From positions 1-64,000 of IMG/VR virus record IMGVR_UViG_3300007735_000794: a DNA stretch of 64,000 nt; one strand, 5' to 3'. Position 1 is the stretch's first letter. Each line of letters starts with the position of its first letter. This stretch comes from a virus. Below, in pieces: positions 1 to 64,000 of this stretch. A program made the translations under genes and the position numbers. The notes below the pieces were generated by a model. The model had not been told where the DNA came from. It ran no database searches and saw nothing but the letters and a program-made list of their open reading frames with translations.

Positions 1-2
1 AG

Positions 3-302
3 ATATATCATTATGCAGTAGACGGGCTTCATTACACAAGTGATGAAGTTGTTGATGCATATGTGTATGTTGATGACTTACTAATTAGTAAAGTAGCATT
101 GTATGTAGGGCCGCAAATCGGTACATCAAATCTTTTTCACGTGTACTTACCAATTGACAATTACAGCGTTGCAAAGTTTGAGCTTGGTTCTCAAGTCAAG
201 ATAACATATAATGATTCTGACGGGAAGCAAGTATATACAGCATCGCTTGCTGGTAGCAATAGCGCAATTCATGCAACGCGTCATGCATGTGGAATCGAAT
301 AA
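3..302 (+). CDS. hypothetical protein, 5' truncated by window start
   Basis: Frame open from base 3 to TAA at 300-302. Confidence 0.6.
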   Translation: MYHYAVDGLHYTSDEVVDAYVYVDDLLISKVALYVGPQIGTSNLFHVYLPIDNYSVAKFELGSQVKITYNDSDGKQVYTASLAGSNSAIHATRHACGIE

Positions 303-316
303 CAAAACAGCAAATC

Positions 317-346
317 ACGTGCGTGACTTTAAACTTATTTTATAAT
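317..346 (+). promoter_or_regulatory. early-type promoter (GTGCGT-N16-TATAAT)
   Basis: acGTGCGT 319-324, TATAAT 341-346; same geometry recurs about 12 times in window. Confidence 0.75.
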
Positions 347-351
347 AAATA

Positions 352-600
352 ACATCTCCCATCGCCCGTTCGAATCCCACCGCGTCTTTATCAAAATCTG
401 CACGTTCTAATGCGTGCAGAGGCGGCAACGAAAGTTGCTTGGCAGTTGTGCAGCCACCATGTGCTTGTTGCGTTTGCTCAATAACGCGGACAAGACGACT
501 TTACAACTGTTAGGGATTGAGCACGGGTCTAAGTCTTGGTAAGATTGCAAGCTCGGGAGCGCACAGCAACCCAAAAAGACTTTGCTTGCAGCACCCAAAA
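352..600 (+). ncRNA. candidate structured ncRNA / long 5' leader
   Basis: Non-coding stretch after promoter with several stems (CTGCACG/CGTGCAG; GCAAC-GAAA-GTTGC; CTTGTTGCGTT/AACGCGGACAAG) and tRNA-like GTTCGAATCCC. Confidence 0.4.
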
Positions 601-622
601 TCATTCACGCAAGGAAGAAACA

Positions 623-907
623 ATGATGCCTACTGCTATTCAAATTATTCATATGTTTGCTGCGGCGTGCTATGTGATTGTTTGTGGCATTGCTTGCGCA
701 GTCGGGCATAGCCTTGACTACGCTGTGTCACGTGGTACGTATGAAGACAAGATGGGACGCAAATATCACATCAAGTCAATTGACGACGTGAATGACATCG
801 TGCAGTATGAAATTGAATTTCGAGCTGGTGGTGGCCCAATTCAGTTTGAAAATGCAACGTGCTCTCGCAAGCGATTCTTTCAAATGAACCTGGTGAAGCT
901 TGGGTAG
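623..907 (+). CDS. hypothetical protein with N-terminal hydrophobic segment
   Basis: ATG 623 after AAGGA; in frame with 536..907 ORF. Confidence 0.65.
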   Translation: MMPTAIQIIHMFAAACYVIVCGIACAVGHSLDYAVSRGTYEDKMGRKYHIKSIDDVNDIVQYEIEFRAGGGPIQFENATCSRKRFFQMNLVKLG

Positions 908-1241
908 AAGCAAGCTAACAGCACTCGAGTTGCTAACACCCTTTGTAGGACGTGTCGTAACGTTGAATGACCACGTATGGATTTACGACTCATTTGTTTG
1001 GTTGAACCCAGGGACGCTCGCGTTTGTTTTAGACGCGTTTGATTGGCAAAATGATGAATTTAATTTTAACAAATGCGTCAAAGCAAGAGCAAGTCATGCG
1101 TCGACAGGCTTGGACTTGAAACAGTATTCAGGACGCGTCAAGATATTCTATCAGCAGCTGAATGTCATTGCGTGGACGTGTGTTTTGATGGGAAGCGATG
1201 AATATCCCGACACATTGATTTCGATTGATGAGGAGCGATAA
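900..1241 (+). CDS. hypothetical protein
   Basis: Tiles with neighbours; VGRVVTL..W..LAFVLD resembles 6465 and 10233 products. Confidence 0.6.
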   Translation: MGRSKLTALELLTPFVGRVVTLNDHVWIYDSFVWLNPGTLAFVLDAFDWQNDEFNFNKCVKARASHASTGLDLKQYSGRVKIFYQQLNVIAWTCVLMGSDEYPDTLISIDEER

Positions 1242-1439
1242 ATGGCAAAATTCAAGTACACTCTCTTCCTTTTGCGTGATCATAACAAGCGAAAGCATAC
1301 ATTTGAAGTCACTGTTCCAGATGAATTTGCTGATTCTCAATCTGTTATTGATGAAGAAGCAATCAATACAATGCCGCAGTGGATTTCTGACGGCGATTGG
1401 GAAATCGAAGATTCGCAGTACAAGTGTGTAGAACAATGA
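1242..1439 (+). CDS. hypothetical protein
   Basis: GAGGAG SD, abuts previous stop. Confidence 0.7.
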   Translation: MAKFKYTLFLLRDHNKRKHTFEVTVPDEFADSQSVIDEEAINTMPQWISDGDWEIEDSQYKCVEQ

Positions 1440-1819
1440 AAAAGAAAGAACAGCAGAAACTCCTTGAATCAACGTTCGAAATTGCGCAAAAGCTCGGTTC
1501 AGAGTTTGAACAAGTGCTTATGAATACGCTGTTCACTGAGCACAATCCCGGATATAAACGCGGTCGTGCACTTACAGTTGCAGATGTGAAGAATCTCAAG
1601 GTGGGTGACATTGTCTGGTTGAGATACAAAAAATGGGATAGAAAGTGGCGTGTAGATGAAGCTGTTACAATTGTAGAAATCTATTCTCCCGGCGATCTAG
1701 AGACAGATGCATGCAGCTTTAGATGCACAAATTCAAATGATAATGAGAAAGCTGTTGATGAAAATCACGGCTATGCAGACCTTTCAGTCGCAGTCAAGAA
1801 AGACGACGTGTCAAAATGA
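1436..1819 (+). CDS. hypothetical protein, KOW/SH3-like (LKVGDIVWL)
   Basis: ATGA overlap; motif. Confidence 0.7.
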   Translation: MKKKEQQKLLESTFEIAQKLGSEFEQVLMNTLFTEHNPGYKRGRALTVADVKNLKVGDIVWLRYKKWDRKWRVDEAVTIVEIYSPGDLETDACSFRCTNSNDNEKAVDENHGYADLSVAVKKDDVSK

Positions 1820-2031
1820 AAGTGAAGCAGCTCAAAGCATTGCTCGCGAAGCTTGATGACGAAATGGAAGTCGTCGTCCAAGAATACAATGGGTGTCAAG
1901 ACATTATGCGATCTATCACAGACGTTGATGTTATCAAGCTCAACAGCTCACTGAAGGACGTCGTCGATCCAAATGTGATGAAACGACGCAGCGGCCAGTC
2001 AATCGCAAAGATCACAGCGCTCAAGTATTAA
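1816..2031 (+). CDS. small phage protein (MKVKQLKALL..MEV), paralog of 13848
   Basis: ATGA overlap; shared N-terminal pattern. Confidence 0.7.
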   Translation: MKVKQLKALLAKLDDEMEVVVQEYNGCQDIMRSITDVDVIKLNSSLKDVVDPNVMKRRSGQSIAKITALKY

Positions 2032-2038
2032 GGTCGAC

Positions 2039-2290
2039 GTGCTAAAAGACTCGCTTGTTCTTGTCACTATTTTGATAGCGTGTATAATCGTCATCATTTC
2101 AAGCATTCGATCGTTGATTGTTCATCACAAGACAATGAATGAATATCGACGACATTGCAAAGAGTATGATGAAAATTGCGATGAGTTAGATCGACGCCTT
2201 GCTAAGGGCGAAAAGAATGTGTCACCATACGATCCTGTCCCAATGCTCTATCCCTATTTCGCACATCGGCGGGGACAAAGAATTCCATGA
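2039..2290 (+). CDS. small membrane protein
   Basis: N-terminal TM helix. Confidence 0.65.
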   Translation: MLKDSLVLVTILIACIIVIISSIRSLIVHHKTMNEYRRHCKEYDENCDELDRRLAKGEKNVSPYDPVPMLYPYFAHRRGQRIP

Positions 2291-2300
2291 ATTAAATTGC

Positions 2301-2330
2301 ACGTGTTTGATAGCATTTATTGTGTATAAT
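2301..2330 (+). promoter_or_regulatory. early-type promoter (GTGTTT-N16-TATAAT)
   Basis: acGTGTTT 2303-2308, TATAAT 2325-2330. Confidence 0.7.
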
Positions 2331-2353
2331 ACAATTCAACATGCGAGGGCGTA

Positions 2354-3622
2354 ATGGCAAATCTTCTTGACGTTGTCCAACATGAGAAGCCAAAGGTGAT
2401 CGATCTTGTCCCATCAGACGTGGAAAGCGTCTGGAAAGCAAGCTCAGATGATCAAGATCATGCAAAGTGGCTTCGACAGCGAGTGCCAGCTTCTGGCGAA
2501 GCTGCTACGTGGGCAAACAAAGTCATCAGTGATGTCGACAAGAAAGTCGAAAATCTCTGCTGGTCAACATACGAAAAGGCAAACCAGCTGCCTGTTCCAA
2601 TGGGAACGCGAGCGCCGGCGCTTCTGAAGAAGCTGATGGCGACTCCGAGTGCTGAACTCGGCGATATCCTCGACGTCACGACGCGTCTTGGCTTTGTCAT
2701 CCTTCCATATGAATACATGTCATCTGACGCGTGGAAGAATGAAAATTCTGATGTGCGAGCTGCAATTGCAGAATTCGGTAGCCTTGCAGGTCAAGAAGAA
2801 AAGAAAGACGCATACAATCGTGTTACGCATACTGCAGTGCCTCGTCGCATGGACGTGTATGTCGTTTGCCCGCCGATCTACTACTCACTCGATAAGCATA
2901 TTGAGTCTGAAAATCCCAATATGCAGCTCTTCGCAGGCAAGAATGAGCAAGCATTCATGGCGTTGGGGCTTACGCTTCCCACACTTCGTGCGATGAATTC
3001 GCAAATCAAGACGCTTGAAGAGAATCAAGCACAGATGTCTCGTGATTACAATGCAGTTCGTTCTGTCGTAGAAGCAAATACTCGAAACATGAATGCTCTT
3101 CGCAACCAAGTTGCAGACTTGGAAAAGAACGTGACAGCTCAGCTTTCGAGAATGCAAGAAATGCTCGATGCTGAGCTGAAGAACACAACTGCTCGTGCTG
3201 TCCAGCTCGCGTCTTCGCTCGGTGCAGAGGGCGCTGAAATTCTGAGATTGCTTGGCAACAAGTCAGACTTGAAGTCTGCAAAGGAAGCACTCGCTGCACT
3301 CGAAGCTGTCAAATTCAGAATCGAGGAACCGCTGATGTTTGCAATGAAGCCCGGCACTTCACTTCGTGATCGAAATGCAGTCACGACGCTGGGACCGTGC
3401 TGGGGACCTGATTTTGCAGATATTATTGCAACTGCTGTCGAGTTGAAGATAGACAAGGAGCAGCGCAAAGCTGCAGAGGGAATGCTCTCTGTCTGGAGAG
3501 GCTCGGGATCTTCGTATCAAAGCAGCAATGCCTACAATGACCAGCGCTACGTACCAGAACTCTCATGGGACACTTCGCCTTACCGCAGTTCTGTATCATA
3601 CGCGAAGCCGAGAAAGTATTAG
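2354..3622 (+). CDS. hypothetical coiled-coil protein (422 aa)
   Basis: GAGG SD; long heptad-rich central region. Confidence 0.85.
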   Translation: MANLLDVVQHEKPKVIDLVPSDVESVWKASSDDQDHAKWLRQRVPASGEAATWANKVISDVDKKVENLCWSTYEKANQLPVPMGTRAPALLKKLMATPSAELGDILDVTTRLGFVILPYEYMSSDAWKNENSDVRAAIAEFGSLAGQEEKKDAYNRVTHTAVPRRMDVYVVCPPIYYSLDKHIESENPNMQLFAGKNEQAFMALGLTLPTLRAMNSQIKTLEENQAQMSRDYNAVRSVVEANTRNMNALRNQVADLEKNVTAQLSRMQEMLDAELKNTTARAVQLASSLGAEGAEILRLLGNKSDLKSAKEALAALEAVKFRIEEPLMFAMKPGTSLRDRNAVTTLGPCWGPDFADIIATAVELKIDKEQRKAAEGMLSVWRGSGSSYQSSNAYNDQRYVPELSWDTSPYRSSVSYAKPRKY

Positions 3623-3636
3623 AATGTTGTAAAAAT

Positions 3637-3673
3637 CTCGCAGCGATGTGTTATTGATTCACATCGCTGCGAG
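3637..3673. repeat. perfect 14-bp inverted repeat (hairpin, possible terminator)
   Basis: CTCGCAGCGATGTG-9nt-CACATCGCTGCGAG just after a stop codon. Confidence 0.85.
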
Positions 3674-3698
3674 CACATCGTTATGAATGTGTTATAAT
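3669..3698 (+). promoter_or_regulatory. early-type promoter (GAGCAC-N16-TATAAT)
   Basis: gcGAGCAC 3671-3676, TATAAT 3693-3698. Confidence 0.65.
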
Positions 3699-3717
3699 TC
3701 GAGTAGAAGGTAAACAC

Positions 3718-3921
3718 ATGCTCGAAGACAACTACAGGCGTGTCATTGCAACGCTTCCATTCGAAGTGAAGATTCAAGACTTCGATGAATGTTCACTCAG
3801 CGTTAGCATCTCTGACGGCCGCCGGCGCTGCGTTTGGTATTGTTACAATGACAGCGGCTTTGATGCGTTGATCAAATGGCTTCGTTTTGAATTGAAAATT
3901 ATCTCATACAACGTCGACTGA
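3718..3921 (+). CDS. hypothetical protein
   Basis: AAGG SD, follows promoter. Confidence 0.65.
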   Translation: MLEDNYRRVIATLPFEVKIQDFDECSLSVSISDGRRRCVWYCYNDSGFDALIKWLRFELKIISYNVD

Positions 3922-3929
3922 GGTTTCAT

Positions 3930-4244
3930 ATGACCAAGCAGATTTACATGTATGTGGGCCGCGGCCGCAACACTGAAAACTTCCCGTGGCGTCCTCTTCG
4001 TTTGAGTGACGAATTCGAAGAAGACATTGCTCGCGGGTTCATTGGTATGTCATTCGAAGACGGTTGCTACGACGCAAATGAAGTCTGCGATGCAGTTGCA
4101 GTTCTCATCGTCGAATTGTTTTCAGAAATGGGAAATTGCTGGAAGCCGAACGTCGGCATCTTCAAGTGTGGTCATTGGTATGATCACAAACTCGGCACGT
4201 ACAAGTACATCAGCTCGAGTGAGCAATTCAGCTTCAAATGGTGA
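3930..4244 (+). CDS. hypothetical protein
   Basis: GAGG SD; tiling. Confidence 0.7.
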   Translation: MTKQIYMYVGRGRNTENFPWRPLRLSDEFEEDIARGFIGMSFEDGCYDANEVCDAVAVLIVELFSEMGNCWKPNVGIFKCGHWYDHKLGTYKYISSSEQFSFKW

Positions 4245-4248
4245 TGAC

Positions 4249-4635
4249 GTGATCAAGTTCATTGACGTGTACAATGACAAGTTTGAACCGAAAACGTGGA
4301 ATGAACCGGCGATGATGACGTCTGCAATGATGGGCGATGCTGCAATTCGTGTGTGGCTCATTCTACGAATCAGAAATGACATCGACAGAAAGTGGCATGG
4401 ACCTGCGCTGAGTGAGATGAATGCCAACGTAAAGATGATTGCCTTTGCAAAAGAAGCATTTCCCATGTGTCATGGCAAGAAGATCGCAGACAATTTTGAA
4501 GCATATATCTGGCATTTGTACAATTTCAATCCGACGAAAATGAATGAAGTGATGTGGAAGTTTTACGCATTTCTTTTGAAAGAGAAAGTGGATTCATACG
4601 TCGTTTGTCCGCTTCTAAAGAAAAAGCTTTCATGA
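4249..4635 (+). CDS. hypothetical protein
   Basis: GTG 4249 in frame of 4006..4635; tiling. Confidence 0.6.
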   Translation: MIKFIDVYNDKFEPKTWNEPAMMTSAMMGDAAIRVWLILRIRNDIDRKWHGPALSEMNANVKMIAFAKEAFPMCHGKKIADNFEAYIWHLYNFNPTKMNEVMWKFYAFLLKEKVDSYVVCPLLKKKLS

Positions 4636-4820
4636 AACTCTATGATTTAGTGCAAATCAAAACTAACTGTACGCTATATCCGTCTGCATTTGGAATCGTC
4701 ATTGCTCTTTATACAGAGGATGCTCGTCTTTACATTAAAGGTAGAAGCTTGTTGTTCTATCATTACGAGTTTGATGTTGTTCAATCAAGCTTTGATGAGA
4801 CACGCCATGAATCGAGATGA
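4632..4820 (+). CDS. small KOW/SH3-like protein
   Basis: MKLYDLVQI; ATGA overlap. Confidence 0.6.
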   Translation: MKLYDLVQIKTNCTLYPSAFGIVIALYTEDARLYIKGRSLLFYHYEFDVVQSSFDETRHESR

Positions 4821-5034
4821 CATCGTCATCGAAGTGGGCGATTTAATCATTCCCATTTACAATAAATATAATGGTTTGCTTGACGCAAGAGTTGTGTTTA
4901 GCATTCAAGCAGAAACTTACAAATGGCTTTACATTGAAGAAATCAAACGATACGACTGGTTTCGCATAACAACAAAAGAAGAAATCTACAAAGGTTTGCT
5001 TAGAAATAAATTCTACGTTATCAAAGGCTCATAG
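4807..5034 (+). CDS. small KOW/SH3-like protein
   Basis: IEVGDLIIP. Confidence 0.6.
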   Translation: MNRDDIVIEVGDLIIPIYNKYNGLLDARVVFSIQAETYKWLYIEEIKRYDWFRITTKEEIYKGLLRNKFYVIKGS

Positions 5035-5040
5035 CAAAAA

Positions 5041-5241
5041 ATGACAAAAAGCATTGCTGAAGTTGGAGATTTGATTCTTGGTGATTGGGAGATTCGCGAC
5101 CCTTTGATCGTTGTTAAAGTTACAGAGACTCACATTTATTGGCAGTATTACAAAACATTTTGCGAAGACAAAGAATATATTCATCATTTTCGTAATACAA
5201 GCGATCTTGATAAAATGATTTGCAAGTGCAGTCAAACATAA
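5041..5241 (+). CDS. small KOW/SH3-like protein
   Basis: AEVGDLIL..LIVVKV. Confidence 0.6.
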   Translation: MTKSIAEVGDLILGDWEIRDPLIVVKVTETHIYWQYYKTFCEDKEYIHHFRNTSDLDKMICKCSQT

Positions 5242-5244
5242 CAA

Positions 5245-5274
5245 GCGAGCGCCCATATTCGAATTGTTTATAAT
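5245..5274 (+). promoter_or_regulatory. early-type promoter (GAGCGC-N16-TATAAT)
   Basis: gcGAGCGC 5247-5252, TATAAT 5269-5274. Confidence 0.7.
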
Positions 5275-5295
5275 AAAAGCGTAGAGGCTAATGCT

Positions 5296-5790
5296 GTGAG
5301 CAAATACGAAAAAGTCTCGCATCCGAAGTTCAAGGTTGGACGATACAAAGCAGACCCAGCAACGGGAAAGCGTGTTATCGACGATGTTCAAAGCTTTGAC
5401 TTCGAGCAGCGTGCTGACGGATCGCCGACTTCTGCAACTGTTCGTGCAATGACTTCGATCTTCCAATCCATCATGAAGATGGGTGGGTGTGTTGAAGTGA
5501 TTCTCGAAGACGGTGGTCTCAGGACGCGAATCAACAAAGCAGATGCTCTCGATCGTTGGCGTGACGAGATGATTTTTCGTCTCGACGCTGATCGCCGCGG
5601 TGCTCCAGAAACGTTTGGTGACAAGGCTGCAAAGATGCGATTGGCTGCAATGAAAGACATCGCAGATGTTGAGAAGCCTTGGCAAAAGGGACTTCCCTGT
5701 GAGCAGCTCCTGACTGACAGGACGTTCGAAATCATCTCGAAGCTTGAAAACGAATTCATCTGGTGGGAAAACTGCCACGGAGCGGAATAA
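5296..5790 (+). CDS. hypothetical protein
   Basis: GAGG SD after promoter; 164 aa. Confidence 0.8.
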   Translation: MSKYEKVSHPKFKVGRYKADPATGKRVIDDVQSFDFEQRADGSPTSATVRAMTSIFQSIMKMGGCVEVILEDGGLRTRINKADALDRWRDEMIFRLDADRRGAPETFGDKAAKMRLAAMKDIADVEKPWQKGLPCEQLLTDRTFEIISKLENEFIWWENCHGAE

Positions 5791-5794
5791 TCAA

Positions 5795-6211
5795 ATGGGC
5801 ACGCTCTACATCATTCGTGGACTTCCTGGCAGCGGCAAGTCCACGACAGCAGACATCTTTCGGAAGCAGAACATCGCAGTCTTCGCTTCTGACGATTTCT
5901 TTCTCAACGCGCAGGGTGTGTACAACTTTGATGCGTCGAAGCTTGCAGAAGCGCACAAGCAGTGTGAAGACAACGTCAATCGTGTCATGAATCTCAAGCG
6001 AGATGTCGCCGTCGAAGGAACATTCACGATGGATTGGGAAGCTCTGCCCGATTTCAGCGCTGCAGAACGAAATGAATATCGTGTCGTTATCATCGACTGT
6101 GGTGATGGCGGTTGCAGCGACGAACAGCTCGCAGCTCGAAACATCCACGGTGTGCCGCTTCATACCATTCAGAAGATGCGTCAGCGGTGGCATTTCAACA
6201 TCTGGCAGTGA
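5795..6211 (+). CDS. P-loop polynucleotide-kinase-like protein (AAA_33 / N4BP2-like)
   Basis: IIRGLPGSGKST Walker A; DDFF; RNIHGVP..IQKM signature. Confidence 0.85.
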   Translation: MGTLYIIRGLPGSGKSTTADIFRKQNIAVFASDDFFLNAQGVYNFDASKLAEAHKQCEDNVNRVMNLKRDVAVEGTFTMDWEALPDFSAAERNEYRVVIIDCGDGGCSDEQLAARNIHGVPLHTIQKMRQRWHFNIWQ

Positions 6212-6241
6212 AGACATGAAATACAGCTTCGAGGCTTCATA

Positions 6242-6475
6242 ATGGCAAAGTCGAAGAAACAAATCAACAACATCGACGCGAAACTTCTTCGTCCTAATCA
6301 AGTCATTATGTTCCATTATTGGTCATGGGAAAAACATCCACTGCAGTATGCTATCGTTATTTCGGCAGATCACAAAAATGGCGATTTTGTTTTCTTTCAG
6401 GACGGGATTCTTGTAAATCATGTAATAGGGCATCTTCGCTGCTCAAAAATCTTGTTGGTTTCTGATGAAAGCTGA
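6242..6475 (+). CDS. hypothetical protein
   Basis: GAGG SD; tiling. Confidence 0.6.
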   Translation: MAKSKKQINNIDAKLLRPNQVIMFHYWSWEKHPLQYAIVISADHKNGDFVFFQDGILVNHVIGHLRCSKILLVSDES

Positions 6476-7049
6476 GAAACGAATTGAGAAGCTTGTTGGG
6501 AAAGTTGTTCGTATAAACTCTCCCATTTTCGATTGGGAATGTGGTCGATGGATTGAGACAGGCGGGTTTGCATTGATTACTGCGATTGATAAACGTCAAA
6601 GAAAAATGACAAAAATTGATCGCGAAGTAGCATTTTCAACTGCAATGAGAACAATTATGCATGGCACACTTGCATATATGAACGTAGTCATTTTTCAAAA
6701 TGCATTTAACGATGATATCTGCAACAGTACAGCAATCGCAATGTTCATTTCATTTGCTACTTTTCTTACTGTCGGATACTTTTGTTTTCACGAAATGTTT
6801 ATGTTGATAACGAAATTGTTTACATTTGATGCGTCAAGAAGAATAGCGTGGATATACCCGACAACACAAACATTGGAAGGATTTACACCAGTTGTGTTAG
6901 ACTTCGATTTCATGTCAACTAATGATGAATTTCCCGTAAGAACATCGCTTGTTTTCCCTGATGGCACCCAGCGCTGGGTTTGGTCACTTGTTGGATCAAA
7001 ATGGTATAAAGACACATTTGTGGTGATCGATGAAATTTCGCAAAAATAA
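6465..7049 (+). CDS. hypothetical membrane protein
   Basis: Internal hydrophobic segments; tiling. Confidence 0.7.
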   Translation: MKAEKRIEKLVGKVVRINSPIFDWECGRWIETGGFALITAIDKRQRKMTKIDREVAFSTAMRTIMHGTLAYMNVVIFQNAFNDDICNSTAIAMFISFATFLTVGYFCFHEMFMLITKLFTFDASRRIAWIYPTTQTLEGFTPVVLDFDFMSTNDEFPVRTSLVFPDGTQRWVWSLVGSKWYKDTFVVIDEISQK

Positions 7050-7272
7050 CAAAGAAATAAAACTTGTGCAATTTGAGCTTGGGCAATTGTTCATTGTCAA
7101 TGATCCTGCTTTTTATGATGAAAACGTAATCGCACTAATTTATGATATCGACAATCACAGATTCAACTTGCAAAAAGTGCATTGTATTTACTATCATCCA
7201 AAAGAAACGTTTGAAGTAGACGTTTGGAATGAAACACTTGAAAGTATGATTATTGAACGTGTTGTATGTTAA
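7030..7272 (+). CDS. small KOW/SH3-like protein
   Basis: FELGQLFIV. Confidence 0.6.
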   Translation: MKFRKNNKEIKLVQFELGQLFIVNDPAFYDENVIALIYDIDNHRFNLQKVHCIYYHPKETFEVDVWNETLESMIIERVVC

Positions 7273-7475
7273 TTCGTGATCTTCAAGACTACAATCTTAT
7301 TATTGTTCAATACGTCGGAAGTGCAAGTAAGCATCTTGCTATTTATATTCCTGAGTTAGCAGCTGAAGAGAAGTCATCGAGTTTTTCGTGCAATCGTGTG
7401 GTGATCTGCACATTTAAGCCCACATCTCGGGGCGTTCGATAATAGATTATATCGTGTTCAAATTGAACTCGTATC

Positions 7476-7505
7476 ACGTGTGTAGCCAATAAAATGTGTT
7501 AAAAT
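7476..7505 (+). promoter_or_regulatory. early-type promoter (GTGTGT-N16-TAAAAT)
   Basis: acGTGTGT 7478-7483, TAAAAT 7500-7505. Confidence 0.65.
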
Positions 7506-7525
7506 GTTTGTAACAAAGGTTTCAT

Positions 7526-8065
7526 ATGCAGAAGCTCTTTATCAATTCATTCTTTCACTACCAGATTATCGAACGAAATGGCAAAAACGTCTTGATTCAA
7601 TTCGGTGATTTGTGCCCAAAAATGGGACACAGAAAAGAATATGATGTGAGTGAAGGTGTAGAATGTGGCGCGTGGAGCAAAGACGAGTTTGTCTCGTTTA
7701 ACTATGACCTTTCAAATGCAACGCATCTTTCAGAAGAAGAGCGTGCAGATAATCACATTGCCGAAGCGAATCCTGGCCCGACGAGGGGCATTGAATGCGG
7801 TGACGATTTTCGATATCATATTCAAGACGCCGATCCGTTGTTTCATAAATTCAACAAGCAAATGAAAGACAACAAAAAGCGCGCAGCAGCTCTTTTTAAT
7901 CAACTGGGCAAAGATGTCAAATCGATTGTTTGGTTCATCAAAGTAGATAATGACGCAGAATTTCTTGATGAAGTGATTCGAATCGAAAATCATCGAACGT
8001 TGAAGCCCAGAAAAACTTTGATCGCTGCATGCGAAAAACAATTGACCAAGCTGGAGCAAAAATGA
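7526..8065 (+). CDS. hypothetical protein
   Basis: AAGG SD after promoter; 179 aa. Confidence 0.8.
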   Translation: MQKLFINSFFHYQIIERNGKNVLIQFGDLCPKMGHRKEYDVSEGVECGAWSKDEFVSFNYDLSNATHLSEEERADNHIAEANPGPTRGIECGDDFRYHIQDADPLFHKFNKQMKDNKKRAAALFNQLGKDVKSIVWFIKVDNDAEFLDEVIRIENHRTLKPRKTLIAACEKQLTKLEQK

Positions 8066-8508
8066 TGTCATTCCTCAATTCAGCCGTTCAGCAAGCAACA
8101 ATCGCTCACGAAGGTCAGCTCGACAAAGGTGGGCACGCATATATCTTGCATCCACTTCGAATCATGTATCGTCTTCGTACGCCTGATGAAGAGTTGATGT
8201 CGATCGCTGTTCTCCACGATTCGATCGAAGACTCTGCTGGGAAAGTGACGATCGAATCTCTCTCGTCGCTCGGCGCACCTTATCGCGTTCTCAAGGCATT
8301 GGAGTTGCTGACTCACGATCCTGCTGTCGACTATATGGACTACATCAAGAAGATTCAAAGTAATCCCGATGCTGTTCGTGTCAAGCTCGAGGATCTTCGC
8401 GACAACAGCGACATCACGAGGCTCAAGGGACTTCGTCAAAAGGATTTCGACAGGCTTGCACGATATTCGATTGCGTATCGTCATCTTATTCAATACGGTG
8501 AGAAGTAA
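8062..8508 (+). CDS. stand-alone HD-domain hydrolase, RelA/SpoT (small alarmone hydrolase / Mesh1)-like
   Basis: AHEGQLDKGGHAYILHP, AVLHDSIED, VKLEDLRDN. Confidence 0.85.
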   Translation: MMSFLNSAVQQATIAHEGQLDKGGHAYILHPLRIMYRLRTPDEELMSIAVLHDSIEDSAGKVTIESLSSLGAPYRVLKALELLTHDPAVDYMDYIKKIQSNPDAVRVKLEDLRDNSDITRLKGLRQKDFDRLARYSIAYRHLIQYGEK

Positions 8509-9329
8509 TGGAAAATAGCGGTTTAGACTTTGACCTTAAACATCACACGATTCTTTGGACAATTGGCGGCAGTAGATGTTATGGAATACATACAAAAGAA
8601 TCTGATGTTGATACAAAAGGAATTTGTATTCCGCCTGCACGCTATTATCATGGCGCATTGAATACATTTGAACAAACAGATTCTCAGCAGCACCTCGAGT
8701 GTTTTCGTGATTTGTTGAATGAAGAAGAAACAAATGTTGCAGCAGGCTCAAAGCTTGAAGGCGTTGTTTATGAAGTAAGAAAGTTCATCAAGCTCGCGAC
8801 AGAATGCAATCCAAACATTCTTGATGTGCTATTCTGTCGCGACGAAGACGTCAGACTGATGACACCTTTGGGAAAATTGCTACGAAACAATAGGCAGCTT
8901 TTTGTCTCTGCAAGAGCGAAGCATTCGTTTTCGGGATACGCAATCGCACAAATGCGTCGTCTTGAAAATGACAAAAGCAATACGTTCAAAACAAGCAGAG
9001 GAAAAAATCGTCAAGATCTAACTGAAAAATACGGATACGACACAAAGTATGCTGCGCATCTTGTTAGATTGATGCGAATGTCACATGAAATAATGGACAG
9101 CGGTGCTGTGAATGTTTATCGTGGCAACATTGACGCCAATGAATTGATTCAAATTCGTCAAGGCGCATGGAAATACGAAGATGTAATTTCTTGGGCAAAA
9201 GCGCAAGATCAAAAGTTGACATTGAATTACAACAACGGGAAATACGCAATTCCGCATTCACCTGATAGAAACGCAATCAATAGTCTTTGTTGCGAAATCG
9301 TCGAACGTCATTTGGCGGGTGAAAAATGA
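8508..9329 (+). CDS. Pol-beta-superfamily nucleotidyltransferase (YcgL/RlaP-like)
   Basis: GSRCYG..SDVDTKG; NPNILDVLF; YDTKYAAHLVRL. Confidence 0.85.
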   Translation: MENSGLDFDLKHHTILWTIGGSRCYGIHTKESDVDTKGICIPPARYYHGALNTFEQTDSQQHLECFRDLLNEEETNVAAGSKLEGVVYEVRKFIKLATECNPNILDVLFCRDEDVRLMTPLGKLLRNNRQLFVSARAKHSFSGYAIAQMRRLENDKSNTFKTSRGKNRQDLTEKYGYDTKYAAHLVRLMRMSHEIMDSGAVNVYRGNIDANELIQIRQGAWKYEDVISWAKAQDQKLTLNYNNGKYAIPHSPDRNAINSLCCEIVERHLAGEK

Positions 9330-9613
9330 CTGACGACGATTTCGAAGAATACAGACAAAGATTTGTTGATTCTGACACGACTGGACACATTCGTTTTCAA
9401 AATTGTGATATTGTTGTGCCATGTAGATATGAGTGGGTGAGAAATGTCATGGGCGAAGCAATTCACAAAGTTGATCGTAAAGAAGTCGCGATTGTTATAG
9501 ATGCTAACGTCATCAGTATCTCCGTGGACCGCCTCGCCATACCTAGCATAAAAGTCATGAATAAATCCCAAGTGGGATACATATACTTCTATTCGCTTGT
9601 GAAAATATGTTAA
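9326..9613 (+). CDS. hypothetical protein
   Basis: ATGA overlap. Confidence 0.6.
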   Translation: MTDDDFEEYRQRFVDSDTTGHIRFQNCDIVVPCRYEWVRNVMGEAIHKVDRKEVAIVIDANVISISVDRLAIPSIKVMNKSQVGYIYFYSLVKIC

Positions 9614-9813
9614 ATGTAAATGATTGTGTCATCTTGCAGGGAAGGGCAGACAAATATCCATTTTGTGCAATCATCACAAAAATTTCATGTGACGAGATTG
9701 TATACAACATTTTCATGCCTGGAAAAATATTTGCAGTCAGATCGTCAGCAAGATCAAAGAATGAATTTGATGCACTTCTTGTTTGTAATCTGACACAAAA
9801 TAACCCAGACTGA
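9607..9813 (+). CDS. small KOW/SH3-like protein
   Basis: LNVNDCVIL..AIITKI. Confidence 0.55.
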   Translation: MLNVNDCVILQGRADKYPFCAIITKISCDEIVYNIFMPGKIFAVRSSARSKNEFDALLVCNLTQNNPD

Positions 9814-9823
9814 GGAACAATAC

Positions 9824-10036
9824 ATGTTTGACAGAATGATGGGCGCTCTCGTTGATCATATTGTTACAATTATTGTAATTGGATGCATTGTGTGCGTAGT
9901 TACATTTTTGTATGAAATAAACGAAGTTCAGAAGAAGATTGAAGAACGACAAGCTGCTTGCGCAAAGAAATGTTACCCATACGTTTGGGCAGAGACAGCT
10001 GACGATCAGCGAGTATGCCTTTGTGGAAATGACTGA
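9824..10036 (+). CDS. small membrane protein with Cys-rich C-terminus
   Basis: GAGG SD; TM helix; CAKKC..CLC. Confidence 0.65.
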   Translation: MFDRMMGALVDHIVTIIVIGCIVCVVTFLYEINEVQKKIEERQAACAKKCYPYVWAETADDQRVCLCGND

Positions 10037-10236
10037 TGGAAGTGGGTGAATTAAGAATTGCAACATCAGGACTTCTATCTAGCGATGTCGGCGACGTTTT
10101 CATAATTGTAAATATTTACAGGACGCCCAATCAAGAAGGCGGAGTAGAATCAGTCGATGTTTATATGGGTGACACTGGCGTTTCACAATTTTGGTTAAAA
10201 AGTTACATTGAACAACATTCTCATGCATTAACATGA
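10036..10236 (+). CDS. small KOW/SH3-like protein
   Basis: MEVGELRI..VGDVFII. Confidence 0.6.
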   Translation: MEVGELRIATSGLLSSDVGDVFIIVNIYRTPNQEGGVESVDVYMGDTGVSQFWLKSYIEQHSHALT

Positions 10237-10667
10237 ACGAAGGATGTCTTGTCAAGGTAATAGACAATGCAGCTTGCCGCGGTTTTGCATTGATCGTAGG
10301 TCGAACATATACAAAGAATCGAAGAACAGTCTTCCAAGATGGTAAAAGTTATACAATACATCTTTCGCTATTTACAGAGCGTTTGATGGCTAAATCATTC
10401 TTTAATAAGCTCAAACAGCGAAAAGGCGACGTTATTTGCATTACAAACAAAATATGGTGGTTTGGCGGTGGCGGGTATGACAATGAAATGTCTCGTTTTG
10501 CGCTTTTGATTGATGTTGTAGAATACGATAAGTATGAAAATGCATCACTTGCCTCAGAAGCTGAAACATGGTCAACAGGATATGAAAGTAATGTCATCGC
10601 ATATTTGCTTATTAACAACAAATTAAAACACGTCAGAATCACACAAGCAGATGTTGTATTTATATGA
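10233..10667 (+). CDS. hypothetical protein (two KOW-like segments)
   Basis: MNEGCLVKV and RKGDVICI. Confidence 0.6.
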   Translation: MNEGCLVKVIDNAACRGFALIVGRTYTKNRRTVFQDGKSYTIHLSLFTERLMAKSFFNKLKQRKGDVICITNKIWWFGGGGYDNEMSRFALLIDVVEYDKYENASLASEAETWSTGYESNVIAYLLINNKLKHVRITQADVVFI

Positions 10668-10933
10668 AAATTGGAACGCTTGTTAGAGTACTGAGCACGG
10701 CGAAATGGGTGCCGCACAATGTTTTTGCAGGTGATTATGCGATTCTTGTAAGCATTGACTGGGATAAAACAACACATCCTTACGGAATAAAAGATCGCGA
10801 CGGAAATGTAATGACTGGCCGCGGGAGATTTTTATTCTTGAATAAGTTTGAAGCTGATGACTTTGTGCATCAAAAAGCAAACATAAAGATGATGTTATAT
10901 GAATCGTTTGATGTGATTAGTGAAGCTCGGTGA
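10664..10933 (+). CDS. small KOW/SH3-like protein
   Basis: MKIGTLVRV. Confidence 0.65.
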   Translation: MKIGTLVRVLSTAKWVPHNVFAGDYAILVSIDWDKTTHPYGIKDRDGNVMTGRGRFLFLNKFEADDFVHQKANIKMMLYESFDVISEAR

Positions 10934-11156
10934 TCTCATTCGAAAGAAACATAGTCACGCTTTCGTTGATGGAAAGTGGTGCGATGTAATTGCATTTTAT
11001 TGCGGTACTATTCCGAAAGGAACAAAGCATGATGATCACGGCTTTGTATACACGACATATTTAATTGATATCTACGTCGTCTATTTAGGCAAGAAAGATA
11101 CGAGTAGATATTTCGCAATATCAGATGAATGGGAAGTTTATCAGGAGTCTAATTAA
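10920..11156 (+). CDS. small KOW/SH3-like protein
   Basis: MKLGDLIRK. Confidence 0.65.
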   Translation: MKLGDLIRKKHSHAFVDGKWCDVIAFYCGTIPKGTKHDDHGFVYTTYLIDIYVVYLGKKDTSRYFAISDEWEVYQESN

Positions 11157-11378
11157 ATGCGAGATGATCGAGACATATGTGTGGGCGATCTTTGCAGATT
11201 TAGACAAACTGGCAATATTGTACTCATTATCAATGAGTTTAAAGCTGAAAATCCTCGATGTGATGAAATAATTGATTATTTTGACATCTATTACACAGCA
11301 CAGTGCATGTTTTCTTCTTATTGGGAAAAAGAACACATTTCGCGTGCGCTCGACATCATAGTATCAGCACGTGTGTGA
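11157..11378 (+). CDS. small KOW/SH3-like protein
   Basis: AGGAG SD; ICVGDLCRF. Confidence 0.65.
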   Translation: MRDDRDICVGDLCRFRQTGNIVLIINEFKAENPRCDEIIDYFDIYYTAQCMFSSYWEKEHISRALDIIVSARV

Positions 11379-11398
11379 TTGCATGCATATATTATAAT
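11369..11398 (+). promoter_or_regulatory. early-type promoter (GTGTGT-N16-TATAAT)
   Basis: acGTGTGT 11371-11376, TATAAT 11393-11398. Confidence 0.7.
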
Positions 11399-11424
11399 GT
11401 TTTTGTCTTAAAGGAATTCGAAAA

Positions 11425-11793
11425 ATGGGTGCGAATCTTCCGAAGATCCTCCGCGTTTCTCGCAAAGGACTCATGTCCGGTGCGAAGATGATCGTTCGTG
11501 GTCTCCAGAATACTGCGTCTCGTCGCTATGACGAAGCTGTAATCGATGAGCAGGTCGTCGACATGGAAATCGAAGAAATTGAGCAGATTGTCGAGACTCG
11601 CCGCCTCGATGAGATGTACTGCGAGCGGTCGTGGCGCCGCAAGCACAAAGACAATTCGCTGGGCGAGTTTTACGAAGACGATGATTATGATGACTTCGTA
11701 GCACAGCGTGAGTGGTGTGATGAATTCGAAGAGACGATCGATTATAAGCGCGCCGACGAAGCTGAAAATGAAACGTGGATCAATTGGGTGTAG
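11425..11793 (+). CDS. hypothetical protein, basic N-terminus and very acidic C-terminus
   Basis: AAGGA SD after promoter. Confidence 0.8.
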   Translation: MGANLPKILRVSRKGLMSGAKMIVRGLQNTASRRYDEAVIDEQVVDMEIEEIEQIVETRRLDEMYCERSWRRKHKDNSLGEFYEDDDYDDFVAQREWCDEFEETIDYKRADEAENETWINWV

Positions 11794-11827
11794 AACAAAC
11801 ATCTCATCAAGTGTAGGAAATCACACA

Positions 11828-12202
11828 ATGATTACTGCAATCTGTTTCTTCATCGCATTTCTCGTTGGTGTTATTACGTGGTCTGCTTGGGAAGAGCTTA
11901 GCACCACGACGTTGCCTATCCTTGCAGCGCTGTTTTTCTTGTCTTACGTCGTCAATCTTTTGCTGTGCGGAATGACAATCGAAAATTCTGAACTGCTGAG
12001 TCGTGTGTATCTTGGCGGATGTAGTTGCGTGTTGTCAATCATTGCAATCTTTCTTGCAATCAGTGACATCATCGAAATCTTCAAGCGGCTGCTTTCAAAG
12101 CAATTCAGCTTCTCTGGAAACAGGGAAAAGCTGCTAATCTCGTCGTTCACTGTTTCAGTAACATTCGCAATCATTACTGCGTCAATCGCAATGTGGGTGT
12201 GA
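11828..12202 (+). CDS. multi-pass membrane protein
   Basis: AGGA SD; about 4 hydrophobic helices. Confidence 0.75.
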   Translation: MITAICFFIAFLVGVITWSAWEELSTTTLPILAALFFLSYVVNLLLCGMTIENSELLSRVYLGGCSCVLSIIAIFLAISDIIEIFKRLLSKQFSFSGNREKLLISSFTVSVTFAIITASIAMWV

Positions 12203-12203
12203 C

Positions 12204-12437
12204 ATGAATGTCTGGGTGCTGTGTGAATGTCGTAAATGCTACATCGACTTCAAGGTGGAAATTCCGCCTGATGTCGAAAATTCTCTTGTCGGTGAACAAA
12301 TTAATCTCCACAGCGGATTTTCTGAATCGTATGGGATGACGACGTGTCCGAATGGTCATGCATCGCCCGCAGAATACTCGATTCATAGCGGGGGAACTGA
12401 GGACGATGTTTTTCCCGCGGGTCAGTGGAAAGCATAA
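12204..12437 (+). CDS. small Cys/His (zinc-ribbon-like) protein
   Basis: CRKC...CPNGH. Confidence 0.65.
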   Translation: MNVWVLCECRKCYIDFKVEIPPDVENSLVGEQINLHSGFSESYGMTTCPNGHASPAEYSIHSGGTEDDVFPAGQWKA

Positions 12438-12934
12438 CTTCACAAATGATCAAGAATAATACTAATCCCACGCTTAGCATGCTGATTCAAGAACATGCAG
12501 GCGTAGACGATTTCATGGCACATCTCGTCATTCAGGTGTGCTTGTCTTTTGCAACAGTGCTTATTTATGCTTCAACGCGCCGTCTTCCTGACGATATCGG
12601 GTTGATTATTACTGCAGCTTTTCATGTGATTATTACGCTATTTTTTGTTTTTGTCTTTGTCCACCATCTCATCGTGAAATGTAATGACACACGAATGAAG
12701 CTTGCAAGAATAGGTGCACTGAAAATTCAGCCGAATTCTGACTTGCTAATCTCAGTCGATAATTTTGTTTATACAGCAAGAGTTGAAGATGTGATGTATC
12801 TAAATGGATCGATTTATATTCACGTATCAAACATGATGCATGACTTTCTCCCGACTTCTTGGAGAAACGGTTTTTTGCGTTATGATGATGTCGATAATAT
12901 TGTGCAGGTTGTAAATGATTTTCAAACAAAGTGA
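12425..12934 (+). CDS. membrane protein
   Basis: Two TM helices; start uncertain. Confidence 0.65.
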   Translation: MESITSQMIKNNTNPTLSMLIQEHAGVDDFMAHLVIQVCLSFATVLIYASTRRLPDDIGLIITAAFHVIITLFFVFVFVHHLIVKCNDTRMKLARIGALKIQPNSDLLISVDNFVYTARVEDVMYLNGSIYIHVSNMMHDFLPTSWRNGFLRYDDVDNIVQVVNDFQTK

Positions 12935-13124
12935 TTTGATTCTTCGTAGAATCGATTTGAAATCACAAAATGTATACATTGACATCGTGTTAAGCGTGCG
13001 GAATGAATATGAATTGCTGGAAGTTGCTTATATAAAAAATGATAATTGGATTGTCGATATGCATGATGTCGACTACATTACTGCGCGCGTTGTTGAAATT
13101 GTTCACCCAGATGAGGATGACTAA
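12915..13124 (+). CDS. small protein, paralog of 15266 and 15472
   Basis: DLILRR..DIV..Y....VVEIVH pattern. Confidence 0.7.
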   Translation: MIFKQSDLILRRIDLKSQNVYIDIVLSVRNEYELLEVAYIKNDNWIVDMHDVDYITARVVEIVHPDEDD

Positions 13125-13296
13125 CGTGGAAGTGGGGGAGCTATATGAGCTTGGTCTCGGTGGAATTTACTATTTGATTATCGCAATGAACGAAGAAACT
13201 GCGGAGGCGATGAGGTATGACACACAAGGACACGTTGATCATGTCATCGATCGTAATGCTATATTTACAATACTTTGTAAAATACACGTCAAATAA
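13117..13296 (+). CDS. small KOW/SH3-like protein
   Basis: VEVGELYEL. Confidence 0.55.
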   Translation: MTNVEVGELYELGLGGIYYLIIAMNEETAEAMRYDTQGHVDHVIDRNAIFTILCKIHVK

Positions 13297-13305
13297 GATG
13301 CCGCA

Positions 13306-13572
13306 ATGAAGAAAGATCAAATCGTTCAAGTAGCACAGATTTCATACGGCGGCGCTGAAATGTTTAAACCGGGCACATTGCTCCATCTACGATGGGTATC
13401 TGGTAATGGGAGTAGATTTGCAATTTACATTGAACATGTGCTACTCGATGGTTTCACGTATGTAAAGATGTATGAATGTGAAAACAGACATAACAAAATT
13501 AACTTCATCATTTCCACATATTCAGAATCATATGTGATCAGACAAACCATTGAATATTTTGAAGCGACATGA
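13306..13572 (+). CDS. small KOW/SH3-like protein
   Basis: FKPGTLLHL. Confidence 0.55.
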   Translation: MKKDQIVQVAQISYGGAEMFKPGTLLHLRWVSGNGSRFAIYIEHVLLDGFTYVKMYECENRHNKINFIISTYSESYVIRQTIEYFEAT

Positions 13573-13763
13573 ATTCAGCATATGAACCCGCGGTTGATGA
13601 TGTGATTCTCTTGCGATACTCATCGGGTATTGTTCGCATTGCGAAAATTATTCGCATAGAATCAAGAGTCAATACACTCGAATATAACAAAGCATTAGAA
13701 CAATGGTGTCAGTGTGTGTGGAGTCATAACTACATCAAAAATGGCTTTGTTGAAAAGCTTTGA
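13569..13763 (+). CDS. small KOW/SH3-like protein
   Basis: PAVDDVILL..IAKIIRI. Confidence 0.55.
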   Translation: MNSAYEPAVDDVILLRYSSGIVRIAKIIRIESRVNTLEYNKALEQWCQCVWSHNYIKNGFVEKL

Positions 13764-13790
13764 ACAAACGTAGATTGCTTATCATTTACT

Positions 13791-13820
13791 GCGTGCGCAA
13801 ATTAATTCGCGTTGTATAAT
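13791..13820 (+). promoter_or_regulatory. early-type promoter (GTGCGC-N16-TATAAT)
   Basis: gcGTGCGC 13793-13798, TATAAT 13815-13820. Confidence 0.75.
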
Positions 13821-13847
13821 CGTATTACAGAAAAGGTATTTCGAACA

Positions 13848-14054
13848 ATGACTGTCAAAGACCTCATCGAAAAGCTGAAGACGTTTCCGCCCGACTATGA
13901 AGTCATCACGCTTGATGCTGATGGGCGTGAAGAGTCGGGTGTTGTGAATGCAGTCTTAGGCAAGATTCTTGAAATCGAAGTGGGTGAAGACTCCTTCGTT
14001 CAGGATGAGCCGAGTGATGAAGAAATGGGCTGCGTCGCAATCTACACTTTCTAG
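13848..14054 (+). CDS. small phage protein (MTVKDLIEKL..PPDYEV)
   Basis: AAGG SD; paralogous pattern with 1816. Confidence 0.75.
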   Translation: MTVKDLIEKLKTFPPDYEVITLDADGREESGVVNAVLGKILEIEVGEDSFVQDEPSDEEMGCVAIYTF

Positions 14055-14070
14055 TCGCAGAGAGATCGCA

Positions 14071-14301
14071 ATGAAACAGCTCATCAATCAAATCGCAGCA
14101 CAGATTGTCAAGTGGGCAGTCATGCGCATCAGCAATCATCCGAGGCAGCATGTCTTGCGTATCTGTAAAGATCATCACTTTGCATTGATTCGCGGTGAAA
14201 CTGTATATGTTGTCGGGAAAACAGACGACAGTCTTCTTGTCAGGTGCTGGTTTCCCAAGCTTCAAGTAGAAATCAATCTCAATCCCGCAAGCTTTGAGTG
14301 A
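14071..14301 (+). CDS. hypothetical protein
   Basis: ATG 14071 in 13969..14301 frame. Confidence 0.6.
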   Translation: MKQLINQIAAQIVKWAVMRISNHPRQHVLRICKDHHFALIRGETVYVVGKTDDSLLVRCWFPKLQVEINLNPASFE

Positions 14302-14310
14302 GGCATCAAT

Positions 14311-14583
14311 ATGAAGTTCAATGCATTCGCAATCTTCTCGCAAAGCAAAGGCTTCTATCACGCTGGGTCAATGTCAGACTACGACGGCGACTATCGAGTC
14401 CACGAATGGTCTGTCAAAGATGATGTTGACGGCATCATCGACTATTACGCCACGTCTGACGCAGCAAATGATGCGCTGAATGTGATGAAGCAAGAATACA
14501 AAAACACCTGCACATCTTGTCCTGAAGACGCATGTGTCGTCGCAATCGAAATCATGATTAAGCGCACAACTGCGGGGATGTAG
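14311..14583 (+). CDS. hypothetical protein
   Basis: GAGG SD. Confidence 0.7.
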   Translation: MKFNAFAIFSQSKGFYHAGSMSDYDGDYRVHEWSVKDDVDGIIDYYATSDAANDALNVMKQEYKNTCTSCPEDACVVAIEIMIKRTTAGM

Positions 14584-14589
14584 ACAAAA

Positions 14590-14775
14590 ATGAACAACAA
14601 CGACATGTACAGCTTCTACTTCCAAGACACGTTCGTGCGCGTCGAATGGTGGGATCATCCTGAAAATCATGCAGGCCCGTGGCGGTCTGCATATGATGCG
14701 TTGAATGCATTCTACAGAACTGGTATGGGGTCAGAACCCGCAGATGCATGCTACGTTCTGTTGACTGAATCGTAA
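14590..14775 (+). CDS. hypothetical protein
   Basis: Tiling. Confidence 0.6.
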   Translation: MNNNDMYSFYFQDTFVRVEWWDHPENHAGPWRSAYDALNAFYRTGMGSEPADACYVLLTES

Positions 14776-14804
14776 GCTGTTGCAATTCGTGCAAGATTGA
14801 TTGT

Positions 14805-15059
14805 ATGAAACAAGCGCTGAACAAACACAACGTCAGCGTTGGTGAGCTTGTTTGTTTGTGTGAAATGCATGGCAAAGAAAAATTTCGCTATTTTATTTTG
14901 ATTTTGGCAACGACAAATGATTCTGTTGAAGCTTTTGACTTTGAACTACAAGCGCCATGCTGGCTCTATTACGAAACAATCAACGAGTTCTTTGACTACA
15001 AGATAAGCAAATGTCGACAAAGGCAAACGGAGAAAACAAAAAATGAACACAAAATTTGA
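14805..15059 (+). CDS. small KOW/SH3-like protein
   Basis: VSVGELVCL..YFILIL. Confidence 0.6.
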   Translation: MKQALNKHNVSVGELVCLCEMHGKEKFRYFILILATTNDSVEAFDFELQAPCWLYYETINEFFDYKISKCRQRQTEKTKNEHKI

Positions 15060-15264
15060 CAATGTAAAGATCGACCAACTCACGGAAAGTGAGCGAATTG
15101 AGCTTTTGTGCAAGATCGAAGAACTTGTTGCTGATATGCCTTCGCTTACAGTTGACGCGCCCGGGCATATATTCGACGAGTATGCATGCTGTGGGGGTGC
15201 TACGAATCACGGACATGACAAAAATTGTTCTATCGGTCAATTGCGAAAGATCTTTGGCTACTAA
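15043..15264 (+). CDS. small Cys/His protein
   Basis: GGAG SD; CCG...GHDKNC. Confidence 0.65.
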   Translation: MNTKFDNVKIDQLTESERIELLCKIEELVADMPSLTVDAPGHIFDEYACCGGATNHGHDKNCSIGQLRKIFGY

Positions 15265-15265
15265 A

Positions 15266-15475
15266 GTGAAGTTCCAAATCGGCGACCTCCTGATACGAAG
15301 GCAACGCCCGGACGGTCCATTAATGAAAGATATTGTCGTAGAAATCGACAATGTTTATCGTGATGTTCGATTGTTGCATAACCGTCACAGCTACACTTGC
15401 GTTGAAGATTATAGTCACGAGTACCTTGTAGAAACTGTCATTGAAATCATTCACATAGACGAGTTTCATAAATGA
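15266..15475 (+). CDS. small KOW-like protein, paralog of 12915/15472
   Basis: FQIGDLLIRR..DIV..EYLVETVIEIIH. Confidence 0.7.
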   Translation: MKFQIGDLLIRRQRPDGPLMKDIVVEIDNVYRDVRLLHNRHSYTCVEDYSHEYLVETVIEIIHIDEFHK

Positions 15476-15711
15476 AATTGAAATCAGTATCTATCAACAG
15501 ATATGACTTGCTGATTCGACGCCCTTCATATTCAAAGAACACGCTCTTTGACGTCGTCATGACAATTCACGAACATGACATTATAACTGTAATGTCCATG
15601 CAGAACGGCAGTTCGTGGTACAATTCGTATACAGTGGAATATATTGTTTCGACAATTGTTGAAATCGTTCACGCAGATTCTTCAATGTGTAAAGCGCAAA
15701 GGGAGGAATGA
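15472..15711 (+). CDS. small KOW-like protein, paralog of 12915/15266
   Basis: YDLLIRR..DVV..EYIVSTIVEIVH. Confidence 0.7.
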   Translation: MKLKSVSINRYDLLIRRPSYSKNTLFDVVMTIHEHDIITVMSMQNGSSWYNSYTVEYIVSTIVEIVHADSSMCKAQREE

Positions 15712-15947
15712 TGTCGCAGTTCAATAACATCGAGCATGTCAATGCACTTCGTGAAAGTGCGAGAAGTGCTGCTGAAGCTCGGAAAGCAGCATGGTCGCAG
15801 ATGGAATCAACTCATGGCGATGACAATGTCGCTTTTGCCGTAGCATACAAGAAGTATTGTGAAGCACGAGAAAAGTGTGAGCAAATCGCTGAGAAATGGC
15901 ACAATGCAATGATTGAGCACAGCGAATCGCGTCTTCGCAATATCTGA
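15708..15947 (+). CDS. small helical protein
   Basis: GGAGG SD. Confidence 0.7.
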   Translation: MMSQFNNIEHVNALRESARSAAEARKAAWSQMESTHGDDNVAFAVAYKKYCEAREKCEQIAEKWHNAMIEHSESRLRNI

Positions 15948-15994
15948 GCAGAACAATCGAATGATCACAATTCACAGTGCTGAATGACAGCGTA

Positions 15995-16023
15995 ACGTGC
16001 GCGAACTTCGCGCTGTGTATAAT
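15995..16023 (+). promoter_or_regulatory. early-type promoter (GTGCGC-N15-TATAAT)
   Basis: acGTGCGC 15997-16002, TATAAT 16018-16023. Confidence 0.65.
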
Positions 16024-16079
16024 AAAGATGCGTGGAAAATCACGCAACACCAAAGCCTCAACGTGGCGGACAAGTCTCA

Positions 16080-16256
16080 ATGATCGTCGTCACTTACCGA
16101 AATCGGAAAGAACGTGTAAAGACGATTCGTCGTTGCGACAACATGTCTTCACAAACATGGCTTTGGTGTCATCTCGAACTCGAGAGTGGTGAAGAAGTCG
16201 TGGGCTTTTTCAACGTTGATGAAATCGTGCAGCACAACAATGAAATCAATCGCTGA
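16080..16256 (+). CDS. hypothetical protein
   Basis: After promoter; start uncertain. Confidence 0.55.
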   Translation: MIVVTYRNRKERVKTIRRCDNMSSQTWLWCHLELESGEEVVGFFNVDEIVQHNNEINR

Positions 16257-16263
16257 GGTTCAT

Positions 16264-16884
16264 ATGTCCACGATCTCCGGAACGACTCATGACATCATCT
16301 ACACCTGCTACTCACAGGATGAAGTGGTGATTCGTCAGCAGCTGAAGCATCTGCTGGTCATTCGAGCAGCGAAGCATCATCACTTGCAGCTCTTCAAACT
16401 CCCAGGGACCAAAGAAGAAATCACCGCCCTGGGATTCAGCAGTTACAATCAACCCGATACCTGGGTCATGGTGGCCGACAAGGGTCTACGCAGCTACACG
16501 ACCTCCGTCGATCACATCTGCCACGCAGCCGCTGACTGGATGGCAGGTTGGCTCTTCTGCGAGTCGATGCACATCACGCAGGCAAAGGAACTTCGGCAGA
16601 AAGAAATGACTGCAAAACTTGCGGCAGCAACCGCAAAAGCATCGAAGATCGTTCGTGCAAAGTTGCTAGACAAGACACCCTACATGCTGATTCAGCGTGT
16701 TCATCAAACGAGCCCAACCACCACCCACGTCTCCACCTTCGTCACCAACGACACATATTACATCGAAGAACACGCAGTGAAGACGTACGGCTACAAGCTT
16801 CTAGCTTGCGCGAAGACCGAAGAGCAGCTCAACGAGCTTCTCGAATTCACTCGTGAGCCACAACAAATCATCGCTGTCACCTAG
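16264..16884 (+). CDS. hypothetical protein (C-ending codon bias)
   Basis: GAGG SD; about 206 aa. Confidence 0.8.
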   Translation: MSTISGTTHDIIYTCYSQDEVVIRQQLKHLLVIRAAKHHHLQLFKLPGTKEEITALGFSSYNQPDTWVMVADKGLRSYTTSVDHICHAAADWMAGWLFCESMHITQAKELRQKEMTAKLAAATAKASKIVRAKLLDKTPYMLIQRVHQTSPTTTHVSTFVTNDTYYIEEHAVKTYGYKLLACAKTEEQLNELLEFTREPQQIIAVT

Positions 16885-17171
16885 GGAATATTACGCTAAT
16901 GAATGGTCTGAGCATTCTCTTCTAATGAATCTTGTCGAAATTGTCAAACTCAATGCATGAAACGTTCAATGTGATGCTCAATGTGATGTATGACTCGCAG
17001 CTTGTGGAAGACTTTACAAACGAAATGACAATGAAATGTCAAAAGTGTTCATATGATGACATGTGACAGACTGTTTCTGCGGCTCATGCAGAGGACGCAG
17101 GTAAAATCTGGTGGGGCGGGGGACCCCGAAGTCGTCCGACGCGTCAACTTTCAACTGCCTCGACTTGTCAA

Positions 17172-17414
17172 ATGACCAATTCCGAATTACACAATGTCAA
17201 AGCGACAGACGTCATTGTTCTTACGGGTTCACATGCACGCAGATATTTCTATCTTGTATTAAATGTAACTTCAGATAACAAAACTATCACTGTCATGTCG
17301 TCAGTCAATGAGTATGCAGAACAGCAAGTCGGCCCGATCGACGCATTTCTTTCCACAACGTGTCACATAGAAATCCTTCAGACACATGACGAGTCACATC
17401 ACAATGACGAATGA
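17172..17414 (+). CDS. small KOW/SH3-like protein
   Basis: VKATDVIVL..YLVLNV. Confidence 0.55.
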   Translation: MTNSELHNVKATDVIVLTGSHARRYFYLVLNVTSDNKTITVMSSVNEYAEQQVGPIDAFLSTTCHIEILQTHDESHHNDE

Positions 17415-17655
17415 TACATCATTGAATAATTTGAATATACACAATATTCAACAAGGCGATCTTATTCAGATCGACGCTGCATTCGATTTCAGGCCCATTA
17501 TGCTCGTCACAGGAATCTGCACTGTGGCAATCAGACGCGTCGATCACATTGCAGTCGATTTTCAATTCGTATGGGACGGTGTGCAGCATGAAGACACATG
17601 GCAAATGAAGACAATCAATGAACGATGGGACGGATTCGTGTCAAGGCCACAATGA
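17386..17655 (+). CDS. small KOW/SH3-like protein
   Basis: IQQGDLIQI; start uncertain. Confidence 0.6.
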   Translation: MTSHITMTNDTSLNNLNIHNIQQGDLIQIDAAFDFRPIMLVTGICTVAIRRVDHIAVDFQFVWDGVQHEDTWQMKTINERWDGFVSRPQ

Positions 17656-17740
17656 CGTCTGCGCAACCGACAATCGATACAAACGTCTGAGCTCTGCGAG
17701 CGCAATCGCATTCACATGTTACCATTCAAATGGGCGAATA

Positions 17741-18001
17741 ATGAACGATCAATTTGAGCCGGGCGACTTGTTGATTATGCGTTATGATGATACACCCACG
17801 AGCAGCATACAGTATCCCGGTGTGATCTTGAGTACAGGCGAGCAGTGTGGTCTCCGTAGCTCTAGATGGGTAACTTTTTTCTATCATCTGCCCGACGGAG
17901 TCGTGAGTGCGTGTGACAGCAAAAAAATTGTCACACATACCCAGACTTGGGTCTACGAGTACATGATTTCGCATCATAAAGCAGCATTTGACTCGCAGTA
18001 G
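17741..18001 (+). CDS. small KOW/SH3-like protein
   Basis: FEPGDLLIM..GVIL. Confidence 0.6.
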   Translation: MNDQFEPGDLLIMRYDDTPTSSIQYPGVILSTGEQCGLRSSRWVTFFYHLPDGVVSACDSKKIVTHTQTWVYEYMISHHKAAFDSQ

Positions 18002-18241
18002 CGCAAAAAGTATATGATCTCAGCTCAAAGCTCACTTTCATCACATTTTTGAACATTTTTTAAACAGAAGTGAGCTTTGTGGGCAGAAGATAAAAAATAT
18101 TTGACTCCCAGCAGCGCGCAGAGTTAATCATTTTTGATGAAGTTAACTTTCGTCACACTTTTTGAACTTTTTGAAACGGTTTTGAGGTTTGATGTGAAAG
18201 CGTTAAAAATGATTGACTCAGAGCAGCGCGCAAAGTATATA
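17986..18241 (+). repeat. degenerate ~113-bp tandem repeat, each unit with TTGACT-N17-TATAT-like promoter
   Basis: TTGACTC..AG.AGCGC..A.AG at 17988, 18101, 18213; ACTTTC.TCACA.TTTTTGAAC repeated. Confidence 0.75.
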
Positions 18242-18433
18242 AGTCCTCACACAATTGAACCTGGGCAGCTGTGGAAGATGATATATGATGTAGAGATTTA
18301 CTATCACATTCTCACAGTTGACGAACGAATTGTTACAATTGTCAGATGGTGCTCGCAGAGAATGACTGTCGAGTGGCGCTATCGTTATGACGTTGATCAA
18401 ATGCGCGGGACGCTCATTTCAGGGAACACATAA
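18209..18433 (+). CDS. small 'GQLW' KOW-like protein
   Basis: IEPGQLWK..YYHILTV; start uncertain. Confidence 0.55.
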   Translation: MIDSEQRAKYISPHTIEPGQLWKMIYDVEIYYHILTVDERIVTIVRWCSQRMTVEWRYRYDVDQMRGTLISGNT

Positions 18434-18651
18434 TGACAAGCACAAAGATGAAAATTGAGAAGGGTCAACTGTGGCGCATCAACGCACAAACAAAAAGCGG
18501 GACAATTCTCTATCTGATTTTAGACATCGTTAACAGTAATACAGTCACAATTGCGCGATACGGATCGTATTCAATGGGACCGGGCGCATTTTGTATTGTG
18601 ACACGAAGTGTTTATGAAATTCGTGATCTTGCGACAGAGATAATCGTATGA
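18433..18651 (+). CDS. small 'GQLW' KOW-like protein
   Basis: IEKGQLWRI..LYLILDI. Confidence 0.65.
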   Translation: MTSTKMKIEKGQLWRINAQTKSGTILYLILDIVNSNTVTIARYGSYSMGPGAFCIVTRSVYEIRDLATEIIV

Positions 18652-18860
18652 ATTCGCAACGACGCTATCAGCAGAATCAGATGTGGCGCATTCGGTCACC
18701 GCACATCTATTACGTCATTGCACAAATCAAACACGACAGCGCAGTCATTCTACGTTTTGATTGTCAACCGTATCGCAGTAGGAAGGGTGACGGTGCTGCA
18801 GTCACGCAACACGAGCAGTTCTACAGCGTTCTTGATTCTATTTGCACAGAAGAACTATGA
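18648..18860 (+). CDS. small 'GQLW'-type protein
   Basis: QQNQMWRI..YYVIAQI. Confidence 0.6.
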   Translation: MNSQRRYQQNQMWRIRSPHIYYVIAQIKHDSAVILRFDCQPYRSRKGDGAAVTQHEQFYSVLDSICTEEL

Positions 18861-19051
18861 AACCGCTCAAACCCATCGTAGCGGGTCAGTTGTTAATCAA
18901 TTCGACAGAGCACAGAATCAAATACATTGTCATCGTTGTGTGGCAACATTCAGCATGTGTCATGCGATATGATTGGCGAGGCTTTACGATTGAACACTAC
19001 AGCTTAGATTTGCTCTCGTCAATCGCATTCAATATCGAAGAAGACACATGA
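18857..19051 (+). CDS. small 'GQL'-type protein
   Basis: IVAGQLLI; ATGA overlap. Confidence 0.6.
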   Translation: MKPLKPIVAGQLLINSTEHRIKYIVIVVWQHSACVMRYDWRGFTIEHYSLDLLSSIAFNIEEDT

Positions 19052-19266
19052 AAATGGCTGTCGCATGCGGACAAATTTGGAGATTGAAAGTAGAATTTAG
19101 AATTTTCTACGACGCCGCGCGACTATTTCATGTTTTGTCATTGAATGACGCCTTCGCCCAGGGCAATTTTATCGCTGATGTTGGGTCTGCGCCAATGCGT
19201 TGTAATTTGCCTTGCGATCGTATTCTTGAAATATACGACCTCATTTCAGACGCTGTCAGAGAATGA
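19048..19266 (+). CDS. small 'GQIW'-type protein
   Basis: VACGQIWRL. Confidence 0.6.
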   Translation: MKMAVACGQIWRLKVEFRIFYDAARLFHVLSLNDAFAQGNFIADVGSAPMRCNLPCDRILEIYDLISDAVRE

Positions 19267-19267
19267 C

Positions 19268-19561
19268 ATGTCAAATCTAGCAGAAGCACAGCAAACTGAA
19301 TTCTCGGCGGGTGATCTCTATCTGATTAAATTTTGGCCTGGGGGCGCGACATGGACAGGATTCGTGCTGACGAATGAATACGTTGATCCAACGCTCAGCG
19401 CCGGCGGCAAGCTTGTCATGTTGAACTTGTATGCCGCAGACAAAATACCGTATAATGGCTACAAAATCTATGCGAATGAATTACGCCGTTGCGAATCGAT
19501 CAAAAAATTGTGTAGCATTGATGATGATGAACATGAATATACACAGAATGAATCTGCATAA
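19268..19561 (+). CDS. small KOW/SH3-like protein
   Basis: FSAGDLYLI. Confidence 0.6.
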   Translation: MSNLAEAQQTEFSAGDLYLIKFWPGGATWTGFVLTNEYVDPTLSAGGKLVMLNLYAADKIPYNGYKIYANELRRCESIKKLCSIDDDEHEYTQNESA

Positions 19562-19598
19562 CTTATGTGAAACTTTGACAACAAATCCACAGTAACAT

Positions 19599-19871
19599 AT
19601 GGCAATCATGCACGATTCAACAGAACTTCAACAGATAAAATCTGCTGACATACAATGCGGGATGATGTTGCAAATTCGTTTTGGACCGGGACCCAACAAC
19701 GGATTCAACACAATTGCATATGTCAATGCTATCAACACGAAAATGTGTGTGTTTGTATTCACATTATGGTTTACTGACAACAGCGACATCAGCATTTGGC
19801 CCAATTACACAATTCCAATCAGCTCGACTGGGAACATGCAATTCAGATACATTTGCAGCGACCCTGCGTGA
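19599..19871 (+). CDS. small KOW/SH3-like protein
   Basis: IQCGMMLQI. Confidence 0.6.
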   Translation: MAIMHDSTELQQIKSADIQCGMMLQIRFGPGPNNGFNTIAYVNAINTKMCVFVFTLWFTDNSDISIWPNYTIPISSTGNMQFRYICSDPA

Positions 19872-19920
19872 GAAGCGCTTGAAGCCCACTTGACGCCCGA
19901 ACTTCACACCCAACAACATC

Positions 19921-19950
19921 ACGTGCGTGAAATGCGCGGGATCATATAAT
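19921..19950 (+). promoter_or_regulatory. early-type promoter (GTGCGT-N16-TATAAT)
   Basis: acGTGCGT 19923-19928, TATAAT 19945-19950. Confidence 0.75.
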
Positions 19951-19986
19951 GTCGCCACAGCAGCACAATTCGTGTTGCGCAAGAGG

Positions 19987-20232
19987 ATGACTTCGATGAA
20001 GTGCACGAAGTGCCACGTTGAGATGCAGTTGGGTCTCGCAATGATGCCCGTCTTGGGCAATTCGAATGCAAAGCCGCAGCTTGGGCAATGCATGTGGCCC
20101 GTTGGTGCAGCACTGTCGAACAACTGCCTCAAGTGCCCGCAGTGTGGTCACACTGTCGCATGGGCAGGGGAAGCGCAAGTGATGGTGGGCGATCCTCACT
20201 TGACGGTCAACGTGGGCGTTGCACAGAACTGA
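19987..20232 (+). CDS. zinc-ribbon protein
   Basis: MKCTKCHVEM...KCPQCGH; GAGG SD. Confidence 0.7.
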   Translation: MTSMKCTKCHVEMQLGLAMMPVLGNSNAKPQLGQCMWPVGAALSNNCLKCPQCGHTVAWAGEAQVMVGDPHLTVNVGVAQN

Positions 20233-20685
20233 AGATCTGCACGACAGCAAAGGGCGTGGGAGCTTAGAGATAAGTTGCCGCGCTTTTTGTTCACTTGAGC
20301 CTCGGGCTTCTCACACAGCACTGCACACTCTGCTCGTTGCAGAAAAATGCGACTTCCTAACAACTTCTACATCAGACGCTCGCGTGTCGCAGTGAAGACT
20401 GATGTCTCAACGTTTCAAGACACGCGGACGGGAAGCTCACGCGCAATTGAACATCGCGTCGCGCACGCGACAGACTCGACTTCACAGCTCTGCGTTGCCC
20501 TGCCCACACGTCAGTTCGACGACGTCAGAGCGCTGACGCAGCAGCACGCACGTCAGAGCGCGCAGATGTTCAAATCCGTTCTGCTGTGCGCAAGCTGCTG
20601 AAGGGTCACTTGAGACCCAACACTCACCTTGCGCACAGCAGAACGGGGGAGGCTTTCGCCTCCCCCGCCCATTCACCCGCCGTCC

Positions 20686-21249
20686 CTAGCTACGGCGACC
20701 CTTCTTCTTCTCGACCTGCACGGGTTCCTCGGCCACGGGCGCCTCGGGCTCTTCCACCACCGTCTCGGCGTGCACCTCGACGGGTTCCTCCACGGTCTCC
20801 GCGGGCACGTCTTCCCCGGTGGCGGGCTGCACCTCGGCGACCTCGCCCGTGGCCTCCTCGGCGGTGTTGGTCACCTCCTCGGTGGCACCCTCGGGCGGCG
20901 CCGCCGCCTCCACCACCGGCTCCTCCACCTGCACGACGGGGGCGATCGGCTGACCGTTGACGAGGATGACCGGCTTGTCCGTGTTGGTGGACCCACCGTG
21001 GCTCTTCGTCTCGGGGCACGGGTAGCCGGCCTCGCGGAGCGCCTTCTTGCACGCCCCACCGATCGCCACCTTTTCCCCCTGGCCGAACTGGGCACGCGTG
21101 TCATCGTGGACCTTGAGCAGCCAACGCCCGCCCCAGTTGAAGGGGGAAGCCGTGAAGGGCTTGCCGTCGCACGTCCCGGAGGCGGACTGCTTGTTGTTCT
21201 TGGCGTCGGTCACGTCGAGGGCGGTGATCTTGATATCGAATCGGGACAT
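20686..21249 (-). CDS. hypothetical protein with long Glu/Val/Pro-rich acidic tail; very high GC3
   Basis: GGAGAG SD before ATG 21249; codons nearly all G/C-ending; own promoter. Confidence 0.85.
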   Translation of the reverse strand: MSRFDIKITALDVTDAKNNKQSASGTCDGKPFTASPFNWGGRWLLKVHDDTRAQFGQGEKVAIGGACKKALREAGYPCPETKSHGGSTNTDKPVILVNGQPIAPVVQVEEPVVEAAAPPEGATEEVTNTAEEATGEVAEVQPATGEDVPAETVEEPVEVHAETVVEEPEAPVAEEPVQVEKKKGRRS

Positions 21250-21385
21250 GATCTCTCCCACTTGTTCGGCACTTGTTGCCGATTGTTGCTAGACACCCGG
21301 GAGGGTGGGAATAAGGGTGGCGGGGATTTGACCCGCCCGGGGAGGATTCCCCTCTTAATCCATTATTCCTCTGGATTATACCCAG

Positions 21386-21415
21386 ATTATATCTTTGAGT
21401 TTTTGGTTCACACGT
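21386..21415 (-). promoter_or_regulatory. early-type promoter (GTGTGA-N16-TATAAT) for the 21249 gene
   Basis: + strand ATTATA 21386-21391, TCACAC 21408-21413. Confidence 0.7.
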
Positions 21416-21481
21416 CGATGGAGATGGGAAGTTTTGTGCTGCGAAAATGCGCTGACGCTCGCCGCGCTTGAAGCTCACATG

Positions 21482-21544
21482 AAGCACTTGACACCCACTT
21501 CACGCTGACGCTGAGGAGAAAGCACTTGACAGACACTTCACGCT
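21482..21544 (+). repeat. 25-bp imperfect direct repeat containing TTGACA
   Basis: AAGCACTTGACAcccACTTCACGCT / AAGCACTTGACAgacACTTCACGCT, 38-bp period. Confidence 0.75.
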
Positions 21545-21923
21545 CCTCATGAACTTGACGTTCCACAAATGTCCGCGGCAGACACACGTCGCCTCGCTCA
21601 TTGTCGGGCTGAAGTGTGAAGTGCTGCACACGCTGCGCGTTGCGACTCCGAGCGCGGCGAGGTGCGGGCTGATGCAGCTTGACATGAAGCGCACGCTTGA
21701 GACGCTGTCGTTTGACTGTGAAGCAGTGTAGGGGCACGTTGCGCTGCTCAGCGTCTGAGATGCAGTGCTGCTCGATAGACACGTCAGACCTCCCATTGCG
21801 CAGCTGTGCTGCGTCTATGCTGCTACGCACGCTGATGTCGCAGTCGTGCGTCAAACAGCGCACAGGGCACACGAACTGAATCGTGAACCCGTGCACAGTG
21901 ACAGCTCCGCTGCTGCCAAATAG

Positions 21924-21953
21924 ATTATAACATGCAGTTTCTGTTGCGCACGC
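21924..21953 (-). promoter_or_regulatory. early-type promoter (GTGCGC-N16-TATAAT), leftward
   Basis: + strand ATTATA 21924-21929, GCGCAC 21946-21951. Confidence 0.7.
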
Positions 21954-22047
21954 TGCCACAACCGGTGCGCAGCGCAGAGAACAATCGAAGCGTCACGCAG
22001 ATGATGCGTGTCTGCTGCTGCAGCTGACGTAGCCGCCGCCCTGTCCC

Positions 22048-22076
22048 ATTATAACAACGCTGCACACTTCACACGC
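22048..22076 (-). promoter_or_regulatory. early-type promoter (GTGTGA-N15-TATAAT), leftward
   Basis: + strand ATTATA 22048-22053, TCACAC 22069-22074. Confidence 0.55.
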
Positions 22077-22184
22077 GAGCGGCCCTAGGGCAGCGGGGCG
22101 CCCCCTGTAGGGTCTCCCCCGAGCCCACCCGGACAGGCTCAGTGGGGGTCTGAAGCGGGGCTGCGTGCGCCCTAGTCTCCGCGC

Positions 22185-22373
22185 GCTTCCCGGGAATTTT
22201 CAACGACTTCTGACATCGTATCAACGATGTCAACAAGCGTCGCGTTGTCTAAGCTAGCAAATAACATGCTTCCCGGGAATTTTCAACGACTTCTGACATT
22301 TATGCAGCACGAGATTCTTCTAAACAACAGCTGTTCAAACTTTTCTTCCCGGGAAAGTTGACGAACTTTTGAC
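22185..22373 (+). repeat. 32-bp perfect direct repeat x2 plus degenerate third copy, palindromic core TTCCCGGGAA
   Basis: GCTTCCCGGGAATTTTCAACGACTTCTGACAT at 22185 and 22268; core again at 22346 and 23026. Confidence 0.9.
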
Positions 22374-22395
22374 TTGCATTAAGATAATTAATGCT

Positions 22396-22476
22396 ATGTT
22401 GATATCAAACACAAACCTTAGAAGATTGATTGCTGAATCGATAGAAAGCGGCATATTAATGATAACAACTTGTTGA
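22396..22476 (+). pseudogene. leader-only remnant of the LRxLIxE family (26 aa)
   Basis: MLISNTNLRRLIAES then early stop; upstream sequence duplicates that of 23062. Confidence 0.6.
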
Positions 22477-22531
22477 AAAAAATTCGAAGTTATATCAGCA
22501 AGCGCAGATAGATCGAATGCAATAAAGTGAA

Positions 22532-22939
22532 TTAGTCTTCTTCGTCATCAAACAAATCATCGAAGTCATCGTCATCATCACCCCATTCTTCATCACGCAT
22601 GGCAGCAGCAAAATCACCATGCGCTGGGTCACCGCCCGCAGACAATAAGATCATGTCAGCAAGCTCAACGAATTGATCTTCGGTCAGCACTTCATCAAAG
22701 CCAAATCCGCTGAGATTTGCATGAAGATCATACGTGGGCATTTTTGAATCTGCATCAAAAAGAAATGTAAGGCGATCTGCGATTTTGCACATAAGTGGCG
22801 CGCGGCTTTCTTGCGGCATTGAATCGATGTTTGTGCATAGATCTAATGCCCATTCAATTGTTTCTGCTTCATCATCTTGTGATTCGTCTTTTAACTCATC
22901 ATCAATCATTTCTATCAACATGCTTTTTGATAGTTTCAT
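22532..22939 (-). CDS. acidic protein with leader variant (putative virion internal protein)
   Basis: MKLSKSMLIEMIDDELKDES; Asp-rich tail. Confidence 0.75.
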   Translation of the reverse strand: MKLSKSMLIEMIDDELKDESQDDEAETIEWALDLCTNIDSMPQESRAPLMCKIADRLTFLFDADSKMPTYDLHANLSGFGFDEVLTEDQFVELADMILLSAGGDPAHGDFAAAMRDEEWGDDDDDFDDLFDDEED

Positions 22940-23061
22940 TTGTTGACTCTATAAAAGTATACATATCGATGAAGCAAAAATCTGCACCCGTAAACTTTTC
23001 GTAAAGTGAACAGTCACAACTTTTCTTCCCGGGAAAATTGCGCGAAATGATAATTAGCTTT

Positions 23062-23712
23062 ATGTTGATATCTGCGCGCAAATTAAAATCGATGATTGCT
23101 GAAGCAGCAAGCAATGATTTGCTTGATGATGATCTTGTTCTTTTAATTGAAGAGTTTGCTAATCTTTCTAAAGACTGCGCAACGTTTGACGATATTAGCG
23201 AAGAAGGCATGTTGATACTGAAAATGATTCGTAAACTTGCAAGAAGTGGTGATGATGATCGCTATTTTAGTTGGATTCTGCGTCAAGATCTCACGCGGAA
23301 AATTTCAATAAATGATATCGCACAATTTTCTGTTGGTGCTATGTTTCTTGATGAACGCTGTGGTGTAAGCGACAAAGACAAAATGAAATTTGAGCAAATT
23401 GACAAGTTGATATCAAAGCTATCTGTCCAGTTCGCTTTTCGAAAAGATGAATTGGAAATTGAAAAACTCTCTGAGGCGATTATTGCGCTGCTCCGCGAAA
23501 TTTATGGAATTAGCAGCTTAAACGGTTCTCCTTTCACTTACGCATCACTTGCATTCCGTTGCAAAAGCCTGCGTTGTTACAATCCTTACAACACACACGC
23601 AGCAATTCCAGTGTTTGTTCAAAGAACTCTGCTCTATTCATTAACTGGATACGTATTTGACTTGCAAAAATCAATTCATAATTTTTTGCGCTTCCACGAA
23701 GATCGCACTTAA
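23062..23712 (+). CDS. leader-family protein (putative virion internal protein), close paralog of 24996
   Basis: MLISARKLKSMIAEA; EEGMLILKMIRKLA. Confidence 0.8.
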   Translation: MLISARKLKSMIAEAASNDLLDDDLVLLIEEFANLSKDCATFDDISEEGMLILKMIRKLARSGDDDRYFSWILRQDLTRKISINDIAQFSVGAMFLDERCGVSDKDKMKFEQIDKLISKLSVQFAFRKDELEIEKLSEAIIALLREIYGISSLNGSPFTYASLAFRCKSLRCYNPYNTHAAIPVFVQRTLLYSLTGYVFDLQKSIHNFLRFHEDRT

Positions 23713-24357
23713 ATGATTATTTCTAGCACAAAATTGCGACGTCTGATTTATGAAGCAATTGATGATTTTGGCGAAGATCGTGAAGTAATTCAATCATTGT
23801 TTGATGAAGCTGTTTCTCGTTTTTTTGAATGCGGAGTATCGTTTTCTCGAGCAAATGTTGATGAAGAGTTTATTGTTGCGTCAAAACAATTAATCACACT
23901 TTTGGGATGGGACAGTGAAATGATTCGCGACATGATCGCAGATCATGAAAGTCTTGATCCTTACATGCAAGATTCTTTCTTTAGCGTTATGAAGTGGGTT
24001 TGCTTCAAATCTTTAAATAATATTGATGACGCTGCCGACCCAAATTTTTTGCAATTGAAAGAAGCAATTATTGAGCTTAAAAAAGCAATTGACAAAGAAG
24101 ACGAAGACAATGAAGATTTTGCTCCAGGCGATGCTGAACAAGATGATAATTTGTATGTCATAGAATTGCAGAAGATTTTGAGCTTATATCAACGCAATGA
24201 GAAGGTGAAAACATTATTGAACGCTCGAATACACGGCGTTGCTGATGGGTTTGTTGCGACGTTTATTAATCCTGGTTACAATGAATTTATTATTCCAAGC
24301 ATTGTAGACATAATTAAAAAGTTTGTTAGACGCAGTGTTAAGAGAACAATGATATGA
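23713..24357 (+). CDS. leader-family protein
   Basis: MIISSTKLRRLIYEA; EEFIVASKQL. Confidence 0.8.
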   Translation: MIISSTKLRRLIYEAIDDFGEDREVIQSLFDEAVSRFFECGVSFSRANVDEEFIVASKQLITLLGWDSEMIRDMIADHESLDPYMQDSFFSVMKWVCFKSLNNIDDAADPNFLQLKEAIIELKKAIDKEDEDNEDFAPGDAEQDDNLYVIELQKILSLYQRNEKVKTLLNARIHGVADGFVATFINPGYNEFIIPSIVDIIKKFVRRSVKRTMI

Positions 24358-24977
24358 TTATTTCTAGCACAAAATTGCGACGCTTGCTTAAGGAATCAAT
24401 GGACGCTAGCGTCCATGAAATCATTGAACAAATGTGTGAAATTTTTAAGCAAAACAATGCTAGAATGGATAAAACGCTAGCTGACCCTGATTTTATCTTT
24501 TTAGAAAATGCACTTTATGCAAGTTATGATGCTATTGCAGAATTCGATAGACGTATTGATGTGAAAAGTGTCATTGAAGATGCGATTGCTGGAAGCAACA
24601 TATCTTCGTATTCTGCTATTTGCTTGAGTCAAGCAATAGAATCAATTATTAGCGACAAATGCAGACACATAAATATCAATGACGCAAGAATAAAAGAAAT
24701 AGAGCAACTGCTCGAAGTAATATACGAATTTTACAAAACACAAGACTTTGAATACATCAAAAAAAATGAAAGTGAAATCATAAGTGTTGTAAAAAAGATA
24801 CATGAACTCGCCGCGGGTGTTTATAATGTCGATGAAGACTTTCGTGACTGCATGGGTAGAATGAGCGTGTCTTATTCAAGCGACATATTTATACATTTTG
24901 TTAGAAGCGTAGTCTATAGAATGACATCACATGATGCTGCGCGAGATGTTCGTCATTTTAATCGCGTCATGATATAA
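24354..24977 (+). CDS. leader-family protein
   Basis: MIISSTKLRRLLKES (leader DNA nearly identical to 23713). Confidence 0.8.
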   Translation: MIISSTKLRRLLKESMDASVHEIIEQMCEIFKQNNARMDKTLADPDFIFLENALYASYDAIAEFDRRIDVKSVIEDAIAGSNISSYSAICLSQAIESIISDKCRHININDARIKEIEQLLEVIYEFYKTQDFEYIKKNESEIISVVKKIHELAAGVYNVDEDFRDCMGRMSVSYSSDIFIHFVRSVVYRMTSHDAARDVRHFNRVMI

Positions 24978-24995
24978 GAGAACAACATAATAAAC

Positions 24996-25655
24996 ATGAA
25001 CATCACTTCACAACAACTTCGGCAAATGATTCGTGAAGCAGTCACGCACGACGATAACAATGAAATGCTCGATGATGATATTGCAGAATTGATTTATCAA
25101 TTTGAAGATGAAACGAAAGAATGTGTACGGTTTAGTGACATAAATGAATCTGGAATGCTTGCATTAAAGATGATAAGAAAACTCGCAAATGTGGGTGACT
25201 ATATAAAATTTATTGAATGGAATAACAAAAGATGGTCTTTTGACAAACCGTTTAATGACGTCTCACATAATTCATTGCTTGCTGCATTTTTTGAAGCGAA
25301 TGAACATATCACAGATAATGATAATCAAATGTTTGAAAAACTAAATAAATTGTTTGGCGAGCTAAAGTCACAGTTTGAAACTCACAAACAAGCAAAAAAG
25401 ATTTGCAACATTTCTATGAAAATTATTGATATTATACACCAGCGCTTTGGAAACATATATCATACAGACTTGCTAAATGCTTCATTTGCATATCATTGCA
25501 GCAATATGCGTCATTTTTCGCCATCTAATGCTGAGATTGTGCCTCTTTTTGTCAAAACAGTAATTCTTTATAGCACAAATGAAAATCATGCAGAGTTATT
25601 ATATCGTGTTCGAAGATTTATCGATGACATTAATTTAGACGCAGACGAAGATTAA
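24996..25655 (+). CDS. leader-family protein
   Basis: MNITSQQLRQMIREA; ESGMLALKMIRKLA. Confidence 0.8.
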   Translation: MNITSQQLRQMIREAVTHDDNNEMLDDDIAELIYQFEDETKECVRFSDINESGMLALKMIRKLANVGDYIKFIEWNNKRWSFDKPFNDVSHNSLLAAFFEANEHITDNDNQMFEKLNKLFGELKSQFETHKQAKKICNISMKIIDIIHQRFGNIYHTDLLNASFAYHCSNMRHFSPSNAEIVPLFVKTVILYSTNENHAELLYRVRRFIDDINLDADED

Positions 25656-26041
25656 CTCTTGTCGTTATATTTGTAGTCTAAATAAAATAGAGTACTTTTT
25701 GGCATAGACATCGGTTGAACTTTTACAATATCATGAATAAATAATGCTGAGTTTGCTCTTTGTATTTTTGGAAATACGAATTTTTGTGGCCTCGTTGATT
25801 TCCCACGCGTAAAGATTTGTGTTTCGTATATCGTGTGTATGCGTTCATCAATAAACACTTCCCAGTTTGGGAAGTTATTACTTGTCGCAATTTTAATGAT
25901 GGGCATGCATAGTTTTGGTGCTTCCCATTCGTGTTCAAGCCACACCTCATAAATTTCGCCCGCGACTATTTGTCGTTCTTCGTCTTTCAAAACTTTAACT
26001 GCGCTCTTAATCATTTTCATTTTTCTCTTTGCGAGAAACAT
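25652..26041 (-). CDS. hypothetical protein (IVAGEIYEV, KOW-like)
   Basis: Fills gap antisense; no leader. Confidence 0.6.
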   Translation of the reverse strand: MFLAKRKMKMIKSAVKVLKDEERQIVAGEIYEVWLEHEWEAPKLCMPIIKIATSNNFPNWEVFIDERIHTIYETQIFTRGKSTRPQKFVFPKIQRANSALFIHDIVKVQPMSMPKSTLFYLDYKYNDKS

Positions 26042-26204
26042 TTAATGAATGAATTTCACGAATGATTTCGTCACGATTGTTTTTGTTAAAGTCTAACAAT
26101 TCTTGTATCTTTCTTAATAAGTTTTCGTCAAGATCAGAATTGTCAAGTTCTTTGACAACATCGTCAGCCATTTCTTTGAATTTCGAAATCAAACTTTTTT
26201 CCAT
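26007..26204 (-). CDS. small helical protein
   Basis: GAGG SD; TGTAAA-N16-TATGAT upstream. Confidence 0.65.
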   Translation of the reverse strand: MEKSLISKFKEMADDVVKELDNSDLDENLLRKIQELLDFNKNNRDEIIREIHSLNVSRKEKNEND

Positions 26205-26294
26205 TTTTAACCTCGTATTTATCATACTGCTTCTTGCTAAAATTTACACTTTCTTTTCTCAAGCATATTTAATTGTATAAAGAGCACATGTTCT

Positions 26295-26933
26295 ATGAAA
26301 ATTACAAAATCAGAATTGCATCGTCTTATACGTGAAGAATTTGTTCGCCTTCGCGAAGGCAGTGATACAATTGGTAAACCACTGTTTAGTTTAGCAGGTC
26401 TTATGGGTCAAGACTATATGGGTGCACCAATCGCAAGATTAAAGCCCACAGATTTTGATGATTGGCGATCAAAATTGCCAGCAGAATTCAAAATGCCTTG
26501 CATCACAAAGCAGGGTGTTGCTGCCGTGCCCGTTTCAAAACAGATTTATATGCCTTTCTTAGAAGCATTCTATAAATTTATTGGGATGGGTGACGTAGAA
26601 GAAGGAGTAAACAAAGTATCTGGAATGTCAATCGACGAATTTCATAGCAAAATGGGATTATTCAAATCAATTGAAAAAGGCGCGGGCGCAGGCCAAGTTG
26701 CTGGCGCTTTAAGAATTCAAAAAAATATTTTACTAAACGATCTCATTGCGCAGCATGATGAATTTTCAAGATACCTTATATTTAAAATGACAAGATTCGG
26801 TGTTCCACAACCGTGGGTTTGGCCACTTGTTTCTGAACTAACATTTGAAGAGGTCACAGAAGAAATGATTACACCTGCAATGGCAGATCTTGACAAAGCT
26901 ATTATGTTTAGTCAATATGCGGCACAAAAGTAA
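26295..26933 (+). CDS. leader-bearing protein with unrelated body
   Basis: MKITKSELHRLIREEFVRLREG; ATATTTA upstream. Confidence 0.8.
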   Translation: MKITKSELHRLIREEFVRLREGSDTIGKPLFSLAGLMGQDYMGAPIARLKPTDFDDWRSKLPAEFKMPCITKQGVAAVPVSKQIYMPFLEAFYKFIGMGDVEEGVNKVSGMSIDEFHSKMGLFKSIEKGAGAGQVAGALRIQKNILLNDLIAQHDEFSRYLIFKMTRFGVPQPWVWPLVSELTFEEVTEEMITPAMADLDKAIMFSQYAAQK

Positions 26934-26938
26934 TTTGA

Positions 26939-27667
26939 ATGCTAATCACTTCTAGAAAACTTCGCAATCTTATCAAAGAAGCAATTAGTGATACAAATGA
27001 ATTACGTCAAGAAATTAGTGAAGACATTGAACAGATTCTTGTTTCTACTACAGGCAGAACAAACACATATGAAGACATAGCAACAAACAATGACTTGAAA
27101 CATTTGTTAAATGTGCTTTATGCAGATGCAAATGAAAATGACTACGAAGAATTTATGTGTGCATGGCGCGCATATACAACAGGATACAGCGCAGTGGATT
27201 CTGTGTTGCATAACGTTGAACAATATATAGAAAATTCTATCGACGTTATTGATGTTATCGCAGCAATTTTATTTAACAAACAACACAATGTCAGTTTACA
27301 CAGTCAGCATTTTGCGAACATTTCTTCAATGTTATATTTGTTGCATGATGCATGGGACGAGTTTAGCCACAGCAATACATCAGGTGAAAGAGCAAGAAGC
27401 TTGGCAAAAATAATTTATGAATTAAATGAAAAAATCGGCAGAGAATTTAGCAGCATGTATGGAAATATAAGCGCATTTGATGTAAATTTAAAGAAGCATT
27501 CGATTGTGTTTGAAGCGAAGAACAATATTTATTCATCACTTTGTCTATTTACAGACATTGTAAAAATGGGAAAAGCATTTGATAATTTTGTCTATCACTA
27601 CATTATCACGTCATTTTTAAAAAGTCACACTATTGAATTAGATCGATATATAAATCAGTTCAAATAA
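26939..27667 (+). CDS. leader-family protein
   Basis: MLITSRKLRNLIKEA. Confidence 0.8.
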   Translation: MLITSRKLRNLIKEAISDTNELRQEISEDIEQILVSTTGRTNTYEDIATNNDLKHLLNVLYADANENDYEEFMCAWRAYTTGYSAVDSVLHNVEQYIENSIDVIDVIAAILFNKQHNVSLHSQHFANISSMLYLLHDAWDEFSHSNTSGERARSLAKIIYELNEKIGREFSSMYGNISAFDVNLKKHSIVFEAKNNIYSSLCLFTDIVKMGKAFDNFVYHYIITSFLKSHTIELDRYINQFK

Positions 27668-27703
27668 AGAAACGGAATAATTAGCAGCATAAGATTGTGA
27701 TTA

Positions 27704-28384
27704 ATGTCTGATCGTGTGATTAAAGTATTCATTCGTCAATCGCTAAATGAAACTCGTGATCTTAATCTTGATGTTGATGAAGATATCAATATGCTTGTTA
27801 ATGAGATTATTGATTTAAAAATTCGTACTCCTGAGGATATTGATACAAATAATTTTGTTGTTACGACTATTATGAAAATGATTGCTGGATTTTTGACGCA
27901 AGGTGATTATGATGTAATAAGCGCTCGTGACTTGTTGTATGTTCCGCTTGTAAACAACACAAACTGTTTACCTAGCTTTGCTATGAAAATAGGAAGAATG
28001 TTATCATTTTATTTTGTCTTAAAAATTTGCAACATTAACAATGAAAAAATTAATATTCTTCGACAAAAAATTTTGTTGTGCAATGATTTGATAGACAAAT
28101 ATATTAGCGAAAATGATGATGAACAAACAATGAATAAGATTATTCATAATTTGAAATTTTTGCATGCATTTGTAAAAGAAATAACAGGCAACAATAGACA
28201 TTATATTACTTTGATTCTTGATCGAAATCATACAATTGGAAAATCATGCGAAGAGAATGTATTTCGATTTTCAAAATATCATTGCATTGCTTACGCGATA
28301 GACGTATTCAGAGAGTTAAAGGATAGTGAAATTCGCAGCATCGTTAAAGATGAAAAAGTGTATTCAACTATTAGGACTAACTAG
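27704..28384 (+). CDS. leader-family protein
   Basis: VIKVFIRQSLNET; TTIMKMIAGFL. Confidence 0.8.
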   Translation: MSDRVIKVFIRQSLNETRDLNLDVDEDINMLVNEIIDLKIRTPEDIDTNNFVVTTIMKMIAGFLTQGDYDVISARDLLYVPLVNNTNCLPSFAMKIGRMLSFYFVLKICNINNEKINILRQKILLCNDLIDKYISENDDEQTMNKIIHNLKFLHAFVKEITGNNRHYITLILDRNHTIGKSCEENVFRFSKYHCIAYAIDVFRELKDSEIRSIVKDEKVYSTIRTN

Positions 28385-28386
28385 CA

Positions 28387-29064
28387 ATGTTTAAAATGAA
28401 TTTACAAAATACAATTCGTTATTTTTTGCTTGAAGTAACAGAAGAAGAGAAGCTTGCAAAGCGCACAGACGAAGAAGACTTGTTGTTTTATGGTAAAGAA
28501 CTTTTACAATTTTTGTATGAGCACAAAATAAAAAACGATTGGTCGTATAAATCTTTCAAACATGAAATTAGTGATGAACTTGAGTTTATGATAAAAACAT
28601 ATGCAACATTAGCAGCAATGACATGTGATTCTATAAAATCAGTTGAAATGTTTAATAAACATGCAGGCTTTAGATCGTGGCCTTATCTCAGCCAAGATGT
28701 CATTTTTCAATTTATTTTTACAAAATTAGACTTGAAGATTGATGATCCACGTTTCAAAGAAATCATTTATCTTGGAAAAACAATCAGCGAAATGATAAAT
28801 GATTATGAATATATGTGCGCACGAAATGCTTCAAATGAAACATCGCTTCAACTCATTATTGTTAATCTAAAGAAACTGCGCGCATTGTGCAAAGATGTGT
28901 TCAAAGGAAATGATGAGTATGCGCGATGGATCGTATACGAGTGTAAAACAGACAAGTTCGATTTAACAGTGTATGTCGATAGAATTATGATTATGCACTG
29001 TATGATAACAGACTTTTCAGACATAAAACTAAAACGTGAATTGGAGAAAAGCTGTGGAATATAA
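28387..29064 (+). CDS. leader-family protein
   Basis: LQNTIRYFLLEV; ELEFMIKTYA. Confidence 0.8.
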   Translation: MFKMNLQNTIRYFLLEVTEEEKLAKRTDEEDLLFYGKELLQFLYEHKIKNDWSYKSFKHEISDELEFMIKTYATLAAMTCDSIKSVEMFNKHAGFRSWPYLSQDVIFQFIFTKLDLKIDDPRFKEIIYLGKTISEMINDYEYMCARNASNETSLQLIIVNLKKLRALCKDVFKGNDEYARWIVYECKTDKFDLTVYVDRIMIMHCMITDFSDIKLKRELEKSCGI

Positions 29065-29740
29065 TTTAAGGCATCTCCGTGAATTAATTCGTGAAGGTTT
29101 GCGTGCGCAAGAACGCGAACAAAAAATTGAAGAAAACAAAGAAGATATCACACATTTGCTAGATGAAATATGTCTGTTATGTAGGGGCGCAGAACACAGA
29201 CAAGACGTAGGTGAGAACGAAGAAGAACTAGTAATTGTGATTAAAATGACAGGTATATTGCTTTCAAAGATTTTTGATACTCCTGATCAAGTGTCTCATT
29301 TTCTTTTTGTTTCTAATATGCGCGTTAAAATGGGAAGAAATTTATTGTCTGTAATAATCACCGAGATTTGTACAATATTTTCATTAGAAAAGCTCAATAT
29401 AAAAGAAAATGATTCAATATTCGAAATGTCAGATGAATTAGTCAAAGAGTTAAATGAACTACTTCATCAATACTGTTTTGAGTATATTGAATGTATGCAA
29501 GAGATACTAGTTGCAGCACACAAATTAAATGATATGTTTGTTTTGTTTTGGAAAAATTCAAACGATCGTAAAAATGCGCAAGATTGTATATATTTTCTTA
29601 CATACACGTCACCGAGAAAAACAAGGCTGCTTAAAGACACACATTACCCAGGAATTAGACAATTTGCAGTAACACATAAGCTTGATGATGAAGACATAAC
29701 AGATATCGTGTTTAATGAACAGATCACTTCGAAAAGATAA
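29054..29740 (+). CDS. leader-family protein
   Basis: GTG start after GGAG; LRHLRELIREG; ELVIVIKMTG. Confidence 0.75.
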   Translation: MEYNLRHLRELIREGLRAQEREQKIEENKEDITHLLDEICLLCRGAEHRQDVGENEEELVIVIKMTGILLSKIFDTPDQVSHFLFVSNMRVKMGRNLLSVIITEICTIFSLEKLNIKENDSIFEMSDELVKELNELLHQYCFEYIECMQEILVAAHKLNDMFVLFWKNSNDRKNAQDCIYFLTYTSPRKTRLLKDTHYPGIRQFAVTHKLDDEDITDIVFNEQITSKR

Positions 29741-29748
29741 TTATCAGT

Positions 29749-30357
29749 ATGATTCGTCAAATAATTAGAGAAGTACTTCGCAATGAAGAGGTTGATGACA
29801 TTGTCACGTTGATCTGGAATTTGCGTGATAGATTCGAAGAGCAGGGAAATGATTTTAGAAATGTTGAAGTAGATGAAGAATTTCAACTATCAGTAAAAAT
29901 GTTATCTTCATTAATACGAAATAACAAAGAAAAGCTTTTAAACGCATGGCGCACAATTGATGACATTAATCTAGATGCATTTTCAAATGAAGACAATGCA
30001 TTCATTGATTTCTTGTTTTGGCAAAATTACAAAATTCTTAACAAAATAGACTTAAGTAATGAAAATTTTATGAAGTTAATATCACAAATTGAATTATTAT
30101 CAAAATACATAGACGGTCAAGGCCCAAAACATAACAAAATAATGTACATGAATATGATTGCAGAGAATGCATTAAAAATGTTTGAAAATTGTGAATTCGA
30201 CTATACGCATGAAGATACTTTTGGACGATATGAGCATGACGGTTTTATAATATCAATTTTTAATGGAAAATCAAGTCAAGCTGAGGACGTTATCGATGTA
30301 TTAGATCGTGAATATACACACCTTTTAAGGGCGCGAGGCGAAAAAGATTACTCATGA
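29749..30357 (+). CDS. leader-family protein
   Basis: MIRQIIREV; EEFQLSVKMLSSLI. Confidence 0.8.
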   Translation: MIRQIIREVLRNEEVDDIVTLIWNLRDRFEEQGNDFRNVEVDEEFQLSVKMLSSLIRNNKEKLLNAWRTIDDINLDAFSNEDNAFIDFLFWQNYKILNKIDLSNENFMKLISQIELLSKYIDGQGPKHNKIMYMNMIAENALKMFENCEFDYTHEDTFGRYEHDGFIISIFNGKSSQAEDVIDVLDREYTHLLRARGEKDYS

Positions 30358-30965
30358 CATCGACACAAACATTGCGCAGCATGATACGTGAAGCATTGCT
30401 TCAAGACGTCGGTTATGAAGAAGAGTTTATTGCTGATGCACAAGTTGTGCTTTCAGAAATGGTAAAGATCTTAATTGATAACAATTCTCATATATTTGAT
30501 GCAGTTAAAAATGAAGAATTTCGATTATCAGCAAGAATGCTTGCGAATATGATTTGTGGCGAATTTCAAAGTTATCCACTTGCACGAAAGCTAATTTCTA
30601 GTGTTATATGTCATGATGAGTCAGTCATACATGGAAGTACTATTTTAATAATGATCGAAGATTATATTTGTTGGTTAGTTTATGCAAAAATAAACAATAT
30701 TGATACAGAACACGTTGATTGCAGTGAAGCAATCAAGCGCATTAAGCAGCTTGACATACTTAACTCGCAAGGCTATGAAATTTATGAACAAATAGACTGC
30801 TGTAAAAAGATCATTGCAGCATTCAAAAAATCAAATTTGAATTTTATTCGAGCAGATGATGCATTGCGTGGTTTAATACGCATATCATTGAGCGAAGATG
30901 ATATTCATGTTGATTATAACGTATTAAGCATGATAATCATCGATTCATATTATGCAATTTCATAA
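30354..30965 (+). CDS. leader-family protein
   Basis: MTSTQTLRSMIREA; EEFRLSARMLA. Confidence 0.8.
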   Translation: MTSTQTLRSMIREALLQDVGYEEEFIADAQVVLSEMVKILIDNNSHIFDAVKNEEFRLSARMLANMICGEFQSYPLARKLISSVICHDESVIHGSTILIMIEDYICWLVYAKINNIDTEHVDCSEAIKRIKQLDILNSQGYEIYEQIDCCKKIIAAFKKSNLNFIRADDALRGLIRISLSEDDIHVDYNVLSMIIIDSYYAIS

Positions 30966-31572
30966 CTTTTTAATAAAGCAACTTATTCGCGAAGGTTTCT
31001 TTTCAGATCAAGAAGCAGAAGCAGAGCTACGTAGTGGAATAAGAGAAATATTGGTGTATATTTCTGATATGTTTAAAATACAAGATACAACATGCATTCA
31101 TGAGTTAGTTGGTAACAATGAATTCAATACAAGCGTCAAAATGATTGTTGGGCTGTTGTTGCAAGAATTCAAAGCAAGATCATCAGCGCAGTATTTTTTG
31201 GGAGAAATATTTCACGAAACATTCAGCATAGATAGAGCACGAGCAATCGAAGAAAAGCTTGTTTTAGAGCTACAACAATATATTACTTGGAAAATATGTG
31301 AGATTCAAATGAATGTTCAAATAAACGATCATCACATACAGACTGCAATAGAGCTTATAAAGAAAATCTCAGATATGCACAAAGCATCAATGTTTTTTTC
31401 GGCGCGTGAAAAATTTATTGAGCGTCAAATGTTTAAGCGTATTCGTGAAGAATTGCTTGCTGGTAAAATAGACATAAATGCGATTGGTCGAGTTGCGTAT
31501 TATGGATTTCTAATCTCACAATTTAATAGCTGGGATATTGATTATCAATATATTGACAATGACTTGTATTAA
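30952..31572 (+). CDS. leader-family protein
   Basis: LIKQLIREG; NEFNTSVKMIVGLL. Confidence 0.8.
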   Translation: MQFHNFLIKQLIREGFFSDQEAEAELRSGIREILVYISDMFKIQDTTCIHELVGNNEFNTSVKMIVGLLLQEFKARSSAQYFLGEIFHETFSIDRARAIEEKLVLELQQYITWKICEIQMNVQINDHHIQTAIELIKKISDMHKASMFFSAREKFIERQMFKRIREELLAGKIDINAIGRVAYYGFLISQFNSWDIDYQYIDNDLY

Positions 31573-31936
31573 GTTTTTCTCGTATAAATTCATCATTCAG
31601 ATGTTTTAACATCGCAATCACACTGTCATTAAGTTTATTATTTGCTGCATTATCACCCGCATATACGTCATTTTGCCTGTCGCGGATAAATGATGACATT
31701 AAGCCGTCATCGTGTATCTCTATTTCACAATAGAATTTTTTATTGCTCCACGATAGAACAATTGTCTTTGTATCATTAGTGTCTTCACCAAACGCAACTT
31801 GCGGCAAGTCAAGTGTATTGCAAAAATCATTTTGAAGTTGTCGCCAAGATTTGACAACATGCGCAGCATGAGATTTTGAAATAACGCTTTCTAAGTTATT
31901 TATACAATTTTCAAATTCAAGTTCATTTTTTTCCAT
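31523..31936 (-). CDS. hypothetical protein
   Basis: Antisense insert; ATG 31936 overlaps upstream gene end. Confidence 0.65.
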   Translation of the reverse strand: MEKNELEFENCINNLESVISKSHAAHVVKSWRQLQNDFCNTLDLPQVAFGEDTNDTKTIVLSWSNKKFYCEIEIHDDGLMSSFIRDRQNDVYAGDNAANNKLNDSVIAMLKHLNDEFIREKLNTSHCQYIDNQYPSY

Positions 31937-32237
31937 GTAATCCAAGCCATTCATTAAGTTCACGAAGCAATACAAGTCTTTCAAGAAACACAAAATAAAA
32001 ATTCCAATCATCAACAATCATTTGTGGACTATCATCATGATTTATGCAAAGCAATTGTGCTCGCTTGCCAATAATCAATTCTAACATTGCATTTTTCGCA
32101 TTAGTCTGCTCAATAAGCTCACGAGTGCTTATTGTAGTTGAATTATACTTTGCGTCATAATTGTAATGTGAATGTATATTTTCTAATGAAATAATTTCAC
32201 GTCGCAGTTCATCAGATGATTCGTATTTAGCTAACAT
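31923..32237 (-). CDS. hypothetical protein
   Basis: TGTAAA-N15-TATTAT upstream. Confidence 0.65.
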   Translation of the reverse strand: MLAKYESSDELRREIISLENIHSHYNYDAKYNSTTISTRELIEQTNAKNAMLELIIGKRAQLLCINHDDSPQMIVDDWNFYFVFLERLVLLRELNEWLGLHGKK

Positions 32238-32308
32238 TATTTGAATAATAACTATAATAGAAGCGTTTACAACGTTGATGATAATTAATTTATATGACGA
32301 TGTGTTAA

Positions 32309-33471
32309 ATGCTAATTGAAAGCAAAGAACTAAGACGTTTAATTTGTGAATCGATTCAAGCTGAGATGATTATCGAACTTTTTGCGCCCTTTGACCGGCG
32401 TTTTTTTGATTCGCTACATTCAAAAAAAATTAGTAGACAAAAGCTTGAAGATTTTGAATTTGCTCTCAAAGGTGCGAATTCATTTCTTAGCAAGGAAGGT
32501 GAGGATATTCATCCAAAACAAAAAGAAAGTTTTGTCTATAATGTCTTGTACGAATCACATCATCCAAGCTCGAGAATTATTGCAGACATGCTCGGCGCAT
32601 ATGCACGAGGCATATCATTTGACGAAATAATACAAAAAACATTCGAATCTGGTCATCATTTTGCAAGTTTTTTTAAAGACGCAGAAAACATAAAAAAAAA
32701 GTAAATGAAGCAAAACTCTCTCCGCTTTACACGTGCGAAGACATTAAAAATATTGTCAAAGATCGGCAAGAAATTGCAGATGACGTCGCATTTGTTATAG
32801 AGCCGATTATCGAAATTGAAAAATACAAATCATATTGTTATAATAATCCAACACTCATCGCATCAGATGAAGAAATAAAATATTACGAAGATTTACAAAA
32901 AGAAAAAAATTTATCTGTTAAAGTTGCTGCTTCGCTCATTTGGAATTCATTAAATCATTCATACATCTACTATGATCATGTGCTTATTGATGTGATTGTT
33001 CGTGAATTTTTGGCACATGCTGGAGTAATGCCTGGTTACTTACGACATGCGACAACATGTGATATAGTCATTGAAATTGAACAATTACGAGACGCAGAAT
33101 CAGAGCAACAATTGCGTGAAAATACAAGCATCACAAATGTCATGCTTGACAATGAAAAAATAGAATTTGCTGCGACAGTTGCAGAATGCTTTGATGATTA
33201 TCGTTTTATCCCAATTTTTAAGCTCGACATTTTTAGCAGTGAGTACAAAGAATTTATTAATGAACTCACACTTGGATGCAAACAATATTTGAATTTGCTT
33301 GGAATCGAACAATCAATTGACAATATAAACATTTTATTGTCTTTAAATGACAAAATCAGAAATACAATACAGACAAATTGTTCTATCTTTTTCGATGTTG
33401 TGAAGTCGTTTATGCAATCAAAAAGTATAAACGACGCATTATTTAGTGCAAAATTTAAATTGCAATTCTAG
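32309..33471 (+). CDS. leader-family polyprotein split by a -1 frameshift at A9 / A_AAA_AAG (32692-32701)
   Basis: 0-frame stops at 32704; -1 frame open 32701-33471 with no ATG/GTG/TTG before 32980, and carries family core LSVKVAASLI. Confidence 0.75.
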
Positions 33472-33655
33472 TCCACAATTGTGAATATTTTTGAATGATT
33501 GTAAGCGCAAGCGATTTTGCAGATTCACAATCGCTTGTTTGAAGAATAACGTTCACAGAATTCTTAAGATAATCAGAAACAATTGTCTTTTGTTCTAGCT
33601 TCGCATTCTCATATTGTTTAAGGCGATTTTCAAGCCACTGGAAGTCGTTAGACAT
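33455..33655 (-). CDS. small hypothetical protein
   Basis: AGGG SD; TGTAAA-N16-TATTAT upstream. Confidence 0.65.
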   Translation of the reverse strand: MSNDFQWLENRLKQYENAKLEQKTIVSDYLKNSVNVILQTSDCESAKSLALTIIQKYSQLWTRIAI

Positions 33656-33723
33656 TTAACACCCTATTGTTATAATAATTTGTGAATCGATCATTTACAA
33701 GAGATTAGCGAATATTTATTGTT

Positions 33724-34584
33724 ATGTTATTGTCAAAGAATCAACTTCGTAAAATAATTTGTGAAGCGTATGAATTGAATAAAAGAGCACCTGATGGTTA
33801 TCTTGCTTTTAACGCAGATGAAATTGATATTGTCAAAAATGCAATGGAAAATTATCAAAATGACAAATTATATCAAATTCAGCAGCTTTTGCAAAATAAC
33901 AATGACGAAGAATTTAAATTTGAATGGAAAGAGTTCGAATTCGCAATGAAAGTTGTTCATACAATCATAGATAAAAAGGCGGGAACAAACAAAGAAACTT
34001 GTAAACGATTTGAAAAGCTAATTAGATTAGTCGATCCAGATTTGAAATTCCAAAATTTTTGGAATCTTGTCGGTGCAAAATATTATTATGATATTGAAAA
34101 TGAGACTGCACTCGACATTATGTATGGGTATGATATGCAGTCATCATATAGCTTTCCAAATCAAGATCCTGACGCAATTCATGAGGCTTTAGGAATGAAC
34201 ACAATCAAATCAAAATCATTAAGACACATACGCGAATCATTGAGCGACATGTATAAACGTGTAAGTGATGTAGAAACAAATGGATATTTTGCTAATTTCG
34301 CGCGCGAGTTTTTAGCGAAATATGATGATATGTTTAATGATTATGAACAATTTACAGAAGAAGACAAATTACAGCTACGTATATACTTGAGTGTATTTGC
34401 GCAAGAAATTAAAGATGCAGAGAGCAATTGGGACAGATTAGAACAAATAAATGCACTCATACAGATTTTTATCGACGCAAATTTTAAGACGCCTGCTGCA
34501 TTCGCACACATGGTCATGGGTGTTAAGCGAAAAGATTACACAGAATTTGATGATTTTGTTAATCTATCGGATAAAGTTAAATGA
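33724..34584 (+). CDS. leader-family protein (probably two domains)
   Basis: MLLSKNQLRKIICEA; EFEFAMKVV; internal LRHIRES. Confidence 0.8.
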   Translation: MLLSKNQLRKIICEAYELNKRAPDGYLAFNADEIDIVKNAMENYQNDKLYQIQQLLQNNNDEEFKFEWKEFEFAMKVVHTIIDKKAGTNKETCKRFEKLIRLVDPDLKFQNFWNLVGAKYYYDIENETALDIMYGYDMQSSYSFPNQDPDAIHEALGMNTIKSKSLRHIRESLSDMYKRVSDVETNGYFANFAREFLAKYDDMFNDYEQFTEEDKLQLRIYLSVFAQEIKDAESNWDRLEQINALIQIFIDANFKTPAAFAHMVMGVKRKDYTEFDDFVNLSDKVK

Positions 34585-36677
34585 GCCTAAATCTTCAACA
34601 AGCGATTCGCGAGATTTTGTCAAACAAAAATCATTTGTATGAAAGTACATTAGAAGCGAAAAAAGAAATCGCAGCGTATATCAACGACTCAGTCATTTTT
34701 GACATTATGAAAAAAAATAAAGATGCAAATTACGATGATTTACTTCGCGTTACGTCATCAGAAAAAGAAGATTTATTTGTTACATGCAAAATTATAGCAG
34801 CGCTTATAAAAGAGTTTTTTGAAGAAAAATCTCTTCTTGATGATGGAAATTCTATATTTGTCTTTGTTGAGTCTGTATTCTACCTTACAGGTATCGAACA
34901 GAATTATTCGATATCAGCTTTTTATTATCTTATCGTAGATTTTTACGATGAATTAAAATTGGGCAAGACGCGTTTTGTTGATAGAGAAAATAAAGTAAGC
35001 GCAGTGGAATATACGTTTGATTGTTACTTTGTAATAGAGAATGCTATGCTAAACGAGTCAGAAGATCTCGATGAAAAAGAACAGCTTACGACAGCAGAGG
35101 CATTGGATTTTATTAATGATTCAATCATAGCTGTCATTGCGTCAAGAGAAGACACGCGAGCAGGCGTAGATATTGATATTGATAACGAAATAGGCGATAA
35201 TGATTTTGACATTAACAAATTAATCAAAGTAACAAGCGCCGAAAAAGATGATTTATTTATAACTTGCAAAATTGCTTCACGTGTTTTCGATAAAAAGCTG
35301 TTTTTAAACAATTGTTGGGGTCTAGCTGCACTTTTTGGTAGAACACGTTACGCAACAACAGACCCGTTTATTTTGCTAATTTATGCATTTCATAAAGAAG
35401 AAGTGCACAAAAAACCATTTGTAGAAAAAACATTCAATGATTGGTTTGAAGTCGATGATGTCAACATTTTAACAGAATCGGTAGAAAATGATATTCGCGA
35501 CGAAGAAGAAATAAGAACAGAAATAGAAACTATTATTAACAACTCAATAATCAGAGACTTCGGAGAATATTCGAATGCAATTGAATGCGGTGTAGATACT
35601 GATTTTTTAACGCAACAAGAACAAGACGAAGTATTGATTACATGTAAGATTCTAGAACGAACGTTTAATGAACTCACAAGAATGAATGGTAAGTATTTCT
35701 GGGCTTGTGTGCATGATACGCTTAAAAATTTGGAAATTTTGAATTTAAGAAAAATACTTGACTGCATTCACTTGATACATCAGGGAAGGATTACAGAAGC
35801 CGAACACGATCTTTCATTTGATCTATTTGACAGATGTAGAAAAGAAAAATTAGATGAATCAAATGAAATGTTAAACACTAATGCAGAAGAGCTTACGCAT
35901 GAGATTGCTGAATTTATAAATTATTCTATCATTAAACAACTTTATGATGGGACAGTATACGAGATTACGCGCCGCAAACTTACAAATGACGAAGCTAGTG
36001 AATTGTTTGTTACTTGCAAGATTCTTTCAAAATTGTATAACGATTTGTATAACTTGGAACCAAAAAATTCTCACCGTGATTTCTGGGATGTTTCGTATTC
36101 ATCGCTTGCTTGTCTTGATTCGATTGCAAATAGACGAGAAATTTGTGAAGTTATTTATAAATGTTGGAATGGACATGAAGATTTTGCGAAAGAGTATATC
36201 AAGACGACAATTTTTGAAGTTCAAGTAGCACAAAAACTTGATGAAAGTGTAGATTACACTGAGCTTCGCAATAAATATGATGATGTAATAGACGAATGTG
36301 TAGCATTTATGAAAGACAGCGATCTTGATGTTCTCATGCACGAAATAACAAAAGGTGTAGATGAATTCCAAGAAAGATATGAAAGAATTAAGATTTCAAG
36401 AGCAAATGCATCAAAACTATACATCATATGCAAAATAATTTATTCATTTGCAAAAGACGCGTATATTCTACTTTATATGTTAGATCCCGACTTGGCAACA
36501 TCTGGCGGTTGCATCAAAGGAATGATTAATGCATATGTTTATAGAGAAAAAAAGTTCTTAGGTGATTCGACGCATCAAAGAAGTCTTAGTTATGATTTGC
36601 TTTTGAATCTCATCAATAAAATAGAAAGTTATAAATCACTCGAAGAATCAGAACTTTTTGAGGTAAAAGATGAGTAA
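34581..36677 (+). CDS. leader-family five-domain polyprotein
   Basis: Five (L/V)(F/L/Y)(V/I)(T/I)CKI cores separated by LNES, LTES, LDES, LDES. Confidence 0.85.
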   Translation: MSLNLQQAIREILSNKNHLYESTLEAKKEIAAYINDSVIFDIMKKNKDANYDDLLRVTSSEKEDLFVTCKIIAALIKEFFEEKSLLDDGNSIFVFVESVFYLTGIEQNYSISAFYYLIVDFYDELKLGKTRFVDRENKVSAVEYTFDCYFVIENAMLNESEDLDEKEQLTTAEALDFINDSIIAVIASREDTRAGVDIDIDNEIGDNDFDINKLIKVTSAEKDDLFITCKIASRVFDKKLFLNNCWGLAALFGRTRYATTDPFILLIYAFHKEEVHKKPFVEKTFNDWFEVDDVNILTESVENDIRDEEEIRTEIETIINNSIIRDFGEYSNAIECGVDTDFLTQQEQDEVLITCKILERTFNELTRMNGKYFWACVHDTLKNLEILNLRKILDCIHLIHQGRITEAEHDLSFDLFDRCRKEKLDESNEMLNTNAEELTHEIAEFINYSIIKQLYDGTVYEITRRKLTNDEASELFVTCKILSKLYNDLYNLEPKNSHRDFWDVSYSSLACLDSIANRREICEVIYKCWNGHEDFAKEYIKTTIFEVQVAQKLDESVDYTELRNKYDDVIDECVAFMKDSDLDVLMHEITKGVDEFQERYERIKISRANASKLYIICKIIYSFAKDAYILLYMLDPDLATSGGCIKGMINAYVYREKKFLGDSTHQRSLSYDLLLNLINKIESYKSLEESELFEVKDE

Positions 36678-38208
36678 ATATATCGAAAGCGCATCTGAAC
36701 GATATTTCGATCCAATTTTTGAAGAGCTCACAGAATTCGTTGAAGAGCTTGATTTAAAATCATTTGATAATGCGACTAAAATTACACGAAAGCAAGCAGA
36801 AGAGCTTGATTTTGCAATCAAAGTGATTGCAAAATTGACTCGTGAATTTTGGGAACATACTGTGGATAAAACTCCTGATTTATTTCCACCAATCGAGAGT
36901 TACTATTGGGCTTCTAAAACATCGTCTTATTATGCAAATTTGAGAATATTTTTTAGATTTTGCGGAATTGCAAATTCATCAGTTTTTGCTGGTTTAGTGT
37001 CATATTATCAAATGGGATATGACCACGACATCATTAAACATACTTGGAAGATCAAGGACGATACGAATCTTAATGAATCTCATGATAAAAATTTATTAGA
37101 ACAACAATATAATGATCTTGTAGATGAGCTTGTAACATACATAAGCTATTCATCTTTGGCAGAAATTATTCCATATGAAAATTTGCAACAAAATAAAATT
37201 ACACATGAACAAGCAAATGAAATATTTTATGTTTGCAAAGTAATTGCATATTACATGAATAAGATTTCTAGCGCTTTAAAAGATAGAAATCATTTAGAAA
37301 AAGTTGAAGTAGCTTCGCGCATAAGGAACATTTTACGTCAATGCGGGATAACAGATTTGCGACTCTTGACAATTTTTTCACGTGTTGTCGTAGCTGTCAT
37401 GAATAATCAAGATGCAGATTTAAAAACTGCATTTAATAACAATATTACACAAATCATTAATGAAGCTATACAGAAAAATAGCGGAGAATGCTGCCCAATA
37501 TGTGGTGCAGAAGAAAATGTGTCGTGTGAACATTATCCAACAACGAATGAGCAAGATGAGATTTTAAGCGCTGCATTTTATGCTTATCTAGAAGACGAAA
37601 CATCGACTGCTTGGGCAATAAAAATCGCAGCGTCTGTTGTTGATTTAAATTTGTATAGGCGCTATATAGATGAGCTATTCAAAGGTTACACAGAAATGAC
37701 GCCAGAAAAGCGAATGCTTCATTTTGTCGCAGGTGTAATTCGTGATGCAGTTGAATTTCATGATGAAAATGCATCATTTGCATATTCAACTTACATTAAG
37801 TTTGCAGATCGCATTATTGATTATTTGCAAAACAAAGGCACATTACATGAATTCATTTCTGAAGCGTTAATGATTGATGACATTGGTCAACATTCTGAAT
37901 TTATGTTGGCACAGCGTGCATTCATAAATGAAATCAAAGAAGTCATTGAGCAACTTGATCCATTTATATTTGCAAATGCACGTCATACTTCAAGAATCGA
38001 ATTAAGAAATGATTTTGATTTTGCGTTAAAACTTATCAATGCGATGTTTATAAAATTTTGTCAAGAAACATCAACAAAGTATGACTACAGTTTAATCTAT
38101 CGTGTTATAAGTTCGACGCAACTTTATTCTAGTAATTATGATGTGATAGAAGTAGCAGACAATATAGACGAAACGCGTCGCGGCACATTTAAATGGAATA
38201 ATACATAA
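36670..38208 (+). CDS. family four-domain polyprotein
   Basis: Cores DFAIKVI, FYVCKVI, AWAIKIA, DFALKLI; linkers LNES, INEA, ISEA. Confidence 0.85.
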   Translation: MSKYIESASERYFDPIFEELTEFVEELDLKSFDNATKITRKQAEELDFAIKVIAKLTREFWEHTVDKTPDLFPPIESYYWASKTSSYYANLRIFFRFCGIANSSVFAGLVSYYQMGYDHDIIKHTWKIKDDTNLNESHDKNLLEQQYNDLVDELVTYISYSSLAEIIPYENLQQNKITHEQANEIFYVCKVIAYYMNKISSALKDRNHLEKVEVASRIRNILRQCGITDLRLLTIFSRVVVAVMNNQDADLKTAFNNNITQIINEAIQKNSGECCPICGAEENVSCEHYPTTNEQDEILSAAFYAYLEDETSTAWAIKIAASVVDLNLYRRYIDELFKGYTEMTPEKRMLHFVAGVIRDAVEFHDENASFAYSTYIKFADRIIDYLQNKGTLHEFISEALMIDDIGQHSEFMLAQRAFINEIKEVIEQLDPFIFANARHTSRIELRNDFDFALKLINAMFIKFCQETSTKYDYSLIYRVISSTQLYSSNYDVIEVADNIDETRRGTFKWNNT

Positions 38209-38231
38209 ATGTGCCACGAAAATTTATTTAA

Positions 38232-39182
38232 TTAACGTCTCATACCTAATTTAGCAGGTCCGCCCAAGAATTGGCCAAATGCTTGATCTTCTACATCGCG
38301 CGTTTCGCTGAGTGCATCGAAGAATCCTTGTTCGAAAACTTCGCGACTTTGTGACGTATTTTCAATTTCCATAAGTAAAGTAACAAGATTTTCGGAATTT
38401 CTTGCAGCTTCTTTTAAAACTGCGTCGTAATACTTAGAAAGCACATCGCGAATTCTTTCTGCCATTGGCGCATTTTCTTGTTGCGCTTGCGCATAATTTA
38501 CTTGTGGCGTTAATCCAAGCAAATTTGCAAACCAGCCGTCCTCAGTTGCTCTAATCATATTAAGCGCAATTTGAAAATTGCTTATGAATGCTCGAGGATC
38601 GCTCTTCATAAGTCTACCAAGCTCTGCCCATACAAGCGGCAAAATTCTCATTCCAACACTCATTGCAGGAGCAACAAACTCTTCCATCAAAACTTTTGAA
38701 ACAGCTATTTTGACTTGTATTCTGTTCTTTTTTCCTGCAAGATCACGAACAGGGAAGTATTTTTGTTTTGTTTCTGGCGGCGGGTCTATTCCTGGCTCAT
38801 CTTCTGGAGCATTGCCCACAACACCCTTGTGTTTTTGTTTCGTTCGATTTGCAAGCGCATCATCGAACGCTTGATCAAAATCAAAATCATCATCTACGTC
38901 AGAGCTGTCTAATGCATTTAATATACTCTCGGGAGTTGCACCCTTAAATTGATCAAGTGTAACACCTCCCCGGGCTACCGGAGGAAGATTTACATTTTTT
39001 TGTCTTGTGCCAAGGTCGCCACCTTTTGGAAGCACTTCAACTTCTCCGCCGCCAGCGGGAGCATTAAGCAAATCTTCAAGTTCTTGCTCTTCTTTTGATA
39101 AAACTTTTGTTTTAAGCGGAGGATTATCAAAAGCTTCTTTTATAACTGCACGTATTGTTTTTCTTAGATTTCTAATTGACAT
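38232..39182 (-). CDS. leader-bearing hypothetical protein
   Basis: MSIRNLRKTIRAVIKEA. Confidence 0.8.
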   Translation of the reverse strand: MSIRNLRKTIRAVIKEAFDNPPLKTKVLSKEEQELEDLLNAPAGGGEVEVLPKGGDLGTRQKNVNLPPVARGGVTLDQFKGATPESILNALDSSDVDDDFDFDQAFDDALANRTKQKHKGVVGNAPEDEPGIDPPPETKQKYFPVRDLAGKKNRIQVKIAVSKVLMEEFVAPAMSVGMRILPLVWAELGRLMKSDPRAFISNFQIALNMIRATEDGWFANLLGLTPQVNYAQAQQENAPMAERIRDVLSKYYDAVLKEAARNSENLVTLLMEIENTSQSREVFEQGFFDALSETRDVEDQAFGQFLGGPAKLGMRR

Positions 39183-39189
39183 ATTGAAT

Positions 39190-39924
39190 TTAGCCTCTTA
39201 AGCGTGTATAGTCTACGCTATGTCTAGAATATTGGTTCCAAATATCGTTATCAAATTCATGACGACCGCGATCGTCGCCTGCAGCGCCCAGACGTTCTGC
39301 TTCGTAATGAATAAATGAGAACCACCAACCAAATTGTTTCATGATTGTATCAAATAAGACAGTATGCGCAAAGTCAAATTTTGATTCGTCAGTTATTCGA
39401 CAGACGACATCTGTCGAATTAAAGAGCTTTTCTAATAGTGACTCATCATCGTCTTCTATAATTTCATCACCAATTTCATTATAAAATGTAAATGGACATT
39501 TTGAAATATCATATTGAAATCCTGCTACAAGTTCAGTTGTAATAATCTCGAATGCATGCACGATCATTTTCACTAATTCTTTAGTGAGCGCCTTGCCAAG
39601 TTTTTTTGTTACGTCATCAGTACTTTCTGCATTTTTTAAGAATTCATTAGAAAGCTCTTTTGCAAATGAAATAATTATGCTTTTGATACTTGCGTCTGAT
39701 TTTAATGTCTCATTTGATATTCCAAAGCTTTTTGCTAGTTGCATGTATTTTGTAGTTAGACCTGACGCATATTTTTCTGCAATGTCATAAAATACTTCGC
39801 TTTTTGCAATTGTTGTTATGCTATTGAGAAAATTTGTAATTTCTTCATCTGACACGTCGTCGATGCCTTCGAGCATGAGGTGTCTGCGTATGAGCGATCT
39901 AAGAATTGTGTTTTTTATTTCCAT
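39190..39924 (-). CDS. leader-bearing acidic helical protein, paralog of 41947
   Basis: IKNTILRSLIRRHLMLEGIDD; TLK...IK pattern shared. Confidence 0.8.
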   Translation of the reverse strand: MEIKNTILRSLIRRHLMLEGIDDVSDEEITNFLNSITTIAKSEVFYDIAEKYASGLTTKYMQLAKSFGISNETLKSDASIKSIIISFAKELSNEFLKNAESTDDVTKKLGKALTKELVKMIVHAFEIITTELVAGFQYDISKCPFTFYNEIGDEIIEDDDESLLEKLFNSTDVVCRITDESKFDFAHTVLFDTIMKQFGWWFSFIHYEAERLGAAGDDRGRHEFDNDIWNQYSRHSVDYTRLRG

Positions 39925-39928
39925 TATT

Positions 39929-41863
39929 TTAACCGATGATTTTTTGCCATGATTTAAGTAATTTGTTTTCTTTAAACAAATCGTTTAAATCATTATCAAT
40001 TTCTTGATCATTTGCACTTTGAACATTATCATTTAGCCCTAATATGCGTTTAGACTCGTCAGGAACAATACCGAGGAATTTGTTAACAGTGATTGCGTGT
40101 GTTAGCATTTGTCTAATTTTGCTATTTTTTGCAGATATGCCTATCGCGTCCATAAAAAGTTTAATTTTATATGGGAGTGTTCCGTAATTAAATATCAATT
40201 CTAGCATATGAGGTAACTTTTTATTTTCTGGCGCTTTGTCTGGATTTATGATATACAAGTTCGCAATCTTAAGCGAAACGTCGCGAGGCCATGATTTAAC
40301 AAATGCAGGATTGCTCAATGCTGCTTGGAATGATTCATTTGTTAAAACAAAATCCCAAAAGTTTCCGTTAAGTCCTGTTCCCATCGCGCTTGTGAATGAT
40401 TTTGAACACATGTCAAGCACGATTTCAACGGGTGTATTTGGGTTTGTAGAAATATTTTTTGCGAGCGATTGATAGTTTTTTTCTTTTGCATACTCATATG
40501 CAGCTTTAATTTCTTCAACATTGTCAGAAATTGACATATCGTATGCTTTTTGAACTTTTGCGTATGGACTTCCTAAGCTTATCATTAATGATTTTGTTTC
40601 TTCATCTTGATTATCTACTAATTTATTCCACGAAGATAACATCTTAAATATTGCATCTCCCGATGCTTTAACATTTTGAAAAAGTAAAAACACATTTTTT
40701 GCATTTTCTGGCCAGATTTTTATATCTGAGTTATCATTGAATATCGCAGCAAGCGTATAATCATTCAACTCTTCTTTGTCTGCATTAATTTTGATAAGTT
40801 CATTCAATACATTTGAATCTTGATTTGTAACTTGATAAGTGAGACGAGAAAGCGTCATAAATTTAGCAATGAATGCAGCACATTCTCTAGAGAATTTTAC
40901 ATTTGCAGATGTTGCATCTTTATAAATTCGAATAGCTTCCTCAGTTCTTTGCTGAGCGCTGAGTGTGACAAGCATTTCTTTCATTGCACCGAGATTATTT
41001 GCAGCCTTGATAGCATAATCTGCGGCGGGCGCAACGCCACCAATCGATTCAACTTTTTCGAAGATAATCTTCATAATCTCAGAATAATATTGACCCAAGA
41101 CGCGTTTGTGGTCTTCAGCTGTCATTCCTTTATTGTCTCTGTCAATCGTTGTTCCGCCATTACGTCCATCTATAAGCTTGCCGTCTTTAAAACCAATTGA
41201 CATATAATCAAATTTTCCGGCGGGGTCTGGATAAGGACGCGCGCCATCTTTGATAATATAGATTAATAGCTTGTCACCAGAGTTGTATGTGTAGAAAAGA
41301 TTTGATTGAGATGTATAGTTTGTACACCACGTTGTGTTAGGTGCCATTGTTATCGGATCATAGCCTGCAATTTCCATACTGTCTGCCATGTTGTGAGGCA
41401 GCCAAATGTTCCAAGGACCGACTTTTCCTATCAATTCTTTTGGGCCACCCTGCGAACCTGTCAGTGCAAGCCTTTGTTTTTTCTTTGATGCCAACGCCAT
41501 GATTGTAGTCATTTCATCGACTGTCATCTTTTGAAAATCTGCAGGATTATCCCACGATTTTTCTTTATTGAGCCCAGCATAGTATGCTGCGATATCTGTC
41601 TTAAACTGTTCGTTTGTTGCCCATTTTTGGCTAAGACCTGATGCTAATCCTTTGTATGATTTAACAATTCCAATGCAGTCCTCAATTGGATGAGTTTCTT
41701 TGATTGATTTTTCTTTTCCAAATCTCTTAATCAACCAAGAAATGCAAGGCGGATCAAGTTGCATAATCTGTGGCGCTTGAGCGCTGTATTTATCTGCCAG
41801 CTCTTTTTGGTCATCTTTAAATCCTTCAAGCAGCAATTCGGCAATAAATTGTTTTATATGCAT
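39929..41863 (-). CDS. large leader-bearing protein with WCT motif and LRV-like NPNTP repeat
   Basis: MHIKQFIAELLLEG; TTWCTN..NLFYTY; NPNTPVEI. Confidence 0.85.
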   Translation of the reverse strand: MHIKQFIAELLLEGFKDDQKELADKYSAQAPQIMQLDPPCISWLIKRFGKEKSIKETHPIEDCIGIVKSYKGLASGLSQKWATNEQFKTDIAAYYAGLNKEKSWDNPADFQKMTVDEMTTIMALASKKKQRLALTGSQGGPKELIGKVGPWNIWLPHNMADSMEIAGYDPITMAPNTTWCTNYTSQSNLFYTYNSGDKLLIYIIKDGARPYPDPAGKFDYMSIGFKDGKLIDGRNGGTTIDRDNKGMTAEDHKRVLGQYYSEIMKIIFEKVESIGGVAPAADYAIKAANNLGAMKEMLVTLSAQQRTEEAIRIYKDATSANVKFSRECAAFIAKFMTLSRLTYQVTNQDSNVLNELIKINADKEELNDYTLAAIFNDNSDIKIWPENAKNVFLLFQNVKASGDAIFKMLSSWNKLVDNQDEETKSLMISLGSPYAKVQKAYDMSISDNVEEIKAAYEYAKEKNYQSLAKNISTNPNTPVEIVLDMCSKSFTSAMGTGLNGNFWDFVLTNESFQAALSNPAFVKSWPRDVSLKIANLYIINPDKAPENKKLPHMLELIFNYGTLPYKIKLFMDAIGISAKNSKIRQMLTHAITVNKFLGIVPDESKRILGLNDNVQSANDQEIDNDLNDLFKENKLLKSWQKIIG

Positions 41864-41946
41864 TTAATTCTCACAAGACAGAACAAGTTATTTATAACTA
41901 TACAAATGAGTGTCTAGAAAATAATCTTTTAGCAAAAATGTTATAG

Positions 41947-42618
41947 CTATGCTATTTTTGCTTTAATGCTTGCACACTCTTTAAAATCAAAATTATAAAA
42001 CCAGCATGAGATCCTGTAGATCAACATCTCATACAGCGCTTTTTGATCATCATCAAGTGATATTATAGTTATGAGTTCGCCTCTCTCGCGAAGGTCAATA
42101 AGTTCTTCATAATCTGTAATTAGTTTTCCTGAGCCATCATGGACGAAGACGTCTTCGTCGTGCGTTTGATAAAGCGCTTCGAATGCGAATTCACTTGGTA
42201 GCTCACTAATGACGCCGACAAGCATCTTTACTATTTCGTAGACAAAGATTTTTACGATTTTTTCGTCATTAATAATTTCTGAGTATTCTTCGATGTCTGC
42301 CTCAGATTCTGCTAAGAGTTGCAGTATATTAAGATATAGATTATTTGCATTAAGAATTAACAGCTGCTTTATTTGATTATTCTGCTTCAGCGTAACACGA
42401 TTCATTCCGCTAGGTGAATGCGCCATTTCGTAGAGGACTTTTCCAATTTTGTTGTCTATTGCGCTCTTAACAAAATCTTCATCAAACTTATCAGCATGAT
42501 GAAGTTCTATGATTAGATCGACTAATTGAAGTGCTTTTTCTTTTTTATTGTCATCAAGCCCTTCTTCAATGATCCTTCGTTTAATTAGCGATCGAAGAAC
42601 AGAATTTTTAACAAACAT
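41947..42618 (-). CDS. leader-bearing acidic helical protein, paralog of 39190
   Basis: VKNSVLRSLIKRRIIEEGLDD. Confidence 0.8.
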   Translation of the reverse strand: MFVKNSVLRSLIKRRIIEEGLDDNKKEKALQLVDLIIELHHADKFDEDFVKSAIDNKIGKVLYEMAHSPSGMNRVTLKQNNQIKQLLILNANNLYLNILQLLAESEADIEEYSEIINDEKIVKIFVYEIVKMLVGVISELPSEFAFEALYQTHDEDVFVHDGSGKLITDYEELIDLRERGELITIISLDDDQKALYEMLIYRISCWFYNFDFKECASIKAKIA

Positions 42619-42655
42619 TAGTAACGCCACGAACAATTATTAAATATACAAACAG

Positions 42656-43165
42656 TTAGAAAAATGTTTGCCTATTTTGGGGTTCAACATAGTCAAGCTT
42701 CAAAAATTCAAATACGGCATAATCGTCATAAAAATCAGAAATACATTCTTTCTTATCGTTTAAAATTTGATTTTTTGTATAACAATATCCCATTTCGCTA
42801 CACATACTTGCAATAAAAATATTGAATCCAGCCGGACCTGTGTAATTCATTGTCATTATTCCAAAATTTTCTTTTGTTGCAATAAAAATATCAATTTGAA
42901 CATCATCAATTGAAACGTAGTATGCAATTTTCCCAACTTGTTTTTTCAATTGAACGTTATCAAACCATGATTTAAAATCATCAAGATTTTTTGGCACTAT
43001 AACAATATCAACATCACCGCATGTTTGTCTTTGTCTGCGATATGACCCACATATTTCTAATTTTTCACATTGAGCATGAAGTCCCAACACTTTTAATTCT
43101 TCAACAATTTTTTCAACTTCTTTTCTTGATATTCTTCTGCTCTCACCAAAGACTTTGCCGCTCAT
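42656..43165 (-). CDS. polX: minimal X-family DNA polymerase (palm + thumb only)
   Basis: GSYRR..CGDVDIV; QIDIF; YTG...FN; YVEPQNR. Confidence 0.85.
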   Translation of the reverse strand: MSGKVFGESRRISRKEVEKIVEELKVLGLHAQCEKLEICGSYRRQRQTCGDVDIVIVPKNLDDFKSWFDNVQLKKQVGKIAYYVSIDDVQIDIFIATKENFGIMTMNYTGPAGFNIFIASMCSEMGYCYTKNQILNDKKECISDFYDDYAVFEFLKLDYVEPQNRQTFF

Positions 43166-43226
43166 AAATCACACGTAATAAACAAAATATAATTCGTGTC
43201 ATGATATTTACACATATTTATAGAAT

Positions 43227-44030
43227 ATGACGAAAATATTGCAAGAATCAATACGATGTATACTGAATGAAACAGTAGGCTGGTCTGATAGCTTAGAATC
43301 AATCTCTTTGAGGTTAGAAGAATTGATTGGGAAAGAATTTTCAATGTTCAAGCATTTAGAAAAAATGGGCTGGAAATTGGGAAGATTTTTACCTGACACT
43401 ATACCACACGATTTTGTTTATTTGGGTAGTGGCATGTATCGTGTTGTGTTTGCACCCAAATCAGACAAAGATTTAGTTATCAAAATAGCAAAAACAGAAG
43501 ACGGTTGCGCTATGAATAGTGACGATGCTCTAGTTGGGAAAAATGGATATTGGGCGAAAGCGTTCCCGAAATGTTACAACGTTGCAGATGATTATAGATG
43601 GATTATTCAAGAGCGATGTGATGTTGCAAGAAATAGAAGTTCGCATGGCTATGCTGACCTTTCTAGTTACTTTGTAAATACATACTTTTATTATTTTTCA
43701 GATGACGATGAGTGGTCTGTGCTAATTTGTTCACTTGCTATCGGCGCTGGAATGTCATTTGATGAATTAAAGAAATCATGCAGAAATGCATATCTTACTG
43801 CTGCCAATGAAATAAATAATTCTTTCGAAGAAGACCCAGATGAAATCATTCAATCTATGAATGACGAACTTATGAATACATCTGCAACATATAAATTGTG
43901 GTGTGGCGCGATCAAGCGATTTGGAATTGCACCAGACGATTTATATTCAAACAATCTTGGATTTTCTAGAGAAGACTGCAGACCTGTTATTATTGATTCA
44001 AGCTTTATAAATACATTAGAGAGAACATAA
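43227..44030 (+). CDS. atypical protein-kinase-like protein with family leader
   Basis: LGSGMYRVVF, VIKIA, DDLYSNNLG, VIIDS; leader ILQESIRCILNET. Confidence 0.75.
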   Translation: MTKILQESIRCILNETVGWSDSLESISLRLEELIGKEFSMFKHLEKMGWKLGRFLPDTIPHDFVYLGSGMYRVVFAPKSDKDLVIKIAKTEDGCAMNSDDALVGKNGYWAKAFPKCYNVADDYRWIIQERCDVARNRSSHGYADLSSYFVNTYFYYFSDDDEWSVLICSLAIGAGMSFDELKKSCRNAYLTAANEINNSFEEDPDEIIQSMNDELMNTSATYKLWCGAIKRFGIAPDDLYSNNLGFSREDCRPVIIDSSFINTLERT

Positions 44031-44031
44031 A

Positions 44032-44754
44032 ATGAACGAACAATTCAAAAAGTTGCTAAGAGAATTCATAAATGAAACTGTTATAAGACGTCGCGGCGGT
44101 GAAGAAGTAAAAATAGCATCTTCTGCCGATAGGATTTCTTCGTTTTCTGGCGCTACGCGCGGCAATATTACATCGATTGGCGACATAAAAATATCACCAA
44201 AAGAAGCAAAAAACTTGTCGTTAGAAATGAATTCGCCATTTATGCAAGGGCCCGCATTTCATGCAATTTACAATGGAGGTGTGGGAGAAGAAAATAAATT
44301 TGTAAAGATAAAATCAAAAGAGCAAAAGCGTGCATCTATTTGGGGTGAAGATGACAATGAAGAGAACGTTAAAAAAGTTCCAACTCTTGCGAATTATAGA
44401 ATCGGCGAAAAGGGCTCATATGTTTATATTCCTGAGCTTTTTTTGATGGTGCATAATCCTGCTACAGTTGATCGTGCATTTGGCGTCGGTTTTGTTAAAA
44501 ATATAGAAAATTTCCCAACATCAACACCGGGCTATGATGCACCGCTTGCTCAAATAGAATTTGCTGACGATCAAAAGCCACCAGGTCATATGAATACACA
44601 AAACATGGTTGGTTTAGCATTCGTATGTAAGTTATCAGAAGCAGATGCGCTTGTTAAAGCAGAACAATTTTCAACGATTAAGAAACGAACACTTTCAAAG
44701 GGCGCGTCAGTCAAAGATCCAATAGTTGCAGCTCAAGAAGAAGATGATGACTAA
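44032..44754 (+). CDS. leader-bearing hypothetical protein
   Basis: FKKLLREFINET. Confidence 0.8.
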   Translation: MNEQFKKLLREFINETVIRRRGGEEVKIASSADRISSFSGATRGNITSIGDIKISPKEAKNLSLEMNSPFMQGPAFHAIYNGGVGEENKFVKIKSKEQKRASIWGEDDNEENVKKVPTLANYRIGEKGSYVYIPELFLMVHNPATVDRAFGVGFVKNIENFPTSTPGYDAPLAQIEFADDQKPPGHMNTQNMVGLAFVCKLSEADALVKAEQFSTIKKRTLSKGASVKDPIVAAQEEDDD

Positions 44755-45160
44755 ATCATGTGAAACAGTTATAAGAGCATTAATACGTGAATTTAATTCG
44801 CCGGTGGGTGATTCTGTTCTTGAAATGATGTCAGATGTCGAGGGTGTTGTCGAAGGAATTAGCAAATTATCAGACGAGCTAATTGAAATAGAACCGCAGG
44901 TAGGAATTCAATTGAAAACATTTGCAAAGAGTTTAAAATCTTCACCAAAAAAAGGGCCCAAAGAAGTCGCAATTCAAATGCAAAAAATTTTAACATTTCT
45001 AGAAGATGAATTGCATGATGAAACGCTTGGTCTTCAAATGAGAATTGCGACATTGCTTCGAAGCTCGTTACCAATGACTGGAATATTTCAATCGCCACAA
45101 GCAGGTTTAAATCCCGCATATGATCCCACAAAAGGCAGCATGTTTAACAAAGCGGGATAA
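44744..45160 (+). CDS. leader-bearing hypothetical protein
   Basis: VIRALIREF. Confidence 0.7.
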   Translation: MMTKSCETVIRALIREFNSPVGDSVLEMMSDVEGVVEGISKLSDELIEIEPQVGIQLKTFAKSLKSSPKKGPKEVAIQMQKILTFLEDELHDETLGLQMRIATLLRSSLPMTGIFQSPQAGLNPAYDPTKGSMFNKAG

Positions 45161-45176
45161 ATGATATAATTGAAGC

Positions 45177-45425
45177 ATGGAAACATTTAATGTACCTGAT
45201 GGTTTTTCACCTCAATTTTGTAATGCAGTGTATGGATTTTTTACTGGCAGAAGAGATAAGCACATATTTGACGAGCTAAAGACCCGTTTCGGCACTGAGC
45301 GGTATTATCTTGAGTCGATTGAAGAAATTTATAATGAAAATGGTTGGCGTCTCGATATTAAATCTCGAAAAGCATACAGAGAAATATTTAGAGGCACGCT
45401 GAGTTTTGATTCTTTTAAGTTATAG
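45177..45425 (+). CDS. hypothetical protein
   Basis: TATAAT just upstream; tiling. Confidence 0.6.
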   Translation: METFNVPDGFSPQFCNAVYGFFTGRRDKHIFDELKTRFGTERYYLESIEEIYNENGWRLDIKSRKAYREIFRGTLSFDSFKL

Positions 45426-45803
45426 ATTTTTGTCATAGATAAATTTCTTGACTAAGACGCCTGCTTTAGCGTTTGCTTGATCTTCATGAAAACCTCCAAT
45501 GTCTTTTATTGGTCGTGTGATTAGACCTCTGTCGTGTTGTTGCATGTGAACCATTTCGTGAGCGATAGATCGACAAATATCAAGAACATTTCTATTATGA
45601 CCCCATACACACACCTCATTTGTCTGAGGATCAAAGTATGCAGTTGTCTTTATATTGTTTTGAGCACGATCTAATACTACTTTTATTTTAAAGTCACAAC
45701 TAAGCTTTAGTTCTTCTTGCGCAAATTTACAAAAATCAGCTACTAAATTTGTATCTTCACCGGGCATATTTAAAGCAGAGTCTACTAATAGTTTTTGTTC
45801 CAT
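45420..45803 (-). CDS. small zincin-type metallopeptidase
   Basis: IAHEMVH (HExxH) plus downstream HEDQA. Confidence 0.75.
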   Translation of the reverse strand: MEQKLLVDSALNMPGEDTNLVADFCKFAQEELKLSCDFKIKVVLDRAQNNIKTTAYFDPQTNEVCVWGHNRNVLDICRSIAHEMVHMQQHDRGLITRPIKDIGGFHEDQANAKAGVLVKKFIYDKNL

Positions 45804-45975
45804 TTAAACCATAACATCTATGTATAAGTATTACAATTTCAATATTTAGTCTTGTAGATTTTAGTAAATGCAGTTCTTATATATGAACTGTATAGCGTTG
45901 TCGTAAATCTTTACAAAATATAAAAATAAAAGTTTGTTGTAATCATGCACGGCTAGTGAGTTATAATAACTCATT

Positions 45976-47283
45976 ATGAACTCAGCTACCATAAACGAAC
46001 TAGAATTCAGATCTCAATTGAATTCTAGACTACTAAATATTAAGCAATTATCAAACTCTGGCGCTTTAATCTTACATAAACATTTAGTAAATGACTCATT
46101 ACAGAAAGTTCTTATATCATCAAAAAGAAAATCATGGTTCGACAATACTATTCTTCCAATGATTGAATCTGCATCAATCGACGCAGAAAAATCTGCACCT
46201 GGCGCGGGATTAATTGTATTGAAGTTAATTACAAGTCAATTAACAGAAGATCTAAAAGAAATTAGCAATTCGAATCTTGAAATAGAACTTCTAAAAGAAC
46301 ATACATCCTCAGCACAAAAAATATGCACGAAAGAAGAATTTGAAGAATTTAGAAAAAAGACACTTTCAAAACATGCTTATGCTTTGATGACAGAAATATT
46401 AGAAAAATACAATCTTGGTGACGATCTAGAAACAAAAAAATCTTATTTGAGAGACACAACAATTGAAAAAATTGAAGGATACACACTTGACAATATTATT
46501 TTTAATCAGCTCTTCCTCAAAAGTGGAACGTGGACAAGGTCAGATGTAAATGTGTTAATAATTGATGGTCTAATAGAATCAGTCGGAGAAATTTATCATC
46601 TTCTAGAAAAAGCAAATAAGACAAGCGAATCGTATCTTGTAATTTGTGCTGGTATTTTACAAGAACCATTGAATGTTATCTTACAAAATTTTGCAAGAGA
46701 AACAATAGATGTAGTTGTTGGAACTATTAAATCAAGTGATCAAAGCATCAATACAATAGCAGATCTTGGCACAATTTGTATGACGTCACCCATCTCAGCA
46801 ATGAAGGGAGAGACAATATCACAAGCAACGTTACATGACTTTCAAAAACTCGATAAAGTCAGTATTACACAAAATCGTATACAAATAAAAAATAGCAAAG
46901 CAAAAATTGCAACTACAAATTTACTTCGTGAACTTATAAAAAAGTCACAGCAAGATATTGACGTTGATTATCTTTTGCAAAAAAGAATAAAATGTCTATC
47001 TTCGTCTAGACTTTCAATATCAATTGGGCGAGACGATGTAGATAAACAAAAAAATATCATTGAAGAAATTGATACATTCTTACGAAGTTGCCCAATGATT
47101 TTATCAAATGGATTTTTACATAAAAATGAATTAAAGAATTTTTCTGATAACATAATCGAATTATTATTTGGTGAAACAGATGCACAACCCGTTGTCAGAA
47201 TTGAAAAAGCTATTTCAATATATAAATCATTCTTTAATCAAATCAAGCAAACCGGCACAATTATCACAGAAGACAGGAGTTAA
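45976..47283 (+). CDS. divergent GroEL/Cpn60-like chaperonin
   Basis: IEGYTLD; LIIDGLIESVGEIYHLLE..YLVICAG (apical domain); LQKRIKCLS..ISIG; lacks GDGTTT. Confidence 0.7.
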   Translation: MNSATINELEFRSQLNSRLLNIKQLSNSGALILHKHLVNDSLQKVLISSKRKSWFDNTILPMIESASIDAEKSAPGAGLIVLKLITSQLTEDLKEISNSNLEIELLKEHTSSAQKICTKEEFEEFRKKTLSKHAYALMTEILEKYNLGDDLETKKSYLRDTTIEKIEGYTLDNIIFNQLFLKSGTWTRSDVNVLIIDGLIESVGEIYHLLEKANKTSESYLVICAGILQEPLNVILQNFARETIDVVVGTIKSSDQSINTIADLGTICMTSPISAMKGETISQATLHDFQKLDKVSITQNRIQIKNSKAKIATTNLLRELIKKSQQDIDVDYLLQKRIKCLSSSRLSISIGRDDVDKQKNIIEEIDTFLRSCPMILSNGFLHKNELKNFSDNIIELLFGETDAQPVVRIEKAISIYKSFFNQIKQTGTIITEDRS

Positions 47284-47287
47284 AAAG

Positions 47288-47521
47288 ATGTCACTAGAGT
47301 TAAAAGTAAGCACTACATTCAAGAATTCAATCGACGTTGTTAAAGATAAAGTCATATCAAATCTCATTGAAGCAAGAGGTCAAGGAAAAATCAAGATAGA
47401 GAAAAAAGAATTCGATGCAATATGCAACATGATAATAATGTCATTTGATCAAGGCTCACTTAACTCGTTCTCTCAAATCGACACACTTGTAAAGGAAATA
47501 AGAAAAGAATATGGCAATTGA
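47288..47521 (+). CDS. hypothetical protein
   Basis: AGGAG SD. Confidence 0.75.
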   Translation: MSLELKVSTTFKNSIDVVKDKVISNLIEARGQGKIKIEKKEFDAICNMIIMSFDQGSLNSFSQIDTLVKEIRKEYGN

Positions 47522-47981
47522 TGGTCTAAGACATTTAATCGAATGTCATTGCATATTACCACAATTTAGAAACAGGAAAGAACCTGTTTATCATAAATTC
47601 GTAGTATTTTCAATTACAAACGATGATGTATTTCAGCAGAAGCTAGTTCAATGCAATAATTGCGGAATCGTTCACAAAGTCATTGATTTTTGTAAATCTG
47701 AGATTGTTCATGGAATTGAAGAAAACAAATCATTGAGAACAATTGAAGATATCAAGCTGGGAATTCCAAAAACAATTTGTGAGTTTCTAACACAACAAAA
47801 TGCAGATTTATCTATCTGGGAATTCGTTGAGTTTGTTCTTGAAAACAATCTTGAAAAAGATGTCGTAATAAAGAAAGATGACTCTGGCGGAATAACACAA
47901 GTAAAAATCTTGCAAATTAAACAAGATGGTACTTTTAAAGTAAGAAATCATACAAGACAAGACATCGTGGAAATACAATGA
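47511..47981 (+). CDS. putative zinc-binding protein
   Basis: ECHC..CNNCG..H..FCK. Confidence 0.75.
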   Translation: MAIDGLRHLIECHCILPQFRNRKEPVYHKFVVFSITNDDVFQQKLVQCNNCGIVHKVIDFCKSEIVHGIEENKSLRTIEDIKLGIPKTICEFLTQQNADLSIWEFVEFVLENNLEKDVVIKKDDSGGITQVKILQIKQDGTFKVRNHTRQDIVEIQ

Positions 47982-48220
47982 AAGTAGGAAAATCTGAAAC
48001 AGAAAAGAAAGCAGAAGAATTGCTTAAATGCAGACAAATCGTAACTGAGGTTCTTAGATTTGGTGTTTCGCAAGATCAAATTATGCAAATCATAAATCTG
48101 CTAGCATTAGAACTTGAAAATAACGCAGCTATGATTGATATAGTCGCAGCAGTAAAAGCACACAAAGTGTCAATCATTGATGAAAATACAACAGCAATTA
48201 AAACAAAACTTTTGGATTAG
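47978..48220 (+). CDS. hypothetical protein
   Basis: ATGA overlap. Confidence 0.75.
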   Translation: MKVGKSETEKKAEELLKCRQIVTEVLRFGVSQDQIMQIINLLALELENNAAMIDIVAAVKAHKVSIIDENTTAIKTKLLD

Positions 48221-48222
48221 CA

Positions 48223-48489
48223 ATGGCAAAAAATGAAATGCAGCAACTTTGGGAAGAGATTAACTTAATTGTTGCAAGTATGGAAAAAGATGCAATTAAA
48301 ACAGATGGAGGAAATATTCGTTCTGGCGTTGTTTTACGCAAAGGATTGCGTCTCTTAAAAGAAAGAGCTGCTAATATGCTTCGAGAATCAATAGAACGAA
48401 AAGAGCAGTTTGCAGAAAACAAACGTGTTCGTCTTAAAGCACGTCGCGATAGAGATGCTGCTAGACAAACAAAAAAATCAATTAACTAG
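48223..48489 (+). CDS. histone H1-like Hc1-family nucleoid protein
   Basis: MEKDAIK..GN..SG..LRK..L.....R.ES pattern; basic tail. Confidence 0.7.
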   Translation: MAKNEMQQLWEEINLIVASMEKDAIKTDGGNIRSGVVLRKGLRLLKERAANMLRESIERKEQFAENKRVRLKARRDRDAARQTKKSIN

Positions 48490-48699
48490 TGAAGAAAGTT
48501 TTTCAATTATTCGTTTTTCAATTTGACAAACGCGCATGCGTGATATAGATAATATGTCACCTATTTCTTGCAGTAATAATGTGCCACGCTTAGCAGCAAC
48601 AATTGTGCAATTTTGATGCTGTTTGCAATTTATCCATTGTCTGCAAGCTTTATTATTGCATTGTACCTTGTGCTCATCGTGCAATTGATAACATTTCAT
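48478..48699 (-). CDS. stand-alone sigma-70 region 4 HTH protein with Cys-rich N-terminus
   Basis: LQEIGDILSISRMRVCQIEKRIIEKL; five N-terminal Cys; GAGG SD. Confidence 0.8.
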   Translation of the reverse strand: MKCYQLHDEHKVQCNNKACRQWINCKQHQNCTIVAAKRGTLLLQEIGDILSISRMRVCQIEKRIIEKLSSLVN

Positions 48700-48759
48700 T
48701 GTAATACCTCTAATTCAATAATAGAGTTGAATGTATGATTTTACCACACAGAGAGTTTA

Positions 48760-50061
48760 ATGTCCTCAAATAATGATAAAAGAAAAACGTTTGTAGTAGA
48801 TACTTCTGTTTTGCTATATGATAAATGTGCAATTCACTCATTTACTGGAAATGACGTTGTAATTCCATTGATCGTTTTAGATGAGCTTGATCGAAACAAA
48901 GACAAGCCCGGTCTTGTTGGTGAAAACGCAAGATACGTCAATCGTTTTCTAGACGATCTCAGAAAAGAGAATAAATTATTTGAAACTATCAATCTGAAAA
49001 ATGATCAAACTATTCGTGTAGAAATTGAATCACATCAAGTGCCACAAGGACTTGATCCAAGCTTTGGTGATAACAAGATCATTGCAACTGCGTATTATCT
49101 TACAAAATCAATGCTCAATACAAAAGTTGTTATGGTGACAAAAGATATCAACTTTAGAATTAAATGTGATGCATTAGGAATCGAAGCTGACGATTACTAC
49201 AAAGATAGAGTTATACAGAACAAAGACGCAATCTATTCGGGTATGCAAGAAATAGAAACTCAAGATGATTTCTTGATTGACAATTTTTATAAACAAGGAT
49301 TTGTTAGCACAAATCTAATTGAAAATGATTTCTATAAGAATCAATATATCTCGCTAAAGTCTGGAAGCAAATCATTGCTTGGCATAAACAATGACGGAAG
49401 AATCATCCCGCTTATCAATAAAATTGATTCTGCAGCAAAAATAAAAGCAAGAAATAAAGAACAGCTATTCGCAATAGACCTTCTTTCACGTGAAGAAATA
49501 AAACTCGTTTCAATGACAGGAATTGCAGGATCAGGAAAAACTTTCTTAACACTCCTCGCAGGGCTTGCAGGAATTCAAGACAAAAAATATGAAAGAATCA
49601 TTATCACAAGATCATTACAGACTGTCGGAAAAGATATTGGTTTTTTGCCAGGCGATATCAATGAAAAAATGTCGCCTTGGCTCTCACCAATTTTAGATAA
49701 CTTTAGACATGTATTCAAAGATCTTTCATATTTTGAAATAATGCGACAAAAAGGTCAAATTGAAATTACGCCGCTCGCATTTATTCGTGGTAGAACATTT
49801 AACAATACATTTTTGATCGTAGACGAAGCTCAAAATTCTACAATACACGAACTAAAGACTGTAATTACACGCGTCGGCGAAAATTCAAAAGTCGTATTGT
49901 TGGGCGATACAGACCAAATTGATACGCCATATCTCGATAGTCTATCAAATGGTTTGACAATCGTCGTAGAAAAATTTAAAAATCACGATATTACAGGACA
50001 TATCACATTAACTAAGGGCGAACGTTCACAGCTTGCAACTTTAGCATCTAAAATAATTTAG
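48760..50061 (+). CDS. phoH: PIN-PhoH family ATPase
   Basis: VVDTSVL / VLDELD PIN domain; GIAGSGKT, GFLPGD, RGRTF, VDEAQN, GDTDQID. Confidence 0.95.
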   Translation: MSSNNDKRKTFVVDTSVLLYDKCAIHSFTGNDVVIPLIVLDELDRNKDKPGLVGENARYVNRFLDDLRKENKLFETINLKNDQTIRVEIESHQVPQGLDPSFGDNKIIATAYYLTKSMLNTKVVMVTKDINFRIKCDALGIEADDYYKDRVIQNKDAIYSGMQEIETQDDFLIDNFYKQGFVSTNLIENDFYKNQYISLKSGSKSLLGINNDGRIIPLINKIDSAAKIKARNKEQLFAIDLLSREEIKLVSMTGIAGSGKTFLTLLAGLAGIQDKKYERIIITRSLQTVGKDIGFLPGDINEKMSPWLSPILDNFRHVFKDLSYFEIMRQKGQIEITPLAFIRGRTFNNTFLIVDEAQNSTIHELKTVITRVGENSKVVLLGDTDQIDTPYLDSLSNGLTIVVEKFKNHDITGHITLTKGERSQLATLASKII

Positions 50062-50093
50062 AATGAATAGTTACTCTATATCAGAGTAGCAAA

Positions 50094-50438
50094 TTGGCAG
50101 GCATAACATATAAACGACTTGACAAAAATAGATTTGTAAAAGTCTATCCATACAATAGAACTCCGCCTAGTTATGTATATGTTTATGAACAAGCACAAGG
50201 TGGATCATCTGTGGAAGCAGGAAAAATAACATTCGCAAACTCAGACTCTGAGACATATTCTTTTACAAATGGACCTTACACTTCAGTACCGTCCATTACT
50301 ATTTCTACAGTTGATTCATTAAGTAACAGTAATACAAACATTACAATTACTGTTGCAGCAGCGAGCACGACATCTGCAACTATTAAATCATCTGCAAAAT
50401 TTTCTGGTCAAGTTCATATTCATGTTGTTCCAGTCTAA
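50094..50438 (+). CDS. putative virion structural protein (Ser/Thr-rich beta protein)
   Basis: TTG start; ATAGTTA upstream; composition. Confidence 0.6.
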   Translation: MAGITYKRLDKNRFVKVYPYNRTPPSYVYVYEQAQGGSSVEAGKITFANSDSETYSFTNGPYTSVPSITISTVDSLSNSNTNITITVAAASTTSATIKSSAKFSGQVHIHVVPV

Positions 50439-50447
50439 GAGGATAGA

Positions 50448-50996
50448 ATGTCATTAGACCAAAGATCAAATCAAATACGAACTACACAAATCATAGCAAC
50501 GGGCACGAATAGCACGAACGCTTCAATTTTGATTTATGGAAATGAAGCAGCAACTAACTATGAGGGCGGAATTTCTGCATTATTAGGAACTAACATTGGA
50601 ACAGACGTTTTCTTATATGTCAGCGGTTCTTCTACAAAAAAGACAGTTTTTGGTGGTGATCTTGTAGCATCTGGAACAATACTTTTTAAAGGACAGCTCA
50701 CAGGCTCTGACTTAAACATTTCAAATACACTTGTTGTTAGTGGAAATTCAACATTTGGTGACGCATCGACAGACACAGTAAAGTTCAATGGAAAATTAAT
50801 ATCAGACGTCTTACCAAGCACAGATAGTGCATATGATCTTGGGTCACCAACAGCACGTTGGAAGAACATCTACACGGGTGACTTGCATTTAAGAAACGAT
50901 AGGGGTGATTGGACAATCATTGAAGAAGAAGATTTTCTTACAATCACAAATAATCGATCAGGCAAAAGATACAAGTTTGTTGTAGAAGAAATATAG
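50448..50996 (+). CDS. putative tail fibre / baseplate-associated protein
   Basis: LPSTDSAYDLGSPTARWKNIYTGDLHL..GDWTIIE typical of phage fibre segments. Confidence 0.7.
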   Translation: MSLDQRSNQIRTTQIIATGTNSTNASILIYGNEAATNYEGGISALLGTNIGTDVFLYVSGSSTKKTVFGGDLVASGTILFKGQLTGSDLNISNTLVVSGNSTFGDASTDTVKFNGKLISDVLPSTDSAYDLGSPTARWKNIYTGDLHLRNDRGDWTIIEEEDFLTITNNRSGKRYKFVVEEI

Positions 50997-51029
50997 TTTA
51001 TTTTTCATTTGCAATGTTAGTATTGCTGT

Positions 51030-52907
51030 ATGAAATCTATGAATATCATTTTTGTTGCCGATTTGTTTTCAAATGACTATGCTGGTGGCGCCGAATTAAC
51101 GACAGACGCCTTAATAAGCTACGGTCCACAAAACATAATTAAAGTTCATTCTAAAGATGTTGATGTTAAATTTTTGCAAGATCATCAACACGATTATTGG
51201 GTTTTTTGCAACTTTTCATCTCTCAATTTCAACTTAATACCTTTGTTAATTGGTAACATAAATTACAGCGTCATCGAATACGATTATAAGTTCTGTCAAT
51301 ACAGGTCAATCGAAAAACACAAAGCTGCAACAGGATATGATTGCGACTGTGCAAACAAAGATATTGGTAAATATGTTTCTGCATTCTTTTATGGAGCAGA
51401 CTATATTTTCTGGATGTCAAAAGGTCAAATGGATCGATACCATTCATTTTTCCCGTCATTAAAGAATCGAAAGCAAATGATTCTTTCTTCGGTATTTGAC
51501 AATAACTTTTTTAATGTAATTGATGTAATGAAAAATTACAATGATAACCGAGACGGCTGGATAGTTCTCGGTTCTAATTCGTGGATTAAGGGCAAAGACA
51601 ACGCAATCAAGTGGTGTGAAGAAAATAACAAAAAGTACGAAGTTATTTGGGACATTCCATATGAAGAAACACTTGCAAAGTTGGCATCTGCTGAGGGATT
51701 TGTGTATCTACCAGCCGGCGGCGACACATGTCCTCGCATGGTAATTGAAGCAAAATTATTGGGTTGTGAAGTTGTAACAAATGAAAACGTTCAACACGAA
51801 AGCGAAAGCTGGTGGCAGAATGAACAAGAGATAACACGGGAGTACTTAGAAGAACAGCCATATGTCTTCTGGTCAATCATCGAAAAGTATTCCCAGCGTA
51901 ATCTAGATATCTCTGGCTATACTACAACTTATAACTGTGTGAATCAAAATTACCCGTTTATTGAGTCTGTGACTTCGATGCTAAATTGTCTTGATGAAGT
52001 CATTGTTGTCGATGGTGGGTCAACAGACGGAACGCTTGAAAAGCTTCAACAGCTCTCAAATGAGAACAATAAATTAAAAGTAGTGTCAAATCCACGTGAC
52101 TGGAGTGATTCAAGATCCGCAGTTTTTGATGGTGATCAAAAAGCAGTCGCTAGAAGATATTGCACAGGAGATTTGTGCTGGCAAATGGATGTTGACGAAA
52201 TCATTCATGAAAATGATTATCAAAAAATAAGAGAGCTTGTTAAGCATGTGCATAAAAGCAATCAAGTAATTGCATTGCCAGTAATCGAATTCTGGGGTGC
52301 TAATAAGAAAGTAAGAATAGACATTAATCCATGGAAGTGGAGATTAAGTAGAAATTACCCGCATATTACACATGGAATTCCAGCACAACTGCGACGTTAT
52401 GACAAAGAAGGCAAATTGTATTCTGCACAAGGAACAGATGGATGTGATTATATACACGCAGATACATGTGAATTGATTCCATTTGTAAACTTTCATACAC
52501 AAGAAACAGAAACTATGCGTCAAAATGCTGCATTTAGCGAAGAGTTTAGAATGAAATATGTTGATTGGTTTACGCAAGTAACAAATTCATTGCCAGGCGT
52601 TTATCATTATTCTTGGTATGATCTTGAAAGAAAAATAAAGACATACAAACATTTTTGGTCAAGGCATTGGCAAAGTTTGTTCGACATAAAACAAGAAGAC
52701 ACAGCACAAAACAATATGTTCTTTGATAAGCCGTGGGCAGAAGTTACAGACAAAGATATTAAAGAACTTGCAGAAAAGTTAGAAAAAGAAATGTGCGGCT
52801 GGATATTCCATAGAAAAATAAATTGGAAAACCCCCACGCCAGATGTTAAAATAAAAGAGTTAACGCACCCAAGTGTGATGTCTAACTGGATTAAATGTGA
52901 ACAATAA
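51030..52907 (+). CDS. two-domain glycosyltransferase (GT4-like + GT2-like)
   Basis: GGAE; DTCPRMVIEAKLLG; VVDGGSTDGT; QMDVDE. Confidence 0.9.
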   Translation: MKSMNIIFVADLFSNDYAGGAELTTDALISYGPQNIIKVHSKDVDVKFLQDHQHDYWVFCNFSSLNFNLIPLLIGNINYSVIEYDYKFCQYRSIEKHKAATGYDCDCANKDIGKYVSAFFYGADYIFWMSKGQMDRYHSFFPSLKNRKQMILSSVFDNNFFNVIDVMKNYNDNRDGWIVLGSNSWIKGKDNAIKWCEENNKKYEVIWDIPYEETLAKLASAEGFVYLPAGGDTCPRMVIEAKLLGCEVVTNENVQHESESWWQNEQEITREYLEEQPYVFWSIIEKYSQRNLDISGYTTTYNCVNQNYPFIESVTSMLNCLDEVIVVDGGSTDGTLEKLQQLSNENNKLKVVSNPRDWSDSRSAVFDGDQKAVARRYCTGDLCWQMDVDEIIHENDYQKIRELVKHVHKSNQVIALPVIEFWGANKKVRIDINPWKWRLSRNYPHITHGIPAQLRRYDKEGKLYSAQGTDGCDYIHADTCELIPFVNFHTQETETMRQNAAFSEEFRMKYVDWFTQVTNSLPGVYHYSWYDLERKIKTYKHFWSRHWQSLFDIKQEDTAQNNMFFDKPWAEVTDKDIKELAEKLEKEMCGWIFHRKINWKTPTPDVKIKELTHPSVMSNWIKCEQ

Positions 52908-53637
52908 ATTTGTTTTTGTAACGCCTGTTTTTAATTGTCAAGATAAGATTGCTCAAACATTAATGACGATGATGTCACAATCGTATAATGATTGGCGTGC
53001 AATCATTATAAACGATATGTCGACAGACAAAACATTACGAACAATAAAAAAGACAATTGCAAATTGTACATTTAAAGACAAGTTTACAATCGTTGATAAC
53101 AAAGAAAAAATGGGTGAAGTAAGAAATACGCTTAATGCTTCGTCAATGATAGACGACGATGAGATTGTAGTTCGTCTCGACGGTGGCGACTGGCTAACAG
53201 AGAATGACACACTTTGGCTTTTAAATCAAACTTATCAAGATTCTAAAGTAGACGTTGCATGGACATCACATCGATGGGAGTATACTACACAAAATATTTC
53301 TGCACCACTTGTGTTGTCACATGGACAAACCGTTTATGACCATCCATGGGTTTCTAGTCACCTAAAGACATTTAGAAATTCTGCACTAAAGAAGGTGCCG
53401 ATTGCAAATTTCAAAGATGAGAATGGAAACTTTATAATGATTGCTTGCGATCAAGCAGTATTTCTACCAATGATGCACATGTCAATAATGGAAAACAGAC
53501 TAGTCGGTCATATTCCTGTAATTTGCTATCACTACAGCATTAATTTGAAGGATAAAGAACTTTTTACATCTGAAAGATCAATTAAACAAAAAAACTCTGC
53601 AGAGTGGATTAGATCACGTGGCTTTATCAAATGTTAA
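52897..53637 (+). CDS. GT2 glycosyltransferase
   Basis: TPVFN; INDMSTD; RLDGGDW. Confidence 0.9.
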   Translation: MNNKFVFVTPVFNCQDKIAQTLMTMMSQSYNDWRAIIINDMSTDKTLRTIKKTIANCTFKDKFTIVDNKEKMGEVRNTLNASSMIDDDEIVVRLDGGDWLTENDTLWLLNQTYQDSKVDVAWTSHRWEYTTQNISAPLVLSHGQTVYDHPWVSSHLKTFRNSALKKVPIANFKDENGNFIMIACDQAVFLPMMHMSIMENRLVGHIPVICYHYSINLKDKELFTSERSIKQKNSAEWIRSRGFIKC

Positions 53638-54521
53638 TAAACATAAATAATGTAGATTTTTCATCGAACTCTGGCCCAAATTCATTTGCAAGCAGGCTTG
53701 CCACACAGCTCAGCGCTGCTGGTCATACAATAACAAAAGAAAAAAATGCAGACGTTCAACTTTCTTTTATCACGATAACAGAAAATACGACGAAAAAAAT
53801 ATTCTTGCGTCTTGATGGCATTTATTTTAATACACAACAAGACTTTATTAGTATGAATGCGCCCATCAGAGAATCATTTAAAAATGCGTATGGTGTAATT
53901 TATCAAACACAATTTAATCACGATTTGATTGAAAAATATTTTGGTCGTCATATTAACACAGCCATTATACGAAATGGTACAGACTTAAAGACAATTGAAA
54001 AAATTCCCGCGATAAAACACGAAATCATAGACAAATATGAAAGTGTGTGGTCATGTGCTTCTTCTTGGCGCCCACACAAACGATTATCTGAAAATATTCG
54101 TTATTTTCAAGAACATGCAGGCAGAGATGATTGCTTAATAGTCGCTGGAAAAAATGCAAATTTCGATGGAATTAATGATAAAAGAATTTTGTATGTTGGC
54201 GACGTTAATTGGGAGACGCTGATTAGCATATATAAGCGTTCAAAATTTTTTATACATCTTGCGTGGTTAGATCATTGCCCAAATGTTGTAGTTGATGCAA
54301 GAGCAGCAGGATGTAAAATTATTTGTACAGACTCAGGTGGAACAAAAGAAATAGCAGGTTTAGACGCAAAATTAATTAATGATGAAAAATGGGATTTTGA
54401 GCCACATGATCTTTATAAACCTTCAAAATTAGACTTTTCAAAATTTAACAACAACACATATGATTCTAATATTGATATCGTAGACGTTGCAAATAAATAC
54501 ATACACTTTTTAAAGAGCTAA
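53631..54521 (+). CDS. GT4 glycosyltransferase
   Basis: IIRNG; HKRL; DHCPNVVVDARAAG..GGTKE. Confidence 0.9.
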   Translation: MLININNVDFSSNSGPNSFASRLATQLSAAGHTITKEKNADVQLSFITITENTTKKIFLRLDGIYFNTQQDFISMNAPIRESFKNAYGVIYQTQFNHDLIEKYFGRHINTAIIRNGTDLKTIEKIPAIKHEIIDKYESVWSCASSWRPHKRLSENIRYFQEHAGRDDCLIVAGKNANFDGINDKRILYVGDVNWETLISIYKRSKFFIHLAWLDHCPNVVVDARAAGCKIICTDSGGTKEIAGLDAKLINDEKWDFEPHDLYKPSKLDFSKFNNNTYDSNIDIVDVANKYIHFLKS

Positions 54522-54523
54522 AA

Positions 54524-55771
54524 ATGATTAAAAAAGCACATCACGAATCTTATGATAAATATGTTGAAAAACAAAAAGAGAAAACACTCGATCCTGACAA
54601 GCGAGAAAAATGGCTTACTGTCGAATGGCAATCTAAAATCGATGGATTCAAAAACGAATTTAAAAAATTCGGAAACATTTTAAATCAAAATTCAAAAGTT
54701 TTGTGTATTGGTGCAAGAACAGGTCAAGAGGTCGAAGCATTCATCCAGTTAGGAATTAAAAATGTCATGGGTATCGACCTTGTTGCATGTCCGCCTCATG
54801 TGATAGAAGGTGATATGCATAAACTCTCATTTGCAGATGAGACATTTGATATTGTGTACTCAAATATTTTTGATCATTCAACAAACCCAGCAAAATTTGT
54901 AAGTGAAATTGAAAGAGTTTTGAAAATCAATGGATTTGCATTTATGCAATTCCAACTTGGCATTGATCAAGATGAATATACAGAATACATTATTGAGAAT
55001 CCATTTCATGACATCTTGACACTATTCAATGTTTCATATTGTCATCATATCAATTCAATAGAGCGAAATTTTGCTGGAATGAATTTTGAGATTCTAACAA
55101 GAAAAGATGCTGAGCTTGTAAAGCTGTTTAATGAGGTAGGGACTGTAGAAACGTTAAAATTGCCAGACGAATACAGACAATTGTGGGATGATATCAATCT
55201 AGACACACAAAAGCGTAAGCTTGATTCTGCATTTATTGTTGATGAGAACGAAAGGAACACAATTCTTGATACGCTTTCAAAGCGTGCATATTATCTAACT
55301 AAAATCGCAGACACATACGGAGTAAAACAAATAGCAGAAGTTGGAACTGCTGAAGGATGGCAGTTTTATTCATTCTGCAAATCAAATTCTGGCAACGTCT
55401 GGTCTTGTGACTTAAGAGATGTAAGATCTTCAAAATATGTAAATACATTTGAGAACGAAAAGTTCGTTGTAGGAAATAGCGATGCAATGAGAGATTCAAT
55501 AAAAGAAGCAAATGAAAAAATCGATATGTTCTATATTGATGGTGGACATGATCAAGGAAATGTCGTAGCAGACGTAAAGAGCTTAATTCCTGTACAAAGC
55601 GACCAGTGCATTTGGGTATTTGATGACTTTGATACAAGATTTGGTTGCGTTAATGATATTGCTCAAATTCTTGTAGCAAGCACGCAATTTAAAGTCTATT
55701 CTGTTGGAAAGACAGCAAGCGGTCAACCGAATCATCAAGCATTTTGCAGAGTTAAGTTCACAGATGGATAA
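54524..55771 (+). CDS. double SAM-dependent methyltransferase
   Basis: LCIGARTG..GDMH..FDIVY; EVGTAEG..YIDGGH..VFDDF. Confidence 0.9.
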   Translation: MIKKAHHESYDKYVEKQKEKTLDPDKREKWLTVEWQSKIDGFKNEFKKFGNILNQNSKVLCIGARTGQEVEAFIQLGIKNVMGIDLVACPPHVIEGDMHKLSFADETFDIVYSNIFDHSTNPAKFVSEIERVLKINGFAFMQFQLGIDQDEYTEYIIENPFHDILTLFNVSYCHHINSIERNFAGMNFEILTRKDAELVKLFNEVGTVETLKLPDEYRQLWDDINLDTQKRKLDSAFIVDENERNTILDTLSKRAYYLTKIADTYGVKQIAEVGTAEGWQFYSFCKSNSGNVWSCDLRDVRSSKYVNTFENEKFVVGNSDAMRDSIKEANEKIDMFYIDGGHDQGNVVADVKSLIPVQSDQCIWVFDDFDTRFGCVNDIAQILVASTQFKVYSVGKTASGQPNHQAFCRVKFTDG

Positions 55772-56627
55772 AGTTTTTCTTACATCTTGCATTGGTCTAG
55801 ATTATGATTTATGTTTACTTGAGCATTTTATAAATCATTATCTAGACATGGGAATAAGGCATCAAAACTTTTTGCTTGTTTTAAACACTTTCAAAGATCA
55901 AGACAATAAAATTAAAGAAAGCGAAGAAATATTGTTGAAATATGGAATAAAACCTGTAGATATTTGGCGCGGCGAATATGAAAGTGAAGAAAAATGGGCA
56001 AGAATAAATGCTGTCTTAACAAAACGAGTAACAAAAAATGACTGGGTTGTTCATCCAGATGCTGATGAATTTCAAGTGTACCCAAAGAATCTCAATACAC
56101 TCATCACAGACTTTGAAAGTTTAGGAATAAATGCAACACAAGGTTTTCTTATAGACAGAATATCTGCAGATCTAACTGTGAAAGACGTAGATAGAGATAT
56201 AACAAATAAAATTTGGCATCAATACCCAGTTAATGCGAATCTTGCACCTTTGATTGGTCTAAAAGGCGTAAAGCTCATGATCTATCGTGGAAATATGCGT
56301 GCAAATAACGGCTCGGGTGAAATTAATGATTCATGCAAACATTTTGTTAATTACCCATACGGCTCGACAGGACTTCAAAATTTTGAAATTACGAAAAGAA
56401 TTATGAATATTGACAATAAAGATGAATTCATGAAGTTCGATGATAATTCTATGAATGAACTCCGATCATTTCATAACTTCTTTACATATCACTTCAAATG
56501 GAATGGTGATGTAATGCCTAAACTTGAACAACGAATTGAAACATACAAGCGTTTAAATAGACCACAATTGTTTCAATCAGTAAAATTTATTGAACACTAT
56601 AAAAAGTACGGTAAGATATTAGTATAA
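55764..56627 (+). CDS. GT2-like glycosyltransferase
   Basis: FINHYLDMG; WVVHPDADEF; YHFKW. Confidence 0.8.
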   Translation: MDKVFLTSCIGLDYDLCLLEHFINHYLDMGIRHQNFLLVLNTFKDQDNKIKESEEILLKYGIKPVDIWRGEYESEEKWARINAVLTKRVTKNDWVVHPDADEFQVYPKNLNTLITDFESLGINATQGFLIDRISADLTVKDVDRDITNKIWHQYPVNANLAPLIGLKGVKLMIYRGNMRANNGSGEINDSCKHFVNYPYGSTGLQNFEITKRIMNIDNKDEFMKFDDNSMNELRSFHNFFTYHFKWNGDVMPKLEQRIETYKRLNRPQLFQSVKFIEHYKKYGKILV

Positions 56628-57979
56628 TGTGTAGCTTTTTAGTAACATCAAAAAAATATAATCAAAAGCTTTTTCACTTTGCAAATGAAAAGCAACAACG
56701 CCGAGGCCCAGATTCAACTAGTATTGTTGAATTTGAGAATTATGTCTTTGTGCATAATTTGCTCTCAATAACGGGCGAATATACTCAACAACCTTTCTTT
56801 AATAAAGAAAGGTCAAAAGTCGCAATATTCAATGGCGAAATATACAATGCAAATGAATTTGGAGATTACCCGTCTGACGGGTATTCTTTAATTCCTGCAT
56901 ATGAACAACACGGCGAAAAATTTGCTGGTAAACTTGATGGTGAATTTGCATTTTGTATCATTGACAAAACAAAAAATGAATTAATCATATCAACAGATAC
57001 GTTTGGCACAAAACCTATCTGGTTTTCGATTGAAGGTGACAATTTTGCAGTCTCTTCTTACAGAAGTGCAATACAACACTTAGGGTTTAAAGAACAACAC
57101 AAAATTCCACCAAACACAACAATAATTGTCTCATTGAGCGAAATGAGAGCAATCAAAAGAATAAAATTCACAGATTTTAGCTTGATTCAATATAAGAAAA
57201 ATTTTGACGATTGGTGCATTGCATTTGAAAATTCAATATCAAAGCGTGCAAAAAATACAAGAGAGAATTTGTTTATAGGACTTTCAAGTGGTTATGATTC
57301 TGGTGCTATTGCATGTGAATTAAAAAAGCAAAATATTAAATTTAATTCATATAGCATAATTGCTGCAGAAGACATAAACGTGCTAAATAGTCGCAGAGCG
57401 TTATTAGAAAACAATAAAATAATCTCGTTGAGAGCAACAGACTATGCTGCACAACAAGCATACATTTCGCAAAATGCCGAAGCATTCAAGTCACAACCAA
57501 GAAAAAACAGACCAAATGGTTATGACGTTTTTGCAGACAAAGGTGCAATAGGCACAGGAATAATTTGTAGTGAAGCTCGACAAGACAATTGCAAAATTTA
57601 CTTATCTGGCCAAGGGTCTGATGAAATAATGTCTGATTATGGCTTTAAAGGTCGACCCGCACCCGGATTTTTACATTGTACAATCGCAGGTCACTATCCA
57701 GAAGATCTTAATATGATTTTTCCATGGGAAAACTTTTATACAGGCACACAAGAAGAGTTCCTGTATAAAGATGAATCAATTGCAGGATTATACGGAATAG
57801 AATCACGTTACCCATTTTTAGATAAAGCACTTGTACAAGAATTTTTATGGCTTGACAATACACTAAAAAACGCAGAGTACAAGAGCCCACTTGATTATTA
57901 CTTGACTAAAAACAATTTCCCATTTGCAAAAGGCGTACACACAAAAGTAGGCTTTAGAGCAAACTCAAACTTGGTATAA
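56627..57979 (+). CDS. asnB: asparagine-synthetase-like glutamine amidotransferase
   Basis: N-terminal Cys; RRGPD; FNGEIYN; LSSGYDS; SGQGSDE; RYPFLD. Confidence 0.9.
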   Translation: MCSFLVTSKKYNQKLFHFANEKQQRRGPDSTSIVEFENYVFVHNLLSITGEYTQQPFFNKERSKVAIFNGEIYNANEFGDYPSDGYSLIPAYEQHGEKFAGKLDGEFAFCIIDKTKNELIISTDTFGTKPIWFSIEGDNFAVSSYRSAIQHLGFKEQHKIPPNTTIIVSLSEMRAIKRIKFTDFSLIQYKKNFDDWCIAFENSISKRAKNTRENLFIGLSSGYDSGAIACELKKQNIKFNSYSIIAAEDINVLNSRRALLENNKIISLRATDYAAQQAYISQNAEAFKSQPRKNRPNGYDVFADKGAIGTGIICSEARQDNCKIYLSGQGSDEIMSDYGFKGRPAPGFLHCTIAGHYPEDLNMIFPWENFYTGTQEEFLYKDESIAGLYGIESRYPFLDKALVQEFLWLDNTLKNAEYKSPLDYYLTKNNFPFAKGVHTKVGFRANSNLV

Positions 57980-57980
57980 A

Positions 57981-58757
57981 ATGCAAATTCTACAATTAGT
58001 AAACTCACAGCCCACAATTGATCGCGGTGTATTATACATCGTCTTTAATGAGTCATTTGTTAAAGAAATGTTAAACTCAGCAAAATCTGTGAAGATGTAC
58101 AATCCTGATATGAAAATTTGTGTAATGTCAAATTTCGATTTTGAGTCAAACGACATTGACTTTTACATAAAGATAAAGCCTAATCATATCAGAGCAAAAG
58201 TTGATTTTATCTGTCACTCACCATTTAAAGAAACACTGTACCTCGACTCTGACACGATCATCAATCAAAATATTGAAGACATATTTGATGTATTAAAAAA
58301 GAACGATATCGCAGGAATACATGATTTTGCAAGAAAACGGGAAAAATATGCAAAACAAATTCAAGAATATGACGCAATACCGTACTCTTTCTCAGAAATA
58401 AATGGTGGCGTGATGTGTTGGAAGCACAATGATGCAACAAGAAAATTTTTTAGTATGTGGCAAGCATATTTTTATAAATATTTTCATATCACAAATGGCT
58501 GGGATCAAGTTTCGTTAAGAATTTCCTTGTGGGAAAGTGATGTTAGATTAATTCATTTGCCTATTGAATACAATGTAAGAGGCAAAGAAAACAGAGATAA
58601 AGTCGATTTCCCACACGTCAGGCTAGAAAATGGAAAAGAACATATGCAACCGCGCATTTTTCATATGCATGTAGATAAGAAAGTGCACAACGGTGTGTAT
58701 GATGTATCATATGATGATGCAGTCGAACATTGCAAGCTTAATCACTACAAGTACTAA
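57981..58757 (+). CDS. GT-A (GT8-like) glycosyltransferase
   Basis: TLYLDSDT; INGGV; DQVSL; LPIEYN. Confidence 0.85.
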   Translation: MQILQLVNSQPTIDRGVLYIVFNESFVKEMLNSAKSVKMYNPDMKICVMSNFDFESNDIDFYIKIKPNHIRAKVDFICHSPFKETLYLDSDTIINQNIEDIFDVLKKNDIAGIHDFARKREKYAKQIQEYDAIPYSFSEINGGVMCWKHNDATRKFFSMWQAYFYKYFHITNGWDQVSLRISLWESDVRLIHLPIEYNVRGKENRDKVDFPHVRLENGKEHMQPRIFHMHVDKKVHNGVYDVSYDDAVEHCKLNHYKY

Positions 58758-58758
58758 C

Positions 58759-59517
58759 ATGAAACAACTTTATTTTATTGGCTCACCAAGAACTGGATCT
58801 ACTCTTCTTGGTCAAATTATCAATTATCATCCTAATTGTCTTATTTCTAATGAATCAAGATTTTTACAAAAAGTAATTGAGAAAGGGCAAGACAAAATCT
58901 CAGCAACGCAAGAGATGATGATCGATGCATGTTATCAATTTAATGAAAGCTTAGAAAAAACAGACAGGTTTTCAAAAACAATAAAAACATATCAGCCGAA
59001 ATGGCAGTCATTTGAGCAATTTAAAGGAAATCCACTTTTTGATAAAAAAGAAATATTGATTATTGGCGACAAAAAAGCAGGTGGAAACATCCACGTTTAC
59101 AGAAACAACAAAGAAAAATTCAATACATTTGTTGCAGAAGAAAAACCGCTATTTCTAATGATAACAAGAAATCCCGCAGAAACTGCGCTTTCATATTTAA
59201 AATCACATGGCAGTGGTTCGTATGAAGAAGCATTGCGAAAAGTGCTTATTGATACACGTGATGCATACATGTTTGGAATAAATTGCGGTTTGAAAATTGT
59301 TCGCTATGAAGAGCTTGTCAATTCAACAGACAATTTTTTAATTGATTTGTTTTCATTTTTATCACTTGAAACAAGTAAAGAATGGCGAAAAGCAATATCA
59401 CAGATAGTGAGCCATGAGAAAGTGCAAGTTTCAAATGAAATGCTAACAACGACAAAAAACATACTCAGTAATGAGTTTCATCAAATTGAATTTTTGTTTG
59501 ATGTGTTCAATGATTAA
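58759..59517 (+). CDS. sulfotransferase
   Basis: IGSPRTGSTLL PAPS loop; RNP...S; VRYEEL. Confidence 0.9.
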   Translation: MKQLYFIGSPRTGSTLLGQIINYHPNCLISNESRFLQKVIEKGQDKISATQEMMIDACYQFNESLEKTDRFSKTIKTYQPKWQSFEQFKGNPLFDKKEILIIGDKKAGGNIHVYRNNKEKFNTFVAEEKPLFLMITRNPAETALSYLKSHGSGSYEEALRKVLIDTRDAYMFGINCGLKIVRYEELVNSTDNFLIDLFSFLSLETSKEWRKAISQIVSHEKVQVSNEMLTTTKNILSNEFHQIEFLFDVFND

Positions 59518-60487
59518 AAATGCCTTATTTGTTCATTTTCCAATAGAAAATGAACAAATTGAAAGTTTGTCACTACCGCGCCACTTTGCAAAAAAAGGAA
59601 TCAATACATACGTTACATTCCACAAGGGCAATCGGCATTATGATTATAAACTTGACGTAAATGGAAATGTAATAAATGTCAACAATGCAGAAACATTTTC
59701 ATTAGAGTTTGACATCTTGATTGCAAAAAGTTCATCAAAACAATCATATGACGCAAGGTATTTTAAAAATTCAAAATACAAAATAAACATAACGCCTATG
59801 GGTATGCAGTGCAATAAAGAAGGTTATGACTATGCTTATGAAGATAATCAGCTTACAAAGCCACCAGTCCCATCAATGTTTAATAAACTTATGTCTGAAT
59901 ATGACATTGGAAAAAAAGAAAATATTATTATTGTTCCAGCATCTCTCGGCACAGACAAAAATCAACTTGAGCTGTTGAATCTTGTCGATGCACATCTAGT
60001 TAAAGATTGGAAAATAATATTCTGCGGCAAATCAGAATCTGTTTCGTATACGAATAAGATGAAAAATGTCGCATTGTCAAAAAATATAAATATTGAAATA
60101 CACAACTTCTTAAATAAAGAAGAACTTGCAAACTTAATCTTAAAATCAAAATTGTTAGCGCTTACGACAGACCCGAGACCAGCACAGCCATATGATCCCG
60201 GACCACGTGTTATTCCAGAGGGATTGTGTGGTGGCACACCATTCTTTATTAACGATTTGGTTCTTGTTGAAGATTCTGTAAAAAGTTTTGGAACGATATA
60301 CAGACAAGGTAATGCTGCTGACATGAATGATAAATTGAAAGATGCAATGTTTACATGGAATCAAAAATCGCTAGATGTAATAAATTTTGCTAAAGTTCAT
60401 TATAACATGGAAAACGCATGCGAATGCGTGTATAGTAATGTAATACAACAAATAGAAAATGAAAGAAAATCTAAAGTATCTTGTTGA
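59510..60487 (+). CDS. GT4-like glycosyltransferase
   Basis: KNQLEL; DPGPRVIPEGLCGGTP. Confidence 0.8.
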   Translation: MIKNALFVHFPIENEQIESLSLPRHFAKKGINTYVTFHKGNRHYDYKLDVNGNVINVNNAETFSLEFDILIAKSSSKQSYDARYFKNSKYKINITPMGMQCNKEGYDYAYEDNQLTKPPVPSMFNKLMSEYDIGKKENIIIVPASLGTDKNQLELLNLVDAHLVKDWKIIFCGKSESVSYTNKMKNVALSKNINIEIHNFLNKEELANLILKSKLLALTTDPRPAQPYDPGPRVIPEGLCGGTPFFINDLVLVEDSVKSFGTIYRQGNAADMNDKLKDAMFTWNQKSLDVINFAKVHYNMENACECVYSNVIQQIENERKSKVSC

Positions 60488-61109
60488 AGCATTTTACATT
60501 AATGAATCTTTGCTTCCTAAAAATCCCATATTTTTACATATCGGTACCTTTACAGGTAAGCTAGAAAAGCTTCTTACAAAGCTATATCCGTCTTGTTCAA
60601 TTTACTCAATTGAACCTCATCCTGATAACTTTGCAAAGCTTAGAGAAAATGTCAAAGAATTGACTAATGTTTACTTGACAAACAAAGCGATAGTGAGCAC
60701 AAATGATAACAAGGTTTTGCTAGCAGGAGTTGGATCTTGCGCATCTACTTATAAAGCGACAAATGGAATTGAAGTAGATGCTATTACATTAGAGAAATTT
60801 GTATTAGAAAACAATATTTCAAATATTGATTGCATCTTTTATAATGCAGAAGGGTCTGAGATGGAGTTTCTTCCTTATCTTGTAGAAAATAAAATGTGCA
60901 GCATGATTACACAAATTTGCTTGAATTTCCATACCCACGTTCAAGGATTTGGAATTTCATATGAAAATGCTTTTGAAATGATGGATCGAATAAAAATTCA
61001 CGATCATTATGTAATAAATGATGATAGATCGACACGTGTCGCATCAATTGCATCTGGTGGAAGATTAAGTGAACTTTATCCGTGTTTCTTATTCTACAAG
61101 AGAAAATAA
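60459..61109 (+). CDS. FkbM-like methyltransferase
   Basis: IGTFTG; IEPHPDN; AEGSE. Confidence 0.85.
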   Translation: MKENLKYLVEAFYINESLLPKNPIFLHIGTFTGKLEKLLTKLYPSCSIYSIEPHPDNFAKLRENVKELTNVYLTNKAIVSTNDNKVLLAGVGSCASTYKATNGIEVDAITLEKFVLENNISNIDCIFYNAEGSEMEFLPYLVENKMCSMITQICLNFHTHVQGFGISYENAFEMMDRIKIHDHYVINDDRSTRVASIASGGRLSELYPCFLFYKRK

Positions 61110-61748
61110 ATGAAAAATTTATACATATTTTTAGCGCATATTGACGATTTAGAATGTGCAACTATTGGCTATCTTTCAAAGAATTACAAATCATATGACA
61201 AAATTCACGTTGTCATTGCTACGTACTGGAAAGAAAAAGCAGGAATTTTTGAAGAAAACTTAAGGCTTCTAAATGAAAAATTTGAATCAAAAATTGTATA
61301 CACAAATTTGTTAAACAAACAGCGACAAATGATGTCATCAATTGACTTTGTCAAAGATCAATTTTATAAGTTGCTTGATTTCAAAACAAGCTTTGATATT
61401 TTAACACATGATGAAAACGATGCACACACTGACCATCGTGCAGTAAGCATGATCTCAATGGGAATGGTAAAGTATGCGAATACATACGTCACTGTTTATT
61501 CTCCAAGCACTTATAACTTTCAACCCAACTTATTCATCAGCATGAACGAAGATGAATTCAAAATTAAAAAAGCATGTCTTGATAAATACAATATTTCTAA
61601 TGAACAATCATATACGGGTTTAGGATATTATCTACAGAGTGATGATCATTACAATATTGGCGAAGCATACTTCTTAGAAAGCTATGCAAATAAACACAAA
61701 ACAAAGTATGCAGAAGTATACAGAATATTAAAAATGTCTTTGGTGTAA
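61110..61748 (+). CDS. PIG-L/LmbE family de-N-acetylase
   Basis: AHIDDLE; DAHTDH. Confidence 0.85.
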   Translation: MKNLYIFLAHIDDLECATIGYLSKNYKSYDKIHVVIATYWKEKAGIFEENLRLLNEKFESKIVYTNLLNKQRQMMSSIDFVKDQFYKLLDFKTSFDILTHDENDAHTDHRAVSMISMGMVKYANTYVTVYSPSTYNFQPNLFISMNEDEFKIKKACLDKYNISNEQSYTGLGYYLQSDDHYNIGEAYFLESYANKHKTKYAEVYRILKMSLV

Positions 61749-61749
61749 A

Positions 61750-62664
61750 ATGAAAAGAGAAAATGTATTTGCATTAGCTGTTGTTGGAGGCCCGCAAACA
61801 GAAGTGTTGTATCACTGGTTTAAGCACGCAGCAGAAAATTTCAAAATTCCAGAGCAGAATATTTTGATTGGTTTTCATGAAAATGAAATGTATCCTGAGA
61901 AGAATAAAAGATGGAAAGAAATTTTTAATGACTTAAACATTACTCCAATAAAAACAATAACATCTACGGGTTGGTCTGCAGAAGTTCAAACATCATTATT
62001 TTCAAGCTTGCATGATGTCGCAAATAGAGTCGACGGTTGGACAGTTCGGGCAGATTGTGATGAATTGCTTGAATTTCATAAAGGAAATCATGATATTCTT
62101 GAATTGATTGATGATCTTGAATCAAGAAAAGAAACGTTTATTCGTGGGATAACTTGCGATAGAATAGCAGCAGATGGTGAATTGATAGAAATTAAAAGAG
62201 ACACAACACTTTTTGAACAATTTCCAATTGCATTGTATGAATACGCTAGATTAAAAACGCTTGCAAGAAAAGCACGTGGGCTGAGCAATCCAAATATTCG
62301 CGCAGATCGTCCTGAGGGATCTGGGATTGCTATTCATAAAAATAGAATTCCAATTACAAAATCAGTTCATAACTTTGATAATCCATACGATCCGCGCCTT
62401 AAAGAATGTCACAAATATGCAATTTTGCATCATTTTAAATATGACAAAGAATTTTATGACAAGCACAAAGAATTTGGAAAAGAAGTAGGAAAAATGTACG
62501 GTCATCCAGATATCTCAGCAATAATCGAAAAATTTTATGATTTTGACACAAACAGGCTTGATATAAAGAAAATTAACGAAGAATTCACAAAACAGTCAGA
62601 ACCAAAAAGATTTGAATTTAACAGTAGTTTTCCAACAAACCAACAACCACCGCGGTGGGTATAA
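61750..62664 (+). CDS. GT2-like glycosyltransferase, paralog of 55764
   Basis: RADCDEL; DRIAADG; HHFKY. Confidence 0.75.
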   Translation: MKRENVFALAVVGGPQTEVLYHWFKHAAENFKIPEQNILIGFHENEMYPEKNKRWKEIFNDLNITPIKTITSTGWSAEVQTSLFSSLHDVANRVDGWTVRADCDELLEFHKGNHDILELIDDLESRKETFIRGITCDRIAADGELIEIKRDTTLFEQFPIALYEYARLKTLARKARGLSNPNIRADRPEGSGIAIHKNRIPITKSVHNFDNPYDPRLKECHKYAILHHFKYDKEFYDKHKEFGKEVGKMYGHPDISAIIEKFYDFDTNRLDIKKINEEFTKQSEPKRFEFNSSFPTNQQPPRWV

Positions 62665-62665
62665 A

Positions 62666-63262
62666 ATGAAAGTAACAATTCATCAACCAGAACATTTTCC
62701 GTATATCGGTTTTTTTAAAAAAATGAATGAAGCAGATTTGTTTATTGTTCTTGACAATGTGAAATTCAAAAAGAATGATTTTCAAAATAGAAATCGTTTT
62801 GTGAATAGATCGGGCAATGAAGAATGGTTTACAGTACCTGTTGAAAAAGACGCAAATTCAAAACTAATCAATGAAGTGAAAGTATCAAAAGATCCTATCT
62901 GGCGTTCAAAGCTGATAAAACAGCATCTACATAACAAACTAAATGTATCAAGCGTTTATGAAGACAGCGAATTATTGATTGATATAAATATGAAAAGTAT
63001 CGTCTGGTGTAGAGATAAATGGAAAATTACTACACCAATGATAATGGCATCATCACTTGCAGCATCGGGATCAAAATCCGAATTGCTTTTAAACATTTGC
63101 AAAGAAGTCGGTGCAACAACGTATCTATCAGGCAAAGGTGGCTTTGACTATCTTGACAAGACAATCTTTGATGAAGCAAAAATAAATGTTGAATTTTTTG
63201 ACCCGAAAATTGATAATATGATGTCTTCGCTTTATAATCAAACAACAACAATCAATTATTGA
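62666..63262 (+). CDS. wbqC: WbqC-like protein
   Basis: IHQPEHFPYIGFF; QNRN; TVPV; YLSGKGG..Y. Confidence 0.9.
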   Translation: MKVTIHQPEHFPYIGFFKKMNEADLFIVLDNVKFKKNDFQNRNRFVNRSGNEEWFTVPVEKDANSKLINEVKVSKDPIWRSKLIKQHLHNKLNVSSVYEDSELLIDINMKSIVWCRDKWKITTPMIMASSLAASGSKSELLLNICKEVGATTYLSGKGGFDYLDKTIFDEAKINVEFFDPKIDNMMSSLYNQTTTINY

Positions 63263-63269
63263 GAGAAAT

Positions 63270-64000
63270 ATGACATCTATCGGTGTAATTGGTCAAGGCT
63301 TCGTAGGTGGAAGTTTGACGACTGTTTTTAGTCGTAAGCATCAAACAACTGTCTACGCTTACGATAAGACAGGTAAACTTGCGCAAGGAGCAACTGAGAT
63401 ATTTATGCCAGATGTAGTAAGAAAACCTGCGTCTGTTTACGAATTTGCAAAAGCGTGCGTTTTACTCAACAAAAACGAATACGATGAAAAATTTTCAAAT
63501 GTATTTTTTGTCTGTGTTCCCACGCCAATGTATGCAGACGGTTCTGCAGATATTTCAATCGTTGAAAATGTATTAGATGATATTTCTGATGTTTCTTTTG
63601 AGACAAAAAACGACGTCATCGCAGTAATAAAATCAACTGTTCCGCCGGGTTCTACACACAAATGGAATGAAAAATATAAAGATAAATTTCTTCATGTTAT
63701 ATTCAATCCAGAGTTCTTAACAGAAGCCAACGCATTGCAAGATATGGAAAATCAAGATCGTATCATTCTTGGCGGACCGAGACCGTGGATTAATGAAGTC
63801 AAGAGCATTTTTGAAAATGCATTTATTGGCGTCCCAGTAATCAAAACGGGATCGACAACGGCAGAAATGGTAAAATACACGACAAACTGTTTTCTTGCAG
63901 TTAAAGTTTCATTTGCAAACGAGCTTGCACAAATATGTGAAGCGCTAGATGATGAAGGTCTTAACATTGACTATGACAAAGTTGTAGAATATGCAAAATT
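63270..64000 (+). CDS. ugd: UDP-glucose/GDP-mannose dehydrogenase family protein, 3' truncated by window end
   Basis: Not in ORF track; MTSIGVIGQGFVG, CVPTP, KSTVPPG, NPEFL, AEMVKY..N.FLAVKVSFANE. Confidence 0.9.
   Translation, partial: MTSIGVIGQGFVGGSLTTVFSRKHQTTVYAYDKTGKLAQGATEIFMPDVVRKPASVYEFAKACVLLNKNEYDEKFSNVFFVCVPTPMYADGSADISIVENVLDDISDVSFETKNDVIAVIKSTVPPGSTHKWNEKYKDKFLHVIFNPEFLTEANALQDMENQDRIILGGPRPWINEVKSIFENAFIGVPVIKTGSTTAEMVKYTTNCFLAVKVSFANELAQICEALDDEGLNIDYDKVVEYAK

Follow-up and report, generated by a model that had tools for sequence, protein, structure and literature searches.

A stand-alone, cysteine-capped sigma region 4.2 protein in uncultured jumbo phages and its possible pairing with a truncated RpoD-like sigma factor

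The locus of the small gene

The window analysed here comprises 64,000 nucleotides, positions 1 to 64,000 of the viral record IMGVR_UViG_3300007735_000794. The source contig, a 98-kb IMG/VR viral contig rated 28% complete, encodes a baseplate wedge protein, an SbcC/gp46-like protein and a PIN-PhoH protein, all of them T4-like markers. The gene under study (the small gene) lies on the minus strand at 48478..48699. In the ORF listing it begins with ATG and encodes a 73-residue protein, in which a four-cysteine cap precedes a sigma-70 region 4.2 helix-turn-helix (HTH). A GAGG ribosome-binding site, read from the sequence, is located 8 nt upstream of the ATG (48707..48710, minus strand). Further upstream, a consensus scan placed a host-type promoter-like site at 48738..48766 on the minus strand, consisting of AGGACA, 17 nt and a TG-extended TAAAAT; this site is a consensus match only. 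TGnTAAAAT-like boxes occur at the equivalent place in relatives. An earlier sequence-only reading had assigned the gene the span 48478–48745. The ORF it identified is retained here, while its right-hand end, 46 nt beyond the start codon and inside the promoter, had to be given up.

The small gene is the sole opposite-strand gene of its neighbourhood. Transcribed divergently from it is the PIN-PhoH gene (48760..50061, plus strand; Pfam PIN_4 2.3e-29, PhoH 1.2e-53). Of 80 related loci, 79 show this same adjacent, divergent arrangement, as a rule with a gap of 55–80 bp. Convergent with the small gene is a block of four plus-strand ORFs (45976..48489), whose order is conserved in related loci and which encode proteins of 435, 156, 80 and 88 residues. 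Homologs of these were found in 50, 71, 60 and 54 of the 80 loci, respectively, and none of the four matched a Pfam or PHROG family. The 156-residue ORF (47511–47981) is rich in Cys (CxC ... CxxC), and its Atlas model is poor. The 88-residue ORF (48223–48489) is basic and overlaps the 3′ end of the small gene by 12 nt; its motif KG..R.G..LRK.L..LK presumably reflects a resemblance to histone H1-like nucleoid proteins such as Hc1.

A sigma region 4.2 fold under a four-cysteine cap

The Pfam family Sigma70_r4 (PF04545) matched the 73-residue protein with E = 1.6e-8 and 34.4 bits, above the gathering cutoff of 24.1. The match covers residues 43–68, equivalent to model positions 23–48 of 50. Relatives of the small protein scored 37.7–39.5 bits, with matches that begin at model position 12, 16 or 19 and run to position 50. 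PF04545 was the only significant Pfam match, with none to LuxR/GerE or other regulator HTH families, and Pfam detected neither region 2 (PF04542) nor region 3 in the protein. A PHROG scan returned a single, weak match, to the sigma-factor family phrog_351. When a profile of 103 family members was compared with all PDB sequences, the only matches were to region 4.2 of primary sigma factors (RpoD/SigA), with a best E of 4e-8. The protein had been read from its sequence as a stand-alone region 4.2 HTH without region 2, and the PF04545 score, the PDB profile matches and the absence of region 2 confirm this.

The recognition helix reads S-R-M-R-V-C-Q where RpoD has T-R-E-R-I-R-Q. The sequence-only reading had pointed to this alteration (RMRVCQ for RERIRQ), and it proved to be a conserved property: R-M-R-[IV]-C-Q is kept in all close relatives, with substitutions at two base-contacting positions. 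In the numbering of E. coli sigma-70, we take the exchanged residues to be E585 (here M) and R588 (here C). The equivalents of R584, R586, Q589 and E591 are retained, and the DNA-contacting face as a whole (R54, R56, Q59, E61, K62) is strongly conserved. The helix cysteine, C58, is invariant in the core clade only, with K or R in its place in distant members. These distant members keep a near-canonical TRERVRQIEAKALRKLRHP, near-identical to RpoD region 4.2, which points to descent of the family from a primary sigma factor.

The cap, residues 1–31 (48607..48699, minus strand), consists of an N-terminal helix (residues 3–10) and a Cys-rich loop with the spacing C-x10-C-x4-C-x11-C, a putative metal site judged by conservation in the 103 sequences. 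The N-terminal half contains five Cys and several His. Near-invariant across the family are C3, C14, C19, C31, W22 and N30, whereas C25 and H7 are variable. The Cys/His zinc site proposed earlier is therefore retained as a four-Cys site (C3, C14, C19, C31), without the fifth cysteine, C25, and H7. The four Cys most likely bind a structural Zn, with an Fe–S cluster as the less likely alternative.

The AF2 model, computed from the 103-member alignment, has a mean pLDDT of 94.1 and a pTM of 0.70, with helices at residues 3–10, 32–38, 43–50 and 54–72. The sigma domain 4 core (residues 32–73; 48481..48606, minus strand), supported by this model, fold superposition and the profile matches, is made up of three helices: the end of a 4.1-like helix, the HTH helix and the recognition helix S-R-M-R-V-C-Q-I-E-K. 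It superposes on region 4 of SigA, SigW and sigma-28 with 0.5–1.7 Å over 30–38 residues. Being tiny, the domain gave weak fold-match statistics (Foldseek E > 0.8, Z at most 3.4). The fold searches gave no known fold match for the cap (residues 1–31), and LuxR-type response-regulator DNA-binding domains were among the neighbours of the small protein, few and weak. With a 4.1-like helix of its own and a confidently predicted fold as a monomer, the small protein is not a structural half that needs completion. The model is that of an autonomously folding sigma domain 4 HTH beneath a four-Cys cap.

Distribution of the family

In IMG/VR the family comprises 268 related loci on contigs of up to 293 kb. 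At E up to 1e-3 there were 196 cluster representatives, nearly all of 70–120 residues, and none of the best 150 matches was a fused sigma form. Among cultured phages (50,697 records), tblastn detected no homolog of the small protein, and tblastn and megablast gave no match for the small-gene locus or its 156-residue neighbour. A search of 185,579 prokaryote species returned five full-length matches, all in MAG contigs with mutually inconsistent taxonomy, and these contigs look like mis-binned phage; the remaining cellular matches are the 4.2 regions of host sigma factors. The ESM Atlas search gave unnamed viral clusters only. The family is thus phage-only, within a clade of uncultured aquatic T4-like jumbo phages. 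The Moraphage paper (PMC12619734) contains no clear description of this clade.

Some matches call for separate mention. NHDW01000006.1 (L178 / G038:C5; 305,838 bp), filed under a Methylococcaceae MAG, carries the small gene, a truncated sigma gene and a GroEL-like gene. In all likelihood this is the genome of a jumbo phage that was binned wrongly. Matches confined to the N-terminal domain or to repeats were rejected, P0038, P0047, P0141 and P0148 as frameshifted or chimeric gene calls and P0101 as an unrelated repeat protein. Relatives with a variant helix of the P0046 type lie on fragments that are 15–36% complete, with no sigma factor in the recovered part, and the variant-helix query P0135 gave non-specific matches.

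Promoter boxes in the window and in relatives

The sequence-only reading had proposed that the small protein reads altered −35 boxes, CGTGYG or KTGTAA. The first of these is enriched in the window, where CGTGYG-N15-19-TANNNT occurs 11 times compared to 4.05 expected, a number reached in 0 of 100 shuffles. Sites of the form CGTG[CT]G-N16/17-TATAAT, a phage-specific promoter class and candidate targets of the small protein, span 318..22075, at 318, 7477, 11370, 13792, 15996 and 19922 on the plus strand and at 21414, 21952 and 22075 on the minus strand. All CGTGYG sites of the window lie within its GC-richer first 22 kb, and between positions 1 and 24 kb the box stands 17 nt upstream of about half of the exact TATAAT sites. 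The canonical TTGACA-N17-TATAAT is absent from the window. The KTGTAA box fell short of significance in the source contig (11 vs 7.0), and TGTAA-type boxes are strong in relatives. The promoters of the complete relatives are remarkably alike within each genome. In G027, GTGTAA-N16-18-TATAAT gave 27 matches compared to 0.85 in shuffles, with 23 of them upstream of co-oriented genes. In G001, whose promoters are TG-extended, CTGTAAAAAA followed by TGGTATAAT gave 12 matches vs 0.4. The canonical TTGACA-N17-TATAAT was not enriched in either genome. Promoters of these phages combine a consensus TATAAT with a non-canonical box at the −35 position.

The boxes vary from phage to phage (CGTGYG, GTGTAA or, offset by 2 nt, CTGTAA), while all of these phages have an identical helix, R-M-R-[IV]-C-Q-I-E-K. 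Since the box differs and the helix does not, the suggestion that the altered helix residues determine the box, for which covariation had been proposed as the check, is not supported. Furthermore, the sigma gene of G027 itself lies behind a box promoter, so that reading of the boxes may not need sigma and small protein together. The boxes show a recognition other than that of canonical region 4.2, without pointing to the small protein as its reader.

Several further observations concern these regions. The sequence ATAAGG follows TATAAT by about 6–7 nt in many of the box promoters of G001 and G027 (L151–L177) and is absent from the promoters of the window. Window positions 1–23000, which hold all of the CGTGYG–TATAAT promoters, have small ORFs and a GC content of 41–50%, compared to about 33% elsewhere. 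Only 1 of the 50 ORFs in this segment has a homolog in two complete relatives, compared to 36 of 79 in the rest of the contig, and the promoter-rich first 50 kb of G001 shows the same pattern. The segment looks like a hypervariable early-type region, with an assembly chimera as the less likely alternative. At the GC-rich/AT-rich boundary (22185–22375) there are three tandem copies, spaced by 83 and 76 nt, of the 32-nt element GCTTCCCGGGAATTTTCAACGACTTCTGACAT. Positions 23047–31572 contain about twelve plus-strand ORFs of 200–240 residues each; some pairs are distant paralogs (25–35% identity), and none of the ORFs matched a Pfam family.

A truncated sigma factor in related phages

Four large relatives each have exactly one strong region 2 match (75–83 bits), and in each the sole region 4 match above cutoff is the small protein. 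The sigma ORFs of these four genomes are RpoD-like. They contain regions 1.2, 2 and 3 and a clear region 4.1 (...REEKVLRLRFGI...), and end 13–28 residues later. On PF04545 the phage sigmas cover model positions 1–18/19 only, which is the complement of the match of the small protein. The same truncation is seen in 44 of 45 related IMG/VR sigma loci, where the ORF ends 6–31 residues past RLRFG, without a recognition helix. The related truncated sigmas share a conserved tail, FP[IV]T..E...L, in which profile–profile comparison detected no remnant of region 4.2. The 120 nearest database relatives of the truncated sigma are all 249–271 residues long, with regions 1.2, 2 and 3. Full region 4 is present in the two cultured jumbo-phage sigmas examined, and a complete 427-kb relative (G029) has a full-length, 401-residue sigma with SRERIRQLE and no stand-alone small gene. 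In every relative inspected (L084–L087, L216) the truncated sigma gene is immediately downstream of a GroEL-like chaperonin gene.

Both genes were found in 12 genomes, and the sigma was truncated in all 12. The small gene was present in all 7 of the truncated-sigma genomes that are at least 78% complete, two of which have terminal repeats. The genes are 40–117 kb apart; none of the 80 small-gene loci and none of the 45 sigma loci had the partner nearby, with no case within 6 kb in these 125 loci. Because of this distance, fragments of 67–73% completeness that lack one partner are uninformative. The 98-kb source contig has no region 2 match (PF04542), and we attribute the absence of a sigma gene to its being a 28%-complete fragment; the pairing of its small gene with a sigma is therefore extrapolated from relatives. 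This pattern of co-occurrence is what a split sigma factor predicts, and shared ancestry alone could also give it.

A possible split sigma factor and its alternatives

Since the sigma of the related jumbo phages misses exactly region 4.2, the small protein and this sigma may well form a split sigma factor. We put the probability that the small protein supplies region 4.2 in trans to a phage sigma factor made of two pieces at roughly 0.45. Besides the complementarity and the co-occurrence, the near-canonical helix of distant family members, the TATAAT promoters with a non-TTGACA box and the precedent of established split sigma factors speak for this reading. Its partner would likely be the phage-encoded RpoD-like sigma without region 4.2, and not host sigma-70. 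In the sequence of events that we propose, the small gene would be expressed by host RNA polymerase from its extended −10 promoter. The truncated sigma would bind core polymerase and read the −10 element, and the small protein would join it at the beta-flap or at the region 4.1 helices, perhaps through contact between the Cys cap and the conserved FP[IV]T..E...L tail of the sigma. The small protein would then supply the upstream DNA contact, through the helix with two altered base-contacting residues. The domain content, the conservation and the co-occurrence are observed, and the mechanism beyond these is what we infer from them. Several considerations weigh against a split sigma. The two genes are unlinked, the small protein is predicted to fold alone, the boxes vary under an identical helix, and the sigma gene of G027 itself lies behind a box promoter. 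The co-occurrence may simply reflect two core genes of one clade, and a sigma without region 4.2 can act alone at extended −10 promoters, as is established for E. coli sigma-70; the promoters of G001 are TG-extended. A further, improbable extension is that promoter recognition is gated by metal or redox state. With a sigma split inside region 4 and a −35 module that is stabilised by a four-Cys Zn or Fe–S site and has an invariant Cys at a base-contacting position, a widespread clade of aquatic jumbo phages could make its choice of promoters depend on metal or redox conditions in the cell that is infected.

The same protein could function instead as an autonomous HTH regulator, either repressor or activator, acting as a free protein on a fixed operator at its own or the PIN-PhoH promoter. 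Its link to sigma region 4 would then be one of descent only, and the truncated sigma would work alone in a −35-independent manner. The divergent pairing with PIN-PhoH across a short gap is a typical layout for a local regulator, the small gene and the sigma gene are unlinked, and the confident monomer fold includes a complete three-helix DNA-binding core. The invariant recognition helix likewise points to a single conserved target, in contrast to the promoter boxes, which vary. However, inspection of the aligned upstream regions of 80 loci revealed no conserved operator-like sequence, and the Pfam matches include no LuxR/GerE or other regulator HTH. Such a regulator also leaves two facts unexplained, namely that precisely the 4.2 HTH is missing from the one sigma that these phages have, and that the relative with a full-length sigma has no small gene. 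We consider this explanation unlikely, though worth keeping in view. As a sigma region 4 decoy, the small protein would occupy the beta-flap or titrate host factors that bind sigma-70 region 4, shutting off host −35-dependent transcription, to which the 4.2-less phage sigma would be immune. Sigma binds the flap largely through region 4.1, most of which the small protein lacks, and its strongly conserved DNA-contacting face suggests that DNA binding matters. Both points make a decoy improbable, despite the close similarity to primary-sigma region 4.2, the predicted expression from a host-type promoter and a phage sigma without the mimicked part. T4 AsiA and gp33 exemplify phage proteins directed at sigma region 4 or the flap (PMC2988021, PMC7824862).

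The last alternative that we considered makes the small protein a functional counterpart of T4 gp33, a flap-bound co-activator serving not the RpoD-like sigma but a divergent, gp55-like late sigma at late promoters of the TATAAATA type. A 240-residue ORF of the source contig, outside the window at 67822–68544 (L082:3822-4544), has a weak match to the T4 gp55 late sigma. Against phrog_234 it scored E = 0.001 in the genome search and E = 0.03 against the whole library, and with the same-sized weak matches in G001 and G024, three genomes contain weakly gp55-like ORFs of 240–247 residues. These matches are below significance. The search for gp33 itself (phrog_254) found no match in five genomes, and the control of that search found nothing anywhere either. 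Moreover, gp33 is not known to bind DNA, whereas the small protein keeps a DNA-reading helix, and the exact complementarity is with the RpoD-like sigma. A gp33-like role thus appears very doubtful.

If the pairing of small protein and truncated sigma is real, it would represent a sigma-70-family factor interrupted in nature within region 4, at the junction of 4.1 and 4.2, with the DNA-reading half as a separate, metal-capped protein of 73 residues. The short list of known split sigma factors would gain a new architecture, and the redirection of host RNA polymerase by a large and abundant group of uncultured aquatic jumbo phages would be explained. A compact −35 module that can be swapped would also become available for the study or engineering of promoter recognition.

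Comparison with known systems

Iyer et al. (2021, PMC7824862) noted that T4-like (group 2) jumbo phages carry RpoD-like sigma factors as well as minimal ones with a single HTH; that survey does not mention truncation of the RpoD-like sigma, a Cys-capped 4.2 protein or a pairing of the two. In the literature full text, coverage of which is incomplete, we found no account of a phage sigma without 4.2 that is accompanied by a separate 4.2 protein.

The closest likeness of the small protein, in both sequence and fold, is to RpoD/SigA region 4.2, through the HTH and the preceding helix (0.5–1.7 Å rmsd). It differs in standing alone without regions 1–3 and in having a four-Cys cap in place of most of region 4.1. 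The WhiB-like Fe–S proteins that bind SigA region 4 likewise couple a four-Cys metal module to sigma region 4, the metal being putative in the small protein. In the latter, the Cys spacing (C-x10-C-x4-C-x11-C) is different and the Cys module is fused to the HTH, whereas WhiB docks on it. No WhiB family appears among the Pfam matches of the small protein at E up to 1, and WhiB–SigA complexes appear in the Foldseek list solely on account of the region 4 chains that they contain.

The established split sigma factors include T4 gp55/gp33, SPO1 gp33/gp34, SigO/RsoA and Tn916 Sig7/Sig8, and for Tn916 Sig7, a region 4 protein that stands alone, association with polymerase has been demonstrated (10.64898/2026.10.01.756105). 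With T4 gp55/gp33 the phage candidate pair shares the T4-like context, a sigma that lacks region 4 and a separate small protein, putatively flap-directed in the candidate pair, encoded far away. There is no sequence relation, the small protein matching phrog_351 only and not phrog_254, and gp33, which has no known DNA-reading HTH, needs the sliding clamp, while the small protein has an HTH. The candidate pair resembles B. subtilis SigO/RsoA and Tn916 Sig7/Sig8 in having region 4 on one small protein and region 2 on another. Those systems are ECF-like, minimal and encoded side by side, whereas the large partner of the phage pair is RpoD-like, extends from region 1.2 to 4.1 and is broken inside region 4. 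The putative phage pair also has a Cys-capped small part and genes 40–117 kb apart. Gene adjacency or co-transcription is a feature of SigO/RsoA and Sig7/Sig8, and is shared neither by gp55/gp33 nor by the phage pair.
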